From Candidatus Aenigmatarchaeota archaeon (GTDB lineage: Archaea; Aenigmatarchaeota; Aenigmatarchaeia; CG10238-14; SpSt-28): 64,000 nt of DNA. This document shows, piece after piece, positions 1-64,000 of the stretch. The position numbers and the translations under genes are program-made. The stretch spans positions 32,001 through 96,000 of the forward strand of contig JAWBMD010000001.1 of the NCBI GenBank assembly GCA_039000985.1. The letters run 5' to 3'. Numbering within the stretch: the first letter of the stretch is position 1; each line of letters starts with the position of its first letter. Under the pieces are notes generated by a model. The model was not told the origin of the DNA. It was given only the letters and a program-made list of their open reading frames with translations, and made no database searches.

Positions 1-1
1 T

Positions 2-484
2 AAAAGGGAAGAAACTGCTGAAAAAATATTGGAAAGAGCAGCTAAAAAGTTAGGAAAAACATTAGATGAAGCTTATGAAGAAATAGGATTTTTTCTCCAA
101 AAAAAGTTTGGTTATTTGTTTGTAGCATTTAATGAAATAATGCAAAAAGAAAATACATTAGATAAAATTGGAGTTAAAGATGAGTGGAAAAATGCTATAT
201 TGGAAGCATTAAAAGAAAGATATGGGGAAAGATTAGTAGAAATAAAATATGAAATAAACATGAGTTCATTTGAAGAAGATGGAGTGAAAGCAATTAATGA
301 AATTTTGAAAAAATTGCAAAATGGAAATGTTAAAATAATTTATCTTTCAGCACCGAGATATCTTTTAAAGCTTTCAACTAAAAATCCAAAAGAAGATGAA
401 AGGAAATTAATAAAAAATCTAGAAGATGTTAAAAAAATTGCTTTGAGTAAAAAAGTTAATTTTGAGTTTAAAAAATTGAAATGA
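2..484 (+). CDS. eif2a: Translation initiation factor aIF2 alpha subunit, C-terminal part (5'-truncated by the window edge)
   Basis: Frame is open from base 2 (KREETAEKILE...). C-terminal GVKAI...YLSAPRYLLKL motif is typical of a/eIF2 alpha. Confidence 0.8.
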   Translation, partial: KREETAEKILERAAKKLGKTLDEAYEEIGFFLQKKFGYLFVAFNEIMQKENTLDKIGVKDEWKNAILEALKERYGERLVEIKYEINMSSFEEDGVKAINEILKKLQNGNVKIIYLSAPRYLLKLSTKNPKEDERKLIKNLEDVKKIALSKKVNFEFKKLK

Positions 485-1398
485 AAAAAGTAATTGATTT
501 AAACATAGAAAAAAATTTTGATTTGAAAAAAATAATTGATTCTTATTCAAATATAGGTGGTTTTAATGCAGCACATTTTTATGATGGTATAAAAATTTTG
601 GAAAAAATGATAAAAGATGAAAAATGTAAAAAAATATTGTCATTTACTGGAAATATAATTTCAACAGGAGTTAGAGGGATAATAAAAAGCTTTTTGGAGA
701 AAAAATTTTTTGATTTAGTAATAACTACTTGTGGTTCTTTAGATCATGATATTGCAAGGAGTTTTTCAAATTATTATTGTGGAAGTTTTTTTGTAGATGA
801 TAAAGAATTGGTTAAAAAAGGTTTTCATAGGTTGGGAAATGTTTTCATACCTTTTAAAAATTATGGAAAATTAATAGAAGAAAAGATTTCGGAATTAGTG
901 AAAAAATTAAATGGGAAGGAATTAGCAACTTATGAATTTTGTTGGGAGTTAGGGAAATTTATAAATAAAGAATCATCTTTTCTATTCCAATGCTATAAAA
1001 ATAAAATTCCTGTTATAGTACCAGGATTTTATGATGGAGCTGTTGGTTGTCAAATTTGGCTTAATTTTCAAAGAGGTAAAAAAGTTTTTATTAATTTAAT
1101 TAAAGATGAGCAATTTTTAAGTGATTTTGTTTGGAATAGTGAAAAGCTTGGTGCTTTAATAATTGGTGGTGGAATTTCAAAGCATCATACAATTTGGTGG
1201 GCTCAGTTTAAAAATGGTTTAGATTATTCTGTTTATATAACAACAGCTAGTGAATATGATGGTAGTTTAGCAGGAGCAAGAACAAGGGAAGCTATTACAT
1301 GGAAAAAAATAAAGAGAAATGCTTTACATACAACTATAGAGTGTGATGTTACAATAATTTTACCAATAATTTATAGCTATTTGATACAATCGGTCTAA
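481..1398 (+). CDS. dys: Deoxyhypusine synthase
   Basis: Motifs FTGNIISTG, HRLGNV, GGGISKHH, EYDGSLAGA, EAITWKK. Confidence 0.95.
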   Translation: MKKVIDLNIEKNFDLKKIIDSYSNIGGFNAAHFYDGIKILEKMIKDEKCKKILSFTGNIISTGVRGIIKSFLEKKFFDLVITTCGSLDHDIARSFSNYYCGSFFVDDKELVKKGFHRLGNVFIPFKNYGKLIEEKISELVKKLNGKELATYEFCWELGKFINKESSFLFQCYKNKIPVIVPGFYDGAVGCQIWLNFQRGKKVFINLIKDEQFLSDFVWNSEKLGALIIGGGISKHHTIWWAQFKNGLDYSVYITTASEYDGSLAGARTREAITWKKIKRNALHTTIECDVTIILPIIYSYLIQSV

Positions 1399-1521
1399 AA
1401 GCTATTTTTTATAATTGCTATCAGAATTATATAATTACAATAGACCAGATTCAAAATCAAAAGTATAGTAGAGAAAAAATCTTTATTTAACTAATTTAAA
1501 ACATTTTTATTAAATTAATTT

Positions 1522-3015
1522 GTGATTATAGAAAAATATAATGTAGTTTCTCAAAACATTTCAAATGAAGTAACTATTGAAAAAACAAATGATTTTGTAT
1601 TGCATTATAATTTAAAAACTCAAGAAATTGGAAAAGGAACTATTGGTTTATTAAATAAAGTTAAGACAAATTTGCTTGCCGAGATACCATTAAAGCATGG
1701 CGAAATCACAGATTTTCAAAAATGGGAGGAAATAAAAAATAATGTATACCAAAAAGCTATTAATGAAATAAAAAAAGAGCTTCCAACAATAGATGAAAAA
1801 ACATGCAAATTTTTAGCCGGGACTTTAATTCAAGAAATGTTTGGTTTAGGTAAGCTAGAATTTTTAATAGAAGACCCAAATTTAGAAGAAATAGCTATAA
1901 ATGGTTCTAAACAACCAGTTTGGGTTTATCATAAAAAATATGGATGGTTAAAAACTAATATATTTGTACCAAGCGAAATGGATATACAAAATTATGCTAA
2001 CACAATAGCTAGAAGAATTGGTAGACAAATAACTTTGTTAGATCCTTTGCTAGATGCACATTTACCAACTGGTGATAGAGTAAATTCAACTTTATTTCCA
2101 ATATCATCTTTTGGAAATACTTTAACTATAAGAAAGTTTAGAAGGTCTCCATGGACTATTACAGAATTAATAAAAAATAATACTTTTAATTCGGAAATAG
2201 CTAGTTTTATTTGGTTATCAATTCAATATGAATTAAACATGATAGTTGCTGGTGGTACCGGTAGCGGAAAAACAACATTGTTAAATGTTTTTGCAAATTT
2301 TATACCTCCAAATCATAGAATAGTTTCTATTGAAGACACAAGGGAGCTAAATCTTTCAGAATTTTTACATTGGGTACCTTTAACAACAAGAGAACCAAAT
2401 CCAGAAGGTCTTGGTGGTGTGGAAATGCTTGATTTAGTTATAAATAGCTTGAGAATGAGACCGGATAGAATAATAGTTGGAGAAATAAGAAGGGCTAGGG
2501 AGGCTGAAGTTTTATTTGAAGCTATGCATACTGGTCATTCTGTTTATGCTACATTGCACGCAGATACGGCAGATCAAGCAGTAAAAAGATTAATAAATCC
2601 ACCAATAAATGTTCCGGAATCTGTTCTAGATGCTTTACATTTAATTGCTGTTGCTTTCAGAGATAGAAGAACTGGTAAAAGGAGATTGTTTCAAGTAGCT
2701 GAAATAATAGCTGGAGAAAAAGGAGTTAGGATTAATGTTTTTTATAAATGGAAGCCAGCTAAGGATATAATAGAAAAAGAGGGAGAGATTTATAGAATAT
2801 TTGAGGAAATAAGGTCATTTACTGGAATGAGCGATGAAGAAATAAAGGATGATCTGGAAGAGAAAGAAAAAATAATTAAATATTTTGTAAAAAATGATAT
2901 AACGGATTTGAATAAAATTGGGAAAATAATTTCCATTTATTACATAGATAAAAATTTCGTTCTAAAAAATTTAGACAAAAAAATTGATGAGATAATAAAG
3001 AAATGGGAAAGTTGA
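1522..3015 (+). CDS. Type IV pilus/secretion ATPase (TadA/FlaI/VirB11 family)
   Basis: Walker A GGTGSGKTT, SIEDTREL, LRMRPDRIIVGEIR, His box TGHSVYATLHA. Confidence 0.93.
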   Translation: MIIEKYNVVSQNISNEVTIEKTNDFVLHYNLKTQEIGKGTIGLLNKVKTNLLAEIPLKHGEITDFQKWEEIKNNVYQKAINEIKKELPTIDEKTCKFLAGTLIQEMFGLGKLEFLIEDPNLEEIAINGSKQPVWVYHKKYGWLKTNIFVPSEMDIQNYANTIARRIGRQITLLDPLLDAHLPTGDRVNSTLFPISSFGNTLTIRKFRRSPWTITELIKNNTFNSEIASFIWLSIQYELNMIVAGGTGSGKTTLLNVFANFIPPNHRIVSIEDTRELNLSEFLHWVPLTTREPNPEGLGGVEMLDLVINSLRMRPDRIIVGEIRRAREAEVLFEAMHTGHSVYATLHADTADQAVKRLINPPINVPESVLDALHLIAVAFRDRRTGKRRLFQVAEIIAGEKGVRINVFYKWKPAKDIIEKEGEIYRIFEEIRSFTGMSDEEIKDDLEEKEKIIKYFVKNDITDLNKIGKIISIYYIDKNFVLKNLDKKIDEIIKKWES

Positions 3016-3872
3016 GAATACCACTTTTACCTTTTCCTTTAGAAAAAGCAGTAAAGTTTTCAAAGGGTATTATGTTTTTAAGCAATTATTTAATTAAATT
3101 CTTTCCAGGATTGCAGCAATCTTTAATTCAGGCTAATATAAATTTGAAGGATAGGGAATATTTATCTGTAGCTATATTTTCAAGTATTTTTTGGTTTTTG
3201 ATTTTTTTTACAATTTTTATTTCTCTTTCAAAATCTCTACTTAATTCATTTTTGGTATCATTTGCTTTACAAATAATTATTTTAATTTATATAGCATCAT
3301 TTCCAAAATATCTTGTTTCAAAAAGAAATAGAGATATAGAAAGAAATTTGCTTTTTGCTGTTAAGCATTTGCTTATTCAAATAAAAAGTGGAGTTTCTTT
3401 GTTCGACGCAATAGTTTCTGTTTCTAAAGGAAATTACGGAGAAGTATCAAAAGAATTTGAAAGATGTGCAAAAGAAATTTATTCTGGTAGAGAACAAATA
3501 TCAGCTTTAGAAGATATAACAATTAGAAATCCAAATATTTCTTTTAGAAGAGTAATTTGGCAATTAATAAATGCTATGAGAACGGGTACAGATTTAGGTA
3601 GTTCATTAGAAGTTATGGTTAATAATTTATCAAATGAGCAAAGAATAGCAATAAGAAAATATGGTTCCGAGCTAGGACCAATTGCTTTAATGTATTTAAT
3701 GACATCTATTATATTTCCAACTTTGGGAATTGTTTTCATGATAATTTTTTCTTCGTTTAGCGGGATAGCAGTTCCAGAAACCCTTTTTTATATTGTGATA
3801 TTTATGGTTTTAGTTTTTCAATTTACATTTCTAGGAATGATAAAAAGCAAAAGACCTTCTGTTGAAGTATGA
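3003..3872 (+). CDS. Pilus platform membrane protein (TadC/T2SF family)
   Basis: Multiple TM segments and a YGEVSKEF motif; directly follows the ATPase. Confidence 0.85.
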   Translation: MGKLRIPLLPFPLEKAVKFSKGIMFLSNYLIKFFPGLQQSLIQANINLKDREYLSVAIFSSIFWFLIFFTIFISLSKSLLNSFLVSFALQIIILIYIASFPKYLVSKRNRDIERNLLFAVKHLLIQIKSGVSLFDAIVSVSKGNYGEVSKEFERCAKEIYSGREQISALEDITIRNPNISFRRVIWQLINAMRTGTDLGSSLEVMVNNLSNEQRIAIRKYGSELGPIALMYLMTSIIFPTLGIVFMIIFSSFSGIAVPETLFYIVIFMVLVFQFTFLGMIKSKRPSVEV

Positions 3873-4867
3873 ATTACAAAAAAATTTTTAGAAAAATAAG
3901 GGGGTTTTTCCCAGGTTTTTTAATAAAAAAGTTTGAAGAATATCATTCTTTAGCTTCAATAGAAACAGAATTTGAAAAATTTTTTGTCTATTCATTTAAT
4001 TTTTCTTTAGCATTTTCGTTTTTCATTTTTGTTTTGTCAATAATATTTTTCAAAAGCTTGTTTTCGATAATTTTGATTCCAATAGGATTTTTACTTTCAA
4101 TGGTTTTAATATTAGTTAATTTAAATTTAATAGCTGATAAAAAAGCTAGATTTTCAGAAGAAGTGTTGCCAGATTTATTATTGTTAATGGCAAGCAATAT
4201 AAGAGCTGGTTTAACTCCAGATAAATCATTAGCTCTTTCAGCAAGGCCAGAATTTGGTATATTGGAAAGAGAAATAAAAAGTGTTGCAACAAAATCATTA
4301 GCTGGAAAACCTTTTGAGGAAGCTTTATTAGAATTAACTAAAAAAATAAAGTCTAGATTAATAGAAAGAACCATTAATTTGATTATTGAGGGAGTGAAAA
4401 AAGGTGGTGAAATAGCAAAGCTTTTAGAGCAAACAGCTAATGATATAAGGGATTTAAAAACTATGAAAAGAGAAATTTCATCACAAGTTGGTATGTATGT
4501 TATTTTTATTTTTATTGCTTCCGGAATAATTTCTCCAGCACTTTTTTCATTTTCCACCTATTTGTTAGAGACATTGCAAAAAATATCAAAAGAAGTAAGA
4601 ATAGAGGGACCAACAACAGCTTCATTGCCCCAATTCAAGTTTTTAAGATTTGGTGGAGGAATTAGTATTTCTGTAGATTTTATTAGAATTTATGCTTTAT
4701 CAATAAATTTGCTAATTTCATTTTTTGGTAGTTTGATAATTGGATTAATAAGTGAAGGTAGAGAAAAAGCTGGAGTAAAATTCATCCCATCATTATTAAC
4801 TTTAAATATTGCAGTATTTTTTGGAGCAAGTTATGCTGTTAATATAATTTCTAAGCTGTTTGTGTGA
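3869..4867 (+). CDS. Second pilus platform membrane protein (TadC/T2SF family)
   Basis: LPDLLLLMASNIRAGL...RPEFGIL and GGEIAKLLE motifs; TM segments. Confidence 0.87.
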   Translation: MNYKKIFRKIRGFFPGFLIKKFEEYHSLASIETEFEKFFVYSFNFSLAFSFFIFVLSIIFFKSLFSIILIPIGFLLSMVLILVNLNLIADKKARFSEEVLPDLLLLMASNIRAGLTPDKSLALSARPEFGILEREIKSVATKSLAGKPFEEALLELTKKIKSRLIERTINLIIEGVKKGGEIAKLLEQTANDIRDLKTMKREISSQVGMYVIFIFIASGIISPALFSFSTYLLETLQKISKEVRIEGPTTASLPQFKFLRFGGGISISVDFIRIYALSINLLISFFGSLIIGLISEGREKAGVKFIPSLLTLNIAVFFGASYAVNIISKLFV

Positions 4868-5867
4868 ATTTTCCAAAAATTTTTATTTTATAACCACAAA
4901 ACTTACAATTGTTTTTTTCATCTAAGTTCCAAGATGTTATAGAAAATCCATATCTTCCAACAACAACATTTTTACATTCCGGACAATAAGTGCTTTCATA
5001 CGGATGACCCCAAACATTTCCTATATAAACATAATTAAAGCCAAAATCCTTAGCTATTTCATAATGCTTTTCTAATGTTTTTATTGGAGTTGGTGGTAAA
5101 TCTAAAAGCTTATAATTTGGGAAAAACCTAAGGAAATGTATAGGTAAATCATTACCAAAATTATCTAACAAAAATTTAAGCATTTTTTTACAATCTTCTA
5201 TATCATCACCAATTTTTGGAATAATTAAATCAGTAATTTCAACATGCAATCCTTTTAATTTTGGTAAACAATCAAAAACTGGTTGCATTGATGGAATTAA
5301 AATATTTTTTCTGACAAATTCTAAATTTCCATTACCTTTTATATCAACTGTTATGCAATCCAAAAACTTTTTAACTTCTTTTATTGTTTCATCAGTATAA
5401 TAACCATTTGAAACGAAAATATTTATCAAACCTTTTTTTCTTGCAATTTTTCCAGTATCGCTTGCAAACTCTATAAAAATGGATGGCTCATTATATGTAT
5501 AAGCAATTCCTTGGCAATTGTTAACAATAGCTTCATTAACTATTTCTTTTGGTAGCATATCAATTCCAGCTATTTCTCTTCTTTGGCTTATATCAAAATT
5601 TTGGCAATATTTGCAAGCCCAAGAACAACCCGTTGTACCTATTGAAAGAATTTTTGATCCAGGCATGTAATGCATAACTGGTTTTTTTTCTATTGGGTCT
5701 ATATTGCAAGCTATAACTTTACCATATACAAGCAAATAGAGATTACCATTTATATTTTTTCTTACACCACAAAATCCTATTTGATTTTTAGATAATGTGC
5801 ATTTTCTTGCACATGCTTTACAAATTACCCTTCCATTAGCTTTTTCAAACAATCTAGCTTTTTTCAC
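4851..5867 (-). CDS. AmmeMemoRadiSam-system radical SAM enzyme (PflA-like)
   Basis: N-terminal CxxCxxxC...GFCGVR, DPIEKKP, CSWACKYC, YTYNEP, C-terminal CPEC...CKFC. Confidence 0.9.
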   Translation of the reverse strand: MKKARLFEKANGRVICKACARKCTLSKNQIGFCGVRKNINGNLYLLVYGKVIACNIDPIEKKPVMHYMPGSKILSIGTTGCSWACKYCQNFDISQRREIAGIDMLPKEIVNEAIVNNCQGIAYTYNEPSIFIEFASDTGKIARKKGLINIFVSNGYYTDETIKEVKKFLDCITVDIKGNGNLEFVRKNILIPSMQPVFDCLPKLKGLHVEITDLIIPKIGDDIEDCKKMLKFLLDNFGNDLPIHFLRFFPNYKLLDLPPTPIKTLEKHYEIAKDFGFNYVYIGNVWGHPYESTYCPECKNVVVGRYGFSITSWNLDEKNNCKFCGYKIKIFGKFTQTA

Positions 5868-6631
5868 TATTTGCTAAAAAATTTTTTGATTTTTGTAAAT
5901 AAACTTTCTTTTTCTTCAAATTTTTCTCCAGCTATAAAGGAAGCTATTTTTATTATTTCTATTGCAGCTTTAGAATTTTTATTTAACAAAATTAATGGTA
6001 CTCTAGCATTTATGCTTTTTTCAACATTTTCGTCTTCAGGAATTTTACCTATTATGTTTAATCCGGTTAAAGCTCTTATTTCTTCTTCCAGCATTTCATA
6101 TTTTTTTCTTTTTACTCTGTTCAGAACTAAACCTAATGGTATTACAGAATGAGCATCTAAAATTTTCAAGCATTTTACTATATCAACTATTGAGATGAAA
6201 TTTGGGTTTGATATAAAAATAGCTTCCTCGCTACATAAAATGCTAAGCATACCTTCTCTACCAAATCCTGGAGCAGAGTCAATAATTACAAAATCTCTTG
6301 TTGAAAAATTTTCTTTTATTTTTTCTTTCAATCCATCAAAATTTACATTAACCAAATCTGATATATCCAAAGATGATGGAATGAATTCTATACCATTACC
6401 ATAGCTATATATCACATTGCTTATTGGGACTTCATTTCTAAGAAAATTGTTTAATGTATATGCATAGTTATATTTTCCAAGATATAGTGAAAGATGGGAT
6501 GTTGTTATGTTTAAATCAATCAAAACTACTCTTTTTTTAAAAAATAATGATAAAGCTATTGCAAGATTTGCTGTGAAAACAGTTTTTCCAACACCACCTT
6601 TGCCAGATAATACAGATATTATCCTCACCAT
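5867..6631 (-). CDS. MinD/ParA-family ATPase
   Basis: Deviant Walker A SGKGGVGKT, IIDSAPG, IPED; C-terminal amphipathic LFTKIKKFF. Confidence 0.9.
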   Translation of the reverse strand: MVRIISVLSGKGGVGKTVFTANLAIALSLFFKKRVVLIDLNITTSHLSLYLGKYNYAYTLNNFLRNEVPISNVIYSYGNGIEFIPSSLDISDLVNVNFDGLKEKIKENFSTRDFVIIDSAPGFGREGMLSILCSEEAIFISNPNFISIVDIVKCLKILDAHSVIPLGLVLNRVKRKKYEMLEEEIRALTGLNIIGKIPEDENVEKSINARVPLILLNKNSKAAIEIIKIASFIAGEKFEEKESLFTKIKKFFSK

Positions 6632-6922
6632 CTATAAATTCTTTATGATTCCTTTATTTTTTAACCAAAAAAATTCTGTTGGGCTATACTTATGTATTAT
6701 ATCTCCTTTCTTATCTCCACCAATTTTCCATTTTTTTACTAAAATTAAATCACCCCTACTTACCCAAATTCTTTTCCTAATTCTTCCAGTTAATCTACAT
6801 ATTCTCACTTTTCCATCTTCACATTTAACAGAAAATCTGTCCCCACCTAAAGCTTCGTCTATTATTCCAAAAACTTCATCCTCATTTTCAGGCAATCTAA
6901 CTCTTATTACTTCTTCTCCCAT
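6632..6922 (-). CDS. eif1a: Translation initiation factor aIF1A
   Basis: RVRLP...LGG...CEDGKVR...GRIRKRIW..GDLILV. Confidence 0.93.
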   Translation of the reverse strand: MGEEVIRVRLPENEDEVFGIIDEALGGDRFSVKCEDGKVRICRLTGRIRKRIWVSRGDLILVKKWKIGGDKKGDIIHKYSPTEFFWLKNKGIIKNL

Positions 6923-6968
6923 AATAAGAAGTTCCTTAATAATTTTTTATTTTTTCCACAATTAAATT

Positions 6969-7316
6969 ATGGAGAAATTTAAACAAGTTATTATTGTAAG
7001 AAAAGATTTAAAAACGAGTAAAGGAAAACTAGCAGTTCAATGCTGTCATGCTTGTATAGGTGCTTTAAAGCAAGTGGAAGAAAAAGTTATCGAGGAATGG
7101 GAAAAAGAAGGAGCAAAAAAAGTTATTTTAAAAGTTAAGGATTTAAATGAATTAGAAAAAATAGAAAAAGAGCTAAAGAAAAACAAAATAAATTATTTTT
7201 TGGTTATAGATGCCGGTAAAACTCAGCTAAAGAAAGGAACAATAACTTGCATAGGTATTGGTCCAATAGAAAGTAAAAAAATAGATAAAATAACAGGAAA
7301 ACTAAAGCTACTTTGA
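6969..7316 (+). CDS. pth2: Peptidyl-tRNA hydrolase Pth2
   Basis: KQVIIVRKDL, GKLAVQCCHA, DAGKTQ, GIGP, ITGKLKLL. Confidence 0.95.
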   Translation: MEKFKQVIIVRKDLKTSKGKLAVQCCHACIGALKQVEEKVIEEWEKEGAKKVILKVKDLNELEKIEKELKKNKINYFLVIDAGKTQLKKGTITCIGIGPIESKKIDKITGKLKLL

Positions 7317-9263
7317 ATTTATATCAATTCTTGTTGATATTGTGATATCAGCTTTACACGCTATTGGTTTTGGAATATCTGTGCCAGTTGGAGATATTTG
7401 AATACATTTATTATATTTGTATTTTTCACATTCCTTTGTAATAATATTAGTCTTTATACATGGACAGTTTTCGTCTATTGTTTTTTCATCTACGTTAACT
7501 ATTTCACCACTTGGAAGTTTACATGTTATTTTGCTTATGAAATTTTCATCTTTATCTTCTATACTTATATTAAGAAAAATATTTTCTCTTGTTATTATTT
7601 CTTTTCTCAAATAAACACTACAACCATCTTTGCATTTTTCTTCATAATAGTTTGCTATAAATGGAAAATTTTCTTTGTAGGAAATTACATTTTCACATTT
7701 ATTATTGCTAAAGCAATCTTCATTGTTGTTTATACAAGTTTGTTCTTTTTTGCTACAAATAGAAAAGTACCAATTTTCTGGTATTACTGCACAATCATAA
7801 TGAATCGTATCTACATATATACTATCTCCATCATTCTCTAAAACTACATCATATATTGCATTAACTAAAAATGTTAATGTTTTTTGTTCTTTTTCTCCTA
7901 CATCAACATTAGAAATATCTAAAACACAATCTATAAAATAGTCTTTACCCCTTTCTAAATATATTTTTCGAGGTAATTCTCCACCTCCAGAAAGATCGAA
8001 AGGTTTGCAATTAAATATTCTCAATTTTTCGCTTCCTATTCCAAGTGTTCTTAAAGATACTTTTGATATGTAAATATCTCCCCTACCTTTATTAGCAAAA
8101 CCTATTGTTAGTGGAACTATTTCATCTATTCCTTTTATTAAAGTTTTCTCTATTGCCTTTACACCAATTGCAAGAGGACCTGGAGTGCTAGTTGATTCAA
8201 ATGCAGTTGGTCTTTGTTTAAAATCTTTTCCTATTATATTTACAGAGACAAATCCAGTTGTGTTATAGGAATATCTAAATTTATATTTCCACTTAAGAGG
8301 GCTTTTACATGTAGAGTCAAATCTAAATATATATTCTTTTGGTAGTTGGTCTATTTCTAAATTTTCAAGCTTACATTCATACAATCTACCCTCTTCCTCT
8401 TCTTTATATTCACATTTTGTTCCAAATGCTGTTGTAAATAGAAAATCATTTGAGTGTGCTGATAAATAAACATTTTTTGCTGGAGGGACTATATCACAAA
8501 TTTTTTGACCAGCTACTTTTATACAATATTCTCTATCACCACCAGCTTTTATATTTATTGATATAGAACCAATAGAATAGGGAATTATATTTTGTCTCTG
8601 AACTTTAGTTTCTAATAAAAAACAATCTACACAGCCCAGTTTTATCGTTTCTACTTTTCTACAAACTACTTCTCTACAATATTTTCCTATACCGCCAGCA
8701 CTATACCAAACATCAGGACTTATAAAATTTGTTATTATGCAGGAAGCCATGCAAAAATTATCACTTATTTTTCCAATACCGGGTATTCTCATTTTTAATA
8801 TGTCTGTTATGTTCTGAAAAAGGAGAAAAGCAGCAATAATGATTAGAATTATAAATATAAAAGAAAATATAGGACGTGAACTAGGAAATTTATTATACAA
8901 AAACATAAAGGCTATAATAATTCCAATTAAAGCAATTATTATAAGGACCAGTGTCCAAATATTAAAAAACAAACCTCTTAGGAATGCGATAATGGAAATT
9001 AATATGATTAAAACTATTGGCAAAGCTAATATTTTGGAAGATGTTAATGCTGGTTGTTTTGATAAAAACTTTTCTTTAAATTCTGAAAATTCCTTAGGTT
9101 TTTCTTCAGCCATGCTTTTAGCCTTATTGAAATGATCTTCACATAAGAATCCAAAAGGAGTAGGTTTACCGGGTTTTTTACAAGCAGGCCAAACACATTT
9201 TACACTAATCTTTTCTTCAATTTTCTTTCCCCACTCTTTAAGCTTTTTACCTATTTTTACCAT
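7308..9263 (-). CDS. Hypothetical membrane-anchored protein with a large Cys-rich extracellular region
   Basis: 651-aa ORF with three hydrophobic segments near the N-terminus, then a beta-rich, Cys-rich region. Confidence 0.7.
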   Translation of the reverse strand: MVKIGKKLKEWGKKIEEKISVKCVWPACKKPGKPTPFGFLCEDHFNKAKSMAEEKPKEFSEFKEKFLSKQPALTSSKILALPIVLIILISIIAFLRGLFFNIWTLVLIIIALIGIIIAFMFLYNKFPSSRPIFSFIFIILIIIAAFLLFQNITDILKMRIPGIGKISDNFCMASCIITNFISPDVWYSAGGIGKYCREVVCRKVETIKLGCVDCFLLETKVQRQNIIPYSIGSISINIKAGGDREYCIKVAGQKICDIVPPAKNVYLSAHSNDFLFTTAFGTKCEYKEEEEGRLYECKLENLEIDQLPKEYIFRFDSTCKSPLKWKYKFRYSYNTTGFVSVNIIGKDFKQRPTAFESTSTPGPLAIGVKAIEKTLIKGIDEIVPLTIGFANKGRGDIYISKVSLRTLGIGSEKLRIFNCKPFDLSGGGELPRKIYLERGKDYFIDCVLDISNVDVGEKEQKTLTFLVNAIYDVVLENDGDSIYVDTIHYDCAVIPENWYFSICSKKEQTCINNNEDCFSNNKCENVISYKENFPFIANYYEEKCKDGCSVYLRKEIITRENIFLNISIEDKDENFISKITCKLPSGEIVNVDEKTIDENCPCIKTNIITKECEKYKYNKCIQISPTGTDIPKPIACKADITISTRIDINSK

Positions 9264-9850
9264 TTGCTTATCTTGCTTTTTATATCTTCAAAAACTTCCT
9301 CTTTATTTTTTTCTCCATTCACAATAATCATTTTTACTTTTTTTATTATTTTCCTTTCTTTTAAAATCTTTTCATATTTTTCTTCTACTTTCTTTAAAAA
9401 TTCCAATTCTTCAAATAATTTTCTTTTCTTTCCTTTTATTCTTTCAATAGATACTTCTGGCTTAATTTTAATAAATATTAAGTAATCTGGTAATGGAAAT
9501 AATTTTAGGTTTATTTCTAATAATTCTTTATAGTATTTATCATCCTCAACACTTCCATAAGCTATTGTAGAGAAAAAATATCTATCACATAAAACCCAAT
9601 ATCCACTTTTAAGTTTTTCTTTTATTTCTTTTACATGCTCAGATCTATCAGCCATCATTAACAATTGTATTGATAAATTGCTTAATTCATACTTTTTTTC
9701 CAACACTTTTCTTAAAAATTTTCCTATTATTCCATATGTTGGTTCTTTTGTTAAAAAAACTTTTTCGTTTTTCTTTGTTAAATAATCATATAGTAATTTA
9801 CATTGAGTACTTTTACCAGCTCCATCTATACCTTCCAAAACTATGAACAT
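9257..9850 (-). CDS. tmk: Thymidylate kinase
   Basis: FIVLEGIDGAGKSTQ, KEP, CDRY..S.IAY. Confidence 0.95.
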   Translation of the reverse strand: MFIVLEGIDGAGKSTQCKLLYDYLTKKNEKVFLTKEPTYGIIGKFLRKVLEKKYELSNLSIQLLMMADRSEHVKEIKEKLKSGYWVLCDRYFFSTIAYGSVEDDKYYKELLEINLKLFPLPDYLIFIKIKPEVSIERIKGKKRKLFEELEFLKKVEEKYEKILKERKIIKKVKMIIVNGEKNKEEVFEDIKSKISKW

Positions 9851-9877
9851 TAATTAAATTTTATCTATTACAAATTT

Positions 9878-10612
9878 ATGAGAAAAATAGCTATTACATC
9901 GCTAAAAAAAGGAATAGGTAGAACATCGTTTAGCTTTTCTTTAGCTTTTGCATTTAAAGAAATGGGAAAAAGCACAATAGCTATATTAGATAGTCCTATT
10001 ATCGCTTCTAATAAATATGTTGATGATTTTTTTAAAGAGCAAAGAAATATTAGCAATTATATAACATTTTTTGAAGGTTTATCTGTTTTACTAAGGAAAG
10101 GAGATGTTAATTTAGATAGGGAAATTGTTAATATTTTATTACAAAAAATTGGTGATGAAAAAAGATTTGATATACTTGTTTGGGATATAGATTATGATAT
10201 TTTATCTAATTGTTCTGATTTTTTTGAGGAAATAATTTTTGTTTCATTACCATATAAATCAGATTTAATTGAGTTAAAAGAAACTGCTAAGAATATAAAA
10301 AGAAAAGTTTATGTTGTTATAAATTTTTTACCTACAAGCATGGAAATAGATGATAAAAGCATATCTAATTTTTTAGGTTTAGAGCTATTGGGAAAAATTA
10401 GTTATGATGAAAGTGTTCAAGAAAGTATTTATTATAAATTGCCAGTTACTTTTTATAAAAGATATTCTTTATCATCAAAACAAATTTTTGATATTGCTTC
10501 AAAACTTTTGGTAACAGAGTATAATGAGAAATTCTTTTATAGGATATTAAGATTTTTCGATAGCTTGAAAAAATCAAAAATAAAATTAACAATAGAAGAG
10601 CTTTCTTTTTAA
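9878..10612 (+). CDS. Degenerate MinD/ParA-like protein
   Basis: MinD-like layout (IAITSLKKGIGRTS; LLGKISYDESVQES...PV) with an altered P-loop. Confidence 0.65.
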   Translation: MRKIAITSLKKGIGRTSFSFSLAFAFKEMGKSTIAILDSPIIASNKYVDDFFKEQRNISNYITFFEGLSVLLRKGDVNLDREIVNILLQKIGDEKRFDILVWDIDYDILSNCSDFFEEIIFVSLPYKSDLIELKETAKNIKRKVYVVINFLPTSMEIDDKSISNFLGLELLGKISYDESVQESIYYKLPVTFYKRYSLSSKQIFDIASKLLVTEYNEKFFYRILRFFDSLKKSKIKLTIEELSF

Positions 10613-13560
10613 ACAAATTTGTAAAAAACTTTATTTCCTTCTATTTCCATTTCATAGCATTCAGTTAAATTATCTTCAAATAAAATATTTCCAGCATTAG
10701 TTTCTTTTTTTATTTTTTCCATATTAGCTTTTATAATATCTAACCAAAAAGATTTATTCTCAAAACAAATGTTTACTTTATCAATAACTTTTAATCCAAC
10801 TCTTTTTCTTCTTTCTTGAATATTTCTTATCAATTCTCTAATAAATGCTTCTTTTTTACATTCTTCTTCAATTATTTTCGGTATAAATAATACAAATTTC
10901 TTTTGTTTTTCTTCAATATAGTTTTCATTTTCAAACTTTCTTGTAATAACTATTTCTTTAATATTACCCATGTTTTTTATTATATTTTCATATTTTTTGA
11001 AAAATTGCTCAATTTTTTTGCTTTTTGTTAGAACTATTAATTCTTTTACCGGCCATCTAAGTTTTATTTTTGCTCTTTCTCTTAATGAAAGTATTAGATT
11101 AATTATTTCTTTTACAGCTTCTATATTCTTTTCCAAATTTTTATTTATTAGTTTTTTATCAGCTTTCGGATAACTTTCTTCAAATATTGATTCTTTTTTA
11201 TCTAAAGCAATTTCTTGATATATTTTTTCTGTTATGAACGGACAAATTGGTGCTAAAAGCTTAATTAAGTTAATTATAACATAATACATTGTAGAAAGTG
11301 CAGCATTTTTTGTTTTTTCTTCACTATAAATCCACGCCCTATCTCTAATTTTTTTAATGTAAAATCTACTAAAATCGTTAACTGCAAAGTTTAAAAATTC
11401 CTTCCCAGCTTTGTGAAACTCAAAATTTTTCATGTATTTATTGAAGTTGTTTATTAATGTATTTATTTTTGATAAAATCCAATAATCTTCTATTTCTAAA
11501 TTTTCCAATGAAAATTTCCAATTTTCTGTTTTGTAAGTTTTGAAAAATTCAATGCAATTTAAAAATATATTAAATTGTTTTTTTAACTCTTCGATTGTTT
11601 TAAAGCTAAAGTTTTGTTGTTCCCAAGGAGCATTTCCATAGCAATAGTAAAGTCTTAATAAATCAGCTCCAACTTTTTCTAAAGCATCTTTTCCATCAAT
11701 AACATTTCCTTTGCTTTTACTCATTTTTTCTCCAAATTCATCTAAAACCCAGCCATTCATACAAACGGTTTTAAAAGGTCTTTTATTTATAAAGGCAATA
11801 GAAACAAACATCAATGTATAAAACCAACCTCTTATTTGATCTTGGCTTTCATCTATTAGGTCAGCAATTTTTGTTTTTTTAGTTAAGAATGGATATCCAA
11901 GTGAAGCGAATGTTGCTGCTCCACTATCATACCAAACATCAAATATATCTGGAATTCTTTTTGCATTATTTCCACATTTATCGCATTTCAAAATAATTTT
12001 ATCAACAAAATGTTTATGTAAATCTAAATTACTTTCATCAATTTTTTCTATTGATTTTTCCATTAATTCTTTTATACTTCCAGCAACAATTTTTTCTCCA
12101 CATTTTTCGCATATCCAAATTGGTATTGGTATTCCCCAAAATCTTTGTCTAGATATGCACCAATCTATAGCATTTCTTACCCAGTTTTTAAAACTTTCTT
12201 TTGCAAATCTTGGTAACCATCTAACTTTATCGCTTTCTAAAAGCATTTTTTCTTTTATTTCATCTACAGAAATAAACCATTGTTTTGTTAATCTGAATAT
12301 TAAAGGAGATTTACATCTCCAACACAAAGGATAGGAATGAACTACATAATCAGAATAAAGTAGCAAATTATTACTTTTAAGTTTTTCTATTATTAGTTTG
12401 TCAGCATCCTTAACAAAAATATCTTTAAATTCTCCAGCATCTTCATCAAATTTACCATCGTTTTTTACTGGGGAAATAGCTGGTAGATTATAATGTTGAG
12501 CAATATAATAATCTTCTTGTCCATGACCAGGAGCTACATGTACACAACCAGAACCTTCTTCAACATTTACAAAATCAAAAAATTCACTTTTCATTTCGGC
12601 ATATTTCTCTAGAATACCATGTTTATATGATTTTGATTTTAATACTGGGATAGACATTATGATTTTTCTAAAGTTTATTTTTTGTTGAGCAGGACAATTA
12701 ATTACAGGGAGGTATTCTAAACCATCTAAGTTTTTACCTTCAAAAATATCAACGATTTTATATTGCTCTGTTTTCAGCAATTCTTTAAATACATATTCTA
12801 CTCTTTTTTCAGCTAATATAATTTTTTCATCATTATACTCAACTTTAACATATTTTTCATTTGGATGAACAGCTATTGCGACATTACTTATTAATGTCCA
12901 GGGGGTTGTTGTAAATACTAAAATAAATTCTTTTTCTTTGTTTTTTATAGGAAATTTAACAAATATATATGGATCTGAAACATCAGCATAACTATCTGTA
13001 ACTTCATAACCAGATAAAGCTGTTTCGCATCTTGGGCACCAAAAATAAGCTCTTTCGCCAAAATATACTAAACCTTTTTCGAAAATTTTTTTGAAAATAA
13101 ACCAGCATGATTGAATATAATTATTATCTAAAGTCAAATAAGGTTTAAAATATCCACGCCAAGCACCAAGTTGTTTATATAGTTCCAACCATATATTTTC
13201 ATTTCCTCTAGCTTTTTGCTTGCACAATTCTATAAATTTTTCTATACCAAGCTCCTCTATATCTTTTTTGCTTTTTAATCCAAGCTCCCTTTCAACTATG
13301 TTTTCTATGGGTAAGCCATGGCAATCAAATCCAGGTTGAAATATTACATTGAATCCTTTCATTAAATAAAACTTACTCCATATATCCTTCAAAGTTGTTG
13401 TTTTCACATTTCCAACATGAGGACTAGCATTAACATATGGTGGTCCATCCAATAAGAAAAATGTTTTTTTACCTTTTTTAAATTTTGTAAGTTTTTCTAT
13501 AATTCTATTTTTTTCCCAATATTCTTTTACCTCTGCTTCTACTTTTTTTAGGTCTAACAT
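10609..13560 (-). CDS. ileS: Isoleucine--tRNA ligase
   Basis: DGPPY, GFDCHGLP, TTTPWTL, WCISRQRFWG, DQIRGWF, KMSKS. Confidence 0.97.
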   Translation of the reverse strand: MLDLKKVEAEVKEYWEKNRIIEKLTKFKKGKKTFFLLDGPPYVNASPHVGNVKTTTLKDIWSKFYLMKGFNVIFQPGFDCHGLPIENIVERELGLKSKKDIEELGIEKFIELCKQKARGNENIWLELYKQLGAWRGYFKPYLTLDNNYIQSCWFIFKKIFEKGLVYFGERAYFWCPRCETALSGYEVTDSYADVSDPYIFVKFPIKNKEKEFILVFTTTPWTLISNVAIAVHPNEKYVKVEYNDEKIILAEKRVEYVFKELLKTEQYKIVDIFEGKNLDGLEYLPVINCPAQQKINFRKIIMSIPVLKSKSYKHGILEKYAEMKSEFFDFVNVEEGSGCVHVAPGHGQEDYYIAQHYNLPAISPVKNDGKFDEDAGEFKDIFVKDADKLIIEKLKSNNLLLYSDYVVHSYPLCWRCKSPLIFRLTKQWFISVDEIKEKMLLESDKVRWLPRFAKESFKNWVRNAIDWCISRQRFWGIPIPIWICEKCGEKIVAGSIKELMEKSIEKIDESNLDLHKHFVDKIILKCDKCGNNAKRIPDIFDVWYDSGAATFASLGYPFLTKKTKIADLIDESQDQIRGWFYTLMFVSIAFINKRPFKTVCMNGWVLDEFGEKMSKSKGNVIDGKDALEKVGADLLRLYYCYGNAPWEQQNFSFKTIEELKKQFNIFLNCIEFFKTYKTENWKFSLENLEIEDYWILSKINTLINNFNKYMKNFEFHKAGKEFLNFAVNDFSRFYIKKIRDRAWIYSEEKTKNAALSTMYYVIINLIKLLAPICPFITEKIYQEIALDKKESIFEESYPKADKKLINKNLEKNIEAVKEIINLILSLRERAKIKLRWPVKELIVLTKSKKIEQFFKKYENIIKNMGNIKEIVITRKFENENYIEEKQKKFVLFIPKIIEEECKKEAFIRELIRNIQERRKRVGLKVIDKVNICFENKSFWLDIIKANMEKIKKETNAGNILFEDNLTECYEMEIEGNKVFYKFV

Positions 13561-14098
13561 TTTTTCTAGTTGAATAAATACTACTTACTATAAATTTTCT
13601 TATATTTATTTCAGATTCTAAAAGCAATGTATAAATTGCTCCGTAAAATGATAAAAAAGCAATTATGGTTATAAAAATAATAATTATTCCACTCAATGCA
13701 GGACTTATGGATTCTAAAAAATCTTTAAACAGCCAAAAAAGAAAAACTGAAAATATAATAAAAATTATTACTTTTATAGAGCGTCTCAATCTATTTATCG
13801 AGGAAGTTTTCTTTATATTTAAAAAATATGAAGAAATACCAGAAACAGCATCACTTATTTCATTCATTTCCCTTATTGTTAAAACTAAAATTGATGCAGA
13901 AATAACTGTAGCTATAAAGCTTATTATGTTAGATACTTGTATGTTTGCTAATGGTGGCAATTCTCTAGAAAGTGGAATAAAAACAAATTTTGAGAATAAA
14001 AGAACTATACTAAAAAATATGCATAACAATATGAATTTTGGTAACGATCTTCTTAGCTTGATTATAGAGATGAAATAAAGCCTTTCTAAGTTTTTCAT
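13505..14098 (-). CDS. Hypothetical membrane protein (about 4 TM)
   Basis: Four hydrophobic stretches; 3' end overlaps the ileS start. Confidence 0.6.
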   Translation of the reverse strand: MKNLERLYFISIIKLRRSLPKFILLCIFFSIVLLFSKFVFIPLSRELPPLANIQVSNIISFIATVISASILVLTIREMNEISDAVSGISSYFLNIKKTSSINRLRRSIKVIIFIIFSVFLFWLFKDFLESISPALSGIIIIFITIIAFLSFYGAIYTLLLESEINIRKFIVSSIYSTRKNVRPKKSRSRGKRILGKK

Positions 14099-14125
14099 AA
14101 AATTAATAAAAACTAAATAAAATTA

Positions 14126-14794
14126 ATGCCTATATTTGGTAAAAAAGAAGTAAAGAAGGGGAAGGGTATTATACCAACGGATAGAGTTAAGGACCTATCC
14201 TCTAAAGGATTTTCTGAGCCAGAAATAATAGATATTTTAAGAAGGGAGGGATATAGCCCAGAAGAAATAGATAAAGCTTTGGGAGAGGCAATAAAGTCAG
14301 CTATAGAAAAAGAAGAAAAGAGAGAAGAAGTAAAGGAACCATTGTCTCAACTCACTCCATTACCAACTTCTCCAGTTCCTCCAGCACCAGCTCCGTTAAA
14401 GGAACTCGAGTCTCTTTTTGGAGCAAAGGGAGAGGTTACTGCATTAGAGGTTCCTGAAACGTCTCTTCCTTCTCCAGCAAGAGCTTTAACAGAAGAATAT
14501 ATTGAATATATTATTGATCAAAAGCTAATAGAGGTTTATCAAAGGTTTGAAGATATTTATTATAGAATTGAGGAAATAGAAAAAGCAATGAAAGAAATGA
14601 ATGAAAGTATATCAGAAATAGCTAGAAAGAAAGTATTAGAAAGTGAAGAATTAACTAGAAGATTTGAAAACTTTTCAGAAAGTATGCAAACTATAACTGG
14701 AAGAGTAGGTAGCTTAGAAAAAGCATTTAAAGAAACTTTACCATCATTAGTTGAAGCTATAAGAAATTTGAACGAATCACTGAGAAAGAAATAA
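14126..14794 (+). CDS. Hypothetical protein: helical N-domain, Pro-rich linker, coiled coil
   Basis: KGFSEPEII..LRREGYSPEEIDKAL N-domain, PLPTSPVPPAPAP linker, heptad-rich C-terminal half. Confidence 0.7.
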   Translation: MPIFGKKEVKKGKGIIPTDRVKDLSSKGFSEPEIIDILRREGYSPEEIDKALGEAIKSAIEKEEKREEVKEPLSQLTPLPTSPVPPAPAPLKELESLFGAKGEVTALEVPETSLPSPARALTEEYIEYIIDQKLIEVYQRFEDIYYRIEEIEKAMKEMNESISEIARKKVLESEELTRRFENFSESMQTITGRVGSLEKAFKETLPSLVEAIRNLNESLRKK

Positions 14795-16021
14795 ATGGGA
14801 ATAGATCCCAGATTAATATCTAGAACAAACATTGGTGTTTTTGGTCATGTTGCTCATGGAAAAAGTACTTTGGTTAATGCTATTACTGGTATTTCTACTT
14901 TAAGGTATTCTGAAGAAATGGAAAGGGGAATAACAATAAAGCTTGGTTATGCAGATGCTAGAATTTATAAGTGTAAAAGTTGTGAAAAATATTCAACAAG
15001 CGAAAAATGTCCATATTGTTTTTCTGAAACAGAATTGATAAGAACTGTTAGTTTTGTAGATTCACCAGGTCATGAAAGCTTGATGTCGGTAGCTATAACT
15101 GGAGCATCTATAATAAATGGTGCTATTTTAGTAATAGCTGCTAATGAAAAATGTCCTAGACCGCAAACAAGAGAACATTTAATAGCTTTGCAAGCAGCCA
15201 ATATAGAAAAAGTAATTGTTGTTCAAAACAAAATAGATTGTGTTACTAAAGAAAGAGCATTAGAAAATTATAAAGAAATAAAAGATTTTCTTAAAGGAAC
15301 AATTTATGAAAATTCTCCAATAATACCAATTTCTGCACAAGAAAAAATAAACATAGATAAAGTTTTGGAGCTTATAGTTAAAGAAATTCAAGAGTGTGAA
15401 GATAGTAAAACCAATGATTTCAAAATGTATGTTGTAAGAAGTTTTGATATAAATAAGCCAGGTTCAATAGCGGAAAATATAAAAGGTGGAGTTTTAGGTG
15501 GTTGTATAAATAGAGGTATAATAAAAAAATTTGATGAAATAAAGATTTTGCCAGGTATAAAAATTGAAGGGAAATATAAAGCTTTAAAAACTAGGGTTGA
15601 AAACATAAAAAAATCTAATATTAGTTTAGATGAAGCTGGTGCCGGTGGTTTAGTAGGAATATTAACAACTTTAGATCCATCTTTAACTAAATCTGATAAT
15701 TTGGCTGGGAGTATTGTTATACCTTCTAATAAAAATGTTGAAATGAAGGAAGAAGCTATTATTAAATATAAATTATTTGAAAGAGTAATGGGAATTGTTG
15801 ATGAAAGAATTGTTGAACCAATTAAAAATGGAGAAAATTTACTTTTAAATATTGGGGTTATAAAAAACATTGGAAAAGTTATTAATTGTGATAAAGAAAT
15901 TTTAAAAGTTAAGCTTTCTATACCAACATTTTATGAAGAGGATGATAAAGTTACAATTTTAAGATTAATAGAAGGAAAATGGAGGCTTATTGGTTATGGT
16001 TCTTTAGTAGAAGCTAAATAG
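14795..16021 (+). CDS. eif2g: Translation initiation factor aIF2 gamma subunit
   Basis: GHVAHGKST, RGITIKLGYA, Zn ribbon, DSPGHE, NKID, WRLIGYG. Confidence 0.96.
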   Translation: MGIDPRLISRTNIGVFGHVAHGKSTLVNAITGISTLRYSEEMERGITIKLGYADARIYKCKSCEKYSTSEKCPYCFSETELIRTVSFVDSPGHESLMSVAITGASIINGAILVIAANEKCPRPQTREHLIALQAANIEKVIVVQNKIDCVTKERALENYKEIKDFLKGTIYENSPIIPISAQEKINIDKVLELIVKEIQECEDSKTNDFKMYVVRSFDINKPGSIAENIKGGVLGGCINRGIIKKFDEIKILPGIKIEGKYKALKTRVENIKKSNISLDEAGAGGLVGILTTLDPSLTKSDNLAGSIVIPSNKNVEMKEEAIIKYKLFERVMGIVDERIVEPIKNGENLLLNIGVIKNIGKVINCDKEILKVKLSIPTFYEEDDKVTILRLIEGKWRLIGYGSLVEAK

Positions 16022-16056
16022 CTTGATTTTTATTTAACTAAATTTAAATAAATTTT

Positions 16057-16407
16057 ATGAAAGGAGTTAGTGAAGTAGTAGCTATGGTTATGATGTTAGT
16101 AATAACTTTAGCATTAGCAGGAACTGCCTATGTTTTTATAAGTCGTACATTTACAGTACAAACACAAGGTATACAATTAGACGAGGCGTCTTGTTTTGAT
16201 GGTAGTGTTACTCTGATATACCGAAATATTGGAGATCAAACATTAACAGTCAATGTCTTCAAGGGCAACACACCGATTGATACAAGGTTGGTATTTCCAG
16301 GTAGAACAAACATAACAACAGACAGTTGTGGTACAGGAAATATATGTAGATATAGGATAGTACCGAGTGTAGGTAAAACAGTTACAACAACGGTTCAATG
16401 CATATAG
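16057..16407 (+). CDS. Archaeal type IV pilin
   Basis: Class III signal peptide MKG/VSEVVAMVMMLVITLALAG. Confidence 0.88.
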   Translation: MKGVSEVVAMVMMLVITLALAGTAYVFISRTFTVQTQGIQLDEASCFDGSVTLIYRNIGDQTLTVNVFKGNTPIDTRLVFPGRTNITTDSCGTGNICRYRIVPSVGKTVTTTVQCI

Positions 16408-16745
16408 AGCTTTTGCTTTTATTAGTAATATTAACTTCTTTACTTTTTCTATTTCTTTATAATATAAGTAGTTCTGGATTAGAAACTGTAAAAATTAATG
16501 ATATAAACGGAAGTTTTTTAGGGAAAAAGATTGTTGCAGAAGGTAAAGTAAAAAATATAAGAAATTATAAAGGTCACTATTTTTTAGAGTTTTACAATAG
16601 CAATATAACTGTTGTTTTTTTCAAAAATAATGTTAATGAGAAAGTAGTTAGTTTAACAGCTAATAAAGAAGTTAAAGTAATTGGTATTGTTAGCATGTAT
16701 AAAAATAATTTAGAAATAATAGGTGAAGATATAATTTATGTTTAA
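16398..16745 (+). CDS. Membrane-anchored OB-fold protein
   Basis: N-terminal TM, then a VAEGKV...VKVIGIV..Y...LEI OB-fold pattern. Confidence 0.7.
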   Translation: MHIELLLLLVILTSLLFLFLYNISSSGLETVKINDINGSFLGKKIVAEGKVKNIRNYKGHYFLEFYNSNITVVFFKNNVNEKVVSLTANKEVKVIGIVSMYKNNLEIIGEDIIYV

Positions 16746-17952
16746 TTTTTTTCTTTCACTAGTTTTTGGAATAATAGTTGGTTGTGTTGCTGGTTTGCTT
16801 CCCGGCTTGCATACAAACAATTTATTACCAATAGTTTTTTCACTTTCTTTACTTGGTGGAGAAAATGGTGTAATATTTATTTCTTCAATGGTTGCTTCTC
16901 AATTAATTTTTAACTTTTTAATTGCTACTTTTTTTGGTGCTGCAGACGATGAAGCAAATTCTTTAGCTTCTTTACCTTCACATAGATTATTGATAAAGGG
17001 AGAGGGAATGAAATCTGTTGTTAGCTTGATTTATGGTTCTTTATTAGGTTTTTTGTTTTCAATAGTTTTGCTTGTAATTTTTTTCAATTATATTAAGCCA
17101 ATTTATACTTATTCAAGAAGCATAATAGTTTTTGTAATAATATTTGTTGTTAGCTATTTAATTTTACTAGAAAGAGAAATTGGTAAAATATTTAAATCAT
17201 TTTTAATTTTCATTATCTCTGGAATTTTTGGAATTTTGGTATTAAATGGATTGAACATTCCAGAGGAAAGCAAACTATTACCATGTTTTACAGGTTTATT
17301 TGGTATAAGTTCTTTATTAACAAGTATTTATACAAAAACAAAGCTACAAAAGCAAAAAACTGATTTTAATTTAGGTTTAAATAAGATAAACATATTAAAA
17401 GCATCTTTTGCTGGTAGTATAGCTGGGTTTTTAGTAGGTTTATTACCAGGAATTGGGGTAGCACAAGGAATTATTTTAGTATCAAGCTTTTTTAAAATTT
17501 CTAATCCTGTAGGGTTTTTATTAGTACAGGGTTCTGTTGCTTCTAGCGATAATATATTTTCAACAGCTGCAGTTTACTTAATAGGTAATCCTAGAAGTGG
17601 AGCAAGTGTTTATTTAGAAAGAATTGTTGATAAGTTAGAAATAAAGCATCTTTTTTTAGTTTTATTTTCTTTTGGTATTTCATTAGCTTTATCTTCATTT
17701 TTCGTTTTTAAACTATCACCTTTAGTTTTTAAGTTAATAGAAAAAATTGATTATAAAACAGTTAATATTTCAGTAATATCTTTTTTAGTTTTCATAGTTT
17801 TTATTTTTTCTGGTTTTATTGGTTTATATTTACTTTTCATTGCTACATTAATTGGTTTTTTAAATATTAAGTTTAATGTAAATAGAAGCTTTTCAATGGG
17901 ATTTTTAATTTTACCAACTATTTTATTTTTCTTTAACTACTTTTACATATAA
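16738..17952 (+). CDS. TctA/DUF112-family multi-pass membrane protein
   Basis: GLLPGLHTN, LPSHRLL..GEG, second GLLPGIG, GNPRSG. Confidence 0.85.
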   Translation: MFNFFLSLVFGIIVGCVAGLLPGLHTNNLLPIVFSLSLLGGENGVIFISSMVASQLIFNFLIATFFGAADDEANSLASLPSHRLLIKGEGMKSVVSLIYGSLLGFLFSIVLLVIFFNYIKPIYTYSRSIIVFVIIFVVSYLILLEREIGKIFKSFLIFIISGIFGILVLNGLNIPEESKLLPCFTGLFGISSLLTSIYTKTKLQKQKTDFNLGLNKINILKASFAGSIAGFLVGLLPGIGVAQGIILVSSFFKISNPVGFLLVQGSVASSDNIFSTAAVYLIGNPRSGASVYLERIVDKLEIKHLFLVLFSFGISLALSSFFVFKLSPLVFKLIEKIDYKTVNISVISFLVFIVFIFSGFIGLYLLFIATLIGFLNIKFNVNRSFSMGFLILPTILFFFNYFYI

Positions 17953-17955
17953 ATT

Positions 17956-19359
17956 ATGGGAAGTCAGGAATTTTTTATAATTATCGGAGTTATAGTTGTT
18001 AGCTTATTATTTTTTTCAATAATTTATTTCAATATAGGAGAAAGAGCTAGAGAAAGTATAAAAAATCAAGTTAAAGCAGAAGCAAGTGAGTTAACTTCTT
18101 TAGTTTACAGAGTTTTTAACGATCCAGCAAAATATTTAAAATATTGTGTACCTGTAAATTTAGCGAATATAACAATAGAAAAAGGAATATTTAAATATGA
18201 GAGACAAGGATTTAGTTTTATCAATGCATTACCACCAAATATTTCCGATGCAACTCTTTCAGATATTACTGATTTTTGTATTGTTAAAACCGATAGCATG
18301 ATAAAAATTTTAGGTACTGCTCCTACTTGTGAAATAGATAGAATTTGTTCAATTGATGAATGTAAAGAAAACTGTATTGATTGTTATGGTCCAGCAAATA
18401 TTTGTATTGGAGATAAGTATTGTAATAAAGAGATTGGTGAAAATTGTGGAAAATCACCAAATGATTGTAGTTGTAATAATTTCGGTTCTGATTACACATG
18501 TTGTCCAGAGGATCCCTCTTCAAACGAATATGGTTGTATTGATAAAACCAGACAAAATAAGAAAAGAGGTGAGGAATGTTTTTGTAGCAATCAATGTGAA
18601 GCAGGTTTAGAATGCAATCCCGTCGCACCTTCTTTTACAAAATACAAAAAAGCTTGTTGTGATCCAGGAAAGGGTTGGAATGGAACTGATTGCACATCTA
18701 TTGAGAAAAAATTGAAAGTACTATTTGTGCCTGTAAATTGGGATAGTGATTTCTCATCATTTGATAGCGTTGCAAAAAATCATTTCGATTTTTTAATAAA
18801 AAATATTCCGTTATCAGCTTGTCCAGAAAAGGCAGAAGCAAAATTTTTACATAATAACTGCAAATTTACTATGACGTGTGATTGTTCCGATCTTTTGAAA
18901 ATCCAACAATGTGCAAGAGCTTCGGGAGAAACTTATGATTATATAATGGGTTTAGAAGATAGTAATGTATGCGATAGTGTGGCTGGATTTTCTTGTGGAT
19001 TTGGTGTTGTTTTTGGAGAATCTCCTTATGTTTTAGTAACTACACACGAATTAGGTCATGAATGGGGGTTAAATGATGAATATATAGATGCATGTAGATG
19101 TGGATTCGGTCTTGTTAATCCAAATGCTAATTGTCTGAGGTCTCGGCTTCATGGAGATGATGCTGTTCCACCCTATACTCGAGATTATTGTAGTGAAAAG
19201 GGAACAAAATGTCCATCAGGATATTCTATAACATGTATGGGAAATCAAAACAAATTGGGTGGAAGAGATATTATGAGTTTTGCTAATGCGCCAGGTCCTC
19301 GTGCTTTTGCAGAAGAAAGCTGGAATTATTTATTAACGGTTCCAATTATAAATTGTTAA
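17956..19359 (+). CDS. Membrane-anchored Cys-rich protein with a C-terminal zincin-type metallopeptidase domain
   Basis: N-terminal TM, Cys-rich middle, HELGHEWGLNDEY zinc motif and a downstream DIMS Met-turn-like segment. Confidence 0.72.
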   Translation: MGSQEFFIIIGVIVVSLLFFSIIYFNIGERARESIKNQVKAEASELTSLVYRVFNDPAKYLKYCVPVNLANITIEKGIFKYERQGFSFINALPPNISDATLSDITDFCIVKTDSMIKILGTAPTCEIDRICSIDECKENCIDCYGPANICIGDKYCNKEIGENCGKSPNDCSCNNFGSDYTCCPEDPSSNEYGCIDKTRQNKKRGEECFCSNQCEAGLECNPVAPSFTKYKKACCDPGKGWNGTDCTSIEKKLKVLFVPVNWDSDFSSFDSVAKNHFDFLIKNIPLSACPEKAEAKFLHNNCKFTMTCDCSDLLKIQQCARASGETYDYIMGLEDSNVCDSVAGFSCGFGVVFGESPYVLVTTHELGHEWGLNDEYIDACRCGFGLVNPNANCLRSRLHGDDAVPPYTRDYCSEKGTKCPSGYSITCMGNQNKLGGRDIMSFANAPGPRAFAEESWNYLLTVPIINC

Positions 19360-19360
19360 A

Positions 19361-20263
19361 ATGGTTAGCAAAAAAATTCTACACTCATTTTTGATTATTT
19401 TCTCATTTTTAATTATTGTACAATTAACTTATGCTGAAACAATTTTATCTTTACAGTTTAATGTATCTAAAGACGATACTGTAATTCTAGAAGAGATAAA
19501 GGTAATGGAGGGAAGATCTACACAATATTTTGTTCCAGGTGATTATAAAATTCAGCTATTAGATAGTGGTAAAGAGGTTATATTTGAAAAATCTATTAAT
19601 ATAGTATTTTTTATACTTTCGGAACCACCAATACCAGTAGATAGTATGATAGTTAGCTTAAGAGTAACTTATAATCCAGATATGAGATATGTTAGGTTAC
19701 TTCATAATGAAAAAGAAATATTTTTCAGTGAAATAATTGTATGTAACAATAATAAAGTATGTGAAGCTTCGGAGAGTTATTTAAGTTGTCCTTCTGATTG
19801 TCCTTTGAATTTACCAGATGGTATATGTATTAAGGATAAAGATGGAATTTGTGATCCAGACTGTGCTCCAAATGTGGACCCAGATTGTATAGAGAAAGTT
19901 TCTATTTGCGGTAACAAGGTTTGTGAAAGTAATGAAACATATCAAAATTGTTGTATAGATTGTGGTTGTCCAAAAGGACTAATCTGTAAAAACAATTTTT
20001 GTATAGAGGATAGATGTGGTAATAAAATTTGTGAAAGTTTTTCTCCATATAACGAAAATTATGTGAATTGTCCGAAGGATTGCCCTTCCGGAAGTAAAGA
20101 TAATTATTGTGATGCCATAGCAGATGGAAAATGTGACCCAGATTGTGAAAAAAATAAAGATATAGATTGTATTAAACCATCAACAACATGGATTTATTTT
20201 TTGATTATTGGTGTAATTGTTGTTTTGGTAATATTTATATTTTTGTTAACAAAAAGGGAATAA
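19361..20263 (+). CDS. Secreted, C-terminally anchored Cys-repeat surface protein
   Basis: Signal peptide; three C(G/N)NxxCE...C units and two DGxCDPDC...DxDC units; C-terminal TM with a basic tail. Confidence 0.75.
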   Translation: MVSKKILHSFLIIFSFLIIVQLTYAETILSLQFNVSKDDTVILEEIKVMEGRSTQYFVPGDYKIQLLDSGKEVIFEKSINIVFFILSEPPIPVDSMIVSLRVTYNPDMRYVRLLHNEKEIFFSEIIVCNNNKVCEASESYLSCPSDCPLNLPDGICIKDKDGICDPDCAPNVDPDCIEKVSICGNKVCESNETYQNCCIDCGCPKGLICKNNFCIEDRCGNKICESFSPYNENYVNCPKDCPSGSKDNYCDAIADGKCDPDCEKNKDIDCIKPSTTWIYFLIIGVIVVLVIFIFLLTKRE

Positions 20264-20299
20264 CCTAATTTATTTTTTAAATATCTTAAAAATACTTTA

Positions 20300-20998
20300 A
20301 TGAAGATAAAAAAGTTACATTCAGATAATGAAAAAATGGTGTTTTTAGTAGATGGAATAGATTATTCTTTTGCAAATGGTTTAAGGAGGATTTTTATGAA
20401 CATGGTACCAACTTTGGCTATAGAATATGTTGATTTTATAGAGAATGACTCTGTTATTAACGATGAGGTGCTTGCTCATAGGTTAGGGTTAATTCCATTA
20501 ACTTTTGAGAAAAATCTTTTGGTAATGAGAGAAGATTGTAGTTGTAAAGGTAAAGGATGTAGCAATTGCATGGTTGAGTTAAGAATAAAAAAGGAAGGTC
20601 CTTGTACTGTTTATTCGAGAGATTTAATATCTTCAGAATCATCTGTAAAACCATTGTATGATAATATAATTATATGTAGATTAGCTTCTGGTATGAAGCT
20701 TGAGCTAATTGCATATGCTTTTTTGGGAATTGGAGAAGAAAGTCCAAAATGGCAAGCATCTTTAGCTACATATGTTAATGTTGTTAAAGAACAAAAAGGC
20801 AAAACAAAGAAATGCTGGACACAAGATTATGGTATTTATTGTGTTGAATGTTTCGAAGATTTAAAAGATATTGAGGTAGAAAAGGATAAGTTTTTGTTTT
20901 ATGTTGAAAGTGTTTCTGGTTTAACTACTGAAAGAGTTGTTGAAGAAGGTTTAGAGTTTGCCAAAAAATATTTAGGAAAAGTTAAAAAAGTTTTATGA
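20300..20998 (+). CDS. rpo3: RNA polymerase subunit Rpo3 (D)
   Basis: ANGLRR, VPTLAIE.V...NDS...DEVLAHRLGLIPL. Confidence 0.95.
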   Translation: MKIKKLHSDNEKMVFLVDGIDYSFANGLRRIFMNMVPTLAIEYVDFIENDSVINDEVLAHRLGLIPLTFEKNLLVMREDCSCKGKGCSNCMVELRIKKEGPCTVYSRDLISSESSVKPLYDNIIICRLASGMKLELIAYAFLGIGEESPKWQASLATYVNVVKEQKGKTKKCWTQDYGIYCVECFEDLKDIEVEKDKFLFYVESVSGLTTERVVEEGLEFAKKYLGKVKKVL

Positions 20999-21486
20999 AA
21001 AAAATATTAGCAATTTCTGATTCACATGTAAATAATTTATCTCAGCTTCCTGTTGAGCTAGTTCAAATTTTTAAAGATTTTGATTTTATTGTTCATTGTG
21101 GAGATTTTACTGGCATAAAAATTGTTCAAGAATTAAAAGAGTTTAAAAATTTTTTTGGTGTTGTTGGAAATGTAGATGATTTTGAAATATCTAAAATTTT
21201 AGATAAAAAAGTTGTTTTTGATATAAATGGCTTTAAAATAGGAATTATACATCCTTATGAAGGTGGACCACCAATAAATATTAAAACAAGGATTTTAAAA
21301 AGTTTTGGTAATGAAAAACTTGATTTAATTATATTTGGACATACTCATTTTGCAGAAATATCAGAATTCAATTCAGTTAAATTTGTTAATCCCGGTAGTT
21401 GTACAGGAAAATTACCAGCTTTGTTTAAAAGTTATGCTATAATAGAAATAGATAATGAAATTAAAGCTAGAATTGTAAGGTATTGA
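20995..21486 (+). CDS. YfcE/Vps29-like metallophosphoesterase
   Basis: SDSH, HCGD, GNVD, GHTH, NPGS. Confidence 0.9.
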   Translation: MKKILAISDSHVNNLSQLPVELVQIFKDFDFIVHCGDFTGIKIVQELKEFKNFFGVVGNVDDFEISKILDKKVVFDINGFKIGIIHPYEGGPPINIKTRILKSFGNEKLDLIIFGHTHFAEISEFNSVKFVNPGSCTGKLPALFKSYAIIEIDNEIKARIVRY

Positions 21487-24088
21487 AAATAACTTTTTTT
21501 GATAAAGTGTTGTTATAAGAGAAATATAAATCTCCATCACAATAAACACATCTGCAAGATAATGGTATTGTTTGATATTCTTTCTCACATTTTTTACAAA
21601 CTATTTTATCAAAGCTTTCTAAAAATTCCTTAACTTCTTTTTTATTATTAATTATTTTTGCTATTTCAAGTTTTGTTTGTTTACCAATTTCTTTTATATC
21701 ACTAACATTTGCTCCTATTGCTTCCATTATTCTTTCTATTGGTGGAAATAGTTGGCTTTTTATGTAATAATCATAATCTATTTCCAATCCTTCTCTTTTA
21801 ACAAAATTAGGATCTTCAGCTCTTTTTGATAAAATTTCACCACCTTTTACTATAACAAAGCTTATTCTATCACCAACTCCAGGTATTCTTTTTTCTCCCC
21901 TCTCTTTCATTTTTTTAATTAGTTCTATATGTGGCTGAATTCCTTTATAATTTGTTTTAGAAATACCTTTTGTTATTAATAGTTTTTCTAAAGGTATTTT
22001 ACCTTCTCTAAGATTTTTAACAATTTCTTTAAATCTGTTAACAGCTTTTTCAACATTCTTTTCTTTTAATATAGTGCTAACAACTTCTTCTAAAGTATCT
22101 GTAACTAAATCACACCAATCTCTTCTAACTGTTTCTATTCCTTTCATAACAATTTTTTCATTACCATTTTCATCAACAGAAAGAGCAGCATATCTTTTTT
22201 TAGTTAAAATTATAATGCTTTTGAAAATACTCTCTATTTTCATTTTCAAATTCTCATATTTTATATTTACAATATTCTCCAATTCTTTAGCTTTTTCAAA
22301 AGCTAACTTTATATCATCTGTATCAAGTTTAACCATTATAGAATCTGTATCTCCATAAATAACTTTATAATTTGTTTCTTTCTCGATAGTTTCCTTCATT
22401 TCTGTTATTAATTTTCTACCGTTCGCTGTTATTGAGTTAGCTATTTCCAATATATACAATCTACCAGAAACAAAACCCGTATAACCATAAAATGCATTTG
22501 CTATTCTTTTAAAAGCCTCTTGCATAGCATCCAGTTTTTCTCTCATAATTTCGTCTTTTTCATTTTTTAGCGAGCTCTTTATTTTATTTCTTTCTTCAAT
22601 CATCCTTTTTAAAATTTTTGGATATATACCCTCTCTAACATTTTTAGAAACAAATTTTGGAATTCCATTTTCTATAATAAGTGTTGTTGGACAAATGTTA
22701 AAACTTATTATTATGTTTGGGTACATGCTTGCAAAATCTAAGTAAACTATGCATTTATCATGAAAACCTATTTGTGGTTGCAACACTAATCCACCTTCCA
22801 ATCCCTTAGCTTCTTTTTCCTTTTCTCTTTCCAATTTAATTTTTTCTGATGGTTTGTTTGGCATTACAAAATCACGTTTATTAAATTCTTTAAGCAAAAG
22901 GAATTCTATTTTTGAGGCTTCTCCACCATCAAGTATATCTTGTAACAATAAACCACTAACTTTGCTTAGAGCAATATATTTATCAAGCATTTTATATTTC
23001 AAAAACAGTTTAAAGGCAAGTTCTGAATCTTTTCTAGCATATTCTATTACTTTTTTTGGATTTTCATACCAGTATTTTTCTATTTCGCTATGAGATATAT
23101 CTATTTTGCTTTCATTTAACAAAAAGTTTGCCACACTGTTTAAGTCAAATCTTTTCAATTTTTTGAAAAAACCAACTTTTACTAATTCTTTTATAATTTT
23201 ATAGCTATCTACAATAAATCTACCAACTATATGATTTTTATATTTGTTTTCTCTTAGTTTTTTTGATGAAGCTGATTTTTCTTCTGCTCTTCCCATTATC
23301 GGCTTTATATTTAGTTTTTTCATTCTGTTTATTAGATATGGTAAATCGAAATCATTTATGTTATACCCAACTATAAAATCTGGATCAAAATCTTTAACTA
23401 TTTCTAAAAACTTCTTTAGCATTTCTTTTTCATCTTCAAAACAAATTACATCAACTTCACTATTTTTAATAATTTTTGAAGTCAAAATTAGACTATTTTT
23501 TTCGTTGTAGTGTGGATAAAAGAAAAGGGAAATAATTATTATTTCCCCTTCTGCAGTTTCTACATTTGGACTACCTATACATTCTATATCTATTGTCAAG
23601 AATTTAAAATTAGCATTTTTTTCTTCATTCAAGTTCTCAAAGCTTTCCGCTTCATATGCTTCATTTACATATAAAGAGTTCGAATTTATTCTTTTACCTT
23701 TAATTTTTATCCAATTCATTCCATTAATGTTGAAATCTGCTGCAAATCTATATTTAAACAATATATCAGCTTCAAATGTTTCCACCTTTATTTTATTTCT
23801 AATATTCGGTACATCTGCCGGATTTGATAAATAAACTTTCATAAGCTTTGTTTTATTTTCATTAAATCCTATTGGTAAAAATTTTTCTACAATTTCAGAT
23901 TTTATAAAATGAGGTTCCTTTAAAATTTCTTCGTTTAAAGAATTTATGTAAAAATATGGATAAAATTTTTTGTATATTACACAAACTGTTTTACCATCTT
24001 CTTTTTTTCCAAATATTCTTATTATTGGTACTTTTTCGCTTTTAGAATAAACATAATCTATGTCAAATACTTGAAAGGATACTTCCAC
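21467..24088 (-). CDS. polB: B-family DNA polymerase, eukaryote (alpha/delta)-like, with a C-terminal Zn finger
   Basis: Exonuclease motifs DIE, GYNINDFD, YARKD; polymerase motifs DFASMYP, KRIANAFYG, YGDTDS, KKRYA, KGIETVRRDW; C-terminal CKKC-x12-CVYC. Confidence 0.95.
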   Translation of the reverse strand: MEVSFQVFDIDYVYSKSEKVPIIRIFGKKEDGKTVCVIYKKFYPYFYINSLNEEILKEPHFIKSEIVEKFLPIGFNENKTKLMKVYLSNPADVPNIRNKIKVETFEADILFKYRFAADFNINGMNWIKIKGKRINSNSLYVNEAYEAESFENLNEEKNANFKFLTIDIECIGSPNVETAEGEIIIISLFFYPHYNEKNSLILTSKIIKNSEVDVICFEDEKEMLKKFLEIVKDFDPDFIVGYNINDFDLPYLINRMKKLNIKPIMGRAEEKSASSKKLRENKYKNHIVGRFIVDSYKIIKELVKVGFFKKLKRFDLNSVANFLLNESKIDISHSEIEKYWYENPKKVIEYARKDSELAFKLFLKYKMLDKYIALSKVSGLLLQDILDGGEASKIEFLLLKEFNKRDFVMPNKPSEKIKLEREKEKEAKGLEGGLVLQPQIGFHDKCIVYLDFASMYPNIIISFNICPTTLIIENGIPKFVSKNVREGIYPKILKRMIEERNKIKSSLKNEKDEIMREKLDAMQEAFKRIANAFYGYTGFVSGRLYILEIANSITANGRKLITEMKETIEKETNYKVIYGDTDSIMVKLDTDDIKLAFEKAKELENIVNIKYENLKMKIESIFKSIIILTKKRYAALSVDENGNEKIVMKGIETVRRDWCDLVTDTLEEVVSTILKEKNVEKAVNRFKEIVKNLREGKIPLEKLLITKGISKTNYKGIQPHIELIKKMKERGEKRIPGVGDRISFVIVKGGEILSKRAEDPNFVKREGLEIDYDYYIKSQLFPPIERIMEAIGANVSDIKEIGKQTKLEIAKIINNKKEVKEFLESFDKIVCKKCEKEYQTIPLSCRCVYCDGDLYFSYNNTLSKKVIFNTLQF

Positions 24089-24102
24089 AATTTCTTTATT
24101 AT

Positions 24103-25062
24103 TTAGAAATTTTTATATATTTCTCTACTTTTTAAGTTTATATCAACAAATGTATTTTCTTTTATATATAATATTGTTGTACCCTTGTAGTTCAGGCAAA
24201 TATTGTCAAATTTATTACCATAAACAACTATAAAATCTGGAATTTCTTTAAGCAAAAGAGCATTTGATGGTAGTTTTTTTATTAATGGGTTTAAATTTCT
24301 TTTTTTAACTAAACTTATTATCTCTTTTTCGAAATCATTTTCTATCTTTGTTAAATTTTCATTAACTATTAAAACTAAAAAATCATTTTCTATTTTTGCC
24401 TTTAGCATATTGTTAAAAACTATTGTGTTTTTCCAAATTTTTTTATTATTAAAAAAGTAATAATTGTTGCTTTTTGGTGTTTCATTACATTCATAACCAA
24501 ATCTAACAAAAACATCTCTACTAGCTTTTTTAGATTTGGCTAAAGGTATATCCGGATAAACTACTTTTTTTATTTTATAATCCTTTACAATAAAGCCAAA
24601 AACATCAGATTCAAATATTTTTTCATCAATATCTAATTGTAATTTTATTTTATCTGTATAATCTTCAACTAATATATTATCATTATTAACTTCAATTACA
24701 ATACCTATTATATTACCGCTTTTGTTCTTTTTTAAATTTGATATCGACATTACATTTACCATTTCTATCTTGCTTTTGATTAAGTTTCTTAAAAATTCAA
24801 ATCTATCAACAATTATTTTATTAATGCTTTCTATACTAATTTCATTTATACTAATATCACTTTCTATAATTTCAAATTCATTTTTTTCAAAGATTTTATT
24901 TAATAAATCTAAAGTTATGCATTTATCAGGTATTTTTTCAAATTCAATATTTTTAAACAAATCTTCTAAGCTTTCAATTCCCTTTAAATATTCTAATGCT
25001 TCGGGAGTTACAGTAAAACCTCTCAGCAAAAATTCCTTTATAATTTCATTTGTTGATAACAT
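24103..25062 (-). CDS. Inactivated PolD DP1 / eukaryotic B-subunit-like protein
   Basis: N-terminal helical motif FLLRGFTVTPEALEYL; DRFEFLR..I; OB-like IIGIV...VEDYTD...YPDIP; LVKKRNLNP...LLKEIPD. Phosphoesterase metal ligands are absent. Confidence 0.75.
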   Translation of the reverse strand: MLSTNEIIKEFLLRGFTVTPEALEYLKGIESLEDLFKNIEFEKIPDKCITLDLLNKIFEKNEFEIIESDISINEISIESINKIIVDRFEFLRNLIKSKIEMVNVMSISNLKKNKSGNIIGIVIEVNNDNILVEDYTDKIKLQLDIDEKIFESDVFGFIVKDYKIKKVVYPDIPLAKSKKASRDVFVRFGYECNETPKSNNYYFFNNKKIWKNTIVFNNMLKAKIENDFLVLIVNENLTKIENDFEKEIISLVKKRNLNPLIKKLPSNALLLKEIPDFIVVYGNKFDNICLNYKGTTILYIKENTFVDINLKSREIYKNF

Positions 25063-25276
25063 AAAGTCTTGTTTTTTTTGTTTTACTTGAATTTATTTCA
25101 AATACTTTAACTTTTCCAATAGATATTAATTCATTAATATATTTTTTCGCTGTTCCCCAATTCAAGTTACAAATTTTTGATATTTTAAGCAAAGTTAATG
25201 GATATTTTGAACTAGATAAAACTTCTAAAATTTTCTTTTGAGTTTCAAATCTTTTAGAAGGCCTTCCAACTTTCAT
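25046..25276 (-). CDS. Small winged-helix DNA-binding protein
   Basis: ILEVL...PLTLLKISKICNLNWGTAKKYINEL...GKV followed by a beta wing. Confidence 0.72.
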   Translation of the reverse strand: MKVGRPSKRFETQKKILEVLSSSKYPLTLLKISKICNLNWGTAKKYINELISIGKVKVFEINSSKTKKTRLYVINK

Positions 25277-26475
25277 ATAAAGCCTCTTATTTTACCATTA
25301 CATAACGCTTTTATAAACTTATCTGTATTGTTTATTTTGTTTTCAACAATATTAGATATTTCTTTTTCATCAACCTCTTTTTTATTCTTAGGTATTAATT
25401 GCACGGAAATTAATTCTGGATCAGAAACAGGTTTACCTATTTTGCTAACTAGCCATACATATACTTCCTCTAAGTAATCATCAAACTTCTCATAAATTTC
25501 TTTTGCCATTTCTAGTGAAAGAAAGTTATATATTTTTCCAACATGAATTAAAGGATTTTTTCCAGCAGCAGCTTCATTGCTTATTGGTCTAAATAACGAA
25601 AATACACCATTCACTTTATTACCTCTACCAACTTGTCCACTATCTGCATTTTCTGCACAAGTTCCAGTAACTGTTAAATACAATCCATTAACCCCTCTCC
25701 CCCTTTGATCTAAGGTATTTATATCTATTCCAACATTAACATCAAAGAATTTTTTTATTAAATCTTTAATTTCTTCTTTTATTTCATCTTTAGTTCTAAA
25801 ATATTCCTCTTCATTCTTTATAAATCTATCGATTATAGCAATTGCTATTATTAAGTTTATTTCACTATTTTTTCTTATTCCCATTATTTTAATATCTTCT
25901 CCAGATTCTGGAAATTCTTTTTTAAATTTTTTAGAGTTCATATATCTTTCTGTTTTTATTAATATTTCTTCAAGCTTTGTTAAAGGCCAATAACCAACAC
26001 AAGCAGATGTATCGTTAGAACCTAAGGTTTTTTCATATTTTCTTTTAAATATATCTACAAGTGAAGCAGAACCTTCTTTAACCTCTATATAATATTTTAC
26101 ATGCTTTTCTTCAACAAATCTCATATTTTTCTTAAACCAGTTTTTGGCAGAATTTATTAATATTTTTTCAACATCTATTTTTTCATTATCAACTTTAAAT
26201 GTTGCTCTGTCACCAAAAATAAATTTCATTGGCTTTAAAACTTTTCCACCACCAAACTTACTAATTGCTTTTCCAGCTGATAGAAAAGCTTTATCTATAT
26301 TGAAATGTAAAACTCTTCCAAACTTCTTCTTATATTCTTTTGATAGATTAATAGAAGCTTCTTCGCAAATTAAATCACATATTGTATCTGGATGTCCTAT
26401 TCCTTTTCTTTCAGCAATTTCAGTTCTTAATTTTGAAATTGGTATGTTGTTTACTTTTTCTACAAAAATTTTCAT
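25273..26475 (-). CDS. mat: Archaeal S-adenosylmethionine synthetase
   Basis: ERKGIGHPDTICD, NDTS, GEDIKIMG, DSGQVGRGN, EAAAGKNP..HVGKIYN. Confidence 0.96.
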   Translation of the reverse strand: MKIFVEKVNNIPISKLRTEIAERKGIGHPDTICDLICEEASINLSKEYKKKFGRVLHFNIDKAFLSAGKAISKFGGGKVLKPMKFIFGDRATFKVDNEKIDVEKILINSAKNWFKKNMRFVEEKHVKYYIEVKEGSASLVDIFKRKYEKTLGSNDTSACVGYWPLTKLEEILIKTERYMNSKKFKKEFPESGEDIKIMGIRKNSEINLIIAIAIIDRFIKNEEEYFRTKDEIKEEIKDLIKKFFDVNVGIDINTLDQRGRGVNGLYLTVTGTCAENADSGQVGRGNKVNGVFSLFRPISNEAAAGKNPLIHVGKIYNFLSLEMAKEIYEKFDDYLEEVYVWLVSKIGKPVSDPELISVQLIPKNKKEVDEKEISNIVENKINNTDKFIKALCNGKIRGFI

Positions 26476-26599
26476 AAAGGATTTATAAAATATTTATTTA
26501 AATTTTAAGTATGAAAACTTTTTGAATTATGTTCTAATTAGCTATGCATAAAAGTGATGAAGAGCATAGAATTTATTGCTGTTTTGTTGATTCAATAAT

Positions 26600-26986
26600 T
26601 TAAGGTAATTTAACAAAAACTACTAGCTTTTTAATTTCAGGATTATTATAATCACCACCTATTAAAAATGGAATTGCTAAAACATTTTTAGACAATATAT
26701 CTTTTTGATAACTTTCTGTAGCATTAAATATATCAACTTCTATTTCAAAATTTCCTGGTAAAATTTCTAGGAGGAGATTTTCTATCATAGTTTTATTATT
26801 TTCCATTATATATTTTCTAAGGTTTTTTGTTTTAATAAGGCTATTAACGCTTTCATAAACTAATAATTTCATTTTTATGTCTATTTTTTCTTGTTCTAAT
26901 CTAGTTAGTGAAGTTGAAATAAGTATTATGAAAAGAATTGCTAAAAAAGCTATTATTACTTCCAAAATTGCACTTAAAGATTTCAT
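26600..26986 (-). CDS. Pilin-like / N-terminally anchored hypothetical protein
   Basis: MKSLSAILEVIIAFLAILFII resembles a class III signal peptide. Confidence 0.5.
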   Translation of the reverse strand: MKSLSAILEVIIAFLAILFIILISTSLTRLEQEKIDIKMKLLVYESVNSLIKTKNLRKYIMENNKTMIENLLLEILPGNFEIEVDIFNATESYQKDILSKNVLAIPFLIGGDYNNPEIKKLVVFVKLP

Positions 26987-27013
26987 AAATTAATTTTTTA
27001 TAAGTTTAGATAT

Positions 27014-27547
27014 ATGGAAAGAACACTTGTTTTAATAAAACCAGATGCTATTGAAAGAAAATTAGCTGGTGAAATAATAAAAAGATTTGAGCAAGATTTT
27101 GAAATATTAGCTATGAAAATTGTTAAAGTTAGTAGAGAGCTTGCAGAAAAGCATTATAGAGCTACTGAAGAGCAATTAATTGGCATGGGTAAAAAAACAT
27201 TGGAATCATCTAGCTTAGAAGATATTATGAAAATATTCAGAACAAAAGATCCTTTGGAGATAGGTAAAAAATTAAGAGAGTGGCTCATAGAATTTTTGAG
27301 CAATAAAAAAGTTATCGCAATTGTTCTTGCTGGAGAAAAAGCTGTTGAAAGAGTTAGAAAGATGGTTGGTCATACAAATCCAGCAAAAGCAGAAAAAGGA
27401 ACAATAAGAGGAGATTTTGGTCAAGATTCTATAGAAAAAGCTAATTTGGAGAAAAGATGTGTTAGGAATCTTGTTCATGCTTCAGGCTCTCTTAGTGAGG
27501 CCGAGTATGAAATTAAAGTTTGGTTTAAAGATGAGGAAATTATATAA
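27014..27547 (+). CDS. ndk: Nucleoside diphosphate kinase
   Basis: ERTLVLIKPDA, GTIRGDF, NLVHAS. Confidence 0.95.
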   Translation: MERTLVLIKPDAIERKLAGEIIKRFEQDFEILAMKIVKVSRELAEKHYRATEEQLIGMGKKTLESSSLEDIMKIFRTKDPLEIGKKLREWLIEFLSNKKVIAIVLAGEKAVERVRKMVGHTNPAKAEKGTIRGDFGQDSIEKANLEKRCVRNLVHASGSLSEAEYEIKVWFKDEEII

Positions 27548-27797
27548 AGTTTTATTTTATGGAAAAGTACAGGGAGTAGGTTTTAGAGCAACTTGTGCTA
27601 GATTAGCAAACAGACTTAACATTTTTGGTTATGTTAAAAACTTAGAAGATGGCTCTGTAGAAGCTGTTTTCGATTGCGATAAAAATTCTATGCTTGAAAT
27701 AATCGAGAAGCTTAAAGATATTTTTGATATAGAAAATATTACAATAGAAGAAATGGATAGTAATAAAAAATTTTCTAGGTTTGAAATAATATTATGA
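27531..27797 (+). CDS. acyP: Acylphosphatase (start refined to ATG 27531)
   Basis: GKVQGVGFR, GYVKNLEDGSVE. Confidence 0.9.
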   Translation: MRKLYKVLFYGKVQGVGFRATCARLANRLNIFGYVKNLEDGSVEAVFDCDKNSMLEIIEKLKDIFDIENITIEEMDSNKKFSRFEIIL

Positions 27798-28225
27798 AAT
27801 TAATTAAAAAAAATGTGGCAATTTATGTCGATGGTCCAAATTTTCTAAGAAAAGAATATAATGTAGATTTATCAGAAATAAAAAAAATAGGCAAAAAATA
27901 TGGAAGAATAGTAATAGCTAGAGTTTTTGTTAATCAATTTGCTCCGCAAAAATTGATTGAAGCTATAGTAAATGAAGGGTTTGAATGTTTAACATTTTTA
28001 TCTGAAAGAGAAGAGGCTGATATAGATGTACCTTTAGCTGTTGATGCATTAGAAGTGGCTTTAACTAAAAATATTGATGTTTTTGTTTTTTGTACTAGAG
28101 ATACGGATTTTTTCTCTTTGATAAAAAAAATTAAAGGTTATGGAAAAACTGTAGTTATAGTTGGTTTAGAAAACGATATTCCAGCATCTTTAAAAAATTC
28201 TGCAGATTTCTTAGAATTTTTATGA
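27794..28225 (+). CDS. NYN-domain (PIN-like) protein
   Basis: YVDGPN, DIDV.LAVDA, TRDTDF, GKTVVIVG, LKNSAD. Confidence 0.88.
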   Translation: MKLIKKNVAIYVDGPNFLRKEYNVDLSEIKKIGKKYGRIVIARVFVNQFAPQKLIEAIVNEGFECLTFLSEREEADIDVPLAVDALEVALTKNIDVFVFCTRDTDFFSLIKKIKGYGKTVVIVGLENDIPASLKNSADFLEFL

Positions 28226-30228
28226 AGAAAAGAGTTTTAGTTCTTTGTGCTTTACCATATACGAACAACATTCCACATATAGGAAATATTGTTGGTTCTC
28301 ATTTACCAGCGGATATATTTGCTAGATTTTGTAGAATGAAAGGTTATGAAGTTTTATTTGTTGGAGGAGCAGATGAAAATGGTAGTACTTCAGAAATTGC
28401 AGCTAGAGAAATTAATTTAGATGTTAAAAAATTTTTAGATGTTTTGTACTCGCTACACAAAAAAATTTATGATTGGTTTAACATTTCTTATGATATATTT
28501 TCAAGAACAAGCAAAGATATTCATCATGATGTTGTAAAAAAATTTTTCTTGAAAATAAAAGAAAATGGTTTTATTAGTGAGGGGGAAATGATATTACCAT
28601 TTTGCGATAATTGTGGAATTTTTCTTACAGATAGATATGTTTATGGCACATGCCCAAATTGTAAATATGAAAATGCTAGAGGTGATCAGTGTGAAAATTG
28701 TGGCAAAATTTTAGATCCAACAGATTTAATAAATCCAAAATGTAAATTATGTGGCAATAAGCCTATATTTAAAAAAGAAAAGCACTTATTTTTAGATTTA
28801 GATAAGCTTGAAAGTAAAGTTAAAGAATGGATAGAAAGTAAAAAAGGAATATGGAGAGAACATGTCATTTCTTATTCCTTAGGTTGGTTAAAAGATGGAT
28901 TAAGAAAAAGATGTATAACGAGAGATTTAAAATTGGGTGTAAAAGTTCCTTTAGAAGGATATGAAAACAAAGTTTTTTATGTTTGGTTTGATGCTCCAAT
29001 AGGTTATATTTCTTTTACATTAGAAGCTGCTAAAGAAAATTTTGAAAAGTTTTGGAAAGATAAAGATTGTTTAATATATAATTTTTTAGGTAAGGATAAC
29101 ATCCCATTTCATACTATATTTTGGCCAGCAATGTTAATGGCAAATGGAGAATACAATTTACCTTATAATGTTGTTGGTTTAAATTATTGCAATTACGAGG
29201 GTTCAAAAATATCTAAAAGCAAAAAATGGGGAATATTTTGTGAAAAAATGATTGAAGAAAATGTTGATGTTGATATTTGGAGATATTATTTAATTCATTT
29301 AATTCCAGAAAATAGTGATACTGAATTCAAATGGAAAGAGTTCCAAGATAAAGTAAATGGGGAATTAATTGGTAATTTAGCAAATTTTGTTTATAGAGTT
29401 TTGAGTTTTTTGAAAAGCCATTTTAATGGAAAAATAGATAATTTCAAACTTGGTGATAAAGAAAAGTTTATAATTGCACAAATTGATTATTTACTTAAAA
29501 CAATAAATGAAAACTTGGAAGAAGTTAATATAAGAGAAGCTTTTAGGAATGTATTTAAAATTGCTGAAATTGGAAATAAATATTTTCAGGAAAATGAACC
29601 ATGGAATTTATTAAAAACAAATAAAACTAAATGCAAAAGAGTTGTTTTCTTTTCTGCCAACATAGTAAGGATATTAGCTATTGCTTTATATCCATTTCTT
29701 CCAAGAACAGCTGAAAGAATATTTGAGCAATTAAACTTAGAAAAAAATTTTGCTTTTGAAGAAAGATTTGAAGTAAAGCTTTTTCAGCATACAATAAATG
29801 AGCCAAAGATTCTTTTTGAAAAGCTTGATGATAAGAAAATTGAAAAATTGAAAAAATCTTTAACAGAGCCATCTAATTTAAAAACTTTTTTTGAAGATGA
29901 AAAAAGAATAAGCTTAGATGATTTTTTAAAAGTTAAAATGAGAGTTGGTAAAATTATAAAAGCAGAAAAAGTACCAAATTCAAAAAAACTTTTAAATCTT
30001 TTAGTTGATTTTGGTACTGAAAAAAGGCAAGTTATTAGTGGTATAGGGGAATATTATAAGCCAGAAGAGCTAATAGATAAAAAATTTGTTTTCGTTGTTA
30101 ATTTGGAAAAGAAAAAAATAATGAGTTTAGAAAGTGAGGCAATGATTCTTGCAGCTATTGGTAAAACTGGGAAAATTTCTTTAGTTACTGTTGATAAAGA
30201 TATAGAAGAAGGTTCAGAGATCTATTGA
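28222..30228 (+). CDS. metG: Methionine--tRNA ligase with C-terminal tRNA-binding domain
   Basis: ALPY.N..PHIGN, Zn knuckles, YVWFDA, GKDNIPFH, KISKS, C-terminal OB domain. Confidence 0.97.
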   Translation: MKKRVLVLCALPYTNNIPHIGNIVGSHLPADIFARFCRMKGYEVLFVGGADENGSTSEIAAREINLDVKKFLDVLYSLHKKIYDWFNISYDIFSRTSKDIHHDVVKKFFLKIKENGFISEGEMILPFCDNCGIFLTDRYVYGTCPNCKYENARGDQCENCGKILDPTDLINPKCKLCGNKPIFKKEKHLFLDLDKLESKVKEWIESKKGIWREHVISYSLGWLKDGLRKRCITRDLKLGVKVPLEGYENKVFYVWFDAPIGYISFTLEAAKENFEKFWKDKDCLIYNFLGKDNIPFHTIFWPAMLMANGEYNLPYNVVGLNYCNYEGSKISKSKKWGIFCEKMIEENVDVDIWRYYLIHLIPENSDTEFKWKEFQDKVNGELIGNLANFVYRVLSFLKSHFNGKIDNFKLGDKEKFIIAQIDYLLKTINENLEEVNIREAFRNVFKIAEIGNKYFQENEPWNLLKTNKTKCKRVVFFSANIVRILAIALYPFLPRTAERIFEQLNLEKNFAFEERFEVKLFQHTINEPKILFEKLDDKKIEKLKKSLTEPSNLKTFFEDEKRISLDDFLKVKMRVGKIIKAEKVPNSKKLLNLLVDFGTEKRQVISGIGEYYKPEELIDKKFVFVVNLEKKKIMSLESEAMILAAIGKTGKISLVTVDKDIEEGSEIY

Positions 30229-30633
30229 TTCTATAAATTTAATTGCTTTTTCCAAAACTTTCTTACTATTTTCAAATTTTAATAATTTCATTGCTTCTTC
30301 ATATGTTACCCAGGCATATCCTTTATGTTCAAAGGAAAGTTTTACATCTTTTTCTTCGCTTTCTGCTAAAAAATATGAAACAGTTTTTTTGATAGTTTCT
30401 TTATTTTTTCTATAAAACCATGTAATAGTTTCTTTAAAAAGTGGATATACCTTTATTTTTTCAATTCCAGTTTCTTCAGCTAGTTCTCTTTTGGCAGCTA
30501 AAAGTTCTGTTTCCCCCTTTTCTATATTACCTCTTGGAAAATCGAAATAATTTTCATATTGGAGAATTAAAAATTTTGGTTTATTATTTTCTGTTATAAA
30601 AAGAATAAAGCCGGCGCTTTTTTCTTCTTTCAC
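30214..30633 (-). CDS. NUDIX hydrolase (Ap4A hydrolase-like)
   Basis: EKSAG, Nudix box G.IEKGE....AAKRELAEETG, LSFEH. Confidence 0.9.
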   Translation of the reverse strand: MKEEKSAGFILFITENNKPKFLILQYENYFDFPRGNIEKGETELLAAKRELAEETGIEKIKVYPLFKETITWFYRKNKETIKKTVSYFLAESEEKDVKLSFEHKGYAWVTYEEAMKLLKFENSKKVLEKAIKFIESIDL

Positions 30634-31079
30634 AACATTCTTTTAATCAATTTATTAATTTCTATACCTCTATAACCCAAATCACCTTTTGGATAAGCTT
30701 CTTTTATGCTTTTATATCCTCCTTTTGGAGGTTTTAATGGGAAAACTTTTTTAAATTCTTTTAAATTAGCTTCTTTTTTTAATAAAGCTTCAGAGAATTT
30801 TTCAAAATTTTCATAGCCAGTAATTTCTTTTAATAATTTTTCATCAACAACTTTATTATCTTTTGTTCTAAGTCTTTTTGATAAAAGTTCTATTAATGTT
30901 TCTTTATCTATTTCACCATATGTTACAAAATCTTTAACAACATTTAACATTCCTAAAAAGCTTGTAGAATTATCTACTAAAGTGCAACTATTTACTTTTT
31001 CAAGCTTTAATAATTTTAATGTATCTCGAATTTTTCTGCTAGCACCTATGCTGCTTCTTACCTTAATTACTGCTAGCAT
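30630..31079 (-). CDS. rpl30: 50S ribosomal protein uL30
   Basis: DTLKLLKL, GML..VKDFVTYGE, LKPPKGG, GYRG..INKLIKRM. Confidence 0.93.
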   Translation of the reverse strand: MLAVIKVRSSIGASRKIRDTLKLLKLEKVNSCTLVDNSTSFLGMLNVVKDFVTYGEIDKETLIELLSKRLRTKDNKVVDEKLLKEITGYENFEKFSEALLKKEANLKEFKKVFPLKPPKGGYKSIKEAYPKGDLGYRGIEINKLIKRML

Positions 31080-32049
31080 TTACTATATAGTTTTTAAATG
31101 TATTTTCATCTCTAGCTAATAAAACAACTCTGCTAGCATTATCAGTAAGCTTTATTTCATAGTTGCTATAAAAAGAAATTTGCTTTCCAAATTCTATTAA
31201 TTCTTCTAATGTAGGCATATTAGTATTTTTCAATCTTTTTCTTGATTCTCCAAGCCAGGCATATCCTTTTAGCTCTACAAACATTGGTTTAGACATTTTT
31301 ATTAAATTCGAGAATCCTTTTGAGTTATGCATATTTAAATCTTTTACACATGTTATTCTAAATATAGTTCTACAATTTCTTTTTTCAAATTCTTTCATTA
31401 AATTTAAACTTTCTATTACTTTATCTAAAGGATTTTTTATAAATGAGTTTGTTATTTTAATATATTCTTCATTGTTTGTTGCATAAACACTAATATATAA
31501 ATTGGTTGGTATAGCATCTTTTTCTAACAATTCTTTTAATCTATTTGGCATAGTTCCGTTCGTTACTAAAAATGCTGTACAATTTCTCCTTTTTATTTCT
31601 TTTATTAGTTCAGCTAAATGAGGATACAAAGTTGGTTCTCCATCCAGGCTTATTGCAAAATGTACAGGATTATTTGCTTCTTCAAAAGTTTTTTTAGAAG
31701 TTTTTGGATTACCACCAAATCCACTAATTAATTCTCTTTGAGCTTTTATTGCTTGCTCAACTATCAATTTAGCGTCATCCCATTTATTTTCGTGTTTAAA
31801 TCTTTCTTCACTAAAACTTCTCCAGCAGAAACCACAACTAAAATTGCAAAAATCTAATGTCGGGGTCATTTGTATACATCTATGGGAAGCTATTCCATAC
31901 CATTTTTTATAACAATTTCTTCCACCTCTTAATGCAGATTTTGTCCATCTACAAATAGAAACAGCGGAATGTAAATAATTTCCTATTAGTTTATAATGTG
32001 CCCTTTTATATTTGCTAATCCACTCTTCGCTAAATTTTTTTGTTCCCAT
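31063..32049 (-). CDS. taw1: 4-demethylwyosine synthase Taw1/TYW1 (radical SAM)
   Basis: HSAV.IC.WTK, CYK.WYGI.SHRCIQMTP, CNFSCGFCWR, AISLDGEPTLY. Confidence 0.95.
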   Translation of the reverse strand: MGTKKFSEEWISKYKRAHYKLIGNYLHSAVSICRWTKSALRGGRNCYKKWYGIASHRCIQMTPTLDFCNFSCGFCWRSFSEERFKHENKWDDAKLIVEQAIKAQRELISGFGGNPKTSKKTFEEANNPVHFAISLDGEPTLYPHLAELIKEIKRRNCTAFLVTNGTMPNRLKELLEKDAIPTNLYISVYATNNEEYIKITNSFIKNPLDKVIESLNLMKEFEKRNCRTIFRITCVKDLNMHNSKGFSNLIKMSKPMFVELKGYAWLGESRKRLKNTNMPTLEELIEFGKQISFYSNYEIKLTDNASRVVLLARDENTFKNYIVNASSN

Positions 32050-32078
32050 ATTAAAATATTAATATTAATAAATTATTT

Positions 32079-32507
32079 GTGGTTTTCATAAGGGATGTAA
32101 TGAATAGAGTAGTATTCACATGTGAACCAAATTTAACTGTCGAAAGAGCAGCATCTATAATGGTTGAAAAGGGGATAGGTAGTTTAATTGTTGTTGAAAA
32201 TAATAAATTGATTGGTGTAGTAACAAATAGGGATATAATGAAGGCAGTTGCTAGAGGAGAGGATTTATCAAGATTGGAGGTAAAAAATATAATGACAAAA
32301 AAAGTTATAACTATTTCCCCTTCAAATACTTTAGAAGAGGCTGTTGATTTAATGTTGAAATTTAAAATAAAAAGATTGCCAGTAATAGATGGAGATAAGT
32401 TAGTGGGTATTGTTACAGTTTCTGATATTATAGTAATAGAGCCAAAAATAATTCAAAGCTTAGCTAGCTTACTATCAATTAAAATTTCAGGCTATAAAGC
32501 TGCTTGA
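32079..32507 (+). CDS. CBS-pair protein
   Basis: Two CBS repeats (IGSLIVV...GVVT..D; IKRLPV...GIVT..D). Confidence 0.9.
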   Translation: MVFIRDVMNRVVFTCEPNLTVERAASIMVEKGIGSLIVVENNKLIGVVTNRDIMKAVARGEDLSRLEVKNIMTKKVITISPSNTLEEAVDLMLKFKIKRLPVIDGDKLVGIVTVSDIIVIEPKIIQSLASLLSIKISGYKAA

Positions 32508-32935
32508 GATTTTTCAATAACTCTAACTAACTCAAAGCTAAGAGTTAAAGGTAAAATTGTTGGTACTTCTAGCAAGCTTATTACAACTTCTCTTTTTACT
32601 GGATCTATTTTTGTTACTTTTCCTTTCTCTCCTTTAAATGGTCCACCTATTATTTCAACTATATCTCCAACATTAATTTCTACTTTTTCTTTTTTCACTT
32701 CCATGTATTTTTCCAAATCATTTATAGTTATGCTTTGTACAACACCTCTAGCTGGAGGAATTTCTTTTAGTATATCTAGTAATTGATCTAAATTTCCCTC
32801 TACAAAAACATATCCTTTTACTTCTCTAGTAAAGAAAATAGATTTTATATCAAGGTTTCTAGATATTGCCATATTTTTTATATATTCTGAAACAACAAGC
32901 TCTCTTCCAATTGCAACTTTTAAAACGTGAAACAT
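32492..32935 (-). CDS. spt5: Transcription elongation factor Spt5
   Basis: NGN motif KGYVFVE and KOW motif GDIVEIIGGPFKGEKGKV. Confidence 0.93.
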   Translation of the reverse strand: MFHVLKVAIGRELVVSEYIKNMAISRNLDIKSIFFTREVKGYVFVEGNLDQLLDILKEIPPARGVVQSITINDLEKYMEVKKEKVEINVGDIVEIIGGPFKGEKGKVTKIDPVKREVVISLLEVPTILPLTLSFELVRVIEKSQAAL

Positions 32936-33337
32936 TTATTTACAACTTGTTTCTTTTTTTAATTGAGGGCATACTTTGCTAGAAATTGTTAATTTTGAAA
33001 AATTATCAACATCAGTATCAATTGTAAAACTTTTCTTTTCTCCAGGTTGTATATCACCTAGATTTTGTACAGAGCCAGTATAAGTAGCATTTTCTAGTTG
33101 TGCTGTTAAATTTGTTAAAGGATTATTCAAATAGTTAAATAGTTTTAAAGAAATTTTATTTCCAATTACTCGACAATCATCTATGCTAACATCTATTCCT
33201 TCACAAACATTTTTTTCTGTTGTTGGTAATTTTGCTTTAAAAAATCCTATGGCCCAAATAGCTAACAATGCTGAAGTTGCCATTGTTACACCTATTAACA
33301 AAACTGTTGCAACTAATGGAGATATTGCTTTTACCAT
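32936..33337 (-). CDS. Archaeal type IV pilin
   Basis: Class III signal peptide KA/ISPLVATVLLIGVT. Confidence 0.88.
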   Translation of the reverse strand: MVKAISPLVATVLLIGVTMATSALLAIWAIGFFKAKLPTTEKNVCEGIDVSIDDCRVIGNKISLKLFNYLNNPLTNLTAQLENATYTGSVQNLGDIQPGEKKSFTIDTDVDNFSKLTISSKVCPQLKKETSCK

Positions 33338-33346
33338 AATAATATT

Positions 33347-33589
33347 TTATCTTAAAGTTATAAGAATATAAGTAACGTAAAGCATAATTAAAACAATACC
33401 AGCTATTATTAGCACTAGTATAAAAACTAAAATTTTGTTTGACGATAAATTACTACAAATTTGTAAAGAAGGATTTTCTTTGCATTTAGTTGACAATTCT
33501 CCAAGTTTATCAAATATAAATAGCCATGTAATAAAACTTATGAATATAATTATTAATCCAAGTAAAACTGGAATTTTTTTACTAACCAT
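33347..33589 (-). CDS. Small two-TM hypothetical protein
   Basis: Two hydrophobic helices flanking a loop with two Cys. Confidence 0.55.
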   Translation of the reverse strand: MVSKKIPVLLGLIIIFISFITWLFIFDKLGELSTKCKENPSLQICSNLSSNKILVFILVLIIAGIVLIMLYVTYILITLR

Positions 33590-33617
33590 AAATTTAATTA
33601 ACAGATATTTATAAAAT

Positions 33618-33962
33618 ATGGTGAATCCAAGAAATAAACCAGAATTTAAAAGACATATGTATGAAGCTTATAAAAGAATAGGTGAAAGTTGGAGAAGACC
33701 AAGGGGCTTGCATAGTAAAGTTAGAATTGAAAAAAAGGGAAAAATTAGAAAGCCAAAAATAGGTTGGGGCGCACCTTCCGAATTAAGATATTTACATCCA
33801 TCTGGCTATAAAGAAGTTTTGGTTAGAAATGTTAAAGATTTAGAAAAAGTTAATAAAGAAAAAGAAGCTATAAGAATAGCATCAACTGTAGGTAAGAAAA
33901 AAAGAAAAGAAATAATAGAAGCAGCTAAAAAAATGGGAATATGGGTTTTAAACTATGGCTAA
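33618..33962 (+). CDS. rpl32e: 50S ribosomal protein eL32
   Basis: KPEFKR, WRRPRGLHSKVR, HPSG, VGKKKR. Confidence 0.95.
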   Translation: MVNPRNKPEFKRHMYEAYKRIGESWRRPRGLHSKVRIEKKGKIRKPKIGWGAPSELRYLHPSGYKEVLVRNVKDLEKVNKEKEAIRIASTVGKKKRKEIIEAAKKMGIWVLNYG

Positions 33963-34125
33963 GAAATTTTCTCCAGAAGCAATGAATAGGCTTTTCAGAA
34001 ATGTTTTTGTTTGTAGAAGTTGTAAAAGCAAAATAAGAACAGATCCGATAAAAGTTCAGCAAAAAAAGGTTTCTTGTAGGAAATGTGGTTCCAAAGATTT
34101 AAGACCAAAAAGAATTCCCAAATAG
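33955..34125 (+). CDS. rpl40e: 50S ribosomal protein eL40 (56 aa, below the ORF-track cutoff)
   Basis: Manual translation MAKKFSPEAMNRLFRNVFVCRSCKSKIR...CRKCGSKDLRPKRIPK. Confidence 0.85.
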   Translation: MAKKFSPEAMNRLFRNVFVCRSCKSKIRTDPIKVQQKKVSCRKCGSKDLRPKRIPK

Positions 34126-34156
34126 TTTTAATTTTCTTAAACTATATTAATAAATT

Positions 34157-37054
34157 ATGGCAGAAATTAGAAAACCTAATTTTATAAGAATAAGTGATGT
34201 AGTTTGGGAAATACCAACTACTTATAAAAGTGGAATGAGAGTTCCTGTTAGAATTTATGCAAAAGAAAGTCTTTTAAATTCAATGGATCTGGAAGTTTTT
34301 GATCAAGCAAGTAATGCAGCAATGCTTCCAGGTTTAATAAAATATTCATATGTTTTTAGTGATGGTCATTCTGGTTATGGTGTACCAGTTGGTTGGTGTG
34401 GCGCTTTTGATTTAAAGGAAGGAATAATTTCTCCAGGAGCTATAGGTTTTGACATTAATTGCGTTGCTGGAAACACTAAAATCATTTCGGAATTTGGATA
34501 TTTCAAAAATATTTCTGATTTTGAAAGAAAGTTAGATGAAAAATTAGTATGTATGGATATAAATAAAAAGATTGAAGATAAAGCTGAGCCAATTCTTTTT
34601 TTAAAGCAAAAACCAAAAGAAAAAGTTATAAAAATAAAGACAAAGGCTGGTTATGAGTTAATAGCTACTGTTGATCATCCAATTTTTACTCCTAATAATA
34701 TGATAAAGGCAGGTGAACTAAAAGAAGGAGATTATGTTGCTATTTATCCTTTTGAAGGTGTTAAATACGAAGAGCCATCAGATGAAATTATTTTGGATGA
34801 AGAAAGTATAATTAAAGCAATTGGTATGAGAAAAAGAATTATTAAAGAATTAAAAGATAGAAAGCTCTTACCATTACGATATAATTCACCCCAATTACCA
34901 ATTTTAGCGAGATTAGTCGGGTTTATTACAGGAGACGGATGGATAGGAGAGGTAAATGGAAGATGGTCCACAAGGATAATTGGAAATGTTGAAACATTAG
35001 AAAAAATAGCTGAAGATATAAAGAGATTAGGATTTTCTTTAAAAAGTAAAATAGTTACTAAAAAAGGAATAAGAGAAATAAAAGGTACAACTACCCAACT
35101 TCCAATAGCTTCACAAAGTTTTACAGTTCTTCTTTATATGCTTGGTGTCCCGAAAGGTAACAAATCCTTTACAGAATTTGAAGTTCCTGAGTGGATTAAG
35201 AAAGCTCCTTTATGGATTAAAAGATTGTATCTAGCTGGACTTTTTGGAGCAGAAATGAGTAAGCCCAAATCAAGAAATAAAGAAAAATATGGATTTGTTG
35301 AACCATCATTTAGTCTAAATAAATCTGAAAAATTATTGCAGAATGCTTACAAATTTATTAATCAAATAAAAGAAATGCTTTCTGAATTTGGTGTTAATTG
35401 TAATAAAATTTACATTTATGATGCAGCAATTACAAAATCTGGAGAGAAAACATTAAAAATCATTTTGAAAATTTCTTCTAAAGATGAAAATTTGATAAAG
35501 TTGTGGTCAAAAATAGGATGCGAATATGATATAGATAAAAAATCTATGATGGCAACAGCTTTACATTACTTAAGATTAAAAAGGAGATTTATAAAAAGTT
35601 TAATTTCTAAGTATAAAGAAATAATAATTTCCGGTGGAACAAAAGAAGATGATATAAAAGCATTAGGAAATGCTTTAATTTGTATAAAAGAAGCAAGAGT
35701 ATCTATAGGCTTTCCAACATTTGAAACATTTCTTGAAAATTATGTCATAAATTCAACTTTTGTTTGGGACGAAATTGAAAAAATTACAGAAATTAATGAT
35801 TTTTCTGACTATGTATATGATTTTACAATGAACTCAGAAAATCATAATTTTATAGCTAATAATTTTGTTGTTTCTAATTGCGGCATGCGTTTGATAAAGA
35901 CCAATTTAACTCTAGAAGAAATAAAACCAAAAATTAAAGAATTAGTTGATTTGCTTTTTAAAATGGTTCCAGCTGGAGTTGGAGCAACAGCTTATCAAGA
36001 ACCTAAAGAAATAGCTAAGATACCAGAAGGAACATTTAGAGAAATAGTTGAAACTGGAGTTAGATGGACATTGGAGCATGGATATGCTTGGAAAGAAGAT
36101 ATAGAAAGAATAGAAGAATATGGTTGTGTTAAAACAGCAGATTTTTCTAAAGTTAGTAGAACAGCTTATGAAAGAGGAAAAAGCCAAATAGGTACTTTAG
36201 GTTCTGGTAATCATTATCTTGAAATCGAAGTTATAGATAGAGTTTTTAATAAGGAAATAGCAAATGCATGGGGTTTAAATATTGTTCCAAATCAAATTTG
36301 CATATTAGTGCATTGTGGTTCTAGGGGATTTGGTCATCAAATTTGTACTGATTATCTTTTAAGCTTTGAAAGAGCAATGAGAAAATATGGTATAAAAGTT
36401 CCAGATAGACAATTAGCCTGTGCTCCTTTTGATTCTGAAGAAGGACAAAATTATTTAAAAGCAATGTCTTGTGCTATAAATTTTGCTTTTGTTAATAGAC
36501 AATTAATAGTTTACCAAATAAGAAAAGCATTTGAAAAAGTTTTTAATAAAAGTGCTGAAGAATTAGGATTGGAAATAATTTATGATGTTGCACACAATAC
36601 TGCTAAAATAGAGGAGCATTCAGTTAATGGAGAAAAGAAAAAAGTTATTGTTCATAGAAAAGGAGCAACTAGATCTTTTGGACCAGATAATCCAGAATTA
36701 TCTTCATTATTTAGAAAATACGGCCAACCAGTTATTGTTGGTGGTAGCATGGAAACTGGTTCCTTTTTATGTATAGGTACTAAAAAAGCTGAAGAGGAAA
36801 CTTTTGGTACAACTTTACATGGTAGTGGAAGAACAATGAGCAGAACAAAAGCTAAAAAAATGGTTAGGGGTGAAGAGTTGCAAAGAAAAATGATTGAAAG
36901 AGGAATTTATATTAAAGCTACAACAATGTCTGGATTAGCGGAGGAAGCAGGATTTGCTTATAAAAATATAGATGAGGTGGTTGATTCAATGCATTTAGCT
37001 GGAATAAGTTTAAAGGTGGTTAGATTTAAACCAATAGCAAACATTAAAGGTTAG
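34157..37054 (+). CDS. rtcB: tRNA-splicing ligase RtcB, intein-containing
   Basis: DGHSGYG.PVG, GFDIN|CGMR, GTLGSGNHYLE, HCGSRGFGH, HRKGATR, HGSGR, EEA..AYK. Confidence 0.96.
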   Translation: MAEIRKPNFIRISDVVWEIPTTYKSGMRVPVRIYAKESLLNSMDLEVFDQASNAAMLPGLIKYSYVFSDGHSGYGVPVGWCGAFDLKEGIISPGAIGFDINCVAGNTKIISEFGYFKNISDFERKLDEKLVCMDINKKIEDKAEPILFLKQKPKEKVIKIKTKAGYELIATVDHPIFTPNNMIKAGELKEGDYVAIYPFEGVKYEEPSDEIILDEESIIKAIGMRKRIIKELKDRKLLPLRYNSPQLPILARLVGFITGDGWIGEVNGRWSTRIIGNVETLEKIAEDIKRLGFSLKSKIVTKKGIREIKGTTTQLPIASQSFTVLLYMLGVPKGNKSFTEFEVPEWIKKAPLWIKRLYLAGLFGAEMSKPKSRNKEKYGFVEPSFSLNKSEKLLQNAYKFINQIKEMLSEFGVNCNKIYIYDAAITKSGEKTLKIILKISSKDENLIKLWSKIGCEYDIDKKSMMATALHYLRLKRRFIKSLISKYKEIIISGGTKEDDIKALGNALICIKEARVSIGFPTFETFLENYVINSTFVWDEIEKITEINDFSDYVYDFTMNSENHNFIANNFVVSNCGMRLIKTNLTLEEIKPKIKELVDLLFKMVPAGVGATAYQEPKEIAKIPEGTFREIVETGVRWTLEHGYAWKEDIERIEEYGCVKTADFSKVSRTAYERGKSQIGTLGSGNHYLEIEVIDRVFNKEIANAWGLNIVPNQICILVHCGSRGFGHQICTDYLLSFERAMRKYGIKVPDRQLACAPFDSEEGQNYLKAMSCAINFAFVNRQLIVYQIRKAFEKVFNKSAEELGLEIIYDVAHNTAKIEEHSVNGEKKKVIVHRKGATRSFGPDNPELSSLFRKYGQPVIVGGSMETGSFLCIGTKKAEEETFGTTLHGSGRTMSRTKAKKMVRGEELQRKMIERGIYIKATTMSGLAEEAGFAYKNIDEVVDSMHLAGISLKVVRFKPIANIKG
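34460..35878 (+). mobile_element. Intein (473 aa) with a LAGLIDADG homing endonuclease, in RtcB
   Basis: Starts CVAGNT after GFDIN; block B TVDH; LVGFITGDG and YLAGLFGAE motifs; VYDFT...HNFIANNFVVSN followed by the +1 Cys. Confidence 0.93.
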
Positions 37055-37480
37055 ATGTATAAATTTTTGGAAGATGTTTCCATAGCGGAAATTGCTTTCG
37101 AGGTTAGAGAAAAATCTTTAGAAAATTTGTTTAGAGATGCTGCATTAGCATTAACAAATGTTCAAGTTAGAAATTTAGAAAATATAGAGAAAAAAGAAAA
37201 AAGGGAAATAATTGTTGAAGAAGAAAATATAGAAAATCTTCTTTTTAGTTTTTTACAAGAGCTTGTTATATTGAAAGATTCTGATAGGCTTTTGTTTAAT
37301 GAATATCAAATTAGAATAGAAAAAAATGATAAGTTTAAGTTAGTTGCTGTTGCTTTTGGAGAGGAAATAAATCATGAAAAGCACGATTTGATTGCCGATG
37401 TTAAGGGAATTAGTTTGCATAAATTTGAAGTTAAAAAAGAAAATAATGAATGGGTTGCTAGGGTTGTTGTTGATATATGA
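37055..37480 (+). CDS. Archease
   Basis: YKFLE...A.IAF, LENLF..AA.AL, DVKGIS.H, VVVDI; abuts rtcB. Confidence 0.9.
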   Translation: MYKFLEDVSIAEIAFEVREKSLENLFRDAALALTNVQVRNLENIEKKEKREIIVEEENIENLLFSFLQELVILKDSDRLLFNEYQIRIEKNDKFKLVAVAFGEEINHEKHDLIADVKGISLHKFEVKKENNEWVARVVVDI

Positions 37481-37680
37481 GCAATGATAGATATACAATT
37501 TATTCAAACTTTTACTTTTAATGAGCAGATATAAAATTGAATAGAAAGAACTTTATAAAAATTTTTAGTTGATAGAATGTTTCACGATAAAACTTTTCTA
37601 ATAAATAAATTTATCAAGGTTATATAGAATTTTTATGAAGATTGAAAAAATAATAATGTGTGAAACAGTTCTTCGTTTGT

Positions 37681-39195
37681 ATGAAAGTTGTTGATAAGAT
37701 TGTTACCTTAGCAAAACGAAGAGGTTTCTTCTGGCCTGCTGCAGAGATTTATTCTCCTATAGCTGGGTTCTGGAATTATGGTCCTTTAGGGGTTGCAATA
37801 AAAAATAAATTAATTGAATTGTGGAGAAAATGGTTTGTCAGAGATGAAGGTGCATATGAAATTGAAACTACTGATATACTTCCTGAAATTGTTTGGATTG
37901 CAAGTGGGCATATTCCAAGCTTTGTTGATAAACAAACTGAGTGTACAAAATGTCATAATCGATTTAGAGCGGATAATCTAATTGAAGAGAAACTCAAAGT
38001 TAAAGAAAAATTAGAAGGAGTAAGTTGCGAGGAATTGACCGAATTGATAAGAAAGAATAAAATTGTTTGTCCAAGATGTGGGGGTGAACTTTCCGAGGTA
38101 AAACTTTTTAATTTAATGTTTAGTGTTAATGTAGGAGCTGCTGGAGAAGTTAAGTGTTATCTTAAACCAGAAACAACACAATCATCAGTTCTAGATTTCT
38201 TAAATGTATATAGAAGCCAAAGAGGTAAATTACCATTAAAGATTGCTCAGATAGGTAAGTCTTTTAGGAATGAAATTTCTCCAAGACAAGTTTTTATTAG
38301 AATGAGAGAGTTTTCGATGGCCGAGCTTCAAATATTCTTTAATCCTGAAAACACAAATCATCCAGCATATGAAAAGATAAAAGATTTTAGATTAAGAATT
38401 TTACCAGTTGAACTAAGAGGGAAAAATATTGATAAAGAAGTTGAAATTAAAGTAGATGAAGCATTGAAGAAAAACTGGATTCCAAATCAGTTAATTGCTT
38501 ATTACCTTGTAAAAGTTTTTAGATTTTTTGAGGAAGCATTATGTTTCGATCGAAAATTTTTGAGGTTTAAAGAACTATTTCCAGAAGAAAAAGCACATTA
38601 TTCGAAGGTTCATTGGGATTTTGAAATTTATACAGAAGATTTTGGTTGGCAAGAGGTTGTAAATAATTCATGGAGATCTGATTATGATCTTTCTCGTCAT
38701 CAACAATATTCTAAACATGATTTAACTGTTTTTGAAAATGGTAAACATATTCTTCCTGAAATGTATGAACCAAGTTTTGGTCTTGATAGAATAATTTTCC
38801 ATTTACTTATTCATGCTTTCAAAGAAGAAAAAGAAAGAAAATTGTTATCATTACCACGTCACTTAGCGCCATATGATGTAGCTGTTTTTCCTCTAGTAAA
38901 TAAAGATGGTCTTACTGAAAAGGCTTTAGAAGTTGTAAAAAAATTAGAAAAAAATAATTTTAGTATCTTTTTTGATAAAGAAGATTCTATAGGTAGAAGA
39001 TATAGAAGAGTTGATGAAATAGGAATCAGCGCTTCAGTAACAATAGATTATCAAACACTTGAAGATTCAACAGTTACATTACGTGATAGGGATACTATGA
39101 AACAAGTCAGAGTTAAAATAAGGGTATTACCACAAAAGTTAAAGAAATTTTTAGCTGGAGAAGAATTAAAAAATTTGGGAGAAATAGTAAGATGA
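37681..39195 (+). CDS. glyS: Glycine--tRNA ligase (archaeal/eukaryotic type); ATG 37681 preferred over GTG 37660
   Basis: LAKRRGF, YGPLG, YLKPET, QIGKSFRNEISPR, EPSFGLDR, SIGRRYRR.DEIG. Confidence 0.95.
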   Translation: MKVVDKIVTLAKRRGFFWPAAEIYSPIAGFWNYGPLGVAIKNKLIELWRKWFVRDEGAYEIETTDILPEIVWIASGHIPSFVDKQTECTKCHNRFRADNLIEEKLKVKEKLEGVSCEELTELIRKNKIVCPRCGGELSEVKLFNLMFSVNVGAAGEVKCYLKPETTQSSVLDFLNVYRSQRGKLPLKIAQIGKSFRNEISPRQVFIRMREFSMAELQIFFNPENTNHPAYEKIKDFRLRILPVELRGKNIDKEVEIKVDEALKKNWIPNQLIAYYLVKVFRFFEEALCFDRKFLRFKELFPEEKAHYSKVHWDFEIYTEDFGWQEVVNNSWRSDYDLSRHQQYSKHDLTVFENGKHILPEMYEPSFGLDRIIFHLLIHAFKEEKERKLLSLPRHLAPYDVAVFPLVNKDGLTEKALEVVKKLEKNNFSIFFDKEDSIGRRYRRVDEIGISASVTIDYQTLEDSTVTLRDRDTMKQVRVKIRVLPQKLKKFLAGEELKNLGEIVR

Positions 39196-39235
39196 ATTAA
39201 CCTTTACTTTTAAAACTATCAAGAAAGAGTTTTTA

Positions 39236-39820
39236 TTAACAAGTATAATTACCCCTTTCTTCCAAAAGCTTTTTTGATATATAAACTGTTTGGTTATATC
39301 TTAAAGCAATTGCCATTATATCGCTTGGTCTAGCATCTAATATAACATAGCTTTCATTATTTAGACTTAAAACAAGCAATCCTAAATAATTTTGGCCAGA
39401 TATACCAATTATTTTTCCAACAACATAATTTATTCCAAATGAATCAAAAATATCTTTCATTAAATCATGTGTTGTTGGTCTTATTCTTTTTGTTTGGTTT
39501 AATGCAATTCTTATAGAATTAGCTTGTACTTGATCTATAAAACCTTCTAAAACATAGCATTTTGTTTTTAAATGAACAGCTGTGCTATCTCTTCTATCGA
39601 TTAAAGTAAAATTAATAACCTTTTCATATTCATCCAAAGATAAGGCTTCCTTAATTTTTTCGTTTGTTACGTTTAAAGGTATAAAAAATGGTTTTTCTTC
39701 CTCGGTTTTTAAACTAAAATATTTGGAATAAATATAATAAGTAGTAATTAAAAGTATTGGTACAACTATTATCGAGTAAATTATTAGTGGTAAATTACTT
39801 TCTTTTTTTACTTTTTTCAT
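39236..39820 (-). CDS. Bifunctional nuclease family (DUF151/BFN) protein with an N-terminal TM anchor
   Basis: QANSI, RPTTHDL, DARPSD.MAIALR; hydrophobic N-terminal helix. Confidence 0.82.
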   Translation of the reverse strand: MKKVKKESNLPLIIYSIIVVPILLITTYYIYSKYFSLKTEEEKPFFIPLNVTNEKIKEALSLDEYEKVINFTLIDRRDSTAVHLKTKCYVLEGFIDQVQANSIRIALNQTKRIRPTTHDLMKDIFDSFGINYVVGKIIGISGQNYLGLLVLSLNNESYVILDARPSDIMAIALRYNQTVYISKKLLEERGNYTC

Positions 39821-41063
39821 AAATACTATATTTTTCTACCAAAAATAAATTATCTCTTTTTTCAATTATTACAACTTTTTCATTCTTTTTAATTTTCCTT
39901 TTTCCCATTGCTTCCCATAGTTCACCTTCAACTTTTATGTAACCTTCTTTATTTTCACTTAAATTATCCAAAGCTATTCCAATTTTTCCTATCATTTTTT
40001 GAAATGGCTCTCTTCTTTTAGTTTTTATTATTGAAGCAGTTATCAAAATGAAAAAAATTGATGAAATTGAAGAAATTACTACTAATGCTATTAAATTTTC
40101 TATTTTTGAAAAGTTTAGTGGAGAAGATAAAATAACTCCCAAGCTTACAAGTATTATTCCAACAATGCAAAAAGCACCAAATGAAACAGTGAAAAATATT
40201 TCGTAAAGTATTAAAGCTATTCCAATTATTATTAAAATAATTGATATGGAATTTATTTCAAATCCAAATCCAATTAAACTTAAAATTATTAAAATTCCTC
40301 CAATTATTTCAGCAAAGTATCCAGGATTTGTTAAACCAAATATTAAAGCATAAATTCCAATTATTAAAAGTATAGAAGATATTAAAGGTTGTGAAAATTT
40401 TTCTAATAAATCAAATTTTATACCACCAAATTCTTCAATTTTATAATTTTTTGTGTCAATGAGTTTATTACCTATAGTTTTTCCATCTATTTTATTTAGT
40501 AATTCTTCCAAGCTATTCGCTATTAAATCTATAGCATTTAATTTTAATGCTTCTTCTGCATTTAAATTTAAATTTTCCAAAACAAAAAGTTTTACCAAGC
40601 TGTAATTTCTATTATACATTTTCATCCTTTCCTCTAAAAGAGAAACTATCGCATTTATTATTTTCGATTCATTTATGCCTTTTATTCCCTCTTCACTTAT
40701 TATTATTGGTTGAGCAGAACCAACTAATGAATGATTTGACATAATTGCTAAGTGAGAAGATAGTAAAACGAATGTTCCGGCAGACCAAGCTACAGCTCCT
40801 TTTGGATAAACAAAGCTTATAACAGGAATTTCACTTCTATCTATCATTTTTATTATTTCAAACGTTGCTTCAAAATTTCCCCCAGGAGTATCGATTAAAA
40901 TTATAAGTGCATCAAAATTTTTATTTTTAGCTTTTTCTAAAGCATTTTTTACATATTCTTTTGTTGAAAATGATATTTCCTTATCAATTTTAATAACTAA
41001 AAAATTTGATGAAAATGAATATGAAATAAAGATTAAAAAAATTAAAAAAGTTAATTTTTTCAT
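39795..41063 (-). CDS. nfeD: NfeD/STOPP membrane serine protease (ClpP class)
   Basis: IDTPGG, A.SAG, GSAQP, TM bundle, C-terminal [11 protein letters not shown]. Confidence 0.92.
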
Positions 41064-41818
41064 TCTTTTTGCTTAGCTAATTTTTTTGTTAATCCAGCAA
41101 CTAATCCAAGTTCACTAGCTACTATCAAATTTTTTTCTCTAGCTATTTCTGACAAAGTTTGCAGTTCTCTTAATCTTAAAGCAGTTGGTACTTTTTCATA
41201 TAGTTTTGCTGCTTCAACCATTTTTTTAGATGCTTGATATTCCCCTTCTGCAATTATTATTCTTGCTCTTCTTTCCCTTTCAGCTTCAGCTTGTTTTGCC
41301 ATAGCTCTTAACATTTCCTCTGGCAAGATAACATCTCTTATTGTTACTGCCGTAACTTTTACTCCCCATCCATCTGTTACTTCATCTATTATTTTTTGCA
41401 GTTTTTTGTTTAGTTCTTCTCTATTTTGTAATAAGTAATCTAGCTCGACTTGACCCAAAACATCCCTTAAAGTAGTTTGAGCTATGAAGCTTGTAGCTAA
41501 AGAATAGTTTTCAACATTTATTACAGCCTTTGAGGGATTTTCAACTTTATAATAAACTATGGCATCAACATCTATTGTTATGTTATCTTTTGTTACTACT
41601 CTTTGTTTTGGTACATCTGCTACTGTTACTCTCAAATCAACTTTTACCATAGAATCTATTATTGGAATTATTACAAATATTCCCGGTCCTTTTATACCAG
41701 CATATCTTCCTAATCTAAATATAACTCCTCTTTCATATTCTCTTGTTATTTTTATTGCTGATGCCAATATCGGTAGCACTACAAAGATTATTATTGCTAC
41801 TATCAAAAGCAGAGCCAT
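41060..41818 (-). CDS. Stomatin/slipin (SPFH) protein
   Basis: [37 protein letters not shown]. Confidence 0.95.
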
Positions 41819-42392
41819 AATATAATTTATCTAAAAAGTAATTTAGTATAACTATGCATTGAGAAGTGAAATATTCAATGTTTCCAAGCGAAATAAAGCC
41901 TTTGGCATGCTTTTTTAAAAATTTCTTTTTATCTTTTGGAATTCCTTCATGATCACCAAGCACAAACATAATATTTTTATTTTTAAACTCAAAACTTTCT
42001 AAATTATCACCTTTTTTATCAAGCACATAAATATCGAAATTTTCTTTTGAATTAGTTATAACATTTTCCAAGCTATTTTTTTCTATAAATATTCCTGGCA
42101 GTGCTTCCACTTTTTTTCCTTTTTTATATTTCCACAAAACAATTCTTAATAATTCCCCAACATCTTTTTTTGAAAATGGAGTTTTTTCATTTGGGATTAT
42201 TTCTATATGTTTTGGTGGATCTGGAGGTCCATTTAAAATTATATCCATTTTAACATCTTTTCTAATTTTATTTGAAAGGAAAAAAGAATGAATTATTGAA
42301 TGAGCAACTATATCCAATCTACCAGCTTTCATTAAATCTTTAAATTTGCTAGTTGTATATCCTCTATTTGAAAATAGAAGAAAATTTCTCAT
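41733..42392 (-). CDS. trmY: tRNA pseudouridine(54)-N1 methyltransferase TrmY (SPOUT)
   Basis: [29 protein letters not shown]. Confidence 0.88.
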
Positions 42393-43240
42393 ATTTCTGT
42401 TTCTGTAATTTTTAGAAAAGCCATGAAAAGTATGTTTGTTAAAGGAACTCCAATATATATGAGAAGTTTTGAAATTTCAACTATTGTGAATCCACCAATT
42501 TGCTTGCTAATTAAACTCATAATTGAAAGCAAAGAAACTATGAAAAGAGGTGAAGACAAAACTAACCCTATATATATTTCCGCAACCGTGCTCAATCTTT
42601 GAATATATCTTTGTCTTTTTCCCCTCCATTCCACCAATGTCCTTTCAGATATATATTCAAGATATGATTTCAAATCACCCCCAGCTATTGTTGTACTTGC
42701 TATTCCATTTAATAATTCACCCATTCTTTTAGATGGGCTTTTAGAAGCAACATCCCTCAATGCTAAAACAAAATTCATACCAAAACTTTCCATATTAAGA
42801 ACGACTCTTTCAAATTCTTTTCCAACTTCTCCATACTCTTTAAATCTAGAAAGTATTTTGAATGCAAGATATGGTGGTATTCCACTTCTTACTATCGATG
42901 ATAAATGAATTATTACATATGGTAAAATGCTTTCAATTTGAGTATTTCTTGAATATGCTTTATTTATTGGATAAAATATTCCGATTAAAAATGTTGAAGT
43001 GGCTGCAATTATTGGTAAAAATATATTTAAAAATAGCAAAATCAATTGAGATTTAATAAAATATGGTAAAATTGTTGTTGAAACGAAAATAGACGATATA
43101 AATACTATTGCTGTTAAAGAAAGTATTATCGAAATATATGTAACCAAATTAATTTTCATGTTCGCTTTATTCATATAATCTCTTAAAAAGCTTAGAAATG
43201 ATTCAAGTTTTTCTGCAATTGGTAAAAGTAGTTTTCTCAC
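42389..43240 (-). CDS. Pilus platform membrane protein (TadC/FlaJ/T2SF)
   Basis: YGEVGKEF, SPS, GGDLKSYL, AEIY; TM segments. Confidence 0.87.
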   Translation of the reverse strand: MRKLLLPIAEKLESFLSFLRDYMNKANMKINLVTYISIILSLTAIVFISSIFVSTTILPYFIKSQLILLFLNIFLPIIAATSTFLIGIFYPINKAYSRNTQIESILPYVIIHLSSIVRSGIPPYLAFKILSRFKEYGEVGKEFERVVLNMESFGMNFVLALRDVASKSPSKRMGELLNGIASTTIAGGDLKSYLEYISERTLVEWRGKRQRYIQRLSTVAEIYIGLVLSSPLFIVSLLSIMSLISKQIGGFTIVEISKLLIYIGVPLTNILFMAFLKITETEI

Positions 43241-44889
43241 TTTTCTAAAATATCTTTAAAAATGCTCCAAATGCTTTTAAATTTCTTTTCTGGAAGTATT
43301 TTTTTAACTTCTATTTCAATCGCTTTTTTATAATAACTTTTGATTAAAGAATAAAAAGAAACATAATCTATTTTTCCCTCCAATTTCCATTTTCTTAGTA
43401 AATTTATTCTTTTTTCATATTCTTTGTTTAGTACTTCTTCTGGAATACCTGTATTGGCAGCTATCCTTTTTAACCAAATAGAGTTTTCTACTTTTTCAAA
43501 AGAATCTGTTGCAGGATCCCACCTAAATACAACATTTGAGTTTATTTCTCCACTTCTTGGGTCTACACTAACTATTTCTATTACCTCTTTTACTCTTCTT
43601 GCAGTTGCTCCCTTCTCTTTTGCATGACTCATAACAATAACAACTCCAAGACTTTCCATTAATGTTGGTGATAAATTTATTGGTGGTGATGTTAATCTTT
43701 TTGATAAAGTTTCTAATGATGTTGCATGGAATGTAGATAGGGAAGAGTGTCCAGACGCCATTGCTTGAAACATAACATAAGTTTCCTCTCCTCTAGTTTC
43801 ACCAACTATTAAATAATCTGGGTTCATTCTAAAGCTTTCTCTAAGTAATTGGAATAAACTAACCTCTCCATATTTTTCTCCAGATGCTCCTGGCAAGCCA
43901 AAACCACTTCTAGCTAATGATGGAACCCAATGTTCATGTAAAAGATTTATTTCTCTCGTATCTTCTATTGAAACTATTTTTGCTTCAGGAGGAATAAACA
44001 TTGAAATTGCATTTAAAAACGATGTTTTTCCACTACCAGTTCCTCCTATTATAATCATTGGTACTTTATATTGAACTAACAACCAAAGATATGCAAATAC
44101 TTCTTCAGAGCAAGTATTGTTTTGAGCCAATTCTAATGGAGAAAATGGTACTTCTCTAAACTTTCTTATTGTAAATGAAGCACCCTTTGTTGTTACATCT
44201 TCACTTAATGATAAAGCTATTCTACTTCCATCTGGTAATGTAGCATCTAACAAAGGCTCTGCATAGCTAATATATTTACCAGATCTCTGAGCCATTTTTA
44301 TTACAAGATCTTTTAAATAACTCCCATCTTTAAAAACAATGTTTGTTCTTAGCGAGCCAAAAACTTTATGTATTACATAAACTGGTACATTAATACCATC
44401 ACAACTAATATCTTCAATAAATGGGTCTTCCATTAATGGTTGTATTTCGTTTAATCCCAAAAAATCTCTATAAAAAAAGTACATGAATTTTAAAAATTGT
44501 GCTGGTTTAATTTTTATGTTTAAATCTTTTATTATTTTTTTAACAGTGGCTTCTAATTCAGAAATAGCTTTTTCCGGATTTTCTATAACAAAAATTTCTT
44601 CCAAGTTTTTTCTAATTTTTTGGAATAAAGGTTTTTCATCTTCTTTTATTTCCGGCTCTATTAAATTATAAATTACTATTTTTTCATTTTCATCATATTT
44701 TATATTTACATAGGCAAATGGTTCTATTAGTGGATATGTTATATCTGTCTTTTTTATATCATCTGGTCTTCTTATTTCTTTTATTTTTGCTAAGCTTTCT
44801 TTAGATATTAAAAATACTGGTAGCTCTTTTATTTCATCAGCTTTTAAATGTTCTTTAATTTTTCTATAAAGTAATCCTCTCAGCTTCAT
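43237..44889 (-). CDS. Type IV pilus/secretion ATPase (FlaI/GspE-like)
   Basis: IEDISCDG, LPDGSR, FTIRKF, GGTGSGKTS, PDYLIVGETRG, GHSSLSTFHA. Confidence 0.93.
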   Translation of the reverse strand: MKLRGLLYRKIKEHLKADEIKELPVFLISKESLAKIKEIRRPDDIKKTDITYPLIEPFAYVNIKYDENEKIVIYNLIEPEIKEDEKPLFQKIRKNLEEIFVIENPEKAISELEATVKKIIKDLNIKIKPAQFLKFMYFFYRDFLGLNEIQPLMEDPFIEDISCDGINVPVYVIHKVFGSLRTNIVFKDGSYLKDLVIKMAQRSGKYISYAEPLLDATLPDGSRIALSLSEDVTTKGASFTIRKFREVPFSPLELAQNNTCSEEVFAYLWLLVQYKVPMIIIGGTGSGKTSFLNAISMFIPPEAKIVSIEDTREINLLHEHWVPSLARSGFGLPGASGEKYGEVSLFQLLRESFRMNPDYLIVGETRGEETYVMFQAMASGHSSLSTFHATSLETLSKRLTSPPINLSPTLMESLGVVIVMSHAKEKGATARRVKEVIEIVSVDPRSGEINSNVVFRWDPATDSFEKVENSIWLKRIAANTGIPEEVLNKEYEKRINLLRKWKLEGKIDYVSFYSLIKSYYKKAIEIEVKKILPEKKFKSIWSIFKDILEK

Positions 44890-45940
44890 TTAACTTAATT
44901 ATTCTTTCTCCACTCATTCCAAATTTCATATAATCAGCACCTATACCAAAAGCTAAATGTGTTAAAAAGTTATCATCTGTTTCATTAGATCTATGTGATA
45001 CAACAATTTTTAACTTTCTTTTCTTTGCTTCTTTAACAAATTCTATTGTTTCAGAAATTAGACCAACTTGACTTGGTTTTACTATTACTGCATTTGTAAC
45101 CGTTTTTTCTATCAAAATTTCTTTGTTTGTAGAATATAAGTCATCTCCACAAACAATAACTTTTTTTCCAAATTTTTTTGTTAATGCTTTAAAATTTTCA
45201 AAATCGTTTTCATGAAATGGATCTTCAACATATTTTATGTTAAATTTTTTAATTAAATCTGAAACAAAATTCAATTGCTCATTTTCATTTATTATTAAAC
45301 CATTGAAATCATAATATTTTTCTTTAAATGCGCTCGATGAAGCGAAATCTATTCCAATAGTTAAATTTAAATTTTTCATTATTTCAAGAATTTTTTCATA
45401 GCTTAAAGAAGTTAACCAAGCTGATTCTAAATTTTTTTGGAAATTGAATGAGCTATCGTTTTCTTTTATTAAATTACCAAGCTCTCTAAATTTTTTTGCC
45501 AATTTGAAAATATTTTTATCAATTGCTAAAAATTCTTGAAAATTGCTTCCTCCATGTTTTAATCCACCAACAAAATTCGCTAAATATTTTGGTTTTTTAA
45601 CTTTTTGTCTTGATATTATGCTTATGTATTTAAAAAGTTTCAAATTTTCTTTTTTTGCAAAATATTTTGTAAATGTTGTTGAAATTGCTAGCGATAAATT
45701 ATTTTTTCCTATTTTTCTTTTCAAGAATTCATCAACTTCATAAATATTATCAAATTTTTGTTTTTTTAAATTGTTTTTTATTTTATTAAATAATTTTGCA
45801 CATTCCTCAAAGCTTAAAAAAGCAGCTTCTTTTTCAGATTTAGATGTTCCAACTGGTGAAGAAGAGTAAACATCATTAATGAAAAATTCAACTGTTTCTA
45901 TTGCTGAGGTTGTTAAAACCCTTCTTATACCAATCTCCAT
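44864..45940 (-). CDS. eno: Enolase (divergent, compact)
   Basis: G.S....EA, GG.KH...FQEF, VEDPFHEND, GDDL, VKPSQVG, VSHRSNET. Confidence 0.88.
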   Translation of the reverse strand: MEIGIRRVLTTSAIETVEFFINDVYSSSPVGTSKSEKEAAFLSFEECAKLFNKIKNNLKKQKFDNIYEVDEFLKRKIGKNNLSLAISTTFTKYFAKKENLKLFKYISIISRQKVKKPKYLANFVGGLKHGGSNFQEFLAIDKNIFKLAKKFRELGNLIKENDSSFNFQKNLESAWLTSLSYEKILEIMKNLNLTIGIDFASSSAFKEKYYDFNGLIINENEQLNFVSDLIKKFNIKYVEDPFHENDFENFKALTKKFGKKVIVCGDDLYSTNKEILIEKTVTNAVIVKPSQVGLISETIEFVKEAKKRKLKIVVSHRSNETDDNFLTHLAFGIGADYMKFGMSGERIIKLNEAERITL

Positions 45941-47091
45941 ATTTGCTTTGGATAAATAATTGTTTTTGTTTTTAATAATGAAACTTCATCAAATTTTTTT
46001 GTCTCACCAACTTTTTTTGTTCCATATATAAGTATTGGTACATCTGAAAATATGTGTTTACCAGTAGAGCAAGATGTTGAATGATCACATGTTATTACTA
46101 TTTTTAAATTTTCATTTATTAGCTTACTCAAATTTTTATCAAATAATTCTATAAAATGCTTTTTCAATTCAAAATTTTTATCATGGGAAGCTTCATCAAA
46201 AGCTTTTAAATGAGCAAAAATTAATTTGTATTTAAACAAATTTTCCTCTATTTTTTCAAAAACAAATTCCATTGTTTTTTCATGGTCTATTTTATAATTT
46301 TTTGTTATTTCCGGGATTGTTAAAATTTTGAAGCCAGCTAAAATACAACAACCTTTTACTACACCATTTTCAACTATTGCTAATGAATTATCAAACCTTT
46401 TTTTTAATTTTGGCAAATAGTTTTCTCCATCTCTAAACATTATATAATTTGCTTTTTTTATTCCATTTTTCTCCCTTTCAACATTAAAACTACTTTTTTC
46501 AAGCAACGGAAATGATTCATTTACAAAATCTTGTAAAACTTTTGCAGTTAGAACAGAGTTTCTATCTAATGGTAAAATTCTTTTTATTTTTTCCCCAACA
46601 TTTACATCATTAAATGAAATATTTTTGCTGTGATTTCCTTTTAATAAAAAAGCTATTCTATGACCATAACCTCTTTTTGCTTGATAGCTAAACTTTATGT
46701 TTATATTTTCGCAAACTTCATTTAAAAGCTCATCCAATTTAAACAAATTTCTACCAGCTCTTCTATCAATCATTATACCATTTTCAACAGTAGAAAAATT
46801 TCCTCTAATAGCTAAGTTACCATTTTCAAAATACATATCATTTCCAATAACTTCTAAAGCTCCTCTTCCAATATTTTCTTCATATCCAAGAATTCTTAAC
46901 ATGGCTAAATGCGAAGCACTTTTCTCTAGATTTTCATTCCATTCCTTAAAAATTCTTAGCTTTGCAATAAAAGATTTTTTTGATATGTAGTTTATGTTTT
47001 CTTTTTCAGCTTCTTTTAGAGGAGTAGTGTTATTAATTATTTCATCAGACAAACCATCTAGCAAAAAGAAAACAATGCATTTTTTTCTCAT
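45925..47091 (-). CDS. apgM: Cofactor-independent phosphoglycerate mutase (archaeal ApgM type)
   Basis: LDGLSD, TPL..A, GRGALE, RGNFST, DRRAGR, DEASH, TCDHST. Confidence 0.88.
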   Translation of the reverse strand: MRKKCIVFFLLDGLSDEIINNTTPLKEAEKENINYISKKSFIAKLRIFKEWNENLEKSASHLAMLRILGYEENIGRGALEVIGNDMYFENGNLAIRGNFSTVENGIMIDRRAGRNLFKLDELLNEVCENINIKFSYQAKRGYGHRIAFLLKGNHSKNISFNDVNVGEKIKRILPLDRNSVLTAKVLQDFVNESFPLLEKSSFNVEREKNGIKKANYIMFRDGENYLPKLKKRFDNSLAIVENGVVKGCCILAGFKILTIPEITKNYKIDHEKTMEFVFEKIEENLFKYKLIFAHLKAFDEASHDKNFELKKHFIELFDKNLSKLINENLKIVITCDHSTSCSTGKHIFSDVPILIYGTKKVGETKKFDEVSLLKTKTIIYPKQIWRLV

Positions 47092-47121
47092 AAATAAATA
47101 TTTAAACCTCGAAATAAATTT

Positions 47122-47706
47122 ATGAATAGTATAAAAATGCTTGTTTTGGGCATAGTTATAGGATTTTTATTGTTTTTCTTGATAAACTTATTAAATGAAA
47201 ACATTACCATTAAAAAAACAAGTAAAATGTTAGTAGAATTTTATGAATTAATATTTCCAAATTTGAAATTTTCCGTGGAAAATGTTAAAAAAGAGAATGG
47301 AATGTTTAAGTTTTTATTAAAAGGTAGTGATGGTAGTTATAGGGAAGTTTTTGTTAGTTTAGGCGGTAATTATCTTTCTGGAGCAGTAATATCTTTAAAG
47401 GAAAGTGTTACACAAATTCAAAAACTGAAAAATTTTGTTGATTGTTTATATTCAAAAGGTTTAAGAATATTTGGTATGCTTCAAAGCAACAATACTGCAA
47501 TTAATCAGGCAACATCACTTCAATTAAATTTGCTTGGGATGTATTCCTCTAAGCTATATGTTAGTTGTGATGGAGAAGCTTTGCAATCTTGCTTATCAAT
47601 TGGTTTAAGAGCATTGCCAGCTATTGTTTATGAAAATAAAAGTTATGAAGGCGTTGTATTTTCCATAGATAATTTTTCTACTATAACTGGATGCAAGTTA
47701 GATTAA
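47122..47706 (+). CDS. Membrane-anchored hypothetical protein, possibly with a thioredoxin-like C-terminal domain
   Basis: N-terminal TM; FVDCL..KG, YVSC...C...G..ALP, TGC pattern. Confidence 0.55.
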   Translation: MNSIKMLVLGIVIGFLLFFLINLLNENITIKKTSKMLVEFYELIFPNLKFSVENVKKENGMFKFLLKGSDGSYREVFVSLGGNYLSGAVISLKESVTQIQKLKNFVDCLYSKGLRIFGMLQSNNTAINQATSLQLNLLGMYSSKLYVSCDGEALQSCLSIGLRALPAIVYENKSYEGVVFSIDNFSTITGCKLD

Positions 47707-49469
47707 TTTTTTTATTATTTTTAATTTTTCCTCTTGCTTTTTCTTTTGATTGTACTTTGAGAACTGGTAATTGTAATTCTAATGAAGTTTGTATTTTAAG
47801 AATGTTTGAAAGAAATAATTCGCATGCCGCTTCTTGTGACTATACTTCATACAATTATGTTATATGTTGTGATACTATAAAGTTTTCATCTGTAAAGCAA
47901 AGTTGCTTAAATGATGAAGGTGGAATACTTTCATTAGCTAAGCTAAATGATTCGCATGTTGAAAAATATAATTATTCAAACTATCCATATCATGTTTGTG
48001 CAAAATTTGATATAGGCTCTCCAGTAACAACTTATATAAGAGAAAATGGTTGTTTTCCTAATGAAACAATTGTTGCAAGCATTCATGATTTAACTAATTC
48101 CCATATTGCAGAACCTAACTATTATAATAAAAAAGTTTGCATAAGCAAATATAGTGATTTATTATTAAACCAATCATCTATTGAGTTAAATGATAGTTAT
48201 ATTGTTGTTGGTGAAGCTGTTAACATAACCATAAAAGTTTTTAATGTTGGTGATGTTTATTCCTATGATGTTAAAGTTAAATGCTATGATAATTCTACTT
48301 TTTTTGGAGAATATACTATTCCATCTATAGCTCCAAATAGTTATGGTTTGGCTTATTGTTTGTGGAATTCTGTTTGCAATATACAGCACAATTTAACTTT
48401 TGTTGTTGATGAAAATAATGAAATTTTTGAATATAATGAAACAAACAATAATTTTACTCAAAGTGTTAATTTAATAGAAAAGCTTTTCATAAAAATAGAT
48501 AGTCCAGCAAATAATTCAATAATTTATAGAAATAAAACTGTAAGCTTAAATTCAACTGTTCATGCTTCTTGTAATCCTGTTTCTAACTATAATGTTTATT
48601 GGTATAATGATAGTTATTTAATAGGAATTGGAGAGGATATTAATTGGAAGGTTCCATTAGATGATAATGTTCTTGGTATTAGAAATATAACTGCTTTTGT
48701 AAATAAAACTGGTTTAGTTGAAAATAGTGATAGCATATTTGTAACTATTTCAAATAATATTCCATTAGTTGATACAGAAATTTCTAAAGATGAAGTTGAA
48801 GTTGGTGATAGTTTAAGAGTTTATTGTAGTGTTAAAGATGAAGAAGATAGTGTAGATTTTTTGAAAGTTAATGTTTCTATTTTAAATTCAAATGATGAAT
48901 GGATTAATTCAACTGCAACAAAATTAACTGGCAATATATTTTATAAAGATTTTTCCATTCCTTTCAATGCTCCATTAGGAATATATAAAGCATATTGTGT
49001 TGTTTTAGATACAGATAATGGTTATAATGAAACTTTTAAAAGTTTTGTTGTTTATCAAAATGTTTCAATAATAATTTCATTGAATAAAAAAACATTTTGG
49101 TGGAATGAAAGTATTGTTAGCAGTTTAAAAATTGTTAGAAGGAATGGAAGCAATGTTGTTAATGGTTATGTAAATATTAGCTTAGATAAAGAGAAGAAAT
49201 GCGAAGGTTATACTAATAATGAAGGGAAATTTAGCTGCACATTTCTTGCTCCTTTAAGAATTGGATTGTTTAATTTAGATGTTGTTGTTCAAGATCCATT
49301 ATCAACAAAGTATTTTTTCAATTCTACAATCATAGAAATTAAGTTGAGCATCGGTGAAGATATAGAGAAAGCTAAAATTGTTAGTTGTCATGAAGAACCA
49401 AGGTTAATAATAAATCCAGATGGGACTATACAGCTAGTAAAAGTTAAGGTTTGTGTTGTTAGGAAGTAA
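47691..49469 (+). CDS. Secreted CARDB/Ig-like surface glycoprotein
   Basis: Signal peptide; VFNVG...VVDENNEIFEYNETNN CARDB motif; many N-x-S/T sequons. Confidence 0.78.
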   Translation: MQVRLIFLLFLIFPLAFSFDCTLRTGNCNSNEVCILRMFERNNSHAASCDYTSYNYVICCDTIKFSSVKQSCLNDEGGILSLAKLNDSHVEKYNYSNYPYHVCAKFDIGSPVTTYIRENGCFPNETIVASIHDLTNSHIAEPNYYNKKVCISKYSDLLLNQSSIELNDSYIVVGEAVNITIKVFNVGDVYSYDVKVKCYDNSTFFGEYTIPSIAPNSYGLAYCLWNSVCNIQHNLTFVVDENNEIFEYNETNNNFTQSVNLIEKLFIKIDSPANNSIIYRNKTVSLNSTVHASCNPVSNYNVYWYNDSYLIGIGEDINWKVPLDDNVLGIRNITAFVNKTGLVENSDSIFVTISNNIPLVDTEISKDEVEVGDSLRVYCSVKDEEDSVDFLKVNVSILNSNDEWINSTATKLTGNIFYKDFSIPFNAPLGIYKAYCVVLDTDNGYNETFKSFVVYQNVSIIISLNKKTFWWNESIVSSLKIVRRNGSNVVNGYVNISLDKEKKCEGYTNNEGKFSCTFLAPLRIGLFNLDVVVQDPLSTKYFFNSTIIEIKLSIGEDIEKAKIVSCHEEPRLIINPDGTIQLVKVKVCVVRK

Positions 49470-51221
49470 TTATTTAAGATTGACTTCTAAAATAGATTTT
49501 CTTGTTGTTGTATTAAAGCCAATTTTTTTAATTTCTATTTCATAATTTCCCTTTCCAATTCTTGTTGTTTTAACAATTTCTGCTTTTTCTAATGGAAGTG
49601 TTAGTTTTATTGATTTGCTTTTCGTTAATACTCTTATATTATCAAATGTTGAAAAATCTTTTGGTGAAGAGAGAAATATGCTTGCATTTTGAATTTTATT
49701 TTTAAAACTTTCCTCCCCATATTTTTCTTTTATTAGTTTTAAACCTTCTTCATACAAAATTTTAATTTCTTCTTCACTTAAAGCTCTATTATAAATTCTA
49801 ACCTCATCTATTAAGCCATTAAAATATTGAGTACTATTAGCTCCTAATCTTCCTATTGCTACTCTATTTTCATTTGTATAATCTACTGTTTGTGTAGTTG
49901 ATTTCGAATTATCCAAAACCCCATCTATATATATTCTTAAGCTTCCGCCATCAAAAACTGCAATTATATGATACCAATTATTAATTTGTAAGATTGAATT
50001 TGAGTTTATAGAATCATAAGTTCCATCAGATTTTGCTATCCAAAACTTTACTCCATTCGAACTAAATCCAAAACTATATCCTCTTCTCGGCATTTCGTAC
50101 CAATTCGCAATTACTATAGATTCTGAAGGGAATGATAAAGGTTTAACCCAAGCTTCTAAGGAAAATTTAGGAATGTTTAAACTTTCTCTATAACCAAAAT
50201 AAACATAATCATCAACTTCATCAAATCTTAAGGCTTTACCAAACTTTCCATCAACCCATTCAATTTCTTGCAAATACTTTAAAGTGCTTTTAGTAATGTT
50301 AGTCACATTTCCCTCATAAGTAATAGAATTTAAAGCTCCTGCTGTGAAATTTTCTTTTAAAATATTATAAAAAGTATAGCTTGCTTGAGAAGTTTCTCCA
50401 TCATCATTAAAGCTTCCTATGTAATTTCCATTAACAAAAACTCTAATAGTATTGTAAGTCAAATCTGCAGTATTATTTATGTAATTTACAGTTAGATTGA
50501 TATCACTTAAAATTGCTTTGCTTGGTAAATAAAAAGAATGAGTTAAATTAATAGGTGAGCTACCAGTTAATTGTAAAATAGCTGAATTATATTGAGTATG
50601 TGGATTATAACCATAATATGTTCCATTATTTAAATTTCCACTATAATCATAAACTATTGTTCCATTTCCTTCATCAAACTTTAACCAAAGAACTAAGCTT
50701 TCAGGGTTTGTTATAAAAGTTCCTATACCTTCTTTACTAACATAACCTAACAATGTAGGACTTGTTAAATTTTTATTTAAATTGAAAAAAGCACTACCTT
50801 TTACTTTAAAAGCATTATTTTCAATATTACAAACTCCTTTACAAATCCAGCTTTTATTGGTATTGAAAAAATCTTCAAATATTACATTTCCGCTATCTAA
50901 AAAAATATTCCCAACACTTCCTTTTAATTCCATATCAGATTTTCTTTTATATTCATAGCTTATTGTTTGTGTTTCTCTATCAAAAATTATTTCTCCATCA
51001 CTAATTGAAATAAAGAAAGTTCTTTTTGAGCCAATTGCTTCACTACTAACATCATTTATTATGGAGCTCAAAAGATTCAAATTGTTTATTCCTTCTTGAA
51101 TATTTGAAGAATCTGTTATTCTATCAATAGATGGCTTTATAGCTGTTAATGTTATTGTTATTGAAAATATTACAAGCAAAAAAACAAGCAAAGTAGAAAC
51201 TATTGGTGAAACTCCTTTCAT
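49470..51221 (-). CDS. Pilin-like protein with a LamG/concanavalin-like domain (start refined to ATG 51221)
   Basis: MKG/VSPIVSTLLVFLL class III signal; WLKFDEG.G...YDYSG, WYHI, FNGLIDEVRIYNRALS. The ATG overlaps the upstream stop (ATGA). Confidence 0.85.
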   Translation of the reverse strand: MKGVSPIVSTLLVFLLVIFSITITLTAIKPSIDRITDSSNIQEGINNLNLLSSIINDVSSEAIGSKRTFFISISDGEIIFDRETQTISYEYKRKSDMELKGSVGNIFLDSGNVIFEDFFNTNKSWICKGVCNIENNAFKVKGSAFFNLNKNLTSPTLLGYVSKEGIGTFITNPESLVLWLKFDEGNGTIVYDYSGNLNNGTYYGYNPHTQYNSAILQLTGSSPINLTHSFYLPSKAILSDINLTVNYINNTADLTYNTIRVFVNGNYIGSFNDDGETSQASYTFYNILKENFTAGALNSITYEGNVTNITKSTLKYLQEIEWVDGKFGKALRFDEVDDYVYFGYRESLNIPKFSLEAWVKPLSFPSESIVIANWYEMPRRGYSFGFSSNGVKFWIAKSDGTYDSINSNSILQINNWYHIIAVFDGGSLRIYIDGVLDNSKSTTQTVDYTNENRVAIGRLGANSTQYFNGLIDEVRIYNRALSEEEIKILYEEGLKLIKEKYGEESFKNKIQNASIFLSSPKDFSTFDNIRVLTKSKSIKLTLPLEKAEIVKTTRIGKGNYEIEIKKIGFNTTTRKSILEVNLK

Positions 51222-52744
51222 TTCAAAAAATTTATTAGTGAATTTGATTTTTTCATTTTGTAAATTAAGCTTCTCATTTTCTTCTCTTTTTGAACAGAGC
51301 TCCAATAAAATATTTCATCCAAAGTAGATTTTGTAATTAAATAAATAACTCTTCCAACGCTTTTTCTTCCAACTCTTCCTCTTCTTTGAATAGCTCTTAT
51401 TGCGCTTGGTGCTTCATCATAAAAAATTGCTATATCAGCAGTAAAATCCAAACCTTCTTCTCCAATACTGGAGCAAACTAAACAATTGAATTCATTATTT
51501 TCAAATCTTTTCAAAATTTCTATTTGCTTTTCTTGCTTTAGTCCAATACCCTTTTTAAAAGCTTGCCCTATTAATATTTCAGATTTTATTGAATTGCTAT
51601 TCAAAAATTCATTAATTTTCAAAACAGTATCTCTATAATTAGCGAAAATTATAATTCTAACTTTTGGGTTTAATTCTATTTCTTTTTTTACTATTTCCAA
51701 AAGTTTATTAAATTTAGGATGTTCAATACCATTAGAAATGCTTTTTATTATTTCAAAAGCTCTCCTAACTCTAAAATCTTTAACAACAGCTTTATCCGTT
51801 CTTTTCTTACTTTTAAACAAATTTTCCAAATAAGAAAGAAATGGTGTTATTCCTTGTGTTTCCAAAATTTCAGCAGCATGGAAAATTTTTATTGTTTCAG
51901 AAATTCTTTGTAATAAATGCAAATAAAATGGATTTCCTTGAGTTATGTATTGCTCAGCTATCTCATCTTTTGCTTCCAATAAAATTCTTCTACTAATTTT
52001 ATCTTCTTTCAATGCTTCTTTTTCTTTTAAATATTTAAAATCTTCATCCAACCTTTCTGCTAAAATTCTAATTGCTTCTTTATATTTTTCTGGCAAATCA
52101 ATATAAATCATATCTTTAAAAACTTTTTTAACATAAGGAGCTACATCAGGATCTTTTTCAGTTCTTATTTCAACATGCTCTAATGATAAAGCATTTTCTA
52201 TTTCTTTTATTTTTTCTATTTTATCCGATGGAGAAGCTGTTAAACCTATTATTAATGGGAATTTTGATTTTTCTTTATAAATTTTTGCTATAAAAGTATA
52301 GGAATAATTTCCAACACTTCTATGAGCTTCATCAACAATTAACAATGAAATATTTGATAAATCCAAACTACCATTTTTTATATCATTTTCTATTGTTTGT
52401 GGTGTGGATACAATTACTTTTGCATTTTCATATAAACTTTTTCTTTTAGCAGGGGAAATTTTTCCTGTTATTAAAACAAAATTATTTTCCTCTAACTTTA
52501 AATTTTCTTTAAATGATTTGTATTGCTGAGAGCAAAGAGGTCTTGTTGGAGCCAAAATCAATATTTTACTTTCTGGATAAATAGATAATCTATGAGAAGC
52601 TATCATTATCGCTATTATTGTTTTTCCAAGGCTTGTTGGTAAAACTATCAAAGAATTTTTATCTTTGCAATTATTTGCTATTTTTAATTGATATTCCCTT
52701 CTTTCTATTTTTTCGCTTTTTATTAGCTCTAGATTTAAATCCAT
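51218..52744 (-). CDS. Hef/FANCM-like SF2 helicase lacking the nuclease domain
   Basis: REYQ, LPTSLGKT, DEAH, GLTASP, HPK, GEEGLD, IQRRGRVGR. Confidence 0.9.
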   Translation of the reverse strand: MDLNLELIKSEKIERREYQLKIANNCKDKNSLIVLPTSLGKTIIAIMIASHRLSIYPESKILILAPTRPLCSQQYKSFKENLKLEENNFVLITGKISPAKRKSLYENAKVIVSTPQTIENDIKNGSLDLSNISLLIVDEAHRSVGNYSYTFIAKIYKEKSKFPLIIGLTASPSDKIEKIKEIENALSLEHVEIRTEKDPDVAPYVKKVFKDMIYIDLPEKYKEAIRILAERLDEDFKYLKEKEALKEDKISRRILLEAKDEIAEQYITQGNPFYLHLLQRISETIKIFHAAEILETQGITPFLSYLENLFKSKKRTDKAVVKDFRVRRAFEIIKSISNGIEHPKFNKLLEIVKKEIELNPKVRIIIFANYRDTVLKINEFLNSNSIKSEILIGQAFKKGIGLKQEKQIEILKRFENNEFNCLVCSSIGEEGLDFTADIAIFYDEAPSAIRAIQRRGRVGRKSVGRVIYLITKSTLDEIFYWSSVQKEKKMRSLIYKMKKSNSLINFLK

Positions 52745-52752
52745 AAATTAAT

Positions 52753-53229
52753 TCAAATAATTTCAGAAATATTTTTACATTCTTTTTCTATAGTGATATG
52801 TGTAGTGCTTTTTTCTATATCTTCTGCAAGCAAAAATCTTTTAATGAAAAATGTTAATTCATTATTATTTCTAAAAAAGCATCTAATTAGCAAATCATTT
52901 TCCCCACTTATTTCACTTATTTCTAAAACATTTAAATGCTCCATAAGTTTTTTCTTAATAGCTTTTATAAAGGCATTCGATTTTGCTTTAATCAATATAA
53001 CAGCTTCAATTTCTAATCCAAGCTTTTGAAGGTCAATTTCCATTCCAAATTTTTTTATAACACCAGCTTTCATCATTTTTTCAACCCTTTTTATTACTGT
53101 TACTGTTGTTACACCAACTTCTTTTGCAACCTGATTAAAAGATTTTCTGCTATCTTTTTCCAATGAACTTATTATTTTTTTATCAATCTCATCTATAAAG
53201 TAAACTTTTGTTTTATTGTTCCTAGGCAC
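52753..53229 (-). CDS. Lrp/AsnC-family transcription regulator
   Basis: DEIDKKII..L..DSR HTH, GVIKKF, ISGENDL. Confidence 0.92.
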   Translation of the reverse strand: MPRNNKTKVYFIDEIDKKIISSLEKDSRKSFNQVAKEVGVTTVTVIKRVEKMMKAGVIKKFGMEIDLQKLGLEIEAVILIKAKSNAFIKAIKKKLMEHLNVLEISEISGENDLLIRCFFRNNNELTFFIKRFLLAEDIEKSTTHITIEKECKNISEII

Positions 53230-53253
53230 AATTAAATATTAGTTTAATAAATT

Positions 53254-54168
53254 TTATTTGTTTTCAGCTTCTAAGCTTTTTATAATTTCCAAAGCAGCTT
53301 TACAACCATCTCCAGCAGCTGTTATTGCTTGCATATATTTAAAATCAACACAGTCACCAGCAGCAAAAACACCTTTAATGCTAGTTTCAAATTTATTATC
53401 AACTTTTATATAACCATTTTCATCCATTTCCAAGATTCCCTTAAAAATTTCTGTATTTGGTGCATGACCAATTGCTAAAAAAACTCCATCACAATTAAAA
53501 ATTTCGCTTTCATTATTTTTAACATTTTTTAGTAAGACAGCTTCAACTTTTTCACTTCCAATTATTTTTTCAACTACAAAAGGAACTTTGAATTTAACAT
53601 TTTCAAGCAATTTAACTTTTTCAACCATTATTTTGCTTGCTTTAAATTCCTCTCTTCTATGAACTACTGTAACATCTTTAGAAAATTTAGAAAGTGTTAA
53701 AGCATATTCCATAGCTGTATCTCCACCACCAACAACTACAACTTTTTTGTTTTTAAAGAGAGGAGCATCACACGTTGCACAAGTAGAAACTCCTCTTCCA
53801 ATTAATTCTTTTTCTCCTCCAATTCCTAAAAGCTTTGGTTTTGCTCCAGTTGCAATTAAAACTCTTTTTGCTTCAAATACATCTTCTTCAACAATTACTT
53901 TAAATGGTTTTGATGAAAAATCTACTTTTGTTGCATTTTTTTCTATTATTTCAATCCCAAGCTCTTTAACTTGCTCAATCATCCTTTCCATTAATTCTCT
54001 ACCAAGAATGCTTTTAAATCCTGGAAAGTTTTCAACATAGCTTGTTAGCATTAATTGACCACCATATTCATAACCAGCTATTAACAATGTTTTTAGTTTA
54101 TTTCTAGCTAAGTAAATGCTAGCAGTGCAACCAGCTGGGCCTGAACCAATTACTATTGCATCGTACAT
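53254..54168 (-). CDS. trxB: Thioredoxin reductase
   Basis: GSGPAG, GGQL, VENFPG, CATCD, GGGDTA, HRR, FAAGD. Confidence 0.96.
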   Translation of the reverse strand: MYDAIVIGSGPAGCTASIYLARNKLKTLLIAGYEYGGQLMLTSYVENFPGFKSILGRELMERMIEQVKELGIEIIEKNATKVDFSSKPFKVIVEEDVFEAKRVLIATGAKPKLLGIGGEKELIGRGVSTCATCDAPLFKNKKVVVVGGGDTAMEYALTLSKFSKDVTVVHRREEFKASKIMVEKVKLLENVKFKVPFVVEKIIGSEKVEAVLLKNVKNNESEIFNCDGVFLAIGHAPNTEIFKGILEMDENGYIKVDNKFETSIKGVFAAGDCVDFKYMQAITAAGDGCKAALEIIKSLEAENK

Positions 54169-54593
54169 AAATTTAGATATTGTTTTAATCTTTTAATTGG
54201 AAAAAAGTTTAATATTTTACCATTTTTATAATATCCAGAACCCAAATAATATTCTTTAAACTTAACTACAACAAAATTTTCATCCATGTTTAAATTCTTT
54301 TCTATTTCATTACCAGAAAGCCATTTTTTTAAATCTTCTTCATTTAGCTCAACAACATTTTTCTTAATATTTTTTCCAAATAAGCTTGTTGCATCTAACG
54401 AAAAAACAAATTTGTTATTTCTTTTTATTTTACCTAGATATAAGCCATAATACTTAACTTTTATATTTATTGTATTCATTACATGAAAAGCATCTTTTGT
54501 TAAAATTCTAACTTTATCATTTTTTTGCTTTATTATTTCAAGTTTATCAAGCTTTAATCCATATCTTTTCTCTATTATTTCATCAACTTGCAT
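54153..54593 (-). CDS. PUA-like (Nip7/RsmF C-terminal-like) partner of the m5C methyltransferase
   Basis: GLYLG, NVVEL...KWLSG, VVVK...LGSG....GKILNFFP; overlaps the methyltransferase gene. Confidence 0.7.
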   Translation of the reverse strand: MQVDEIIEKRYGLKLDKLEIIKQKNDKVRILTKDAFHVMNTINIKVKYYGLYLGKIKRNNKFVFSLDATSLFGKNIKKNVVELNEEDLKKWLSGNEIEKNLNMDENFVVVKFKEYYLGSGYYKNGKILNFFPIKRLKQYLNLCTMQ

Positions 54594-55360
54594 ATGAAAA
54601 ATTTTTCTTGGTATGGAAGATTAATTCTATAAGTATTTTTTATGAAAGATCCTTCCAAGCTATATTTTTCAAAATTTTTTATTTCAACAGTTTCGCAACT
54701 TGTTTTTTGAATGCAATATTTAATAACTTCTTCATTTTCTTCATTTAATATTGAGCATGTAGAATAAACAATAAAGCCATCATTTTTAATGCAATTGAAA
54801 GCATTTATTAGCAAAGATTTTTGTAGAGATGATAATTTTTTTATTTGGGTTTCGCTAACTTTCAAATTATCATAAACTCCTGTAGCACTGCATGGTACGT
54901 CAAGTAATATTCTATCAAATTTTAAATTACATTTTTTCAAAAATTTAACTCCATCAATCATTGTAACTATTGTATTTAATACTCCACATCTTTGCAAGTT
55001 AAATGTTAAGCTTTTAATTCTTTTTTCTTTTATATCATTAGCGATTATACAGCCAGTATTTTCCATTATTTGAGCAATTTGTGTTGTTTTTGCTCCTGGA
55101 GAGGCACATAAATCTAAAACCAAGCTATTCTTTTCAATATCTAAAATTATTGGGACGAGCATACTGCTTGCATCTTGAATAAAGATATATCCTAAAAAGT
55201 GTTCCATTTCTTTTGCTATATTTTTTCCATTTTCTTCAACAAAAAATCCATAATCGCAATAGCTTATTTTTTCTAAAGAGTAATTTTTTTCTTCCAAGCT
55301 TTTAACAACATCCTTTACATTAGCTTTCAATGTATTTATTCTTATTGCTTTTTTCTTCAT
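54575..55360 (-). CDS. RsmB/Nop2 (NOL1)-family RNA m5C methyltransferase
   Basis: IRINTLK, IQDASSM, DLCASPGAKTT, DVPCS, VYSTCS..EENE. Confidence 0.92.
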   Translation of the reverse strand: MKKKAIRINTLKANVKDVVKSLEEKNYSLEKISYCDYGFFVEENGKNIAKEMEHFLGYIFIQDASSMLVPIILDIEKNSLVLDLCASPGAKTTQIAQIMENTGCIIANDIKEKRIKSLTFNLQRCGVLNTIVTMIDGVKFLKKCNLKFDRILLDVPCSATGVYDNLKVSETQIKKLSSLQKSLLINAFNCIKNDGFIVYSTCSILNEENEEVIKYCIQKTSCETVEIKNFEKYSLEGSFIKNTYRINLPYQEKFFICKLMK

Positions 55361-55369
55361 AATTATTTT

Positions 55370-57097
55370 ATGAATGGTTTTGACTTAATAATTGCTGAAA
55401 AGCAAAAGGCTGCTGAAAAAATAGCAAGAGCTTTAAGTAATGGTAATTATAAGGTAAATAAATGGAGGTTTTATCAATTTGGAAATTATTTAGTTGTTTA
55501 TGCAAAAGGTCATTTGTTTAAATTAGATACTAGAGATAAAGTATGGAATTATCCAACTTTTGAAGCTGAATGGTTTCCAGTTAATAAAGAAATTAGAAAA
55601 TATATTTCCATTTTAAGAGAAGTTTGTAATAAGTGTAGAAATGTTATAATAGCAACTGATTATGATATAGAGGGTGATGTTATTGGTTATAATATTTTAA
55701 GGTTTATTTTGAAAAGAAAAAATGCTTATAGGGCAAAATTTTCTGCTTTAACTGAATCAGAAATAAAAAAGGCATTTTCAAATTTAATGAATTCTTTAGA
55801 TTCGAATCATGTTTATGCAGGATTAACTAGGCATTATTTAGATTTTTATTGGGGAATTAATCTTACAAGAGCTTTAACAAAAATAGTTAATAATGGCAAA
55901 ATAATTTCTTGTGGAAGAGTACAAACACCAACTCTAAACTTAATTTTGGAAAGAGAGTCAGAGATTAGAAATTTTATACCAAAAGATTTTTGGGTAATAA
56001 AAGCTTTGTTTGATAAAAATGGCGAAAAGTTTTATGGAGAATATATAGAAGGAAGAGTTTTCGATAAGGAGAAAGCATTTAAAATATTTGATGAATGCAA
56101 TAAAGCTAAGGATGTGAAAATAGAAAGCATCGAATCTAAAAAAATAAAAGTTAAACCATTACCACCATTTAATTTAACTTCATTACAATCAGAAGCTTAC
56201 AAATTTTTTAAATTTTCTCCTTCAAAAACATTAAAAATAGCTGAAGAATTGTACTTAGATGGTTTTATAACATATCCAAGAACATCTAGCGAAAAAATGC
56301 CAAAGGGTATGAATTTGAAAGAAATATTAAACGATTTAGCTAAATTTAAAAACTATTATGATTTTGTTTCAAAAATATTTTCAAAAAGAGAGTTGAGATA
56401 TATAGAAGGTAAAAAAGAGGACCCTGCACATCCAGCTATAATACCAACTGGAAAAATTCCTTATAAAATTAGTAGCGAGCAATTTAAAATATTTGATTTA
56501 ATAGCTAGAAGATTTATTAATTGTTTTTTCAATGATTTAATACTTCACGAACAAAAAGTAATTTTAAACATAAATGGGTATAAATTTATTGTTTTTGGTA
56601 GAGCTATTATTGAAAATGGATGGATAGAGGTTTATCCAAAGAAAATAAAAGAAAATTTAATCCCAAAATTAAACTATAATGATAAGATATTATTAATAAA
56701 AGTTGAGATATTAAAAGGTAAGACAGCTCCACCAAATAGATACAATTTATCAGAGCTAATAAAAACAATGGAAAATTTAAAATTGGGAACAAAAACAACA
56801 AGAGCAGAAATAATAGAAACTTTATTTAGAAGAAATTTTATAAAGGGAAAAAAGACAGTTGAAATAACTCCTTGGGGGGAAACTGTTATAAATGTTGTAA
56901 AACCAATAGTTCCAATAATAACAAGTGTTGAAATGACTAGAAAGTTTGAGGAATATATGGAAGAAATAATGCAAGGAAAAAGAGATATGGAAAGTGTTTT
57001 AAGAGAAGCTAAAGCTTTTATAACTAATGTTATAAATGAGCTTGAAAAAAGAAAGGAAGAAATAAAGAATAGTTTCAATAAAGTTCAGACTCACTAA
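55370..57097 (+). CDS. topA: Type IA DNA topoisomerase (no C-terminal Zn ribbons)
   Basis: IAEK, ATDYDIEG, GRVQTPTL, catalytic ITYPRT, HPAIIPT, GTKTTR. Confidence 0.95.
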   Translation: MNGFDLIIAEKQKAAEKIARALSNGNYKVNKWRFYQFGNYLVVYAKGHLFKLDTRDKVWNYPTFEAEWFPVNKEIRKYISILREVCNKCRNVIIATDYDIEGDVIGYNILRFILKRKNAYRAKFSALTESEIKKAFSNLMNSLDSNHVYAGLTRHYLDFYWGINLTRALTKIVNNGKIISCGRVQTPTLNLILERESEIRNFIPKDFWVIKALFDKNGEKFYGEYIEGRVFDKEKAFKIFDECNKAKDVKIESIESKKIKVKPLPPFNLTSLQSEAYKFFKFSPSKTLKIAEELYLDGFITYPRTSSEKMPKGMNLKEILNDLAKFKNYYDFVSKIFSKRELRYIEGKKEDPAHPAIIPTGKIPYKISSEQFKIFDLIARRFINCFFNDLILHEQKVILNINGYKFIVFGRAIIENGWIEVYPKKIKENLIPKLNYNDKILLIKVEILKGKTAPPNRYNLSELIKTMENLKLGTKTTRAEIIETLFRRNFIKGKKTVEITPWGETVINVVKPIVPIITSVEMTRKFEEYMEEIMQGKRDMESVLREAKAFITNVINELEKRKEEIKNSFNKVQTH

Positions 57098-57338
57098 TTA
57101 TTACAAAATCTCCTATGCTTTTTACTGCCGAGAATGGTATTACTATTTTTCCTTTTTCATTTTTCTTTAAATTTAATTGTGAAGCATAGCTTGTTGGCTG
57201 GCCAGCAATTATATTTATTAGCTCTCCAGTTTCAACTACAAATTCTACATTTTCAACTACACCAAGCTTTCTTCCATTTTCTTCGCTTATTATGGTTTTT
57301 CCTATTATATCAACAGCTCTAACTCTACTTTCTGGCAT
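57075..57338 (-). CDS. PRC-barrel protein (CdpB-like)
   Basis: IIGKTII...GRKLG.V......TGEL, IPFSAVKSIGDFVII. Confidence 0.85.
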   Translation of the reverse strand: MPESRVRAVDIIGKTIISEENGRKLGVVENVEFVVETGELINIIAGQPTSYASQLNLKKNEKGKIVIPFSAVKSIGDFVIISESELY

Positions 57339-57367
57339 ATTTTAACTTTAGATAATAAAAATAAATT

Positions 57368-57658
57368 ATGGCAAAAGTAATTGTTCAGGATGTTTATGAT
57401 GTAATAGGATTGGGCAATATTGTTTTATGTTATATTAAAGAGGGTACTTTAAGGGTTGGCATGGTTACTAAATATAAAAATTATGTTTTAAGGGTTGCTA
57501 TGATAGAAAGTAAAAATGAAAGAAAAGAATATGCAGAGGAAAAAGAGTTTTGTGGGGTAAAATTAATACCTAATGAATTTTCTTTAGCAGATATATTTTT
57601 TGGAAAGGGAGAAAAAATAGTTAAAGAGCTTAAAGGAGTTTTATTGGAGTTTTCTTAG
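57368..57658 (+). CDS. Stand-alone translation-factor beta-barrel (EF-Tu domain II-like) protein
   Basis: VQDVY.V.G.G......IKEGTLRVG...V..IE......A......GV.L pattern. Confidence 0.6.
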   Translation: MAKVIVQDVYDVIGLGNIVLCYIKEGTLRVGMVTKYKNYVLRVAMIESKNERKEYAEEKEFCGVKLIPNEFSLADIFFGKGEKIVKELKGVLLEFS

Positions 57659-57730
57659 TGGACCAGCCGGGATTTGAACCCGGAGCCTTCGCTCAGCCAA
57701 AGCGACGTGCTACCATTGCACCACTGGCCC
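57659..57730 (-). tRNA. tRNA-Ala(GGC), intronless, CCA not encoded
   Basis: Cloverleaf GGGCCAG-TG-GTGC AATGGTA GCAC-G-TCGCT TTGGCTG AGCGA-AGGCT-CCGGG TTCAAAT CCCGG-CTGGTCC-A, with the G3:U70 Ala identity pair. Confidence 0.95.
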
Positions 57731-59045
57731 ATTCCTTAAATTCTTTAATAGTTGGAAAAAATAAATCAATATATTGTTTAATTAAATATTTATCCACACC
57801 ACATATCTTTATTTTTTTATTTGTTATACCTATAACCTTTATTTTCTTACTTACTAAATTTTTTATCATAAATCCATAGCCTATCAAACTTTTGATGTTT
57901 TTTTCGCTGACAAAAACCGCTGTAGAATTAAAAAAATTATCACTCACAATGTAAGTTCCATACTTCGTTTCCAGTATAGTCTTTCCTTTTGGACGTAGGT
58001 TATTTTTTTCTAAAATATTTTGTATATTTTTTTCGAGTTTGTCTAATGGTTTTTTCTTTTCTATTAATGCGCCTCTAAGTGAATTTTTATTAATTAATCG
58101 AGCATAGAAATTAGATAAAAATCTTTTGAAATTTTTCATTTTCCCTTGAAGAATTTTAGTTCTTAGTTTTCTTAATTGAGTGATATCTAGGAGTATTGGA
58201 ATTATATTATTTTCAATTAACAATAGTGTTGCTTCTATTGGGAATCGTTCTTTTTTATAAGTATACTTTTTAACAAACCATGAAGTTACTATAAATTCTT
58301 TTTTTATTTTCTTTCTTTTTTCAAAAATTTTAGCTATTTCATAAAAAAGTAGAGCTTTACTCTTTCTGAATCCTAGAACTTCTTCAACAAAATTATTTCT
58401 ATAGTGAAAATCTACGCACCATCCACCTATCGGTACATGAACATCAAATGGTATATTTGCTTTTAAGTTCTCTTTTACAATCTTCTTTTCACGCTCTGTC
58501 AAGGGTGAGTTTTTTGCTCCAAGTGTTCCAAGCATCTTAAAGTAGTAGTTCCCATATTTTTTGATTAAGGTTTTCATTACTTTACTTCTAATTTTTTTGG
58601 AAGCTAGTATCTTTAACACATGCTTGCGTCTAAGTTCTTTAAATTTTTTATACATTTTTTTATTCAACTTAATTTTTTTATACCATAAAAGTAAAGAGTT
58701 GCGTCTTCTTTTGTTTCTAGCCAATTCAAGTTGTTTAAGGAACTTTTCATTTCCCCATTTCTTAATTCGTGCTTTTACACTATTTTTCCCACCTTTAATT
58801 TGTCCCCAGCTTGATTTTAATATTTGTACTTCTTTTAAAATTGTTTCTTTTTCTGGATACTCGTTTAATAGATCATTAAAAATATCCTTTGGAATGGTAC
58901 ATTCTAAACGTAGCCATCTTTTTAGTGTTGAATATGAAATACCATATTTTTTACTGAGTTCTGTTTTGGTCAGATGAAGAAGTCTAGATTTATTTTCTAT
59001 TAAAGTTTTTATGAGTGATTTCGATTCGATTTTAACTCTTTCCAT
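57693..59045 (-). CDS. Very basic HTH protein with putative PD-(D/E)xK/Vsr-like nuclease domain(s); 3' end overlaps tRNA-Ala
   Basis: TELSKKYGISYSTLKRW HTH, WGQIKGG motif, PLTEREKKI...VDF...VEE segment and a second PLDKLEKNI...VSD segment. Confidence 0.6.
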   Translation of the reverse strand: MERVKIESKSLIKTLIENKSRLLHLTKTELSKKYGISYSTLKRWLRLECTIPKDIFNDLLNEYPEKETILKEVQILKSSWGQIKGGKNSVKARIKKWGNEKFLKQLELARNKRRRNSLLLWYKKIKLNKKMYKKFKELRRKHVLKILASKKIRSKVMKTLIKKYGNYYFKMLGTLGAKNSPLTEREKKIVKENLKANIPFDVHVPIGGWCVDFHYRNNFVEEVLGFRKSKALLFYEIAKIFEKRKKIKKEFIVTSWFVKKYTYKKERFPIEATLLLIENNIIPILLDITQLRKLRTKILQGKMKNFKRFLSNFYARLINKNSLRGALIEKKKPLDKLEKNIQNILEKNNLRPKGKTILETKYGTYIVSDNFFNSTAVFVSEKNIKSLIGYGFMIKNLVSKKIKVIGITNKKIKICGVDKYLIKQYIDLFFPTIKEFKEWASGAMVARRFG

Positions 59046-59070
59046 CGGTACGGATATATATTAGAAAATT

Positions 59071-59087
59071 TATTTAAATATTTCCGT
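59071..59087 (-). promoter_or_regulatory. Putative BRE-TATA promoter of the ORF-tRNA-Ala unit
   Basis: Minus strand reads ACGGAAA-TA-TTTAAATA, ending 25 nt before the ATG at 59045. Confidence 0.55.
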
Positions 59088-59153
59088 CATTTGAGCTACT
59101 GAACCTATTTTTCTCAAAGTTTTTAGTAGTTGAAAATAAAATTCTAATTTCTC

Positions 59154-59396
59154 TTACAATTCTTTTCTTATTGCAAGATAATTATCTATAGCTTCTTTAA
59201 TATCAACTGTTATTACAGTTCCATTTGGCAAAGTTCTTCTTATTGTCATTGGTAATAGCTTATTTTTAAATTCTTCTTTTGCTATTTCTCTTGGATTATA
59301 GCTTTTTGCTTTTATGAAATAAGGTGCTCCTAATGAAATTTGCATTGCTCGAGCAGAAATTATTCTAGCTACCTCATACTTTGTCAAAATGTTCAT
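59154..59396 (-). CDS. rpo6: RNA polymerase subunit Rpo6 (K)
   Basis: TKYEVARIISARAMQISLGAP, LPMTIRR.LP.G. Confidence 0.95.
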   Translation of the reverse strand: MNILTKYEVARIISARAMQISLGAPYFIKAKSYNPREIAKEEFKNKLLPMTIRRTLPNGTVITVDIKEAIDNYLAIRKEL

Positions 59397-59695
59397 AAAA
59401 CATATTTTTCTATTTAGAATTTTTATTTGTTATGGTTGTATATAGTATTTATAATTTGATATGTATTTATTCCATAGGGTTGTGGTATTTTGACTTAATT
59501 TTTGTTTAAGCTTTACAAAAAAGAAAATAAAATTAGTTTTTTAAGTATACAAGGAAATACTTGAATTTGTCAGCTAGATTTGTTAAATTATAAAATAACA
59601 GGACCTCTATATCTTGAAATATCTATGGAAAACTCCCTCTTTTCATTATTATATTCTGTGTTAATTATTTTGTAAGAAATATTTGGAAATTTGAT

Positions 59696-59938
59696 TTATA
59701 GTAAAAGCCTTTCTTGGGAATATATTTGACCTTCTGGAGTTCGCCACATTCTACTTATTTTTATCGAATCTACATACTCTCTGAGTCGTTCAAGATCTTC
59801 TAAAAGATTAATGTTTAGAAAATCTTCTGTAATTCTTCCATCTCCCCATCCATTAACTACTTTTCTTAAAATTATTTTCTTTACATCTTTTGGTAGGTAT
59901 GGTTCTATTGTTGTAGGTATTATAAAATAAATTATCAA
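59696..59938 (-). pseudogene. Possible gene fragment in an otherwise non-coding ~0.8 kb interval
   Basis: 80-codon frame with a TTG start and protein-like composition; upstream frames are broken by stops. Confidence 0.3.
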
Positions 59939-60206
59939 ATAAAAATATTAATATTTTGTGTCAATCATGTTCTTCTATATAACCTTTTAGCAAGCTTTGA
60001 ATGAAAAGTCATCATGTTTTTCTTTTTTTAACTTAAGCTATTTCATGCCTTATTTTTCACTATATTGTTTTGCTTTCTTATAGTATTTTTTAGATATTTC
60101 TCATTTTCTGTAAAAATTAATAATGAAGGATGAAAATTTATCGTATCTTAACAGCTTTTCTTTTGCTCATGTATATAAAAATATCGCTTAAAACATAAAA
60201 ACTATT

Positions 60207-61505
60207 ATGGGGATATATATAAAAACATATGGTTGCACTTCTAACAAATTCGATTCAGAAATAATGGCTGGTTTGTTAGCTAAAAATGGATTTAAATTGG
60301 CAAGTAATGAAAATGAAGCAGATATAATAATAGTTAATACATGTGCAGTAAAATCAACAACAGAGGAAAAAATAATTAGTTATTTAAGTAAATTAAGCAA
60401 TTCGAATAAAAAAGTAATAATAGCAGGTTGCTTACCAAGGGTAAATTTGGAAAGAATTAAAAAAGCAATACCAAATTACCATGCTATAATAGATGTTAAA
60501 AGCATAGATAAAATTGTTGATGCTGTAAAAATAGGCAGTGGTATAGAATTTTTTTCGGATAGTAAAACAGATAAACTTAGTTTACCAAGACAAAGTTTTA
60601 ACGAGGTAATAGATATAATAAAAATTTCTGAAGGTTGTTTATCAAATTGTACTTTTTGTGCTACTAAATTATCTAGGGGTAAATTAAATAGCTTTAGGCC
60701 AGAAAAAATAAGAAGTGCTTTGATTGAAGGATTAAAAAATGGTAAAAAGGAATTTTGGTTAACTTCAGAAGATTGTAGCGCTTATGGTAGAGATATTGGT
60801 ATAAATTTGATAGATCTTTTAAACTCTATAGCAAGAATTGATGGAAAATATTTTGTTAGGGTTGGGATGATGAATCCTTTGCATTTTAAAAAAATTGAAT
60901 TGAAAAATTTAGTGCAATCTTTTAAGAATGAAAAAATATTTAAGTTTTTGCATTTATGTGTTCAATCTTTTAGTGATAGAGTTTTGAAAGACATGAAAAG
61001 GGGTTATACTGTTAAAGATTTTTTAGAATATGTAAATGGATTTAGAAAAGAAATAAATGAAATTACGCTTGAAACTGATATAATAGTTGGCTATCCAACA
61101 GAAAGAGAAAGTGATTTTAAAAAAACTGTTAAGTTTATAAAAAAAGTGAAACCAGATATAGTTAATATATCTAGATTTTCAAAAAGAAGAGGAACAGAAG
61201 CATATAAATTAAAACAATTGCCAACTGAAGTTTGTAAGGAAAGAAGTAAAAAGCTTACTGAAATAGTTAAAAAAATAAGTTTGAAGAAAAATGAAAAATG
61301 GGTTGGTTGGGAAGGAATTTGTTTAGTTGATGAAATCGGTAAAAATAAAACTTATATAGCTAGAAATTATTGTTATAAGCCAATTGTTTTAAAAGCTAAT
61401 GAGAATTTAATTGGTAAATTTGTTGAAGTTAAAATAGATGGATATGGAGAAAGATATTTAGCTGGTTCTATTCTAAAACAACATATCTCCTCTGCTCCTG
61501 AATAA
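60207..61505 (+). CDS. tRNA t6A37 methylthiotransferase (MtaB/CDKAL1-like)
   Basis: TYGC..N..DSE, NTCAVK, GCL, SEGCLSNCTFC, VRVGMMNP, C-terminal TRAM domain. Confidence 0.92.
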   Translation: MGIYIKTYGCTSNKFDSEIMAGLLAKNGFKLASNENEADIIIVNTCAVKSTTEEKIISYLSKLSNSNKKVIIAGCLPRVNLERIKKAIPNYHAIIDVKSIDKIVDAVKIGSGIEFFSDSKTDKLSLPRQSFNEVIDIIKISEGCLSNCTFCATKLSRGKLNSFRPEKIRSALIEGLKNGKKEFWLTSEDCSAYGRDIGINLIDLLNSIARIDGKYFVRVGMMNPLHFKKIELKNLVQSFKNEKIFKFLHLCVQSFSDRVLKDMKRGYTVKDFLEYVNGFRKEINEITLETDIIVGYPTERESDFKKTVKFIKKVKPDIVNISRFSKRRGTEAYKLKQLPTEVCKERSKKLTEIVKKISLKKNEKWVGWEGICLVDEIGKNKTYIARNYCYKPIVLKANENLIGKFVEVKIDGYGERYLAGSILKQHISSAPE

Positions 61506-62766
61506 TTCTTCTCCTCCTTTCTTCAAGCTCCTTTATTTTGCTTTCCAATTCCAAAATTTTTGTTTCAATTGAATCTATTTTGCTTTTTAATGTTGATATT
61601 TCATCAATTTTTTTATTTAACTCTTCAATGCTTTTTGATTGAGAAGATAAGGCTGTTTCTAATGCTAAAATTGTATTTTTTAAATATTCAATTCTTTTCA
61701 CATCTTGAGTTTTAATAGAAGATTTAATTTTTTCAATTTCCTCATTAATTGTTGTTAATATGTTTTCAAAATCCTCAAGTTTAATTAATTTGTTTTCTGT
61801 TTCTTCAATTCTTCCTTTTATTTCGCTTAATTCTTTACTTGTATTTTCAATTTCTATCATTTTTATTTTTAGCTGATCAATTTCTTCAAGAGTTGAGGAA
61901 ATATCTTTTCTTGATTGGGATAAGTAGTCATATATTTTATTTATGTTAGATTTTACTTCAGATAATTCTTGGGTTAATGGGGTAATATCAAGTTTTTTCA
62001 TTCTTTCTTCGATTTCTTTACTTTTGTTTGTTAGATCTTCTTTAATTCCCATAAGTTCTCTAAGTTTTTCTTCATAATAGCTTGCAAAGTTTTCTAGACT
62101 GCTCTTTATTCTTGATAAGTCACTTTTATTTACTTCAAATTCTTTTGATAAAGTTTCTAGCTTTTCACTAAACTTTTCAATAAAAGCTACTTTATCTCTC
62201 AATTGTTCTATTAATCTTTCAATTTCCTCACCCCTTTTAATACTTTTTTTAATTTCAAATATATCTTCTATAACTTCTTTAAATTTTGTTTCTATTTTAG
62301 TAAAATTATTTATTACATTATCAATCGAAGTTTTATATTCAAGAAATTTAGCTTCCAAATTTCTTAAATCAGTTAATCTTTCATCCAAAACTTTTGCTAC
62401 AGTTTCCAATATATCACTTTTCTTTTCCTCTATAATTTTTTTAGTTTCTGAAATAGATTGCTCCAAAGCTCTCTTAGTTATAACTTCTTTAGATACTTCT
62501 ATTTGCTTTTCTAAATCTGAAAATTTAACATTAAACTTTAACAAGCTTTCTGATAAATCTTTCTCTAATATACTAACTCTTTCCAATGAATCTTTTAAGC
62601 TATTATATATTGTTTCTATTTTTTCAATATCCTCTTTAAGTTTTATAGGATCTATTTTTTCAGCTATTTCTCTAAAAAGTTTTTCTAATGTAGATAAACC
62701 AGCTTGCTCAACTAATATTAAATTTTCAAGCTTTTCTATTTGTTCTTTAATTTCTTCTTCTGGCAT
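61468..62766 (-). CDS. Long coiled-coil protein
   Basis: 432 aa of near-continuous E/K/L/I heptads with no TM. Confidence 0.75.
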   Translation of the reverse strand: MPEEEIKEQIEKLENLILVEQAGLSTLEKLFREIAEKIDPIKLKEDIEKIETIYNSLKDSLERVSILEKDLSESLLKFNVKFSDLEKQIEVSKEVITKRALEQSISETKKIIEEKKSDILETVAKVLDERLTDLRNLEAKFLEYKTSIDNVINNFTKIETKFKEVIEDIFEIKKSIKRGEEIERLIEQLRDKVAFIEKFSEKLETLSKEFEVNKSDLSRIKSSLENFASYYEEKLRELMGIKEDLTNKSKEIEERMKKLDITPLTQELSEVKSNINKIYDYLSQSRKDISSTLEEIDQLKIKMIEIENTSKELSEIKGRIEETENKLIKLEDFENILTTINEEIEKIKSSIKTQDVKRIEYLKNTILALETALSSQSKSIEELNKKIDEISTLKSKIDSIETKILELESKIKELEERRRRIIQEQRRYVVLE

Positions 62767-62805
62767 TTATTGCTATAATTTAATTTTTTCTTCAGGAAAT
62801 ATATT

Positions 62806-63087
62806 GTGAATAAATTGGAAAATTTAAAGGAGATCATAAGACATGAACTAATAGGTTTAAATGTTTTAGTTCATAGCTCTACAAATAAATATCAAAAAGG
62901 TATAAAGGGGGTTGTTATTGACGAAACTTATAATTTACTAATAATAGAAACTAAAAAAGGAATAAAAAAAGTTTTGAAAAAAGATTGCGTTTTTGTTTTT
63001 GATTTTAAAGGATATAAGGTTAAAGTAGATGGGAAATTATTGATTGGAAGACCAGTTGATAGGATAAAGAAAAAACTACCATGCTAA
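62806..63087 (+). CDS. rnp1: RNase P protein Rpp29 (Pop4)
   Basis: HELIGL, GIKGVVIDET.N, VDGKLLIGRP.DR. Confidence 0.93.
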   Translation: MNKLENLKEIIRHELIGLNVLVHSSTNKYQKGIKGVVIDETYNLLIIETKKGIKKVLKKDCVFVFDFKGYKVKVDGKLLIGRPVDRIKKKLPC

Positions 63088-63800
63088 TATTAGCTGGTTT
63101 AGGTTTATATGATGAGCTTGATATTACATTAAGGTTAATAGAGGAAAGTAAAAAGTGCGATGAAATTTATATTGAAGAATATACTGGCAATTGGAAAGGT
63201 AATTTAGAAAATTTGGAAAAAATTTTGAGTAAAAAAATTATAAAAGTTGAAAGAGATTTTTTAGAGGAGAAAAGTAGCTATTTAATAGAGGGAGCAAAAA
63301 CAAAAAATATAATGATATTGGTTCAGGGGGATCCTCTAGTTTTAACAACGCATTTTTCTTTAATTCTAGATTGCATGAAAAATAATGTTAAATATAAAGT
63401 TATACACAATTCTTCTATTGTTTCTGCTGTTGCAAAAACTGGATTACATATTCAAAAATTTGGCAGGATAGTTTCTTTACACAAAAAATTTGATACAATC
63501 TCAATAAAAAAATATATTGAGGAAAATAAAGCAGCTGGCTTACATACTTTATGTATTCTCGATTTGGATTTAAGTTTGAATGAAGCATTGGAAATTTTAG
63601 AAAAGCAAGATTGTTTAAAAAGTAATGAAAAAATTATTGTTTTAATTAATGTTGGTTCTGATAAAGAAAAAATTTTTGGTGGAACTATAGATGAGTTAAA
63701 AAAATTGAAAATAGAGGATAAGCTAGTTTCTTTAGTCATTCCCTCTACCGATTTACATTTTTTGGAGAAAGAGGCTTTAGAAAATTTAAACCTAAAATAA
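63081..63800 (+). CDS. dph5: Diphthine synthase Dph5
   Basis: GLGL...DIT, EEYT, GDPL..TTH, GL...KFG, GLHTLCILD. Confidence 0.92.
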   Translation: MLILAGLGLYDELDITLRLIEESKKCDEIYIEEYTGNWKGNLENLEKILSKKIIKVERDFLEEKSSYLIEGAKTKNIMILVQGDPLVLTTHFSLILDCMKNNVKYKVIHNSSIVSAVAKTGLHIQKFGRIVSLHKKFDTISIKKYIEENKAAGLHTLCILDLDLSLNEALEILEKQDCLKSNEKIIVLINVGSDKEKIFGGTIDELKKLKIEDKLVSLVIPSTDLHFLEKEALENLNLK

Positions 63801-63908
63801 ACTAAAAATTCATCCAAATTTTCTAGCATATTATAGAGTTTTTCTAACTAGAATCTTTTTATCTTGTTAACTATAGATTTTGTAGAAAATTTAGTAATAA
63901 GCTTTAAT

Positions 63909-63982
63909 TGGGGGTGGTGGGATTTGAACCCACAACTCGCCGGTCTTCAGCCGGTTGCTCTCCCGGGTTGAGCTACACCCCC
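63909..63982 (-). tRNA. tRNA-Phe(GAA), intronless, CCA not encoded
   Basis: GGGGGTG-TA-GCTC AACCCGGGA GAGC-A-ACCGG CTGAAGA CCGGC-GAGTT-GTGGG TTCAAAT CCCAC-CACCCCC-A. Confidence 0.94.
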
Positions 63983-64000
63983 ATTTAAAAAATTTACAAT

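Follow-up and report, generated by a model that had tools for sequence, protein, structure and literature searches.

Probable two-subunit family-B DNA polymerase with a catalytically dead DP1 homologue in an Aenigmatarchaeota genome

What does a DP1-like gene do directly ahead of a family-B DNA polymerase gene in an archaeal genome, and do the two products work as one enzyme? An earlier note on the window (the whole stretch of 64,000 nucleotides that was analysed) had described a DP1-like ORF ending 14 nt before a co-oriented polB. The ORF list and our direct reading of the junction agree with this layout. All features are on the minus strand: the 319-aa DP1/B-subunit homologue (24103..25062), catalytically dead and shortened, ends 14 nt ahead of the 873-aa PolB with a GTG start (21467..24088), and its start overlaps by 17 nt the ORF of a small winged-helix protein (wHTH) of 76 aa (25046..25276; Pfam HTH_24, E 5e-6). 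We consider it probable that the locus encodes an Aenigmatarchaeota-type two-subunit family-B DNA polymerase, with a dead DP1 as its B subunit and a likely link to the replisome.

The 319-aa protein is a true DP1/B-subunit homologue. The NCBIfam DP1 model NF003118 matches residues 2-183 (E 1.9e-10), and a family profile built from 73 sequences matches the DP1 chain 6knb_A with E 1.7e-36, over the OB region and the C-terminal half of the phosphoesterase (PDE) domain; the same profile reaches the B subunits of Pol delta and Pol epsilon with E 6e-4 and 1.3e-3. Structure agrees with sequence in this respect. In the AF2 model (pLDDT 93.1) an OB-fold precedes a calcineurin-like phosphoesterase domain, the arrangement that defines the DP1/B-subunit superfamily. 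Foldseek listed approximately 50 matches at E <= 0.001, every one of them a DP1 or a eukaryotic B subunit, and VIA-align gives Z 20.8 against DP1 (5ihe_A, 266 residues aligned, rmsd 3.9) and Z 19.6 against p50 (3e0j_A). The DP1-like nature that the earlier note had assigned to this ORF is therefore upheld by profile and by structure.

Three regions can be recognized in this protein. Residues 1-58 (24889..25062) form a DP1N-like four-helix domain in the AF2 model, with helices at 4-13, 20-26, 33-41 and 51-58; its sequence matches are weak, both to Pfam Dpoe2NT (E 0.074, below cut-off) and, for the family profile, to the DP1 N-terminal domain 2kxe_A (E 0.027). The OB-fold region, residues ~100-170, together with the preceding helix 77-96 (24553..24765), is the stretch that best matches DP1 in the family profile and, from the complex prediction described below, the putative docking surface. 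Residues 181-319 (24106..24522) are a remnant PDE core, which on its own aligns to minimal phosphoesterases (3ck2, Z 9.8; Vps29, Z ~9). Residues S106, E133, D134, T136, P170, D171 and P173 are conserved across the family, and S106, D134, R255 and P275 are invariant among its 73 diverse members. The nearest named relatives are MAG proteins of Candidatus Aenigmarchaeota/Aenigmatarchaeota, the closest of those named at NCBI being 62% identical to the window copy.

We compared the protein with a canonical DP1 from another locus (L046) over the five phosphoesterase motifs of active DP1, namely DxH, GD, GNH[DE], H and GHxH. Motif I reads YECN in place of SDIH, motifs II (GD) and III (GNHD) are deleted, the His of motif IV is replaced by Asn, and motif V reads GNKF in place of GHIH, which leaves none of the five intact, and the B subunit is dead, as had been claimed. 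Pfam DNA_pol_E_B and Metallophos gave no match to the protein, and approximately one third of the PDE domain is missing. Since all five motifs and this third of the domain are lost, the 319-aa protein cannot be a nuclease. It is among the shortest of its family, and across the order the B subunits form a decay series, from four of five nuclease motifs at ~390 aa to none at ~320 aa.

The identity of the large subunit is unambiguous (Pfam DNA_pol_B, E 2.3e-115; DNA_pol_B_exo1, E 1.2e-37), with PDB matches to Thermococcales PolB (1.9e-98) and to the catalytic subunit of Pol delta (1.1e-87). Judged by sequence, its 3′-5′ exonuclease and polymerase motifs are all intact: D167-I-E169, N243/F247/D248, Y350/D354, D451..Y456, K527/N531/Y534/G535 and Y578/D580/T581/D582 are invariant in 20 of 20 relatives. 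The four-Cys Zn finger that the earlier note saw at its C-terminus is equally well conserved. This tail, residues 796-873 (21470..21703), is the proposed docking module and consists of a short linker, a Cys4 Zn-ribbon and a terminal strand; it was found in all 19 complete PolBs that adjoin a DP1-like gene. The metal-binding motif itself (CKKC...CVYC, residues 831-850, 21539..21598) reads CKKC-x10-C-x-CVYC, i.e., one CxxC-x12-CxxC module, and an alignment of 20 PolBs has C831, C834, C847 and C850 invariant and P842, G852 and F856 nearly so, while the extra cysteine C845 is present only in the window PolB and a same-genus relative. In position, the loop that separates the two Cys pairs appears to match the KxRRxP loop of DP2 Zn-III (PMC6355029). 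In 12 of the 20 tails this place reads K-x-[YF]-R-R-x-P or nearly so, whereas the window PolB has K-E-Y-Q-T-I-P, with QT where those 12 have RR. Approximately 30 residues separate the thumb from the first Cys, and nothing in this linker clearly matches the helical bundle through which DP2 contacts the PDE domain.

Modelling of the PolB tail (residues 796-873) with the small subunit gave a complex score of 0.77, compared with 0.02 for the best of three controls. Of 157 solved complexes 116 reach this mark, as do 2 of 215 mismatched pairs, counts that hold only roughly here, as our own alignments were used in the prediction. The runs share at least 82% of contacts, with a partner pLDDT of at least 62. 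Predicted contacts fall on PolB residues 826, 829, 838-843, 845, 848, 853-856 and 864-869 and on small-subunit residues 72-88, 121-135, 138 and 151-152; they include the Zn-finger loop 838-843, whose equivalent in PolD sits in the groove between OB and PDE (PMC6355029). It is possible, however, that such a pass reflects likeness to the solved DP1-DP2 and B-subunit-CTD complexes rather than binding, since where similar complexes have been solved, a predicted pass shows likeness. Of the heterodimer proposed in the earlier note, the docking is supported by a prediction with clean controls, and the window copy would be expected to form the complex.

How would such an enzyme work? We hypothesize that PolB carries out both synthesis and proofreading and that its Cys4 zinc ribbon corresponds to Zn-III in DP2, the large subunit of PolD. 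The ribbon would dock on the helix/OB face and in the OB/PDE cleft of the 319-aa protein, as predicted, and the latter would most likely be a structural B subunit. DP1N-Gins51C binding is documented for PolD (PMC9023282), and the DP1N-like four-helix domain may tether the enzyme to GINS/CMG, as in PolD and Pol epsilon. Since this domain is kept, the small subunit would probably serve to link PolB with the replisome: the N-terminal domain would bind GINS and the enzyme would act as chromosomal replicase. The genome does encode GINS and PCNA.

The gene pair is conserved well beyond this genome. In all 20 fetched loci polB lies directly downstream of the DP1-like gene on the same strand, with a gap of 3-81 nt, and of the 101 genomes sampled from the order, 96 (including 32 of the 33 of high quality) have a small subunit by the family profile, mostly in single copy. 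A search of the same genomes with the single 319-aa protein recovered only 44 of 101, an under-count, and a contig search with that protein yielded no true relative, its one match being a spurious 15-residue stretch in a Babeliaceae bacterium. DP2 was detected in one of the 101 genomes. Neither DP2 (PF03833, a search that was positive in three known PolD-bearing genomes) nor an intact DP1 PDE domain was found elsewhere in the genome of the window; as this genome is 89.7% complete and in 26 contigs, the absence of DP2 is unproven.

The genome does contain a second PolB, of 799 aa and devoid of a Cys tail, on another contig, so that two full-length PolB genes match Pfam strongly (E 1.0e-115 and 8.1e-71). 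This raises an alternative in which the two-subunit enzyme exists but another polymerase is the main replicase: the tail-less PolB would perform bulk synthesis, and the PolB/dead-DP1 pair would be specialised for one strand, initiation or repair. Division of labour between polymerases is the rule in eukaryotes and Thermococcales according to the available part of PMC13136892. However, the near-universal presence of the DP1-like gene in the order, the retention by the small subunit of a domain like DP1N, by which PolD is linked to CMG in other archaea, and the treatment of the CTD-bearing PolB as a DP2 replacement in PMC7544198 (as far as its available text goes) argue in the other direction, and we regard this alternative as unlikely.

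It may also be asked whether the 319-aa ORF is a decaying DP1 relic, functionless and unable to bind PolB, its adjacency being historical. The loss of every catalytic motif, two of them by deletion, the loss of the RR docking residues in the window PolB and the short length of the protein would fit such a view. On the other hand, nearly all of the 96 genomes with the gene keep its frame open, the fold is predicted with very high confidence, four residues are invariant across the 73 members, the complex prediction passes with clean controls, and the gene is tightly packed between its 17-nt overlap upstream and its 14-nt gap downstream, all of which makes a relic highly improbable. An integrated mobile element or virus whose module replicates the element rather than the chromosome is an extremely remote prospect: PMC7544198, in the part available, suggests that the B6 PolB may derive from a mobile genetic element, but the neighbours here are housekeeping genes (a SAM synthetase upstream, Pfam E 1e-150, and, by eye in the ORF list, ORFs resembling methionyl-tRNA synthetase and nucleoside-diphosphate kinase), window composition is uniform (GC 0.24-0.31) and in the order the module is found almost everywhere, mostly in one copy, evidence with which an ancient mobile origin may still be compatible.

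We return to the two-subunit polymerase and to the extent of its module. The SAM synthetase gene is common to only one of 20 loci and was rejected as a member. A convergent YfcE-type phosphoesterase (20995-21486), considered as a detached nuclease partner, is likewise shared with one of 20 loci only, that of the same genus, and falls outside the module. The wHTH gene behaves differently from both: it lies upstream of the DP1-like gene in 19 of the 20 fetched loci, and it occurs in 70 of the 101 sampled genomes of the order, 67 of which have it beside the DP1-like gene (coordinates read by hand). The N-terminus of its product is MKVGRP in the window and MKRGRP in relatives. A 488-aa "long" small subunit at one locus (L042) looked like a wHTH-DP1 fusion, a reading that was rejected, as the wHTH match lies in a different frame and the long ORF is a product of first-start ORF calling. 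As for the function of the wHTH protein, its fold neighbours are small transcription regulators, no polymerase accessory subunit is among the fold matches listed, and a PDB sequence profile search for a Pol32N/p66N-like or Rpa2-WH-like subunit gave a best E of only 0.39, results that neither favour such a subunit nor dismiss it. We offer as a speculative and rather doubtful idea that the conserved unit has three genes, the wHTH, AT-hook-like, being a dedicated DNA-binding partner of the polymerase (a third subunit, or a means of targeting to AT-rich DNA or origins) rather than an ordinary operon regulator, and that the B-subunit decay series could show a stepwise loss of catalysis; if true, the series could reveal how catalysis was lost step by step in eukaryotic-type B subunits.

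The note had asked that novelty be checked, and with good reason: the PolB/dead-DP1 design is real here and has been known since 2020, with binding tested in 2025. The available part of Kazlauskas et al. 2020 (PMC7544198) describes Aenigmarchaeota "B6-aenigma1" PolBs that occur with an inactive DP1, and without DP2 in most of the phylum, and whose single Cys-rich motif, at the C-terminus, is compared there to DP2 Zn-III; in the reference genome of its Table S4, a DP1 of 336 aa ends 59 nt before a B6 PolB of 887 aa on one contig. B6-aenigma1 and its "Aenigma_GB_GCA_002789635-like" inactive DP1 thus have the same layout as the window and nearly the same sizes (319 and 873 aa here). The window likewise has a family-B polymerase with a single C-terminal Cys-rich motif, a likeness of domains, motif and layout, and its genome pairs an inactive DP1 with no DP2 found. 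As far as the available text of that paper goes, nothing essential sets the two apart, the window copy being at the short end of the family and devoid of the RR pair in the Zn loop.

The earlier note knew of no biochemical characterisation of such a complex, a statement now out of date. According to the available part of PMC12680538 (2025), which combines AlphaFold3 and yeast two-hybrid, Aenigmatarchaeota DP1 bound the CTD-bearing PolB and not other PolBs; the proteins came from genomes other than that of the window. The heterodimer proposed there for Aenigmatarchaeota and Baldrarchaeia, PolB-DP2CTD with DP1, is the same as the one proposed here. In that paper the Aenigmatarchaeota CTD is called "degenerate", and baldrarchaeial PolB3 has a full DP2-type CTD, whereas the window PolB has only a short linker and one Zn ribbon.

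The upstream winged-helix gene (67 of 70 genomes) and the graded decay of the phosphoesterase domain in the order were not found in print. The Aenigmatarchaeota pair is one of a small number of archaeal counterparts to the eukaryotic replicase design, and published accounts of how Pol alpha, delta and epsilon arose make use of it. To these the window adds a clean, tightly packed example in a small genome, order-wide counts, a B subunit reduced in the extreme to N-domain, OB and bare phosphoesterase core, and a pointer to the conserved winged-helix neighbour. Such data can guide the choice of constructs for biochemical and structural work, and leave the published picture unchanged.

Among other systems, to our knowledge, neither PBP1 nor PBP2 of Saccharolobus is a DP1 homologue, and PolB1 lacks a Cys4 tail. 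The PolB1-PBP1-PBP2 holoenzyme is likewise an archaeal PolB with small accessory subunits, in the available part of PMC7923795. PolD (DP1-DP2) shares with the locus a small subunit of OB and PDE, probably with the same kind of N-terminal helical domain in front, and a Zn module at the OB/PDE groove, known for PolD (PMC6355029) and predicted from contacts for the window. Unlike PolD, the genome of the window has no detected DP2 double-psi-barrel catalytic subunit, the small subunit has none of the five nuclease motifs, and proofreading would come from the PolB exonuclease domain. Eukaryotic Pol alpha, delta, epsilon and zeta have the same combination of a PolB core, a Cys-rich C-terminal module and an inactivated DP1 homologue, and the small subunit aligns to p50, p59, p70 and Pol31 with structural Z of 18-19.6. 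In contrast to those enzymes, where CysA and CysB sit on a helical scaffold, the window PolB has a single Cys4 module and lacks both an Fe-S cluster motif and a long helical CTD; its partner has a much smaller PDE domain, and third and fourth subunits were not identified. The window PolB would work like the eukaryotic design, yet it is not a member of the eukaryotic replicative PolBs.

The gene for the DP1/B-subunit homologue (319 aa, 24103..25062 on the minus strand, ATG start) and that for the PolB (873 aa, 21467..24088 on the same strand, GTG start) are co-oriented, and reading the junction in the sequence places 14 nt between the stop of the former and the start of the latter. GTG is supported as the PolB start because the same aligned start position is found in 19 relatives. 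Base composition is AT-rich throughout the window (GC 0.24–0.31). In 20/20 loci, the window's own included, the small-subunit gene is followed immediately by a co-oriented PolB gene; across 20 longer regions from other genomes, the gap between the two genes is 3–81 nt, taking the first start codon as called. A YfcE-type phosphoesterase gene (Metallophos_2, 20995-21486, plus strand, E = 1.4e-28) is convergent with PolB, with a 20-nt overlap at the 3′ end of the latter; the encoded protein shares a fold superfamily with the DP1 phosphoesterase (PDE) domain and is found beside the module in only one of 20 loci, that of a same-genus genome.

The small subunit is hardly visible to Pfam, where the sole match is a sub-threshold one to Dpoe2NT (E = 0.074), and its residues 2-183 match the NCBIfam DP1 model NF003118 (E = 1.9e-10). 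A word-indexed search matched seven proteins, the named ones being hypothetical proteins of Candidatus Aenigmarchaeota/Aenigmatarchaeota MAGs (closest, 62% identity), and an exhaustive search returned 138 cluster representatives of 129–412 aa at E ≤ 0.001. From both sets we aligned the query with 72 relatives, excluding most fragments and weaker matches. Searched against solved structures, the profile of this alignment matched DP1 chains (E = 1.7e-36 to 1.6e-31) along three stretches, i.e., the N-terminal domain, the OB domain and the C-terminal half of the PDE domain, and also reached Pol delta subunit 2 (E = 6e-4) and Pol epsilon subunit 2 (E = 1.3e-3). With the confident AlphaFold2 model (pLDDT 93.1, pTM 0.84), Foldseek matched about 50 structures at E ≤ 0.001, and every one was either a DP1 or a B subunit from Pol alpha, delta, epsilon or zeta. 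VIA-align scored DP1 (5ihe_A, Z 20.8, 266 residues aligned, rmsd 3.9) and human p50 (3e0j_A, Z 19.6) closely enough to count as a tie. Residues 181-319 alone resemble minimal phosphoesterases, among them COG0622 and Vps29 (Z 9–10), and residues 1-58 are modelled as four helices, like DP1N.

As a reference for the PDE motifs, we used the sole canonical DP1 seen in the order, encoded on a 3-kb contig of genome G058. Aligned to it, the window protein keeps none of the five motifs: motif I reads YECN in place of SDIH, motifs II (GD) and III (GNHD) are deleted, the conserved His of motif IV is Asn and motif V reads GNKF in place of GHIH. Nine members of the 73-row alignment, with 353–394 aa, keep D-x-H, G-D and H-x-H of motifs I, II and V, the last as GHxH in eight and AHFH in one. 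Four of these longer members were aligned with the canonical DP1 (P0005, P0014, P0054 and P0075); all four keep the motif IV His, and motif III is GE[IK]D, not GNHD, in the first three, while P0075 aligns poorly there. Members of about 300–340 aa, the window's family included, have lost all five motifs together with the motif II/III segment. Since motif retention differs by member, the family shows a graded decay, with the window protein at the far end. We found no published account of such a series across the order.

The PolB is a clear family member (Pfam DNA_pol_B, E = 2.3e-115; DNA_pol_B_exo1, E = 1.2e-37). When aligned with 19 PolBs adjoining DP1-like genes in related genomes, both its exonuclease motifs (D167-I-E169, N243/F247/D248, Y350/D354) and its polymerase motifs (D451..Y456, K527/N531/Y534/G535, Y578/D580/T581/D582) are invariant and, therefore, the enzyme should both polymerise and proofread, as predicted from these residues. 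Among solved structures, its scores to Thermococcales PolB (1.9e-98) and to the catalytic subunits of two eukaryotic enzymes, Pol delta (1.1e-87) and Pol alpha (around 1e-77), are about equal, and alignments to some Pol delta structures extend to residue 856.

Past the thumb, a linker of about 30 residues leads to CKKC-x10-C-x-CVYC. The four cysteines (C831, C834, C847, C850) are invariant in 20/20 sequences, with P842, G852 and F856 nearly so, and the Cys tail is found in all 19 complete PolBs adjoining a DP1-like gene, the twentieth being cut by a contig end. At the Zn-loop position, 12 of the 20 tails carry R-R, in most cases within K-x-[YF]-R-R-x-P, and the window PolB reads K-E-Y-Q-T-I-P (residues 836-842, window about 21563-21583). 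The pair is replaced in all four examined members of the window's family (QT, KT, FS and FS), and these four lineages are those with the most reduced small subunit, although they are close kin and give no independent evidence of co-variation. Between thumb and Zn ribbon (PolB residues ~802-812, window about 21653-21685), most relatives in the tail alignment appear to have G-[RK]-Q-x-x-L-x-x followed by a hydrophobic pair; the window version is QTKLEIAK, without the aromatic pair. This stretch sits where archaeal PolBs bear their PCNA-binding PIP box.

A gene for a 76-aa winged-helix (wHTH) protein (25046..25276, minus strand; 76–85 aa in relatives) lies directly upstream of the DP1-like gene, whose start it overlaps by 17 nt; at the 5′ end, it overlaps the stop of a SAM-synthetase gene by 4 nt. 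It belongs to the conserved cluster: it is upstream in 19 of the 20 loci fetched from other genomes (L024-L043), and a profile of the family found it in 70 of 101 genomes sampled across the order, although in none of the 23 that belong to family f5. By coordinates read by eye, in 67 of the 70 genomes with a match, the best one overlaps the small-subunit gene or lies at most 100 nt upstream of it. Family searches matched generic winged-helix entries only, and fold neighbours are small transcription regulators. The N-terminus bears MKRGRP (MK[RV]GRP across the window protein and its relatives), which we take to resemble an AT-hook. Most likely, the protein is a putative DNA-binding regulator of the cluster, a polymerase partner being a less likely candidate role. 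The two papers closest to this locus (PMC7544198 and PMC12680538) do not mention a winged helix, and our literature search for one in the context of Aenigmatarchaeota DNA polymerases found no published account, matching only an unrelated histone paper in two versions.

The small-subunit profile matched 96 of the 101 sampled genomes of the order and 32 of the 33 high-quality ones; DP2 (Pfam PolC_DP2_N) was found in one. The window's own genome (843 kb, 26 contigs) is 89.7% complete and, within that, gave no match to DP2 or DNA_pol_E_B; it encodes GINS, PCNA and another PolB (799 aa), which has no Cys tail. Directly downstream of this tail-less PolB, an open-ended ORF (contig C8, 2-1441, minus strand) encodes at least 480 aa, with two CxxC pairs at the N-terminus and a Walker-A-like APTGCGKT. 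Possible identities of the product are a Zn-finger helicase and a reverse-gyrase-like protein. In G058, contig C64 (3058 bp) carries the canonical DP1, with all five motifs and DP2 directly after it, and another contig carries the wHTH/dead-DP1/PolB module; either the bin is contaminated or the genome truly holds both systems. Genome G001 (95% complete) has two wHTH/DP1-like pairs, on contigs C2 and C21, which could be a duplication or a strain mix.

In PolD, a KxRRxP loop of DP2 Zn-III is docked in an electronegative groove that lies between the DP1 OB and PDE domains (PMC6355029). We predicted the complex of the small subunit with PolB residues 796-873, supplying our own alignments and running controls alongside. 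The score was 0.77 (best of three controls, 0.02), a mark reached by 116/157 solved complexes and 2/215 mismatched pairs; runs share at least 82% of contacts, with a partner pLDDT of at least 62. Predicted contacts are 838-843, 845, 848, 853-856 and 864-869 in PolB and 72-88, 121-135, 138, 151-152 and 260-262 in the small subunit. Since similar complexes are solved and the alignments were our own, the prediction supports a likeness to the known docking mode, as distinct from binding of the window copy. According to PMC9023282, the link of PolD to CMG is made by binding of DP1N to Gins51C, and Dpb2N plays the equivalent part for Pol epsilon. We infer that the dead subunit is kept for a structural role, as an adaptor that would join PolB to the replisome.

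The earlier note had proposed a eukaryote-style two-subunit polymerase, made of a PolB with a Zn-finger tail and a dead DP1-like neighbour. Both observation and interpretation are real and correct and, given the accounts in PMC7544198 and PMC12680538, already known; the wHTH neighbour and the decay series were not found in print. The statement that no biochemical characterisation existed is out of date: in PMC12680538 (2025), AlphaFold3 and yeast two-hybrid evidence was reported for binding of DP1 to CTD-bearing PolB and not to other PolBs, the Aenigmatarchaeota CTD was termed degenerate and 'aenigma2' sequences were put down to Baldrarchaeia contamination. In Kazlauskas et al. 2020 (PMC7544198), B6 PolBs of Aenigmarchaeota have either two Cys motifs or a single one ('aenigma1') that is compared to DP2 Zn-III, DP2 is missing from most of the phylum and an inactive-DP1 clade is named 'Aenigma_GB_GCA_002789635-like'. 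Its main text does not use operon, adjacent, neighbo- or truncat-. Its Table S4 places a DP1 (3687-4719, 336 aa) and a B6 PolB (4779-7476, 887 aa) on one contig of the GCA_002789635 genome, the same layout as that of the window pair.

Follow-up and report, generated by a model that had tools for sequence, protein, structure and literature searches.

The polB locus and its genes

The window analyzed here is a stretch of 64,000 nucleotides, and its minus strand carries a winged-helix gene, a DP1-like gene (DP1*), and polB in adjacent positions. The features discussed below are as follows.

21467..24088, minus strand: polB, family-B DNA polymerase, probably of group B6 (aenigma1 type), 873 aa, GTG start
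21659..21685, minus strand: K/R-Q-x-x-L motif that closes the PolB core and is followed by a variable linker
21518..21610, minus strand: DP2 Zn-III-like C4 finger, approximately residues 827-857; ligands C831, C834, C847, and C850, with an extra C845
21470..21517, minus strand: short C-terminal tail after the finger, a predicted beta strand without DP2-type helices
24103..25062, minus strand: DP1*, a shrunken and inactivated form of the B-subunit-like small subunit of PolD; 319 aa, with 14 bp between it and the downstream polB
25046..25276, minus strand: 76-aa winged-helix protein, its gene overlapping the start of DP1*; HTH_24 at E 5e-6; an ORF absent from the initial list

The polB product matched the Pfam DNA_pol_B domain at E 2e-115 and the exonuclease domain at E 1e-37. 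A motif scan, based on sequence only, found ExoI (D167-I-E), ExoII, and ExoIII all intact, together with polymerase motifs A (451), B (527), and C (578, YGDTDS). The core scored 334 bits against Thermococcales PolB, 298 bits against Pol delta, and 266 bits against Pol alpha. In comparison, the second PolB of the genome, which is encoded on contig C8 and has no finger, scored 516 bits against Thermococcales PolB and only 157 bits against Pol delta. The core of the window PolB is thus shifted toward Pol delta and alpha and lies unusually near eukaryotic Pol delta. This shift is consistent with the place of B6 as sister to the Delta-like clade, although Thermococcales PolB is still its top match. 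At the end of this core, the K/R-Q-x-x-L motif precedes the finger in all of the 120 homologues listed among the 721 found, as judged by a loose pattern. This segment, which we take to be possibly the PCNA-binding box of PolB, was of low confidence in the AlphaFold model. The nearest named locus belongs to Ca. Aenigmatarchaeota, with 79% identity and the same gene order. Among the 17 homologues labelled with an organism, 16 were from Aenigm(at)archaeota and one from Omnitrophica.

The C-terminal finger and its likeness to PolD DP2

We located the Cys codons of the finger at 21596-98 (C831), 21587-89 (C834), 21554-56 (C845), 21548-50 (C847), and 21539-41 (C850). The initial annotation had given their span as 21539-21598, which is correct. 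They lie at the C-terminus of ORF 21467-24088 on the minus strand and number five, not four. It had also described only one finger, with the Cys spacing and the Tyr and Pro-Leu positions of DP2. As observed, the five tail Cys residues form a single motif, and the CxxC-x12-CxxC spacing, the aromatic residue, and the PL pair match DP2 Zn-III. However, the Arg-Arg pair that belongs to the DP2 motif is missing here and Gln-Thr stands in its place, a difference on which the annotation was silent.

C831, C834, C847, and C850 were invariant in 31/31 aligned tails (the window's and those of 30 relatives), and the P, the L, and the Gly that follows the finger were conserved at 90% or more in the same alignment. 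All 120 listed homologues showed the CxxC-x12-Cx(1-2)C pattern within their last 110 residues, 101 had the PL pair, and 81 had the Arg-Arg pair. The extra C845 stands at a position that is Gly in 116 of the 120, and Cys replaces this Gly in only two, the window PolB and its nearest relative. After the last Cys, 23 residues follow here, compared with a median of 18 in these PolBs and 60-61, which are helical, in DP2. The AlphaFold model of the tail contained strands only and no helix, with a pLDDT of 77 (residues 2-13 at low confidence). The metal bound by the four ligands would be zinc. With the Arg-Arg pair gone, an additional Cys in the motif, and DP1* so short, the window copy appears as an eroded member of its family.

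We then compared the finger with known families. A search of the last 70 aa against 18,950 NCBIfam models returned three matches at E up to 10, all of them DP2 models (E 2e-4, 6e-4, and 6e-3), aligned to model positions 1010-1044 of 1096. When the 31 tails were scanned singly, four DP2 models were matched by 30, 30, 29, and 25 of them, and the next family by 8. In a PDB search with the 31-tail profile, three DP2 sequences led (E 4e-9, 4e-8, and 4e-8), with matches confined to the third zinc motif. The next match stood at 1e-3, and the tails of Pol alpha, delta, and epsilon did not appear in this search at E up to 10. An HMM-HMM comparison with DP2 C-termini had been suggested in the initial annotation; HHalign of the tails against six of them gave 98.3% and E 1e-14. 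Furthermore, the non-Cys positions in the relatives match DP2 almost residue for residue.

For the window copy by itself, an HMM made from five DP2 fingers placed it at the top of the genome's 5,662 six-frame ORFs by a narrow margin (13.7 bits, iE 0.013; runner-up 11.3 bits). The finger scored 19.5 bits against this HMM, a score reached by none of 1,000 Cys-fixed shuffles (maximum 16.6), and ranked 113 of the 120 listed homologues. Used as a single-sequence query of the PDB, the last 97 aa gave chance matches only (saposins and others, E 0.06 or worse). Pfam returned nothing for the window tail and only generic ribbons for the relatives (ADK_lid in 20/31), with zf-DPOE weak in 3/31 tails. Foldseek on the AlphaFold tail model placed P. 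abyssi PolD DP2 at the top, with an rmsd of 0.6 Å over 31 columns but an E of only 0.05, and Nob1 and adenylate kinase were close behind. In the VIA wide fold search, which is uninformative for so small a finger, DP2 was unlisted and Nob1 stood at the head, the best Z being 2.9.

These comparisons indicate, at the level of sequence, that homology of the finger to DP2 is solid for the family and weak but real for the window copy, and that what is shared with DP2 is only the finger of approximately 31 residues and not the helical bundle. Generic ribbons as the best matches, the contrary outcome named in the initial annotation, were not observed; DP2 came first in every library that includes its C-terminus, as seen in the NCBIfam, PDB-profile, HHalign, and Foldseek comparisons. 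The graft from PolD onto PolB that the annotation proposed is supported, with two qualifications: only the finger and the short tail are DP2-like, whereas the flanking DP2 helices are absent, and the direction of transfer is drawn from distribution and literature.

The DP1-like partner and the distribution of PolD

DP1* matched NF003118 at E 2e-10, and the profile of its family matched DP1 in the PDB at E 1e-30, with weak matches to the B subunits of Pol delta and epsilon. It is the sole DP1-like match in the genome. A pattern scan found 0/5 nuclease motifs in it; likewise, among 30 DP1* genes lying adjacent to and upstream of polB, none had all five motifs and none had motif III or IV. At 319 aa, it is among the shortest of these proteins, which range from 314 to 442 aa. 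Of 117 genomes, 96 have DP1* on the polB strand and within 1 kb upstream, 18 have it elsewhere within 10 kb, and the remaining 3 have it on a different contig. These 117 are the genomes present in both best-150 lists (205 and 114 further matches lie beyond), in which close relatives are over-represented and kin are not independent.

In PolD, the Zn-III loop is described as sitting in the OB-PDE groove of DP1 with two arginines, helices adding further contacts (PMC6355029). The initial annotation had assigned this region of DP2 to its DP1-binding C-terminus. The window tail has neither these two arginines nor the helices through which DP2 makes the remaining contacts. We modelled DP1* together with the 72-aa tail. 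The complex scored 0.83 and the best control 0.00, a pass that may reflect likeness because PolD and Pol epsilon complexes have already been solved. Of 157 solved pairs, 116 attained the score mark, as did 2 of 215 mismatched pairs; these counts are only rough for the alignments used here. The runs agreed in at least 78% of contacts, and the pLDDT of the partner was at least 76, falling to 51 when DP1* was replaced. The most confident modelled contacts were around L843 and the 838-845 loop, and between tail residues 864-868 and DP1* residues 75-77.

DP2 was not found in the genome of the window with PF03833 or TIGR00354, for which positive controls were detected; this genome comprises 843 kb and is 89.7% complete. 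The only match to TIGR00354 in the whole genome was the finger of PolB. Across 201 genomes of the phylum, a DP1-like gene was present in 197, and DP2 scored above the cut-off in 8, all of family f11. The best matches to the window PolB in f11 had E 1e-38 to 1e-70, compared with approximately 1e-200 in most other genomes. None of the five f11 PolBs examined had the finger, and all six f11 DP1 genes examined had all five nuclease motifs. This sister family with an intact PolD offers a natural comparison. We give about an even chance to the reading that f11, with an active PolD and without B6, preserves within this class the condition that preceded the swap. DP1 and DP2 were not neighbours at the f11 loci read; thus, the gene order in f11 does not show a replacement in place.

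Two genomes outside f11, G091 and G169, carried DP2 fragments on contigs of 3.1 and 1.9 kb, respectively, beside their own dead DP1, and these fragments are likely contamination. A DP2-like match on contig C4 of G062 was dropped, as the ORF concerned resembles a release factor and has a Cys ribbon itself. A few genomes outside f11 likewise had no strong match to the window PolB. An 81-aa frame that opens contig C1 of G020 gave a second finger-like match.

A probable two-subunit polymerase and its relation to known systems

We consider it very probable that the finger is the Zn-III docking module of DP2, tying an intact B6 PolB to a dead DP1 in a two-subunit, Pol alpha/delta-like enzyme that stands in PolD's place. 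In the predicted complex, the Tyr-to-Leu loop (838-843) and the last strand would pack on DP1* residues 72-88 and 121-138, so that the finger may dock the polymerase on the dead DP1. Proofreading would be shifted to PolB's own exonuclease, the motifs of which are intact, and DP1* would be kept as a scaffold or link to the replisome. The finger-bearing PolB, rather than the finger-less one of contig C8, would then be the replicase.

This arrangement and its interpretation are already published for the phylum, having been described in 2020 and interaction-tested in 2025. For the B6-aenigma1 group, a single motif most like the DP2 finger, acquired from DP2 Zn-III, has been described, DP1 being inactive and most Aenigmarchaeota having no DP2 (Kazlauskas 2020, PMC7544198), and the Table S4 rows of the same paper place DP1 adjoining polB in the B6-aenigma1 reference genome. 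It was subsequently reported from two-hybrid analysis that DP1 binds the PolB tail in Aenigmatarchaeota; there the tail is named a degenerate DP2CTD and the lineage is said to have no DP2 (Feng 2025, PMC12680538). The retention of PolD in f11 agrees more closely with "most," as written in 2020, than with the DP2-less lineage stated in 2025. Among the papers listed by our literature searches, no other was on the B6-aenigma1 group, and the accession of its reference was not among the 10 homologue clusters. The window locus resembles B6-aenigma1 in phylum as judged by named relatives, in the one DP2-like C-terminal finger of PolB, in the inactive DP1 beside polB, and in that DP2 was not found. 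However, it differs in having no Arg-Arg pair, a fifth Cys, a very short DP1*, and a winged-helix gene instead of cdc6 upstream.

Similar elements are known from three further systems. PolD DP2 Zn-III (P. abyssi 6HMS/6T8H/9F2A and T. kodakarensis-type 6KNB; PMC6355029) has the same CxxC-x12-CxxC and aromatic-x-x-x-P-L loop, whereas the window finger has no helical bundle, sits on a family-B core, and is paired with a nuclease-dead DP1. Neither the two-barrel DP2 of PolD nor its active DP1 was found in the genome of the window. Baldrarchaeia PolB3-DP2CTD (formerly B6-aenigma2; PMC12680538) is alike in its DP2-derived, DP1-binding PolB tail and the loss of DP2, but the tail as described there is longer, with two metal motifs and helices, and this description sets it apart. 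The eukaryotic Pol alpha/delta/epsilon CTD (CysB) with the B subunit likewise combines an active PolB, a DP2-type finger, and an inactive DP1 homologue (PMC2669801, PMC6355029), and a PolD origin of the eukaryotic polymerase fingers has been proposed since 2009 (PMC2669801). The eukaryotic CTD, however, has CysA and CysB with a helical bundle, compared with one motif and no helix in the model of the window tail. If the docking reading holds, the locus would be the archaeal counterpart of the step from which eukaryotic replicases arose, in which a family-B core takes over while the PolD finger and a dead DP1 scaffold are kept. To this, the window copy adds only an extreme, eroded example, which would test the minimum size of a polymerase/B-subunit interface.

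The finger may alternatively have moved in the opposite direction or come from a third source, the B6 PolB having arrived already bearing it, from a mobile element or from a degenerated two-finger, Baldrarchaeia-like ancestor. We regard this as possible but rather doubtful. A mobile-element origin of B6 has been suggested (PMC7544198), the Aenigmatarchaeota tail has been described as a degenerate DP2CTD akin to the longer tail of Baldrarchaeia (PMC12680538), and the separation of DP1 and DP2 in f11 leaves no gene-order sign of replacement in place. Nevertheless, such an arrival would alter the route while leaving both the docking function and an ultimate origin in DP2 as they are, and thirty-one residues cannot resolve the donor.

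It is quite improbable that the finger is DP2-derived but vestigial or repurposed, making no stable contact with DP1* and instead touching DNA, PCNA, or primase or stabilizing the C-terminus. The loss of the Arg-Arg pair, the fifth Cys at a near-invariant Gly, the low rank against the DP2-finger HMM, and the length of DP1* would fit it, as would the description of PolD Zn-III as also near the DNA duplex (PMC6355029). However, 25 of the 120 listed homologues similarly have no basic residue at either Arg-Arg position and keep the P and L, the operon is intact, and the pass of the complex model comes by way of the hydrophobic loop, with the fall in partner pLDDT once DP1* was replaced. A convergent origin from some generic zinc-ribbon module (that of RpoP, Nob1, or the adenylate-kinase lid) fused independently to PolB, which the match of approximately 31 residues, the generic Pfam matches, and the standing of Nob1 and adenylate kinase in the fold searches would allow, is largely refuted already and extremely improbable, given the nearly residue-for-residue likeness of the relatives to DP2, the lead of DP2 by five orders of magnitude in the PDB, and the co-occurrence of the finger with a dead DP1 and DP2 loss.

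The small winged-helix gene is the first of a likely operon, and its product is probably a regulator. Upstream of DP1*, we observed a winged-helix gene in 27 of the 35 loci read by eye and cdc6 in the other 8. The gene as a remnant of the Cdc6 C-terminus was rejected (HHalign 0.4%). No cdc6/orc1 was found in the genome of the window at its 89.7% completeness; it was present in 16 of 18 family relatives, so that an assembly gap is the simplest reading of its absence here. Across the 201 genomes, the winged-helix gene occurred in 56, mostly of families f1 and f3, and was confined to part of one order and 5 other genomes. A winged-helix N-terminus of the third subunit of eukaryotic Pol delta binds the B subunit. 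By analogy, the protein might be a third holoenzyme subunit binding the dead DP1, so that a DPANN archaeon would have a Pol delta-like replicase of three subunits, but we hold this to be very improbable. A search for PDB sequences returned no significant match for the protein. It shows the features of a DNA binder, and its fold matches were ordinary regulators; a role as autoregulator is far more likely than one as third subunit.

Winged-helix gene at the head of the operon

The operon of polB and DP1*, the inactivated PolD small subunit, begins with a short winged-helix gene, which is below the length of default ORF lists.

25046-25276, minus strand: winged-helix ORF of 76 aa with an N-terminal GRP motif, the first gene of the DP1*-polB operon

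This ORF was conserved at the head of the operon in families f1, f3, f5, and f6. In addition, a second winged-helix-DP1*-polB start was observed on a 2.7 kb contig (C21; L055) of G013, a genome that already has one, and was read as a strain mixture or a duplication.

Complete PolD in family f11 and DP2-like pieces elsewhere

Full DP2 was retained in family f11 (genomes G005, G016, G027, G060, G098, G138, G139, and G161; loci L036-L043, L052, and L066-L075), and DP1 of this family kept all five nuclease motifs. The DP1 and DP2 genes were not adjacent in the f11 loci that were read, and no B6-type PolB was seen in this family.

DP2 fragments were also found on contigs of 2-3 kb in G091 (C64; L044) and G169 (C78; L045), both of which carry dead DP1 as well. 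On the G091 contig, the fragment adjoins a DP1 that appears active. The two fragments are likely to be binning contamination. Furthermore, a candidate HMM match resembling the DP2 finger (E 1e-6) was located at 222-314 of G020 C1 (L054), within an 81-aa frame ~4 kb away from the polB of that genome.

Other genes in the window

1522-4867, plus strand: type II/IV secretion ATPase and T2SSF membrane-protein set, first of two separate sets
16057: pilin-like gene
17956-20263, plus strand: two Cys-rich proteins, 467 and 300 aa long, in which Cys modules recur
34157-37054, plus strand: RtcB tRNA ligase carrying a LAGLIDADG intein, then archease
42389-44889, minus strand: second secretion ATPase and T2SSF set

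The two Cys-rich proteins, for which Pfam gave no match, are probably surface or secreted proteins. Pfam also gave no meaningful match for the large ORFs at 7308-9263, 14126-14794, 57693-59045, and 61468-62766, the last of which showed weak coiled-coil-type matches only.

cdc6/orc1 and the second PolB of G000

Searches with TIGR02928 and PF09079 did not find cdc6/orc1 in the whole genome containing the window (G000). The gene was present in 16 of 18 family relatives, and G206, which belongs to the same genus, showed only a partial match. The negative result for G000 probably reflects an assembly gap.

G000 C8 5554-9786 (L003): locus of a second PolB, finger-less, 799 aa, Thermococcales-like

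The ORF directly after this PolB begins with Cys motifs and is a putative reverse gyrase.

Follow-up and report, generated by a model that had tools for sequence, protein, structure and literature searches.

How does a protein-coding gene come to end inside a tRNA gene, and what might it do there? We addressed this for a locus of a tiny hot-spring archaeon, a Candidatus Aenigmatarchaeota genome (G000), within an analysed stretch of 64,000 nt referred to here as the window.

An ORF takes its stop codon from tRNA-Ala(GGC)

Two co-oriented genes define the locus:

57693..59045, minus strand: ORF of 450 aa, open as far as the tRNA
57658..57730, minus strand: tRNA-Ala(GGC), called by ARAGORN and Rfam (RF00005, 63.3 bits)

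No other GGC isoacceptor was called in the genome, and an Rfam scan of the window returned two tRNAs only. The ORF product is basic (K+R 24%), and its translation ends ...KEWASGAMVARRFG at the stop. The initial annotation had the ORF reading 38 nt into the tRNA gene, and ARAGORN and Rfam confirmed this overlap: the final sense codon, GGC (57698-57696), is the anticodon itself, and the stop TGA (57695-57693) corresponds to standard tRNA positions 37-39. Sequencing error as the source of the overlap was ruled out by an independent contig of 9,374 nt that a separate study had assembled (run X5), which covers 56600-59956 with 15 substitutions and no gaps, and by a database protein of equal length (P0001) that differs at one residue and has the same C-terminus. 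None of the 12 X5 substitutions listed, of the 15, lies inside the overlap.

The ORF is foreign by codon use. CGN accounts for 10 of its 25 Arg codons versus 361 of 7,427 (4.9%) genome-wide (binomial p 1e-7; reference set, 469 genome ORFs of at least 200 aa), as had been suspected from neighbouring genes, and its codon adaptation is the 7th lowest among the 469. Together with the PD-(D/E)XK-type fold described below, this supports the earlier proposal of a mobile, endonuclease-like gene. The overlap by itself is unremarkable, because ORFs of at least 100 aa run into the 5' ends of 4 of the 42 tRNA genes in this genome, and at 6 further tRNA genes an ORF stops at most 13 nt away; for a compact genome this is not beyond chance. 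What is beyond chance is the link of the whole ORF family to one tRNA.

Filled and empty alleles occur at two chromosomal positions

The locus lies between two host genes:

59154..59396, minus strand: rpo6 (RNA polymerase Rpb6/K subunit), left host flank; Pfam PF01192, E 2.7e-7
57368..57658, plus strand: 96-aa EF-Tu domain-2-like ORF, right host flank, convergent; weak Pfam PF03144 match, E 0.02

An empty allele of the rpo6-tRNA-Ala interval, anticipated by the initial annotation, was found in the same-genus genome G151, where the order is miaB-like gene, rpo6, 5 nt, tRNA-Ala(GGC), EF-Tu domain-2-like ORF, PRC gene and topA. The two flanks share 77% (rpo6) and 78% (EF-Tu-like ORF) DNA identity with their G151 counterparts, the stop codon of the EF-Tu-like ORF abuts the tRNA 3' end in both alleles, and G151 has no match to the family profile. 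A second pair occupies a different chromosomal position: the filled allele (G049) reads rpl24e, ORF, tRNA-Ala(GGC) with extra intron-like stretches, and the empty allele of the same genus (G053) reads rpl24e, intronless tRNA-Ala(GGC), rps13.

The distribution of the family is patchy. Its profile matches 70 of 371 genomes of the phylum, with strong matches over the nuclease domains in only 6 (G000, G049, G065, G106, G107 and G118), and 2 of 18 genomes of the host's own family, both weakly and partially. For a 93-96%-identical strain (run X7), contigs at depth 21-29 cover both flanks, the match breaking off at 57659 and 59168; the ORF pieces listed for this run are identical and low-depth, and no joint across the insert occurs among them. 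A pattern search of viral_contigs gave 419 matches, none confirmed, and was a weak test since the patterns came from the linker region.

The front of the tRNA is recoded

The tRNA of the window retains a G3-U70 pair and four intact stems; G3 is an alanine identity element. Its 5' part differs from the empty allele:

57689..57730, minus strand: recoded tRNA front, gene nt 1-42, by comparison with the syntenic G151 allele

There are 13 differences in these 42 nt and 2 in the remaining 30, with compensatory changes in the D-stem and anticodon stem. At 15/72 differences, it has diverged further than any other among 38 orthologous pairs of tRNA genes between G000 and G151 (42 minus 3 without an anticodon partner and a mis-paired Leu(TAA)); the median is 5, and the other G000 tRNAs differ by up to 11 nt. 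The reference was the syntenic G151 gene; a second G151 tRNA-Ala(GGC) on another contig, left out of the comparison, has 18/72 differences.

The recoding includes U37-G38-A39, the ORF stop. Among intronless tRNA-Ala(GGC) patterns in the 371 genomes, a pyrimidine at position 37 occurred in 1 genome and a purine in 82 (83 rows, of which G283 is unlike a tRNA). The other 288 genomes fit neither pattern, and introns in this tRNA may therefore be common even without the element. The C-terminus of a family protein, P0002, reads through a similar tRNA front, implying U37 there as well. U37 is expected to weaken decoding, a cost that the model proposed below leaves unexplained; a literature search on U37 in archaeal tRNA-Ala found nothing useful. 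The concentration of changes suggests that the recoded front arrived together with the element.

A decayed tRNA 5' end precedes the ORF

Three features were found in the spacer between rpo6 and the ORF:

59091..59140, minus strand: decayed direct repeat, a copy of the ORF's last ~12 pre-tRNA codons plus the tRNA 5' end (partner, 57765-57716)
59089..59105, minus strand: tRNA-Ala 5' end remnant (acceptor 5' strand and start of the D-stem)
59071..59078, minus strand: TATA-like box TTTAAATA, 26 nt before the ATG, with a purine-rich stretch ahead of it

The direct repeat was spotted first and the statistics were run afterwards. Local alignment of the whole spacer was equally good in 86 of 3000 dinucleotide shuffles, and the non-tRNA part was equalled by 18 of 3000 shuffles and 9 of 6878 genomic windows. 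The peptide encoded by the repeat fits a C-terminal profile of the family from which the two closest members had been left out (5/500 shuffles), and repeat D3 spans 30 nt at 77%. The direct repeat probably survives from a previous copy of the element. The remnant scores 8.6 bits against a tRNA-Ala 5' position weight matrix, a score equalled at 40 of 1,675,416 genome positions outside called tRNAs and in 11 of 20,000 shuffles of the 108-nt spacer. Since its D-stem reads GCTC (GATC in G151) and it lies 48 nt past the rpo6 stop rather than 5, G151 is not a simple precursor. The annotation had envisaged an insertion that left the tRNA undisturbed; the divergent front and the upstream 5' remnant instead fit an insertion into the tRNA gene with its front replaced.

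We also considered whether the ORF lies in a giant D-loop intron or a split tRNA, with the remnant as the true 5' exon and the splicing endonuclease making the join. Against the acceptor 3' strand, 6 of 7 positions of the remnant form pairs (A6, for instance, with T67 of the present tRNA), and ARAGORN joins comparable pieces at three other loci (L012, L020 and L026). However, G3 is lost, the 5' half of the remnant's D-stem fails to pair with the 3' half downstream, and the downstream tRNA is complete alone, as it is at those three loci. We rejected this arrangement on pairing and regard it as barely conceivable. An intron-encoded homing endonuclease was likewise set aside, because the tRNA is whole downstream and the remnant cannot act as an exon.

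The TTTAAATA box, called from the archaeal promoter consensus, is a candidate promoter of a leaderless transcript. It lies upstream of the ORF as the annotation had indicated, but its description there as the clearest TATA/BRE was not established: a promoter model trained by EM on tRNA upstream regions performed no better than on random coding DNA. A bacterial promoter scan is irrelevant here, and the coverage of one RNA run was confined to the PRC gene and uninformative for the ORF.

The ORF family is tied to one tRNA

All 8 distinct loci of the ORF's clade (the window locus, L002, L062, L063, L064, L066, L069 and L071, with L065/L067 and L068/L070 merged as duplicates) end inside a tRNA-Ala gene, and the GGC anticodon was read directly in 7, which supports the earlier conjecture that homologues abut tRNA 5' ends. 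The clade has support of 99/97, its flanking genes differ, and its members include records labelled Nanoarchaeia and Micrarchaeota; L063, L064, L066 and L069 may represent a single inherited event, given their shared context. More distant family members (L004, L005, L006 and L008) are not at tRNAs. The overlaps are 10, 10, 10, 26, 33, 34, 38 and 123 nt, so use of the anticodon arm as a stop is incidental and not a trait of the family. The other 7 tRNA genes of the clade are 94-122 nt long, with inserts in the D/anticodon region. By our reading, the C-termini of five members without DNA records (P0002, P0003, P0008, P0015 and P0023) also resemble tRNA 5' ends.

A second T-arm/acceptor piece lies downstream in 3 of the other 7 loci (L062, L063 and L071). 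None of these 7 has a clear 5' remnant, which leaves the window locus as 1 of 8; high remnant scores at L062 and L064 trace to a complete tRNA lying upstream and to coding DNA rich in GC.

These data bear on an explanation close to that of the initial annotation, in which a mobile nuclease gene sits in the leader just upstream of an unchanged tRNA, much as T4 segB lies among tRNA genes, and cuts outside the tRNA or at its edge, and the tRNA diverged by later drift or hitch-hiking. The empty allele and patchy distribution agree with it, as do the scarcity of clear 5' remnants and the divergence of up to 11 nt in other G000 tRNAs. It does not explain why the differences crowd into nt 1-42 (13 versus 2), why U37 is unique among intronless alleles and implied in P0002 as well, or why tRNA remnants are found up- or downstream, and we consider it improbable.

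A further possibility is that an integrase once drove the element, with its att site in the tRNA 5' end, and that it later shrank to one gene, following the model of Sugahara et al. (2012). PMC3293823 describes the same outline: a 5' fragment, an insert, and a tRNA that was rebuilt and has an additional intron at 24/25. When we looked for a tyrosine recombinase and att site, the decayed tRNA 5' repeat was present and the integrase absent; the ORF encodes an HTH and nuclease rather than a recombinase fold, no integrase adjoins any of the 8 clade loci, and in different lineages the cassette consists of this one gene. We give this origin a very slim chance.

The predicted protein carries an HTH and two nuclease folds

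Modelling of the ORF protein gave an N-terminal Cro/XRE-like HTH, a helical linker and two PD-(D/E)XK-type nuclease folds, the latter placed by VIA-align and conservation:

58821..59027, minus strand: HTH, residues ~7-75, Cro/XRE-like, with a WG..GG motif next to it
58131..58508, minus strand: nuclease domain 1, residues 180-305
57711..58049, minus strand: nuclease domain 2, residues 333-445

The HTH aligned with C.EcoT38IS, TP901-1 CI and 3eus (VIA-align Z 6.4-7.3), and Pfam matches to this region were weak HTH matches under the cut-off. Both nuclease domains have the restriction-endonuclease-like core, with Z 8-10 to Can2, BsoBI, PspGI, Bax1 and NucS. Domain 1 aligned best with Can2 (Z 10.1, rmsd 4.1, 116 aligned), BsoBI (Z 8.5, rmsd 2.4, 109 aligned) and I-Bth0305I (Z 7.9, rmsd 3.6, 95 aligned), and domain 2 with AF1548 (Z 9.1, rmsd 3.5, 106 aligned), PspGI (Z 8.8, rmsd 2.9, 111 aligned) and FokI (Z 6.6). 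The best of these values belongs to CRISPR ancillary nucleases, and a Z near 8 can reflect a common arrangement. Foldseek gave no match at E<=0.001; among its top rows are BsmI and I-Bth0305I, the latter a homing endonuclease. A single-sequence model of domain 2 was dropped (pLDDT 37.5).

Both domains have conserved acids. In domain 1, D212, E222 and K/R243 are present in 22 of 22 members and E186 in 20; in domain 2, E338, D369 and D427 are invariant in all 22. The strand-3 (D/E)-x-K position reads E222-V-L in domain 1 and F378-V-S in domain 2, so that in the family alignment the canonical lysine appears to be absent from both domains and the second acid from domain 2. Conserved K243 and K395, each in the following helix, could be relocated lysines. 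The two domains show no sequence-level duplication (hhalign probability 1.9%). No LAGLIDADG domain was matched by Pfam in the 22 members, and in the modelled protein the residues are taken up by other folds; there is also no EDxHD motif: the columns read D212...E221-E222-V-L-G with no conserved D-x-x-H thereafter. Searches of Pfam, NCBIfam, PADLOC and the PDB by sequence returned weak HTH matches only. The best ESM Atlas match (0.91) is an unnamed archaeal cluster; its lower rows, DUF559/HTH, are leads only. As modelled, the protein may represent an unannotated two-domain nuclease architecture that reads a long site as a monomer.

The fold also raises the possibility of a host-beneficial gene, a defence nuclease or regulator of Can2/Card1-like or restriction-like type, that hitch-hiked into tRNA-Ala hotspots without homing. 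The best VIA-align rows are indeed Can2/Cdn1 nuclease domains and restriction enzymes, and at two loci (L044 and L048) a Cas4-like PDDEXK_1 ORF lies directly upstream of the same tRNA. However, the Can2-type matches span the nuclease domain only, with CARF unmatched in Pfam and PADLOC, and the insert is one ORF with no methylase, integrase, cargo or PADLOC match. The ORF is moreover always flush with the same tRNA and reads into it, and the tRNA allele is altered. We find a host-beneficial role quite unlikely.

A proposed homing-type cassette that would need no splicing

We conclude, with a probability of about 70%, that the locus is a free-standing, splicing-free cassette of the homing-endonuclease type, directed at the tRNA-Ala(GGC) genes of DPANN archaea. 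The cassette would comprise a promoter, the nuclease ORF and a new tRNA front, or a whole tRNA at some loci. Its protein would bind an intact tRNA-Ala(GGC) gene and cut it in the D-arm/anticodon-arm region, and repair off the cassette-bearing chromosome would copy the cassette into the cut allele. The tRNA would thereby be rebuilt with its 5' part from the cassette and its 3' part from the resident gene. In the window the cassette's tRNA part appears recoded and at other loci split by small introns, either of which would make the filled allele immune.

Self-splicing would be unneeded because the ORF sits in the disposable 5' leader. If ORF and tRNA share a transcript, RNase P, whose RNA and Rpp29/Rpp21 genes are present, would remove the ORF-containing leader; the same cut would take off the last 12 codons and stop, and may hold nuclease levels low. 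Translation and tRNA processing might then compete for the transcript, as the annotation had proposed. The upstream relic could be an earlier copy, left by decay and re-invasion or by tandem duplication and deletion.

Relation to known systems

The closest phage parallels are the homing endonucleases T4 SegB and T5 F-TflI/II, likewise encoded by free-standing genes among tRNA genes, theirs co-transcribed with the tRNAs (PMC2330249, PMC2988022). SegB promotes its own inheritance, and the site it recognises is a conserved T-arm motif that tRNAs have in common. Loss of the stop codon through tRNA processing has likewise been proposed, for T4 segB and the T5 F-Tfl genes: tRNA-Arg maturation was suggested to cut segB mRNA between its last codon and the stop (PMC2330249). 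Unlike these phage GIY-YIG or HNH enzymes, the present protein is encoded on a cellular archaeal chromosome, combines tandem PD-(D/E)XK-type domains with an HTH, and is associated with one isoacceptor, a replaced and recoded tRNA front and remnants.

In archaea, the tRNA-Thr(GGU) locus of Caldiarchaeum subterraneum has a 5' fragment, a ~1.9-kb insert and a rebuilt tRNA with an intron at 24/25 (PMC3293823). It resembles our locus in its tRNA fragment and co-oriented ORF, and its empty allele occurs in the same population. That 2012 case rested on one locus, with a putative recombinase ORF that does not overlap the tRNA, and was explained by pNOB8-type integration; our ORF, by contrast, has a nuclease fold and belongs to a family that keeps to a single tRNA in different lineages, and its tRNA shows recoding in place of an intron.

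Among nucleases, domain 1 superposes on the catalytic domain of I-Bth0305I (PMC3239194; PDB 3R3P; Foldseek probability 1.00, E 0.03), which also has an N-terminal DNA-binding part and a C-terminal nuclease. That enzyme is an intron-encoded homodimer with one catalytic domain, NUMOD repeats and EDxHD, whereas here there are two domains per chain and E-E-V-L-G. The top Foldseek row is the BsmI type (PDB 9F38/9EZD; E 0.009, TMq 0.31), a single chain with two catalytic domains, and VIA-align matches it to residues 177-433 over both domains (Z 7.3, rmsd 4.6, 236 aligned). Unlike BsmI, the present protein has no methylase partner, shares 7-9% identity and has the HTH module and tRNA link. Archaeal homing endonucleases borne by introns or inteins, such as those in rRNA BHB introns, target a conserved RNA gene. 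In contrast to the intron-borne enzymes, no splicing element surrounds this ORF, and neutrality would come from 5'-leader removal and the replacement front.

No description of such cassettes in DPANN archaea turned up in the literature searched, which included few subscription journals. The family names both an enzyme and a target and supplies filled alleles with their empty counterparts, so that a single purified protein and two short stretches of substrate DNA would be enough to test the idea that selfish nucleases disrupt and recode tRNA genes. A natural U37 tRNA is also tied to a putative selfish element here. A 2026 Asgard preprint calls the arrival route of odd archaeal tRNA introns unknown (10.64898/2026.10.13.758758); selfish genes that replace part of a tRNA gene may be one source.

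A shared N-terminal module

A broader reading, which we offer tentatively, is that DPANN archaea harbour a class of splicing-free homing elements in which swappable nuclease domains, tandem PD-(D/E)XK at this locus and LAGLIDADG or others elsewhere, are joined to a common HTH module and each branch is bound to one tRNA isoacceptor. These elements would invade a tRNA gene, supply its front, and stay harmless and quiet via RNase P; immunity would drive the gain of non-canonical introns in the D- and anticodon arms and the loss of the near-universal purine-37; the remnant would be an operator for autorepression by the HTH; and this locus would have been invaded twice. The HTH and WG..GG module recurs in further ORFs, of LAGLIDADG type among others, whose ends likewise fall in tRNA genes; we count this in favour of the homing-type cassette proposed above. 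Among 30 module-bearing loci, 20 have a T-arm motif at most 260 nt past the stop, and in 6 an upstream copy of the tRNA 5' end beats all 30 shuffles. At L018, ORFs within a 16S rRNA gene carry the module as well.

A probable nuclease gene that ends inside tRNA-Ala(GGC)

The ORF shares 38 nt with the tRNA gene that its 3′ end enters; the anticodon is the final sense codon and U37-G38-A39 the stop.

59045-57693, minus strand: nuclease-like ORF, 450 aa
57730-57658, minus strand: tRNA-Ala(GGC), entered by the ORF 3′ end

A sequencing error as the source of this overlap could be ruled out because run X5, which belongs to a different study from the possible source, yielded a contig across the whole locus with 15 substitutions and zero gaps, and because the homologous database protein P0001 ends at the same C-terminus. 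The CGN arginine codons remarked on in the initial annotation are indeed unusual for the genome (10/25 versus 4.9% genome-wide; p 1e-7), and codon adaptation of the ORF ranks 7th lowest among 469 ORFs. The overlap by itself is ordinary in this small archaeal genome (843 kb, 89.7% complete), where ORFs of at least 100 aa run into 4/42 tRNA genes.

The window protein's clade (18 tree rows, support 99/97) comprises 8 distinct loci, and testing the linkage of homologues to tRNA genes revealed that all 8 terminate within a tRNA-Ala gene, which they enter by 10, 10, 10, 26, 33, 34, 38 and 123 nt. The GGC anticodon is directly readable at 7 of them, the anticodon loop of the remaining locus (L071) being interrupted. 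Flanking genes vary among lineages, and labels on clade records include Nanoarchaeia and Micrarchaeota. This nuclease-like clade is tied to one tRNA isoacceptor. The ORF has no stop of its own and uses the first in-frame one: the anticodon-arm stop originally proposed holds in the window and, as its C-terminus implies, for the database protein P0002 (61% identical), but not at the other clade loci.

Four more distant family members (L004, L005, L006, L008) are located elsewhere, and branches of the family may have other conserved targets. The L004 member lies tail-to-tail with an RNase P RNA gene, 9 nt from that gene's 3′ end; those at L006 and L008 end against what we interpret as an ftsY-like gene, and that at L005 sits at a contig end.

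L004:1498-2925, minus strand: distant tandem-nuclease member, genome G065
L004:1271-1488, plus strand: RNase P RNA gene beside it, genome G065

Separately, two genomes of another family have a Cas4-like PDDEXK_1 ORF directly 5′ of tRNA-Ala(GGC) (L044:453-1472 and L048:481-1521), the one at L048 extending 21 nt into the tRNA.

Empty alleles reveal mobility and a rewritten tRNA

The empty allele sought in related genomes was found in the same-genus genome G151, which has the same gene order without the ORF, rpo6 ending 5 nt from an intact tRNA-Ala(GGC) and flanks 77-78% identical to the window. A further pair comes from two genomes that share a genus: a homologue sits between rpl24e and tRNA-Ala(GGC) in G049, and an intronless tRNA-Ala(GGC) immediately follows rpl24e in G053. 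Profile matches occur in 70/371 genomes of the phylum, mostly via the N-terminal module, and strong matches to the nuclease domains come from 6; only 2/18 genomes of the window's own family match, both weakly; because genomes are incomplete, absence is uncertain, and the empty site is assembled in both filled/empty pairs. The element is mobile.

The initial annotation held that insertion left the tRNA undisrupted. The window tRNA differs from the syntenic G151 allele at 13 of its first 42 nt versus 2 of its last 30, with the cloverleaf kept by compensatory changes, and is the most diverged among 38 orthologous tRNA pairs (median 5; 3/42 unpaired, one mis-pair dropped). As stated, that claim is not supported; insertion upstream of an untouched tRNA is unlikely. 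With the G151 allele the ORF frame would stay open through the entire tRNA; therefore, U37-G38-A39 also supplies the gene's end. A pattern search for intronless tRNA-Ala(GGC) across 371 genomes found pyrimidine-37 in one (the host genome) and purine-37 in 82; the remaining 288 fit neither pattern. The locus is genuine and mobile, and with its matched empty and filled alleles and its rewritten tRNA it goes beyond an oddity of overlapping genes.

The tRNA genes of the remaining 7 clade loci measure 94-122 nt and carry insertions in the segment from the D-loop to position 38, which we infer to be spliceable introns; four of these loci may have a common origin. That the element is itself a giant intron is extremely improbable.

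G151 also carries a second tRNA-Ala(GGC) (G151:C15:384-455, L086) like those of another family, reflecting either duplication or bin contamination.

Scars, probably of an earlier copy

The spacer that separates rpo6 from the ORF holds a decayed tRNA-Ala 5′ end, which is immediately followed by a TATA-like box and belongs to a longer decayed repeat.

59105-59089: decayed tRNA-Ala 5′ end (11/20,000 shuffles; 40/1.68 million genome positions)
59140-59091 versus 57765-57716: longer decayed repeat to which it belongs

The repeat's non-tRNA part resembles the last codons of the ORF (18/3000 shuffles; 9/6878 genomic windows), and its derived peptide fits a family C-terminal profile built without the two closest members (5/500), although repeat and remnant tests were all run after the pattern was noticed. 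Since the protein stretch that these last codons encode is conserved in different lineages, an earlier copy of the element is the most likely source of the spacer. A search for a 5′ remnant at the other 7 clade loci found none, and a leftover tRNA-Ala 3′ piece lies downstream at 3 of them.

ORFs that have just the N-terminal module in common with the family, including several LAGLIDADG ones, show a plain 5′ duplication. Among the 30 loci taken from the profile search, a T-arm motif lies within 260 nt past the stop in 20, and in 6 a duplicate tRNA 5′ end upstream outscores every shuffle. Two ORFs with this module interrupt a 16S rRNA gene (L018, G034), thus linking the module to rRNA introns. 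L009 (G008) is a whole-tRNA replacement cassette: 5′ and 3′ fragments left from an older tRNA (L009:1456-1470 and about 2700-2740), their acceptor ends still pairing, enclose an HTH-bearing ORF and a complete new tRNA. At L026, L031, L020, L007 and L014, adjoining tRNAs carry short inserts in unusual places, near positions 10-20, and ARAGORN miscalls or misses them. A perfect tRNA 5′ end at G000:C12:72697 (minus strand), the top PWM match, is uncalled by ARAGORN and is probably an overlooked intron-bearing tRNA.

The protein resembles a tandem nuclease

None of the curated families names the window protein, whose family has 53 representatives at E ≤ 0.001 and 14 at 1e-30. An AlphaFold2 model built from 22 sequences (pLDDT 89.5) has a Cro/XRE-like HTH at the N terminus, then a helical linker and two alpha/beta domains at 180-305 and 333-445, on both of which PD-(D/E)XK-type nucleases superpose (structural Z: Can2 10.1, AF1548 9.1, PspGI 8.8, BsoBI 8.5, I-Bth0305I 7.9); BsmI aligns over both domains (Z 7.3). 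Foldseek ranked BsmI, Can2 and I-Bth0305I highest, all short of E 0.001. D212, E222, E338, D369 and D427 are invariant in 22/22 rows; the (D/E)xK lysine is missing at its usual place, and K243 and K395 are conserved in the following helices. The EDxHD motif described for I-Bth0305I in PMC3239194 is absent. The protein is likely a nuclease, and we infer that both domains are active; the architecture is new. A defence nuclease hitch-hiking at this site is quite improbable.

Homing without splicing as the simplest account

The simplest account, to which we assign a probability of roughly 0.7, is homing without splicing at tRNA-Ala(GGC), with the filled allele immune. The enzyme would cut the D-/anticodon-arm region of an intact gene, the promoter, ORF and new tRNA front would be copied in during repair, and the filled allele would be immune through recoding or introns. 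The protein works like a free-standing homing endonuclease (a mode reviewed in PMC2988022), and we consider it a putative one.

As the genome encodes RNase P RNA, Rpp29 and Rpp21, cleavage at 57730 would be expected for any transcript that joins ORF and tRNA; it would release the tRNA and take the final 12 codons and the stop off the ORF. A promoter model trained on sequences upstream of tRNA genes did no better than on random coding DNA, and coverage by the RNA run was confined to the PRC gene, outside this locus. PMC2330249 describes homing of T4 SegB within a tRNA cluster and the proposal that tRNA-Arg maturation cuts segB mRNA between its last and stop codons, with the same cleavage proposed for T5 F-Tfl genes; these are precedents for the stop-stripping regulation suggested in the initial annotation. 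In PMC3293823, Sugahara et al. describe a Caldiarchaeum tRNA-Thr locus with a 5′ fragment, an insert and a tRNA gaining an intron, and explain it by integration; for the window, an integrase relic is slightly less probable than a hitch-hiking defence nuclease. Our literature search, of limited coverage, found no description of such cassettes in DPANN chromosomes. A 2026 preprint leaves open how archaeal tRNA introns arrive and did not detect a general signal of mobile elements in Asgard genomes (10.64898/2026.10.13.758758), which calls for caution in generalising the cassette model.

Other genes in the genome and the window

The Rpp21 gene itself runs 10 nt into tRNA-Arg(CCT); maturation of this tRNA by RNase P would therefore strip the stop from the mRNA of one of the enzyme's own subunits, making a feedback loop possible.

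G000:C1:9451-9765 (L120:152-466), minus strand: Rpp21 gene (Pfam Rpr2, E 1e-19), outside the window
57368-57658, plus strand: 96-aa stand-alone EF-Tu domain-2-like protein, kept in G151
59696-59938, minus strand: 80-aa ORF without a Pfam match, between rpo6 and a miaB-like gene

The stop of the EF-Tu domain-2-like ORF adjoins the 3′ end of tRNA-Ala(GGC). In the interval from rpo6 to the miaB-like gene, about 30 nt in G151, the window holds the 80-aa ORF and ~800 nt of AT-rich DNA, a second optional insert on the opposite side of rpo6.
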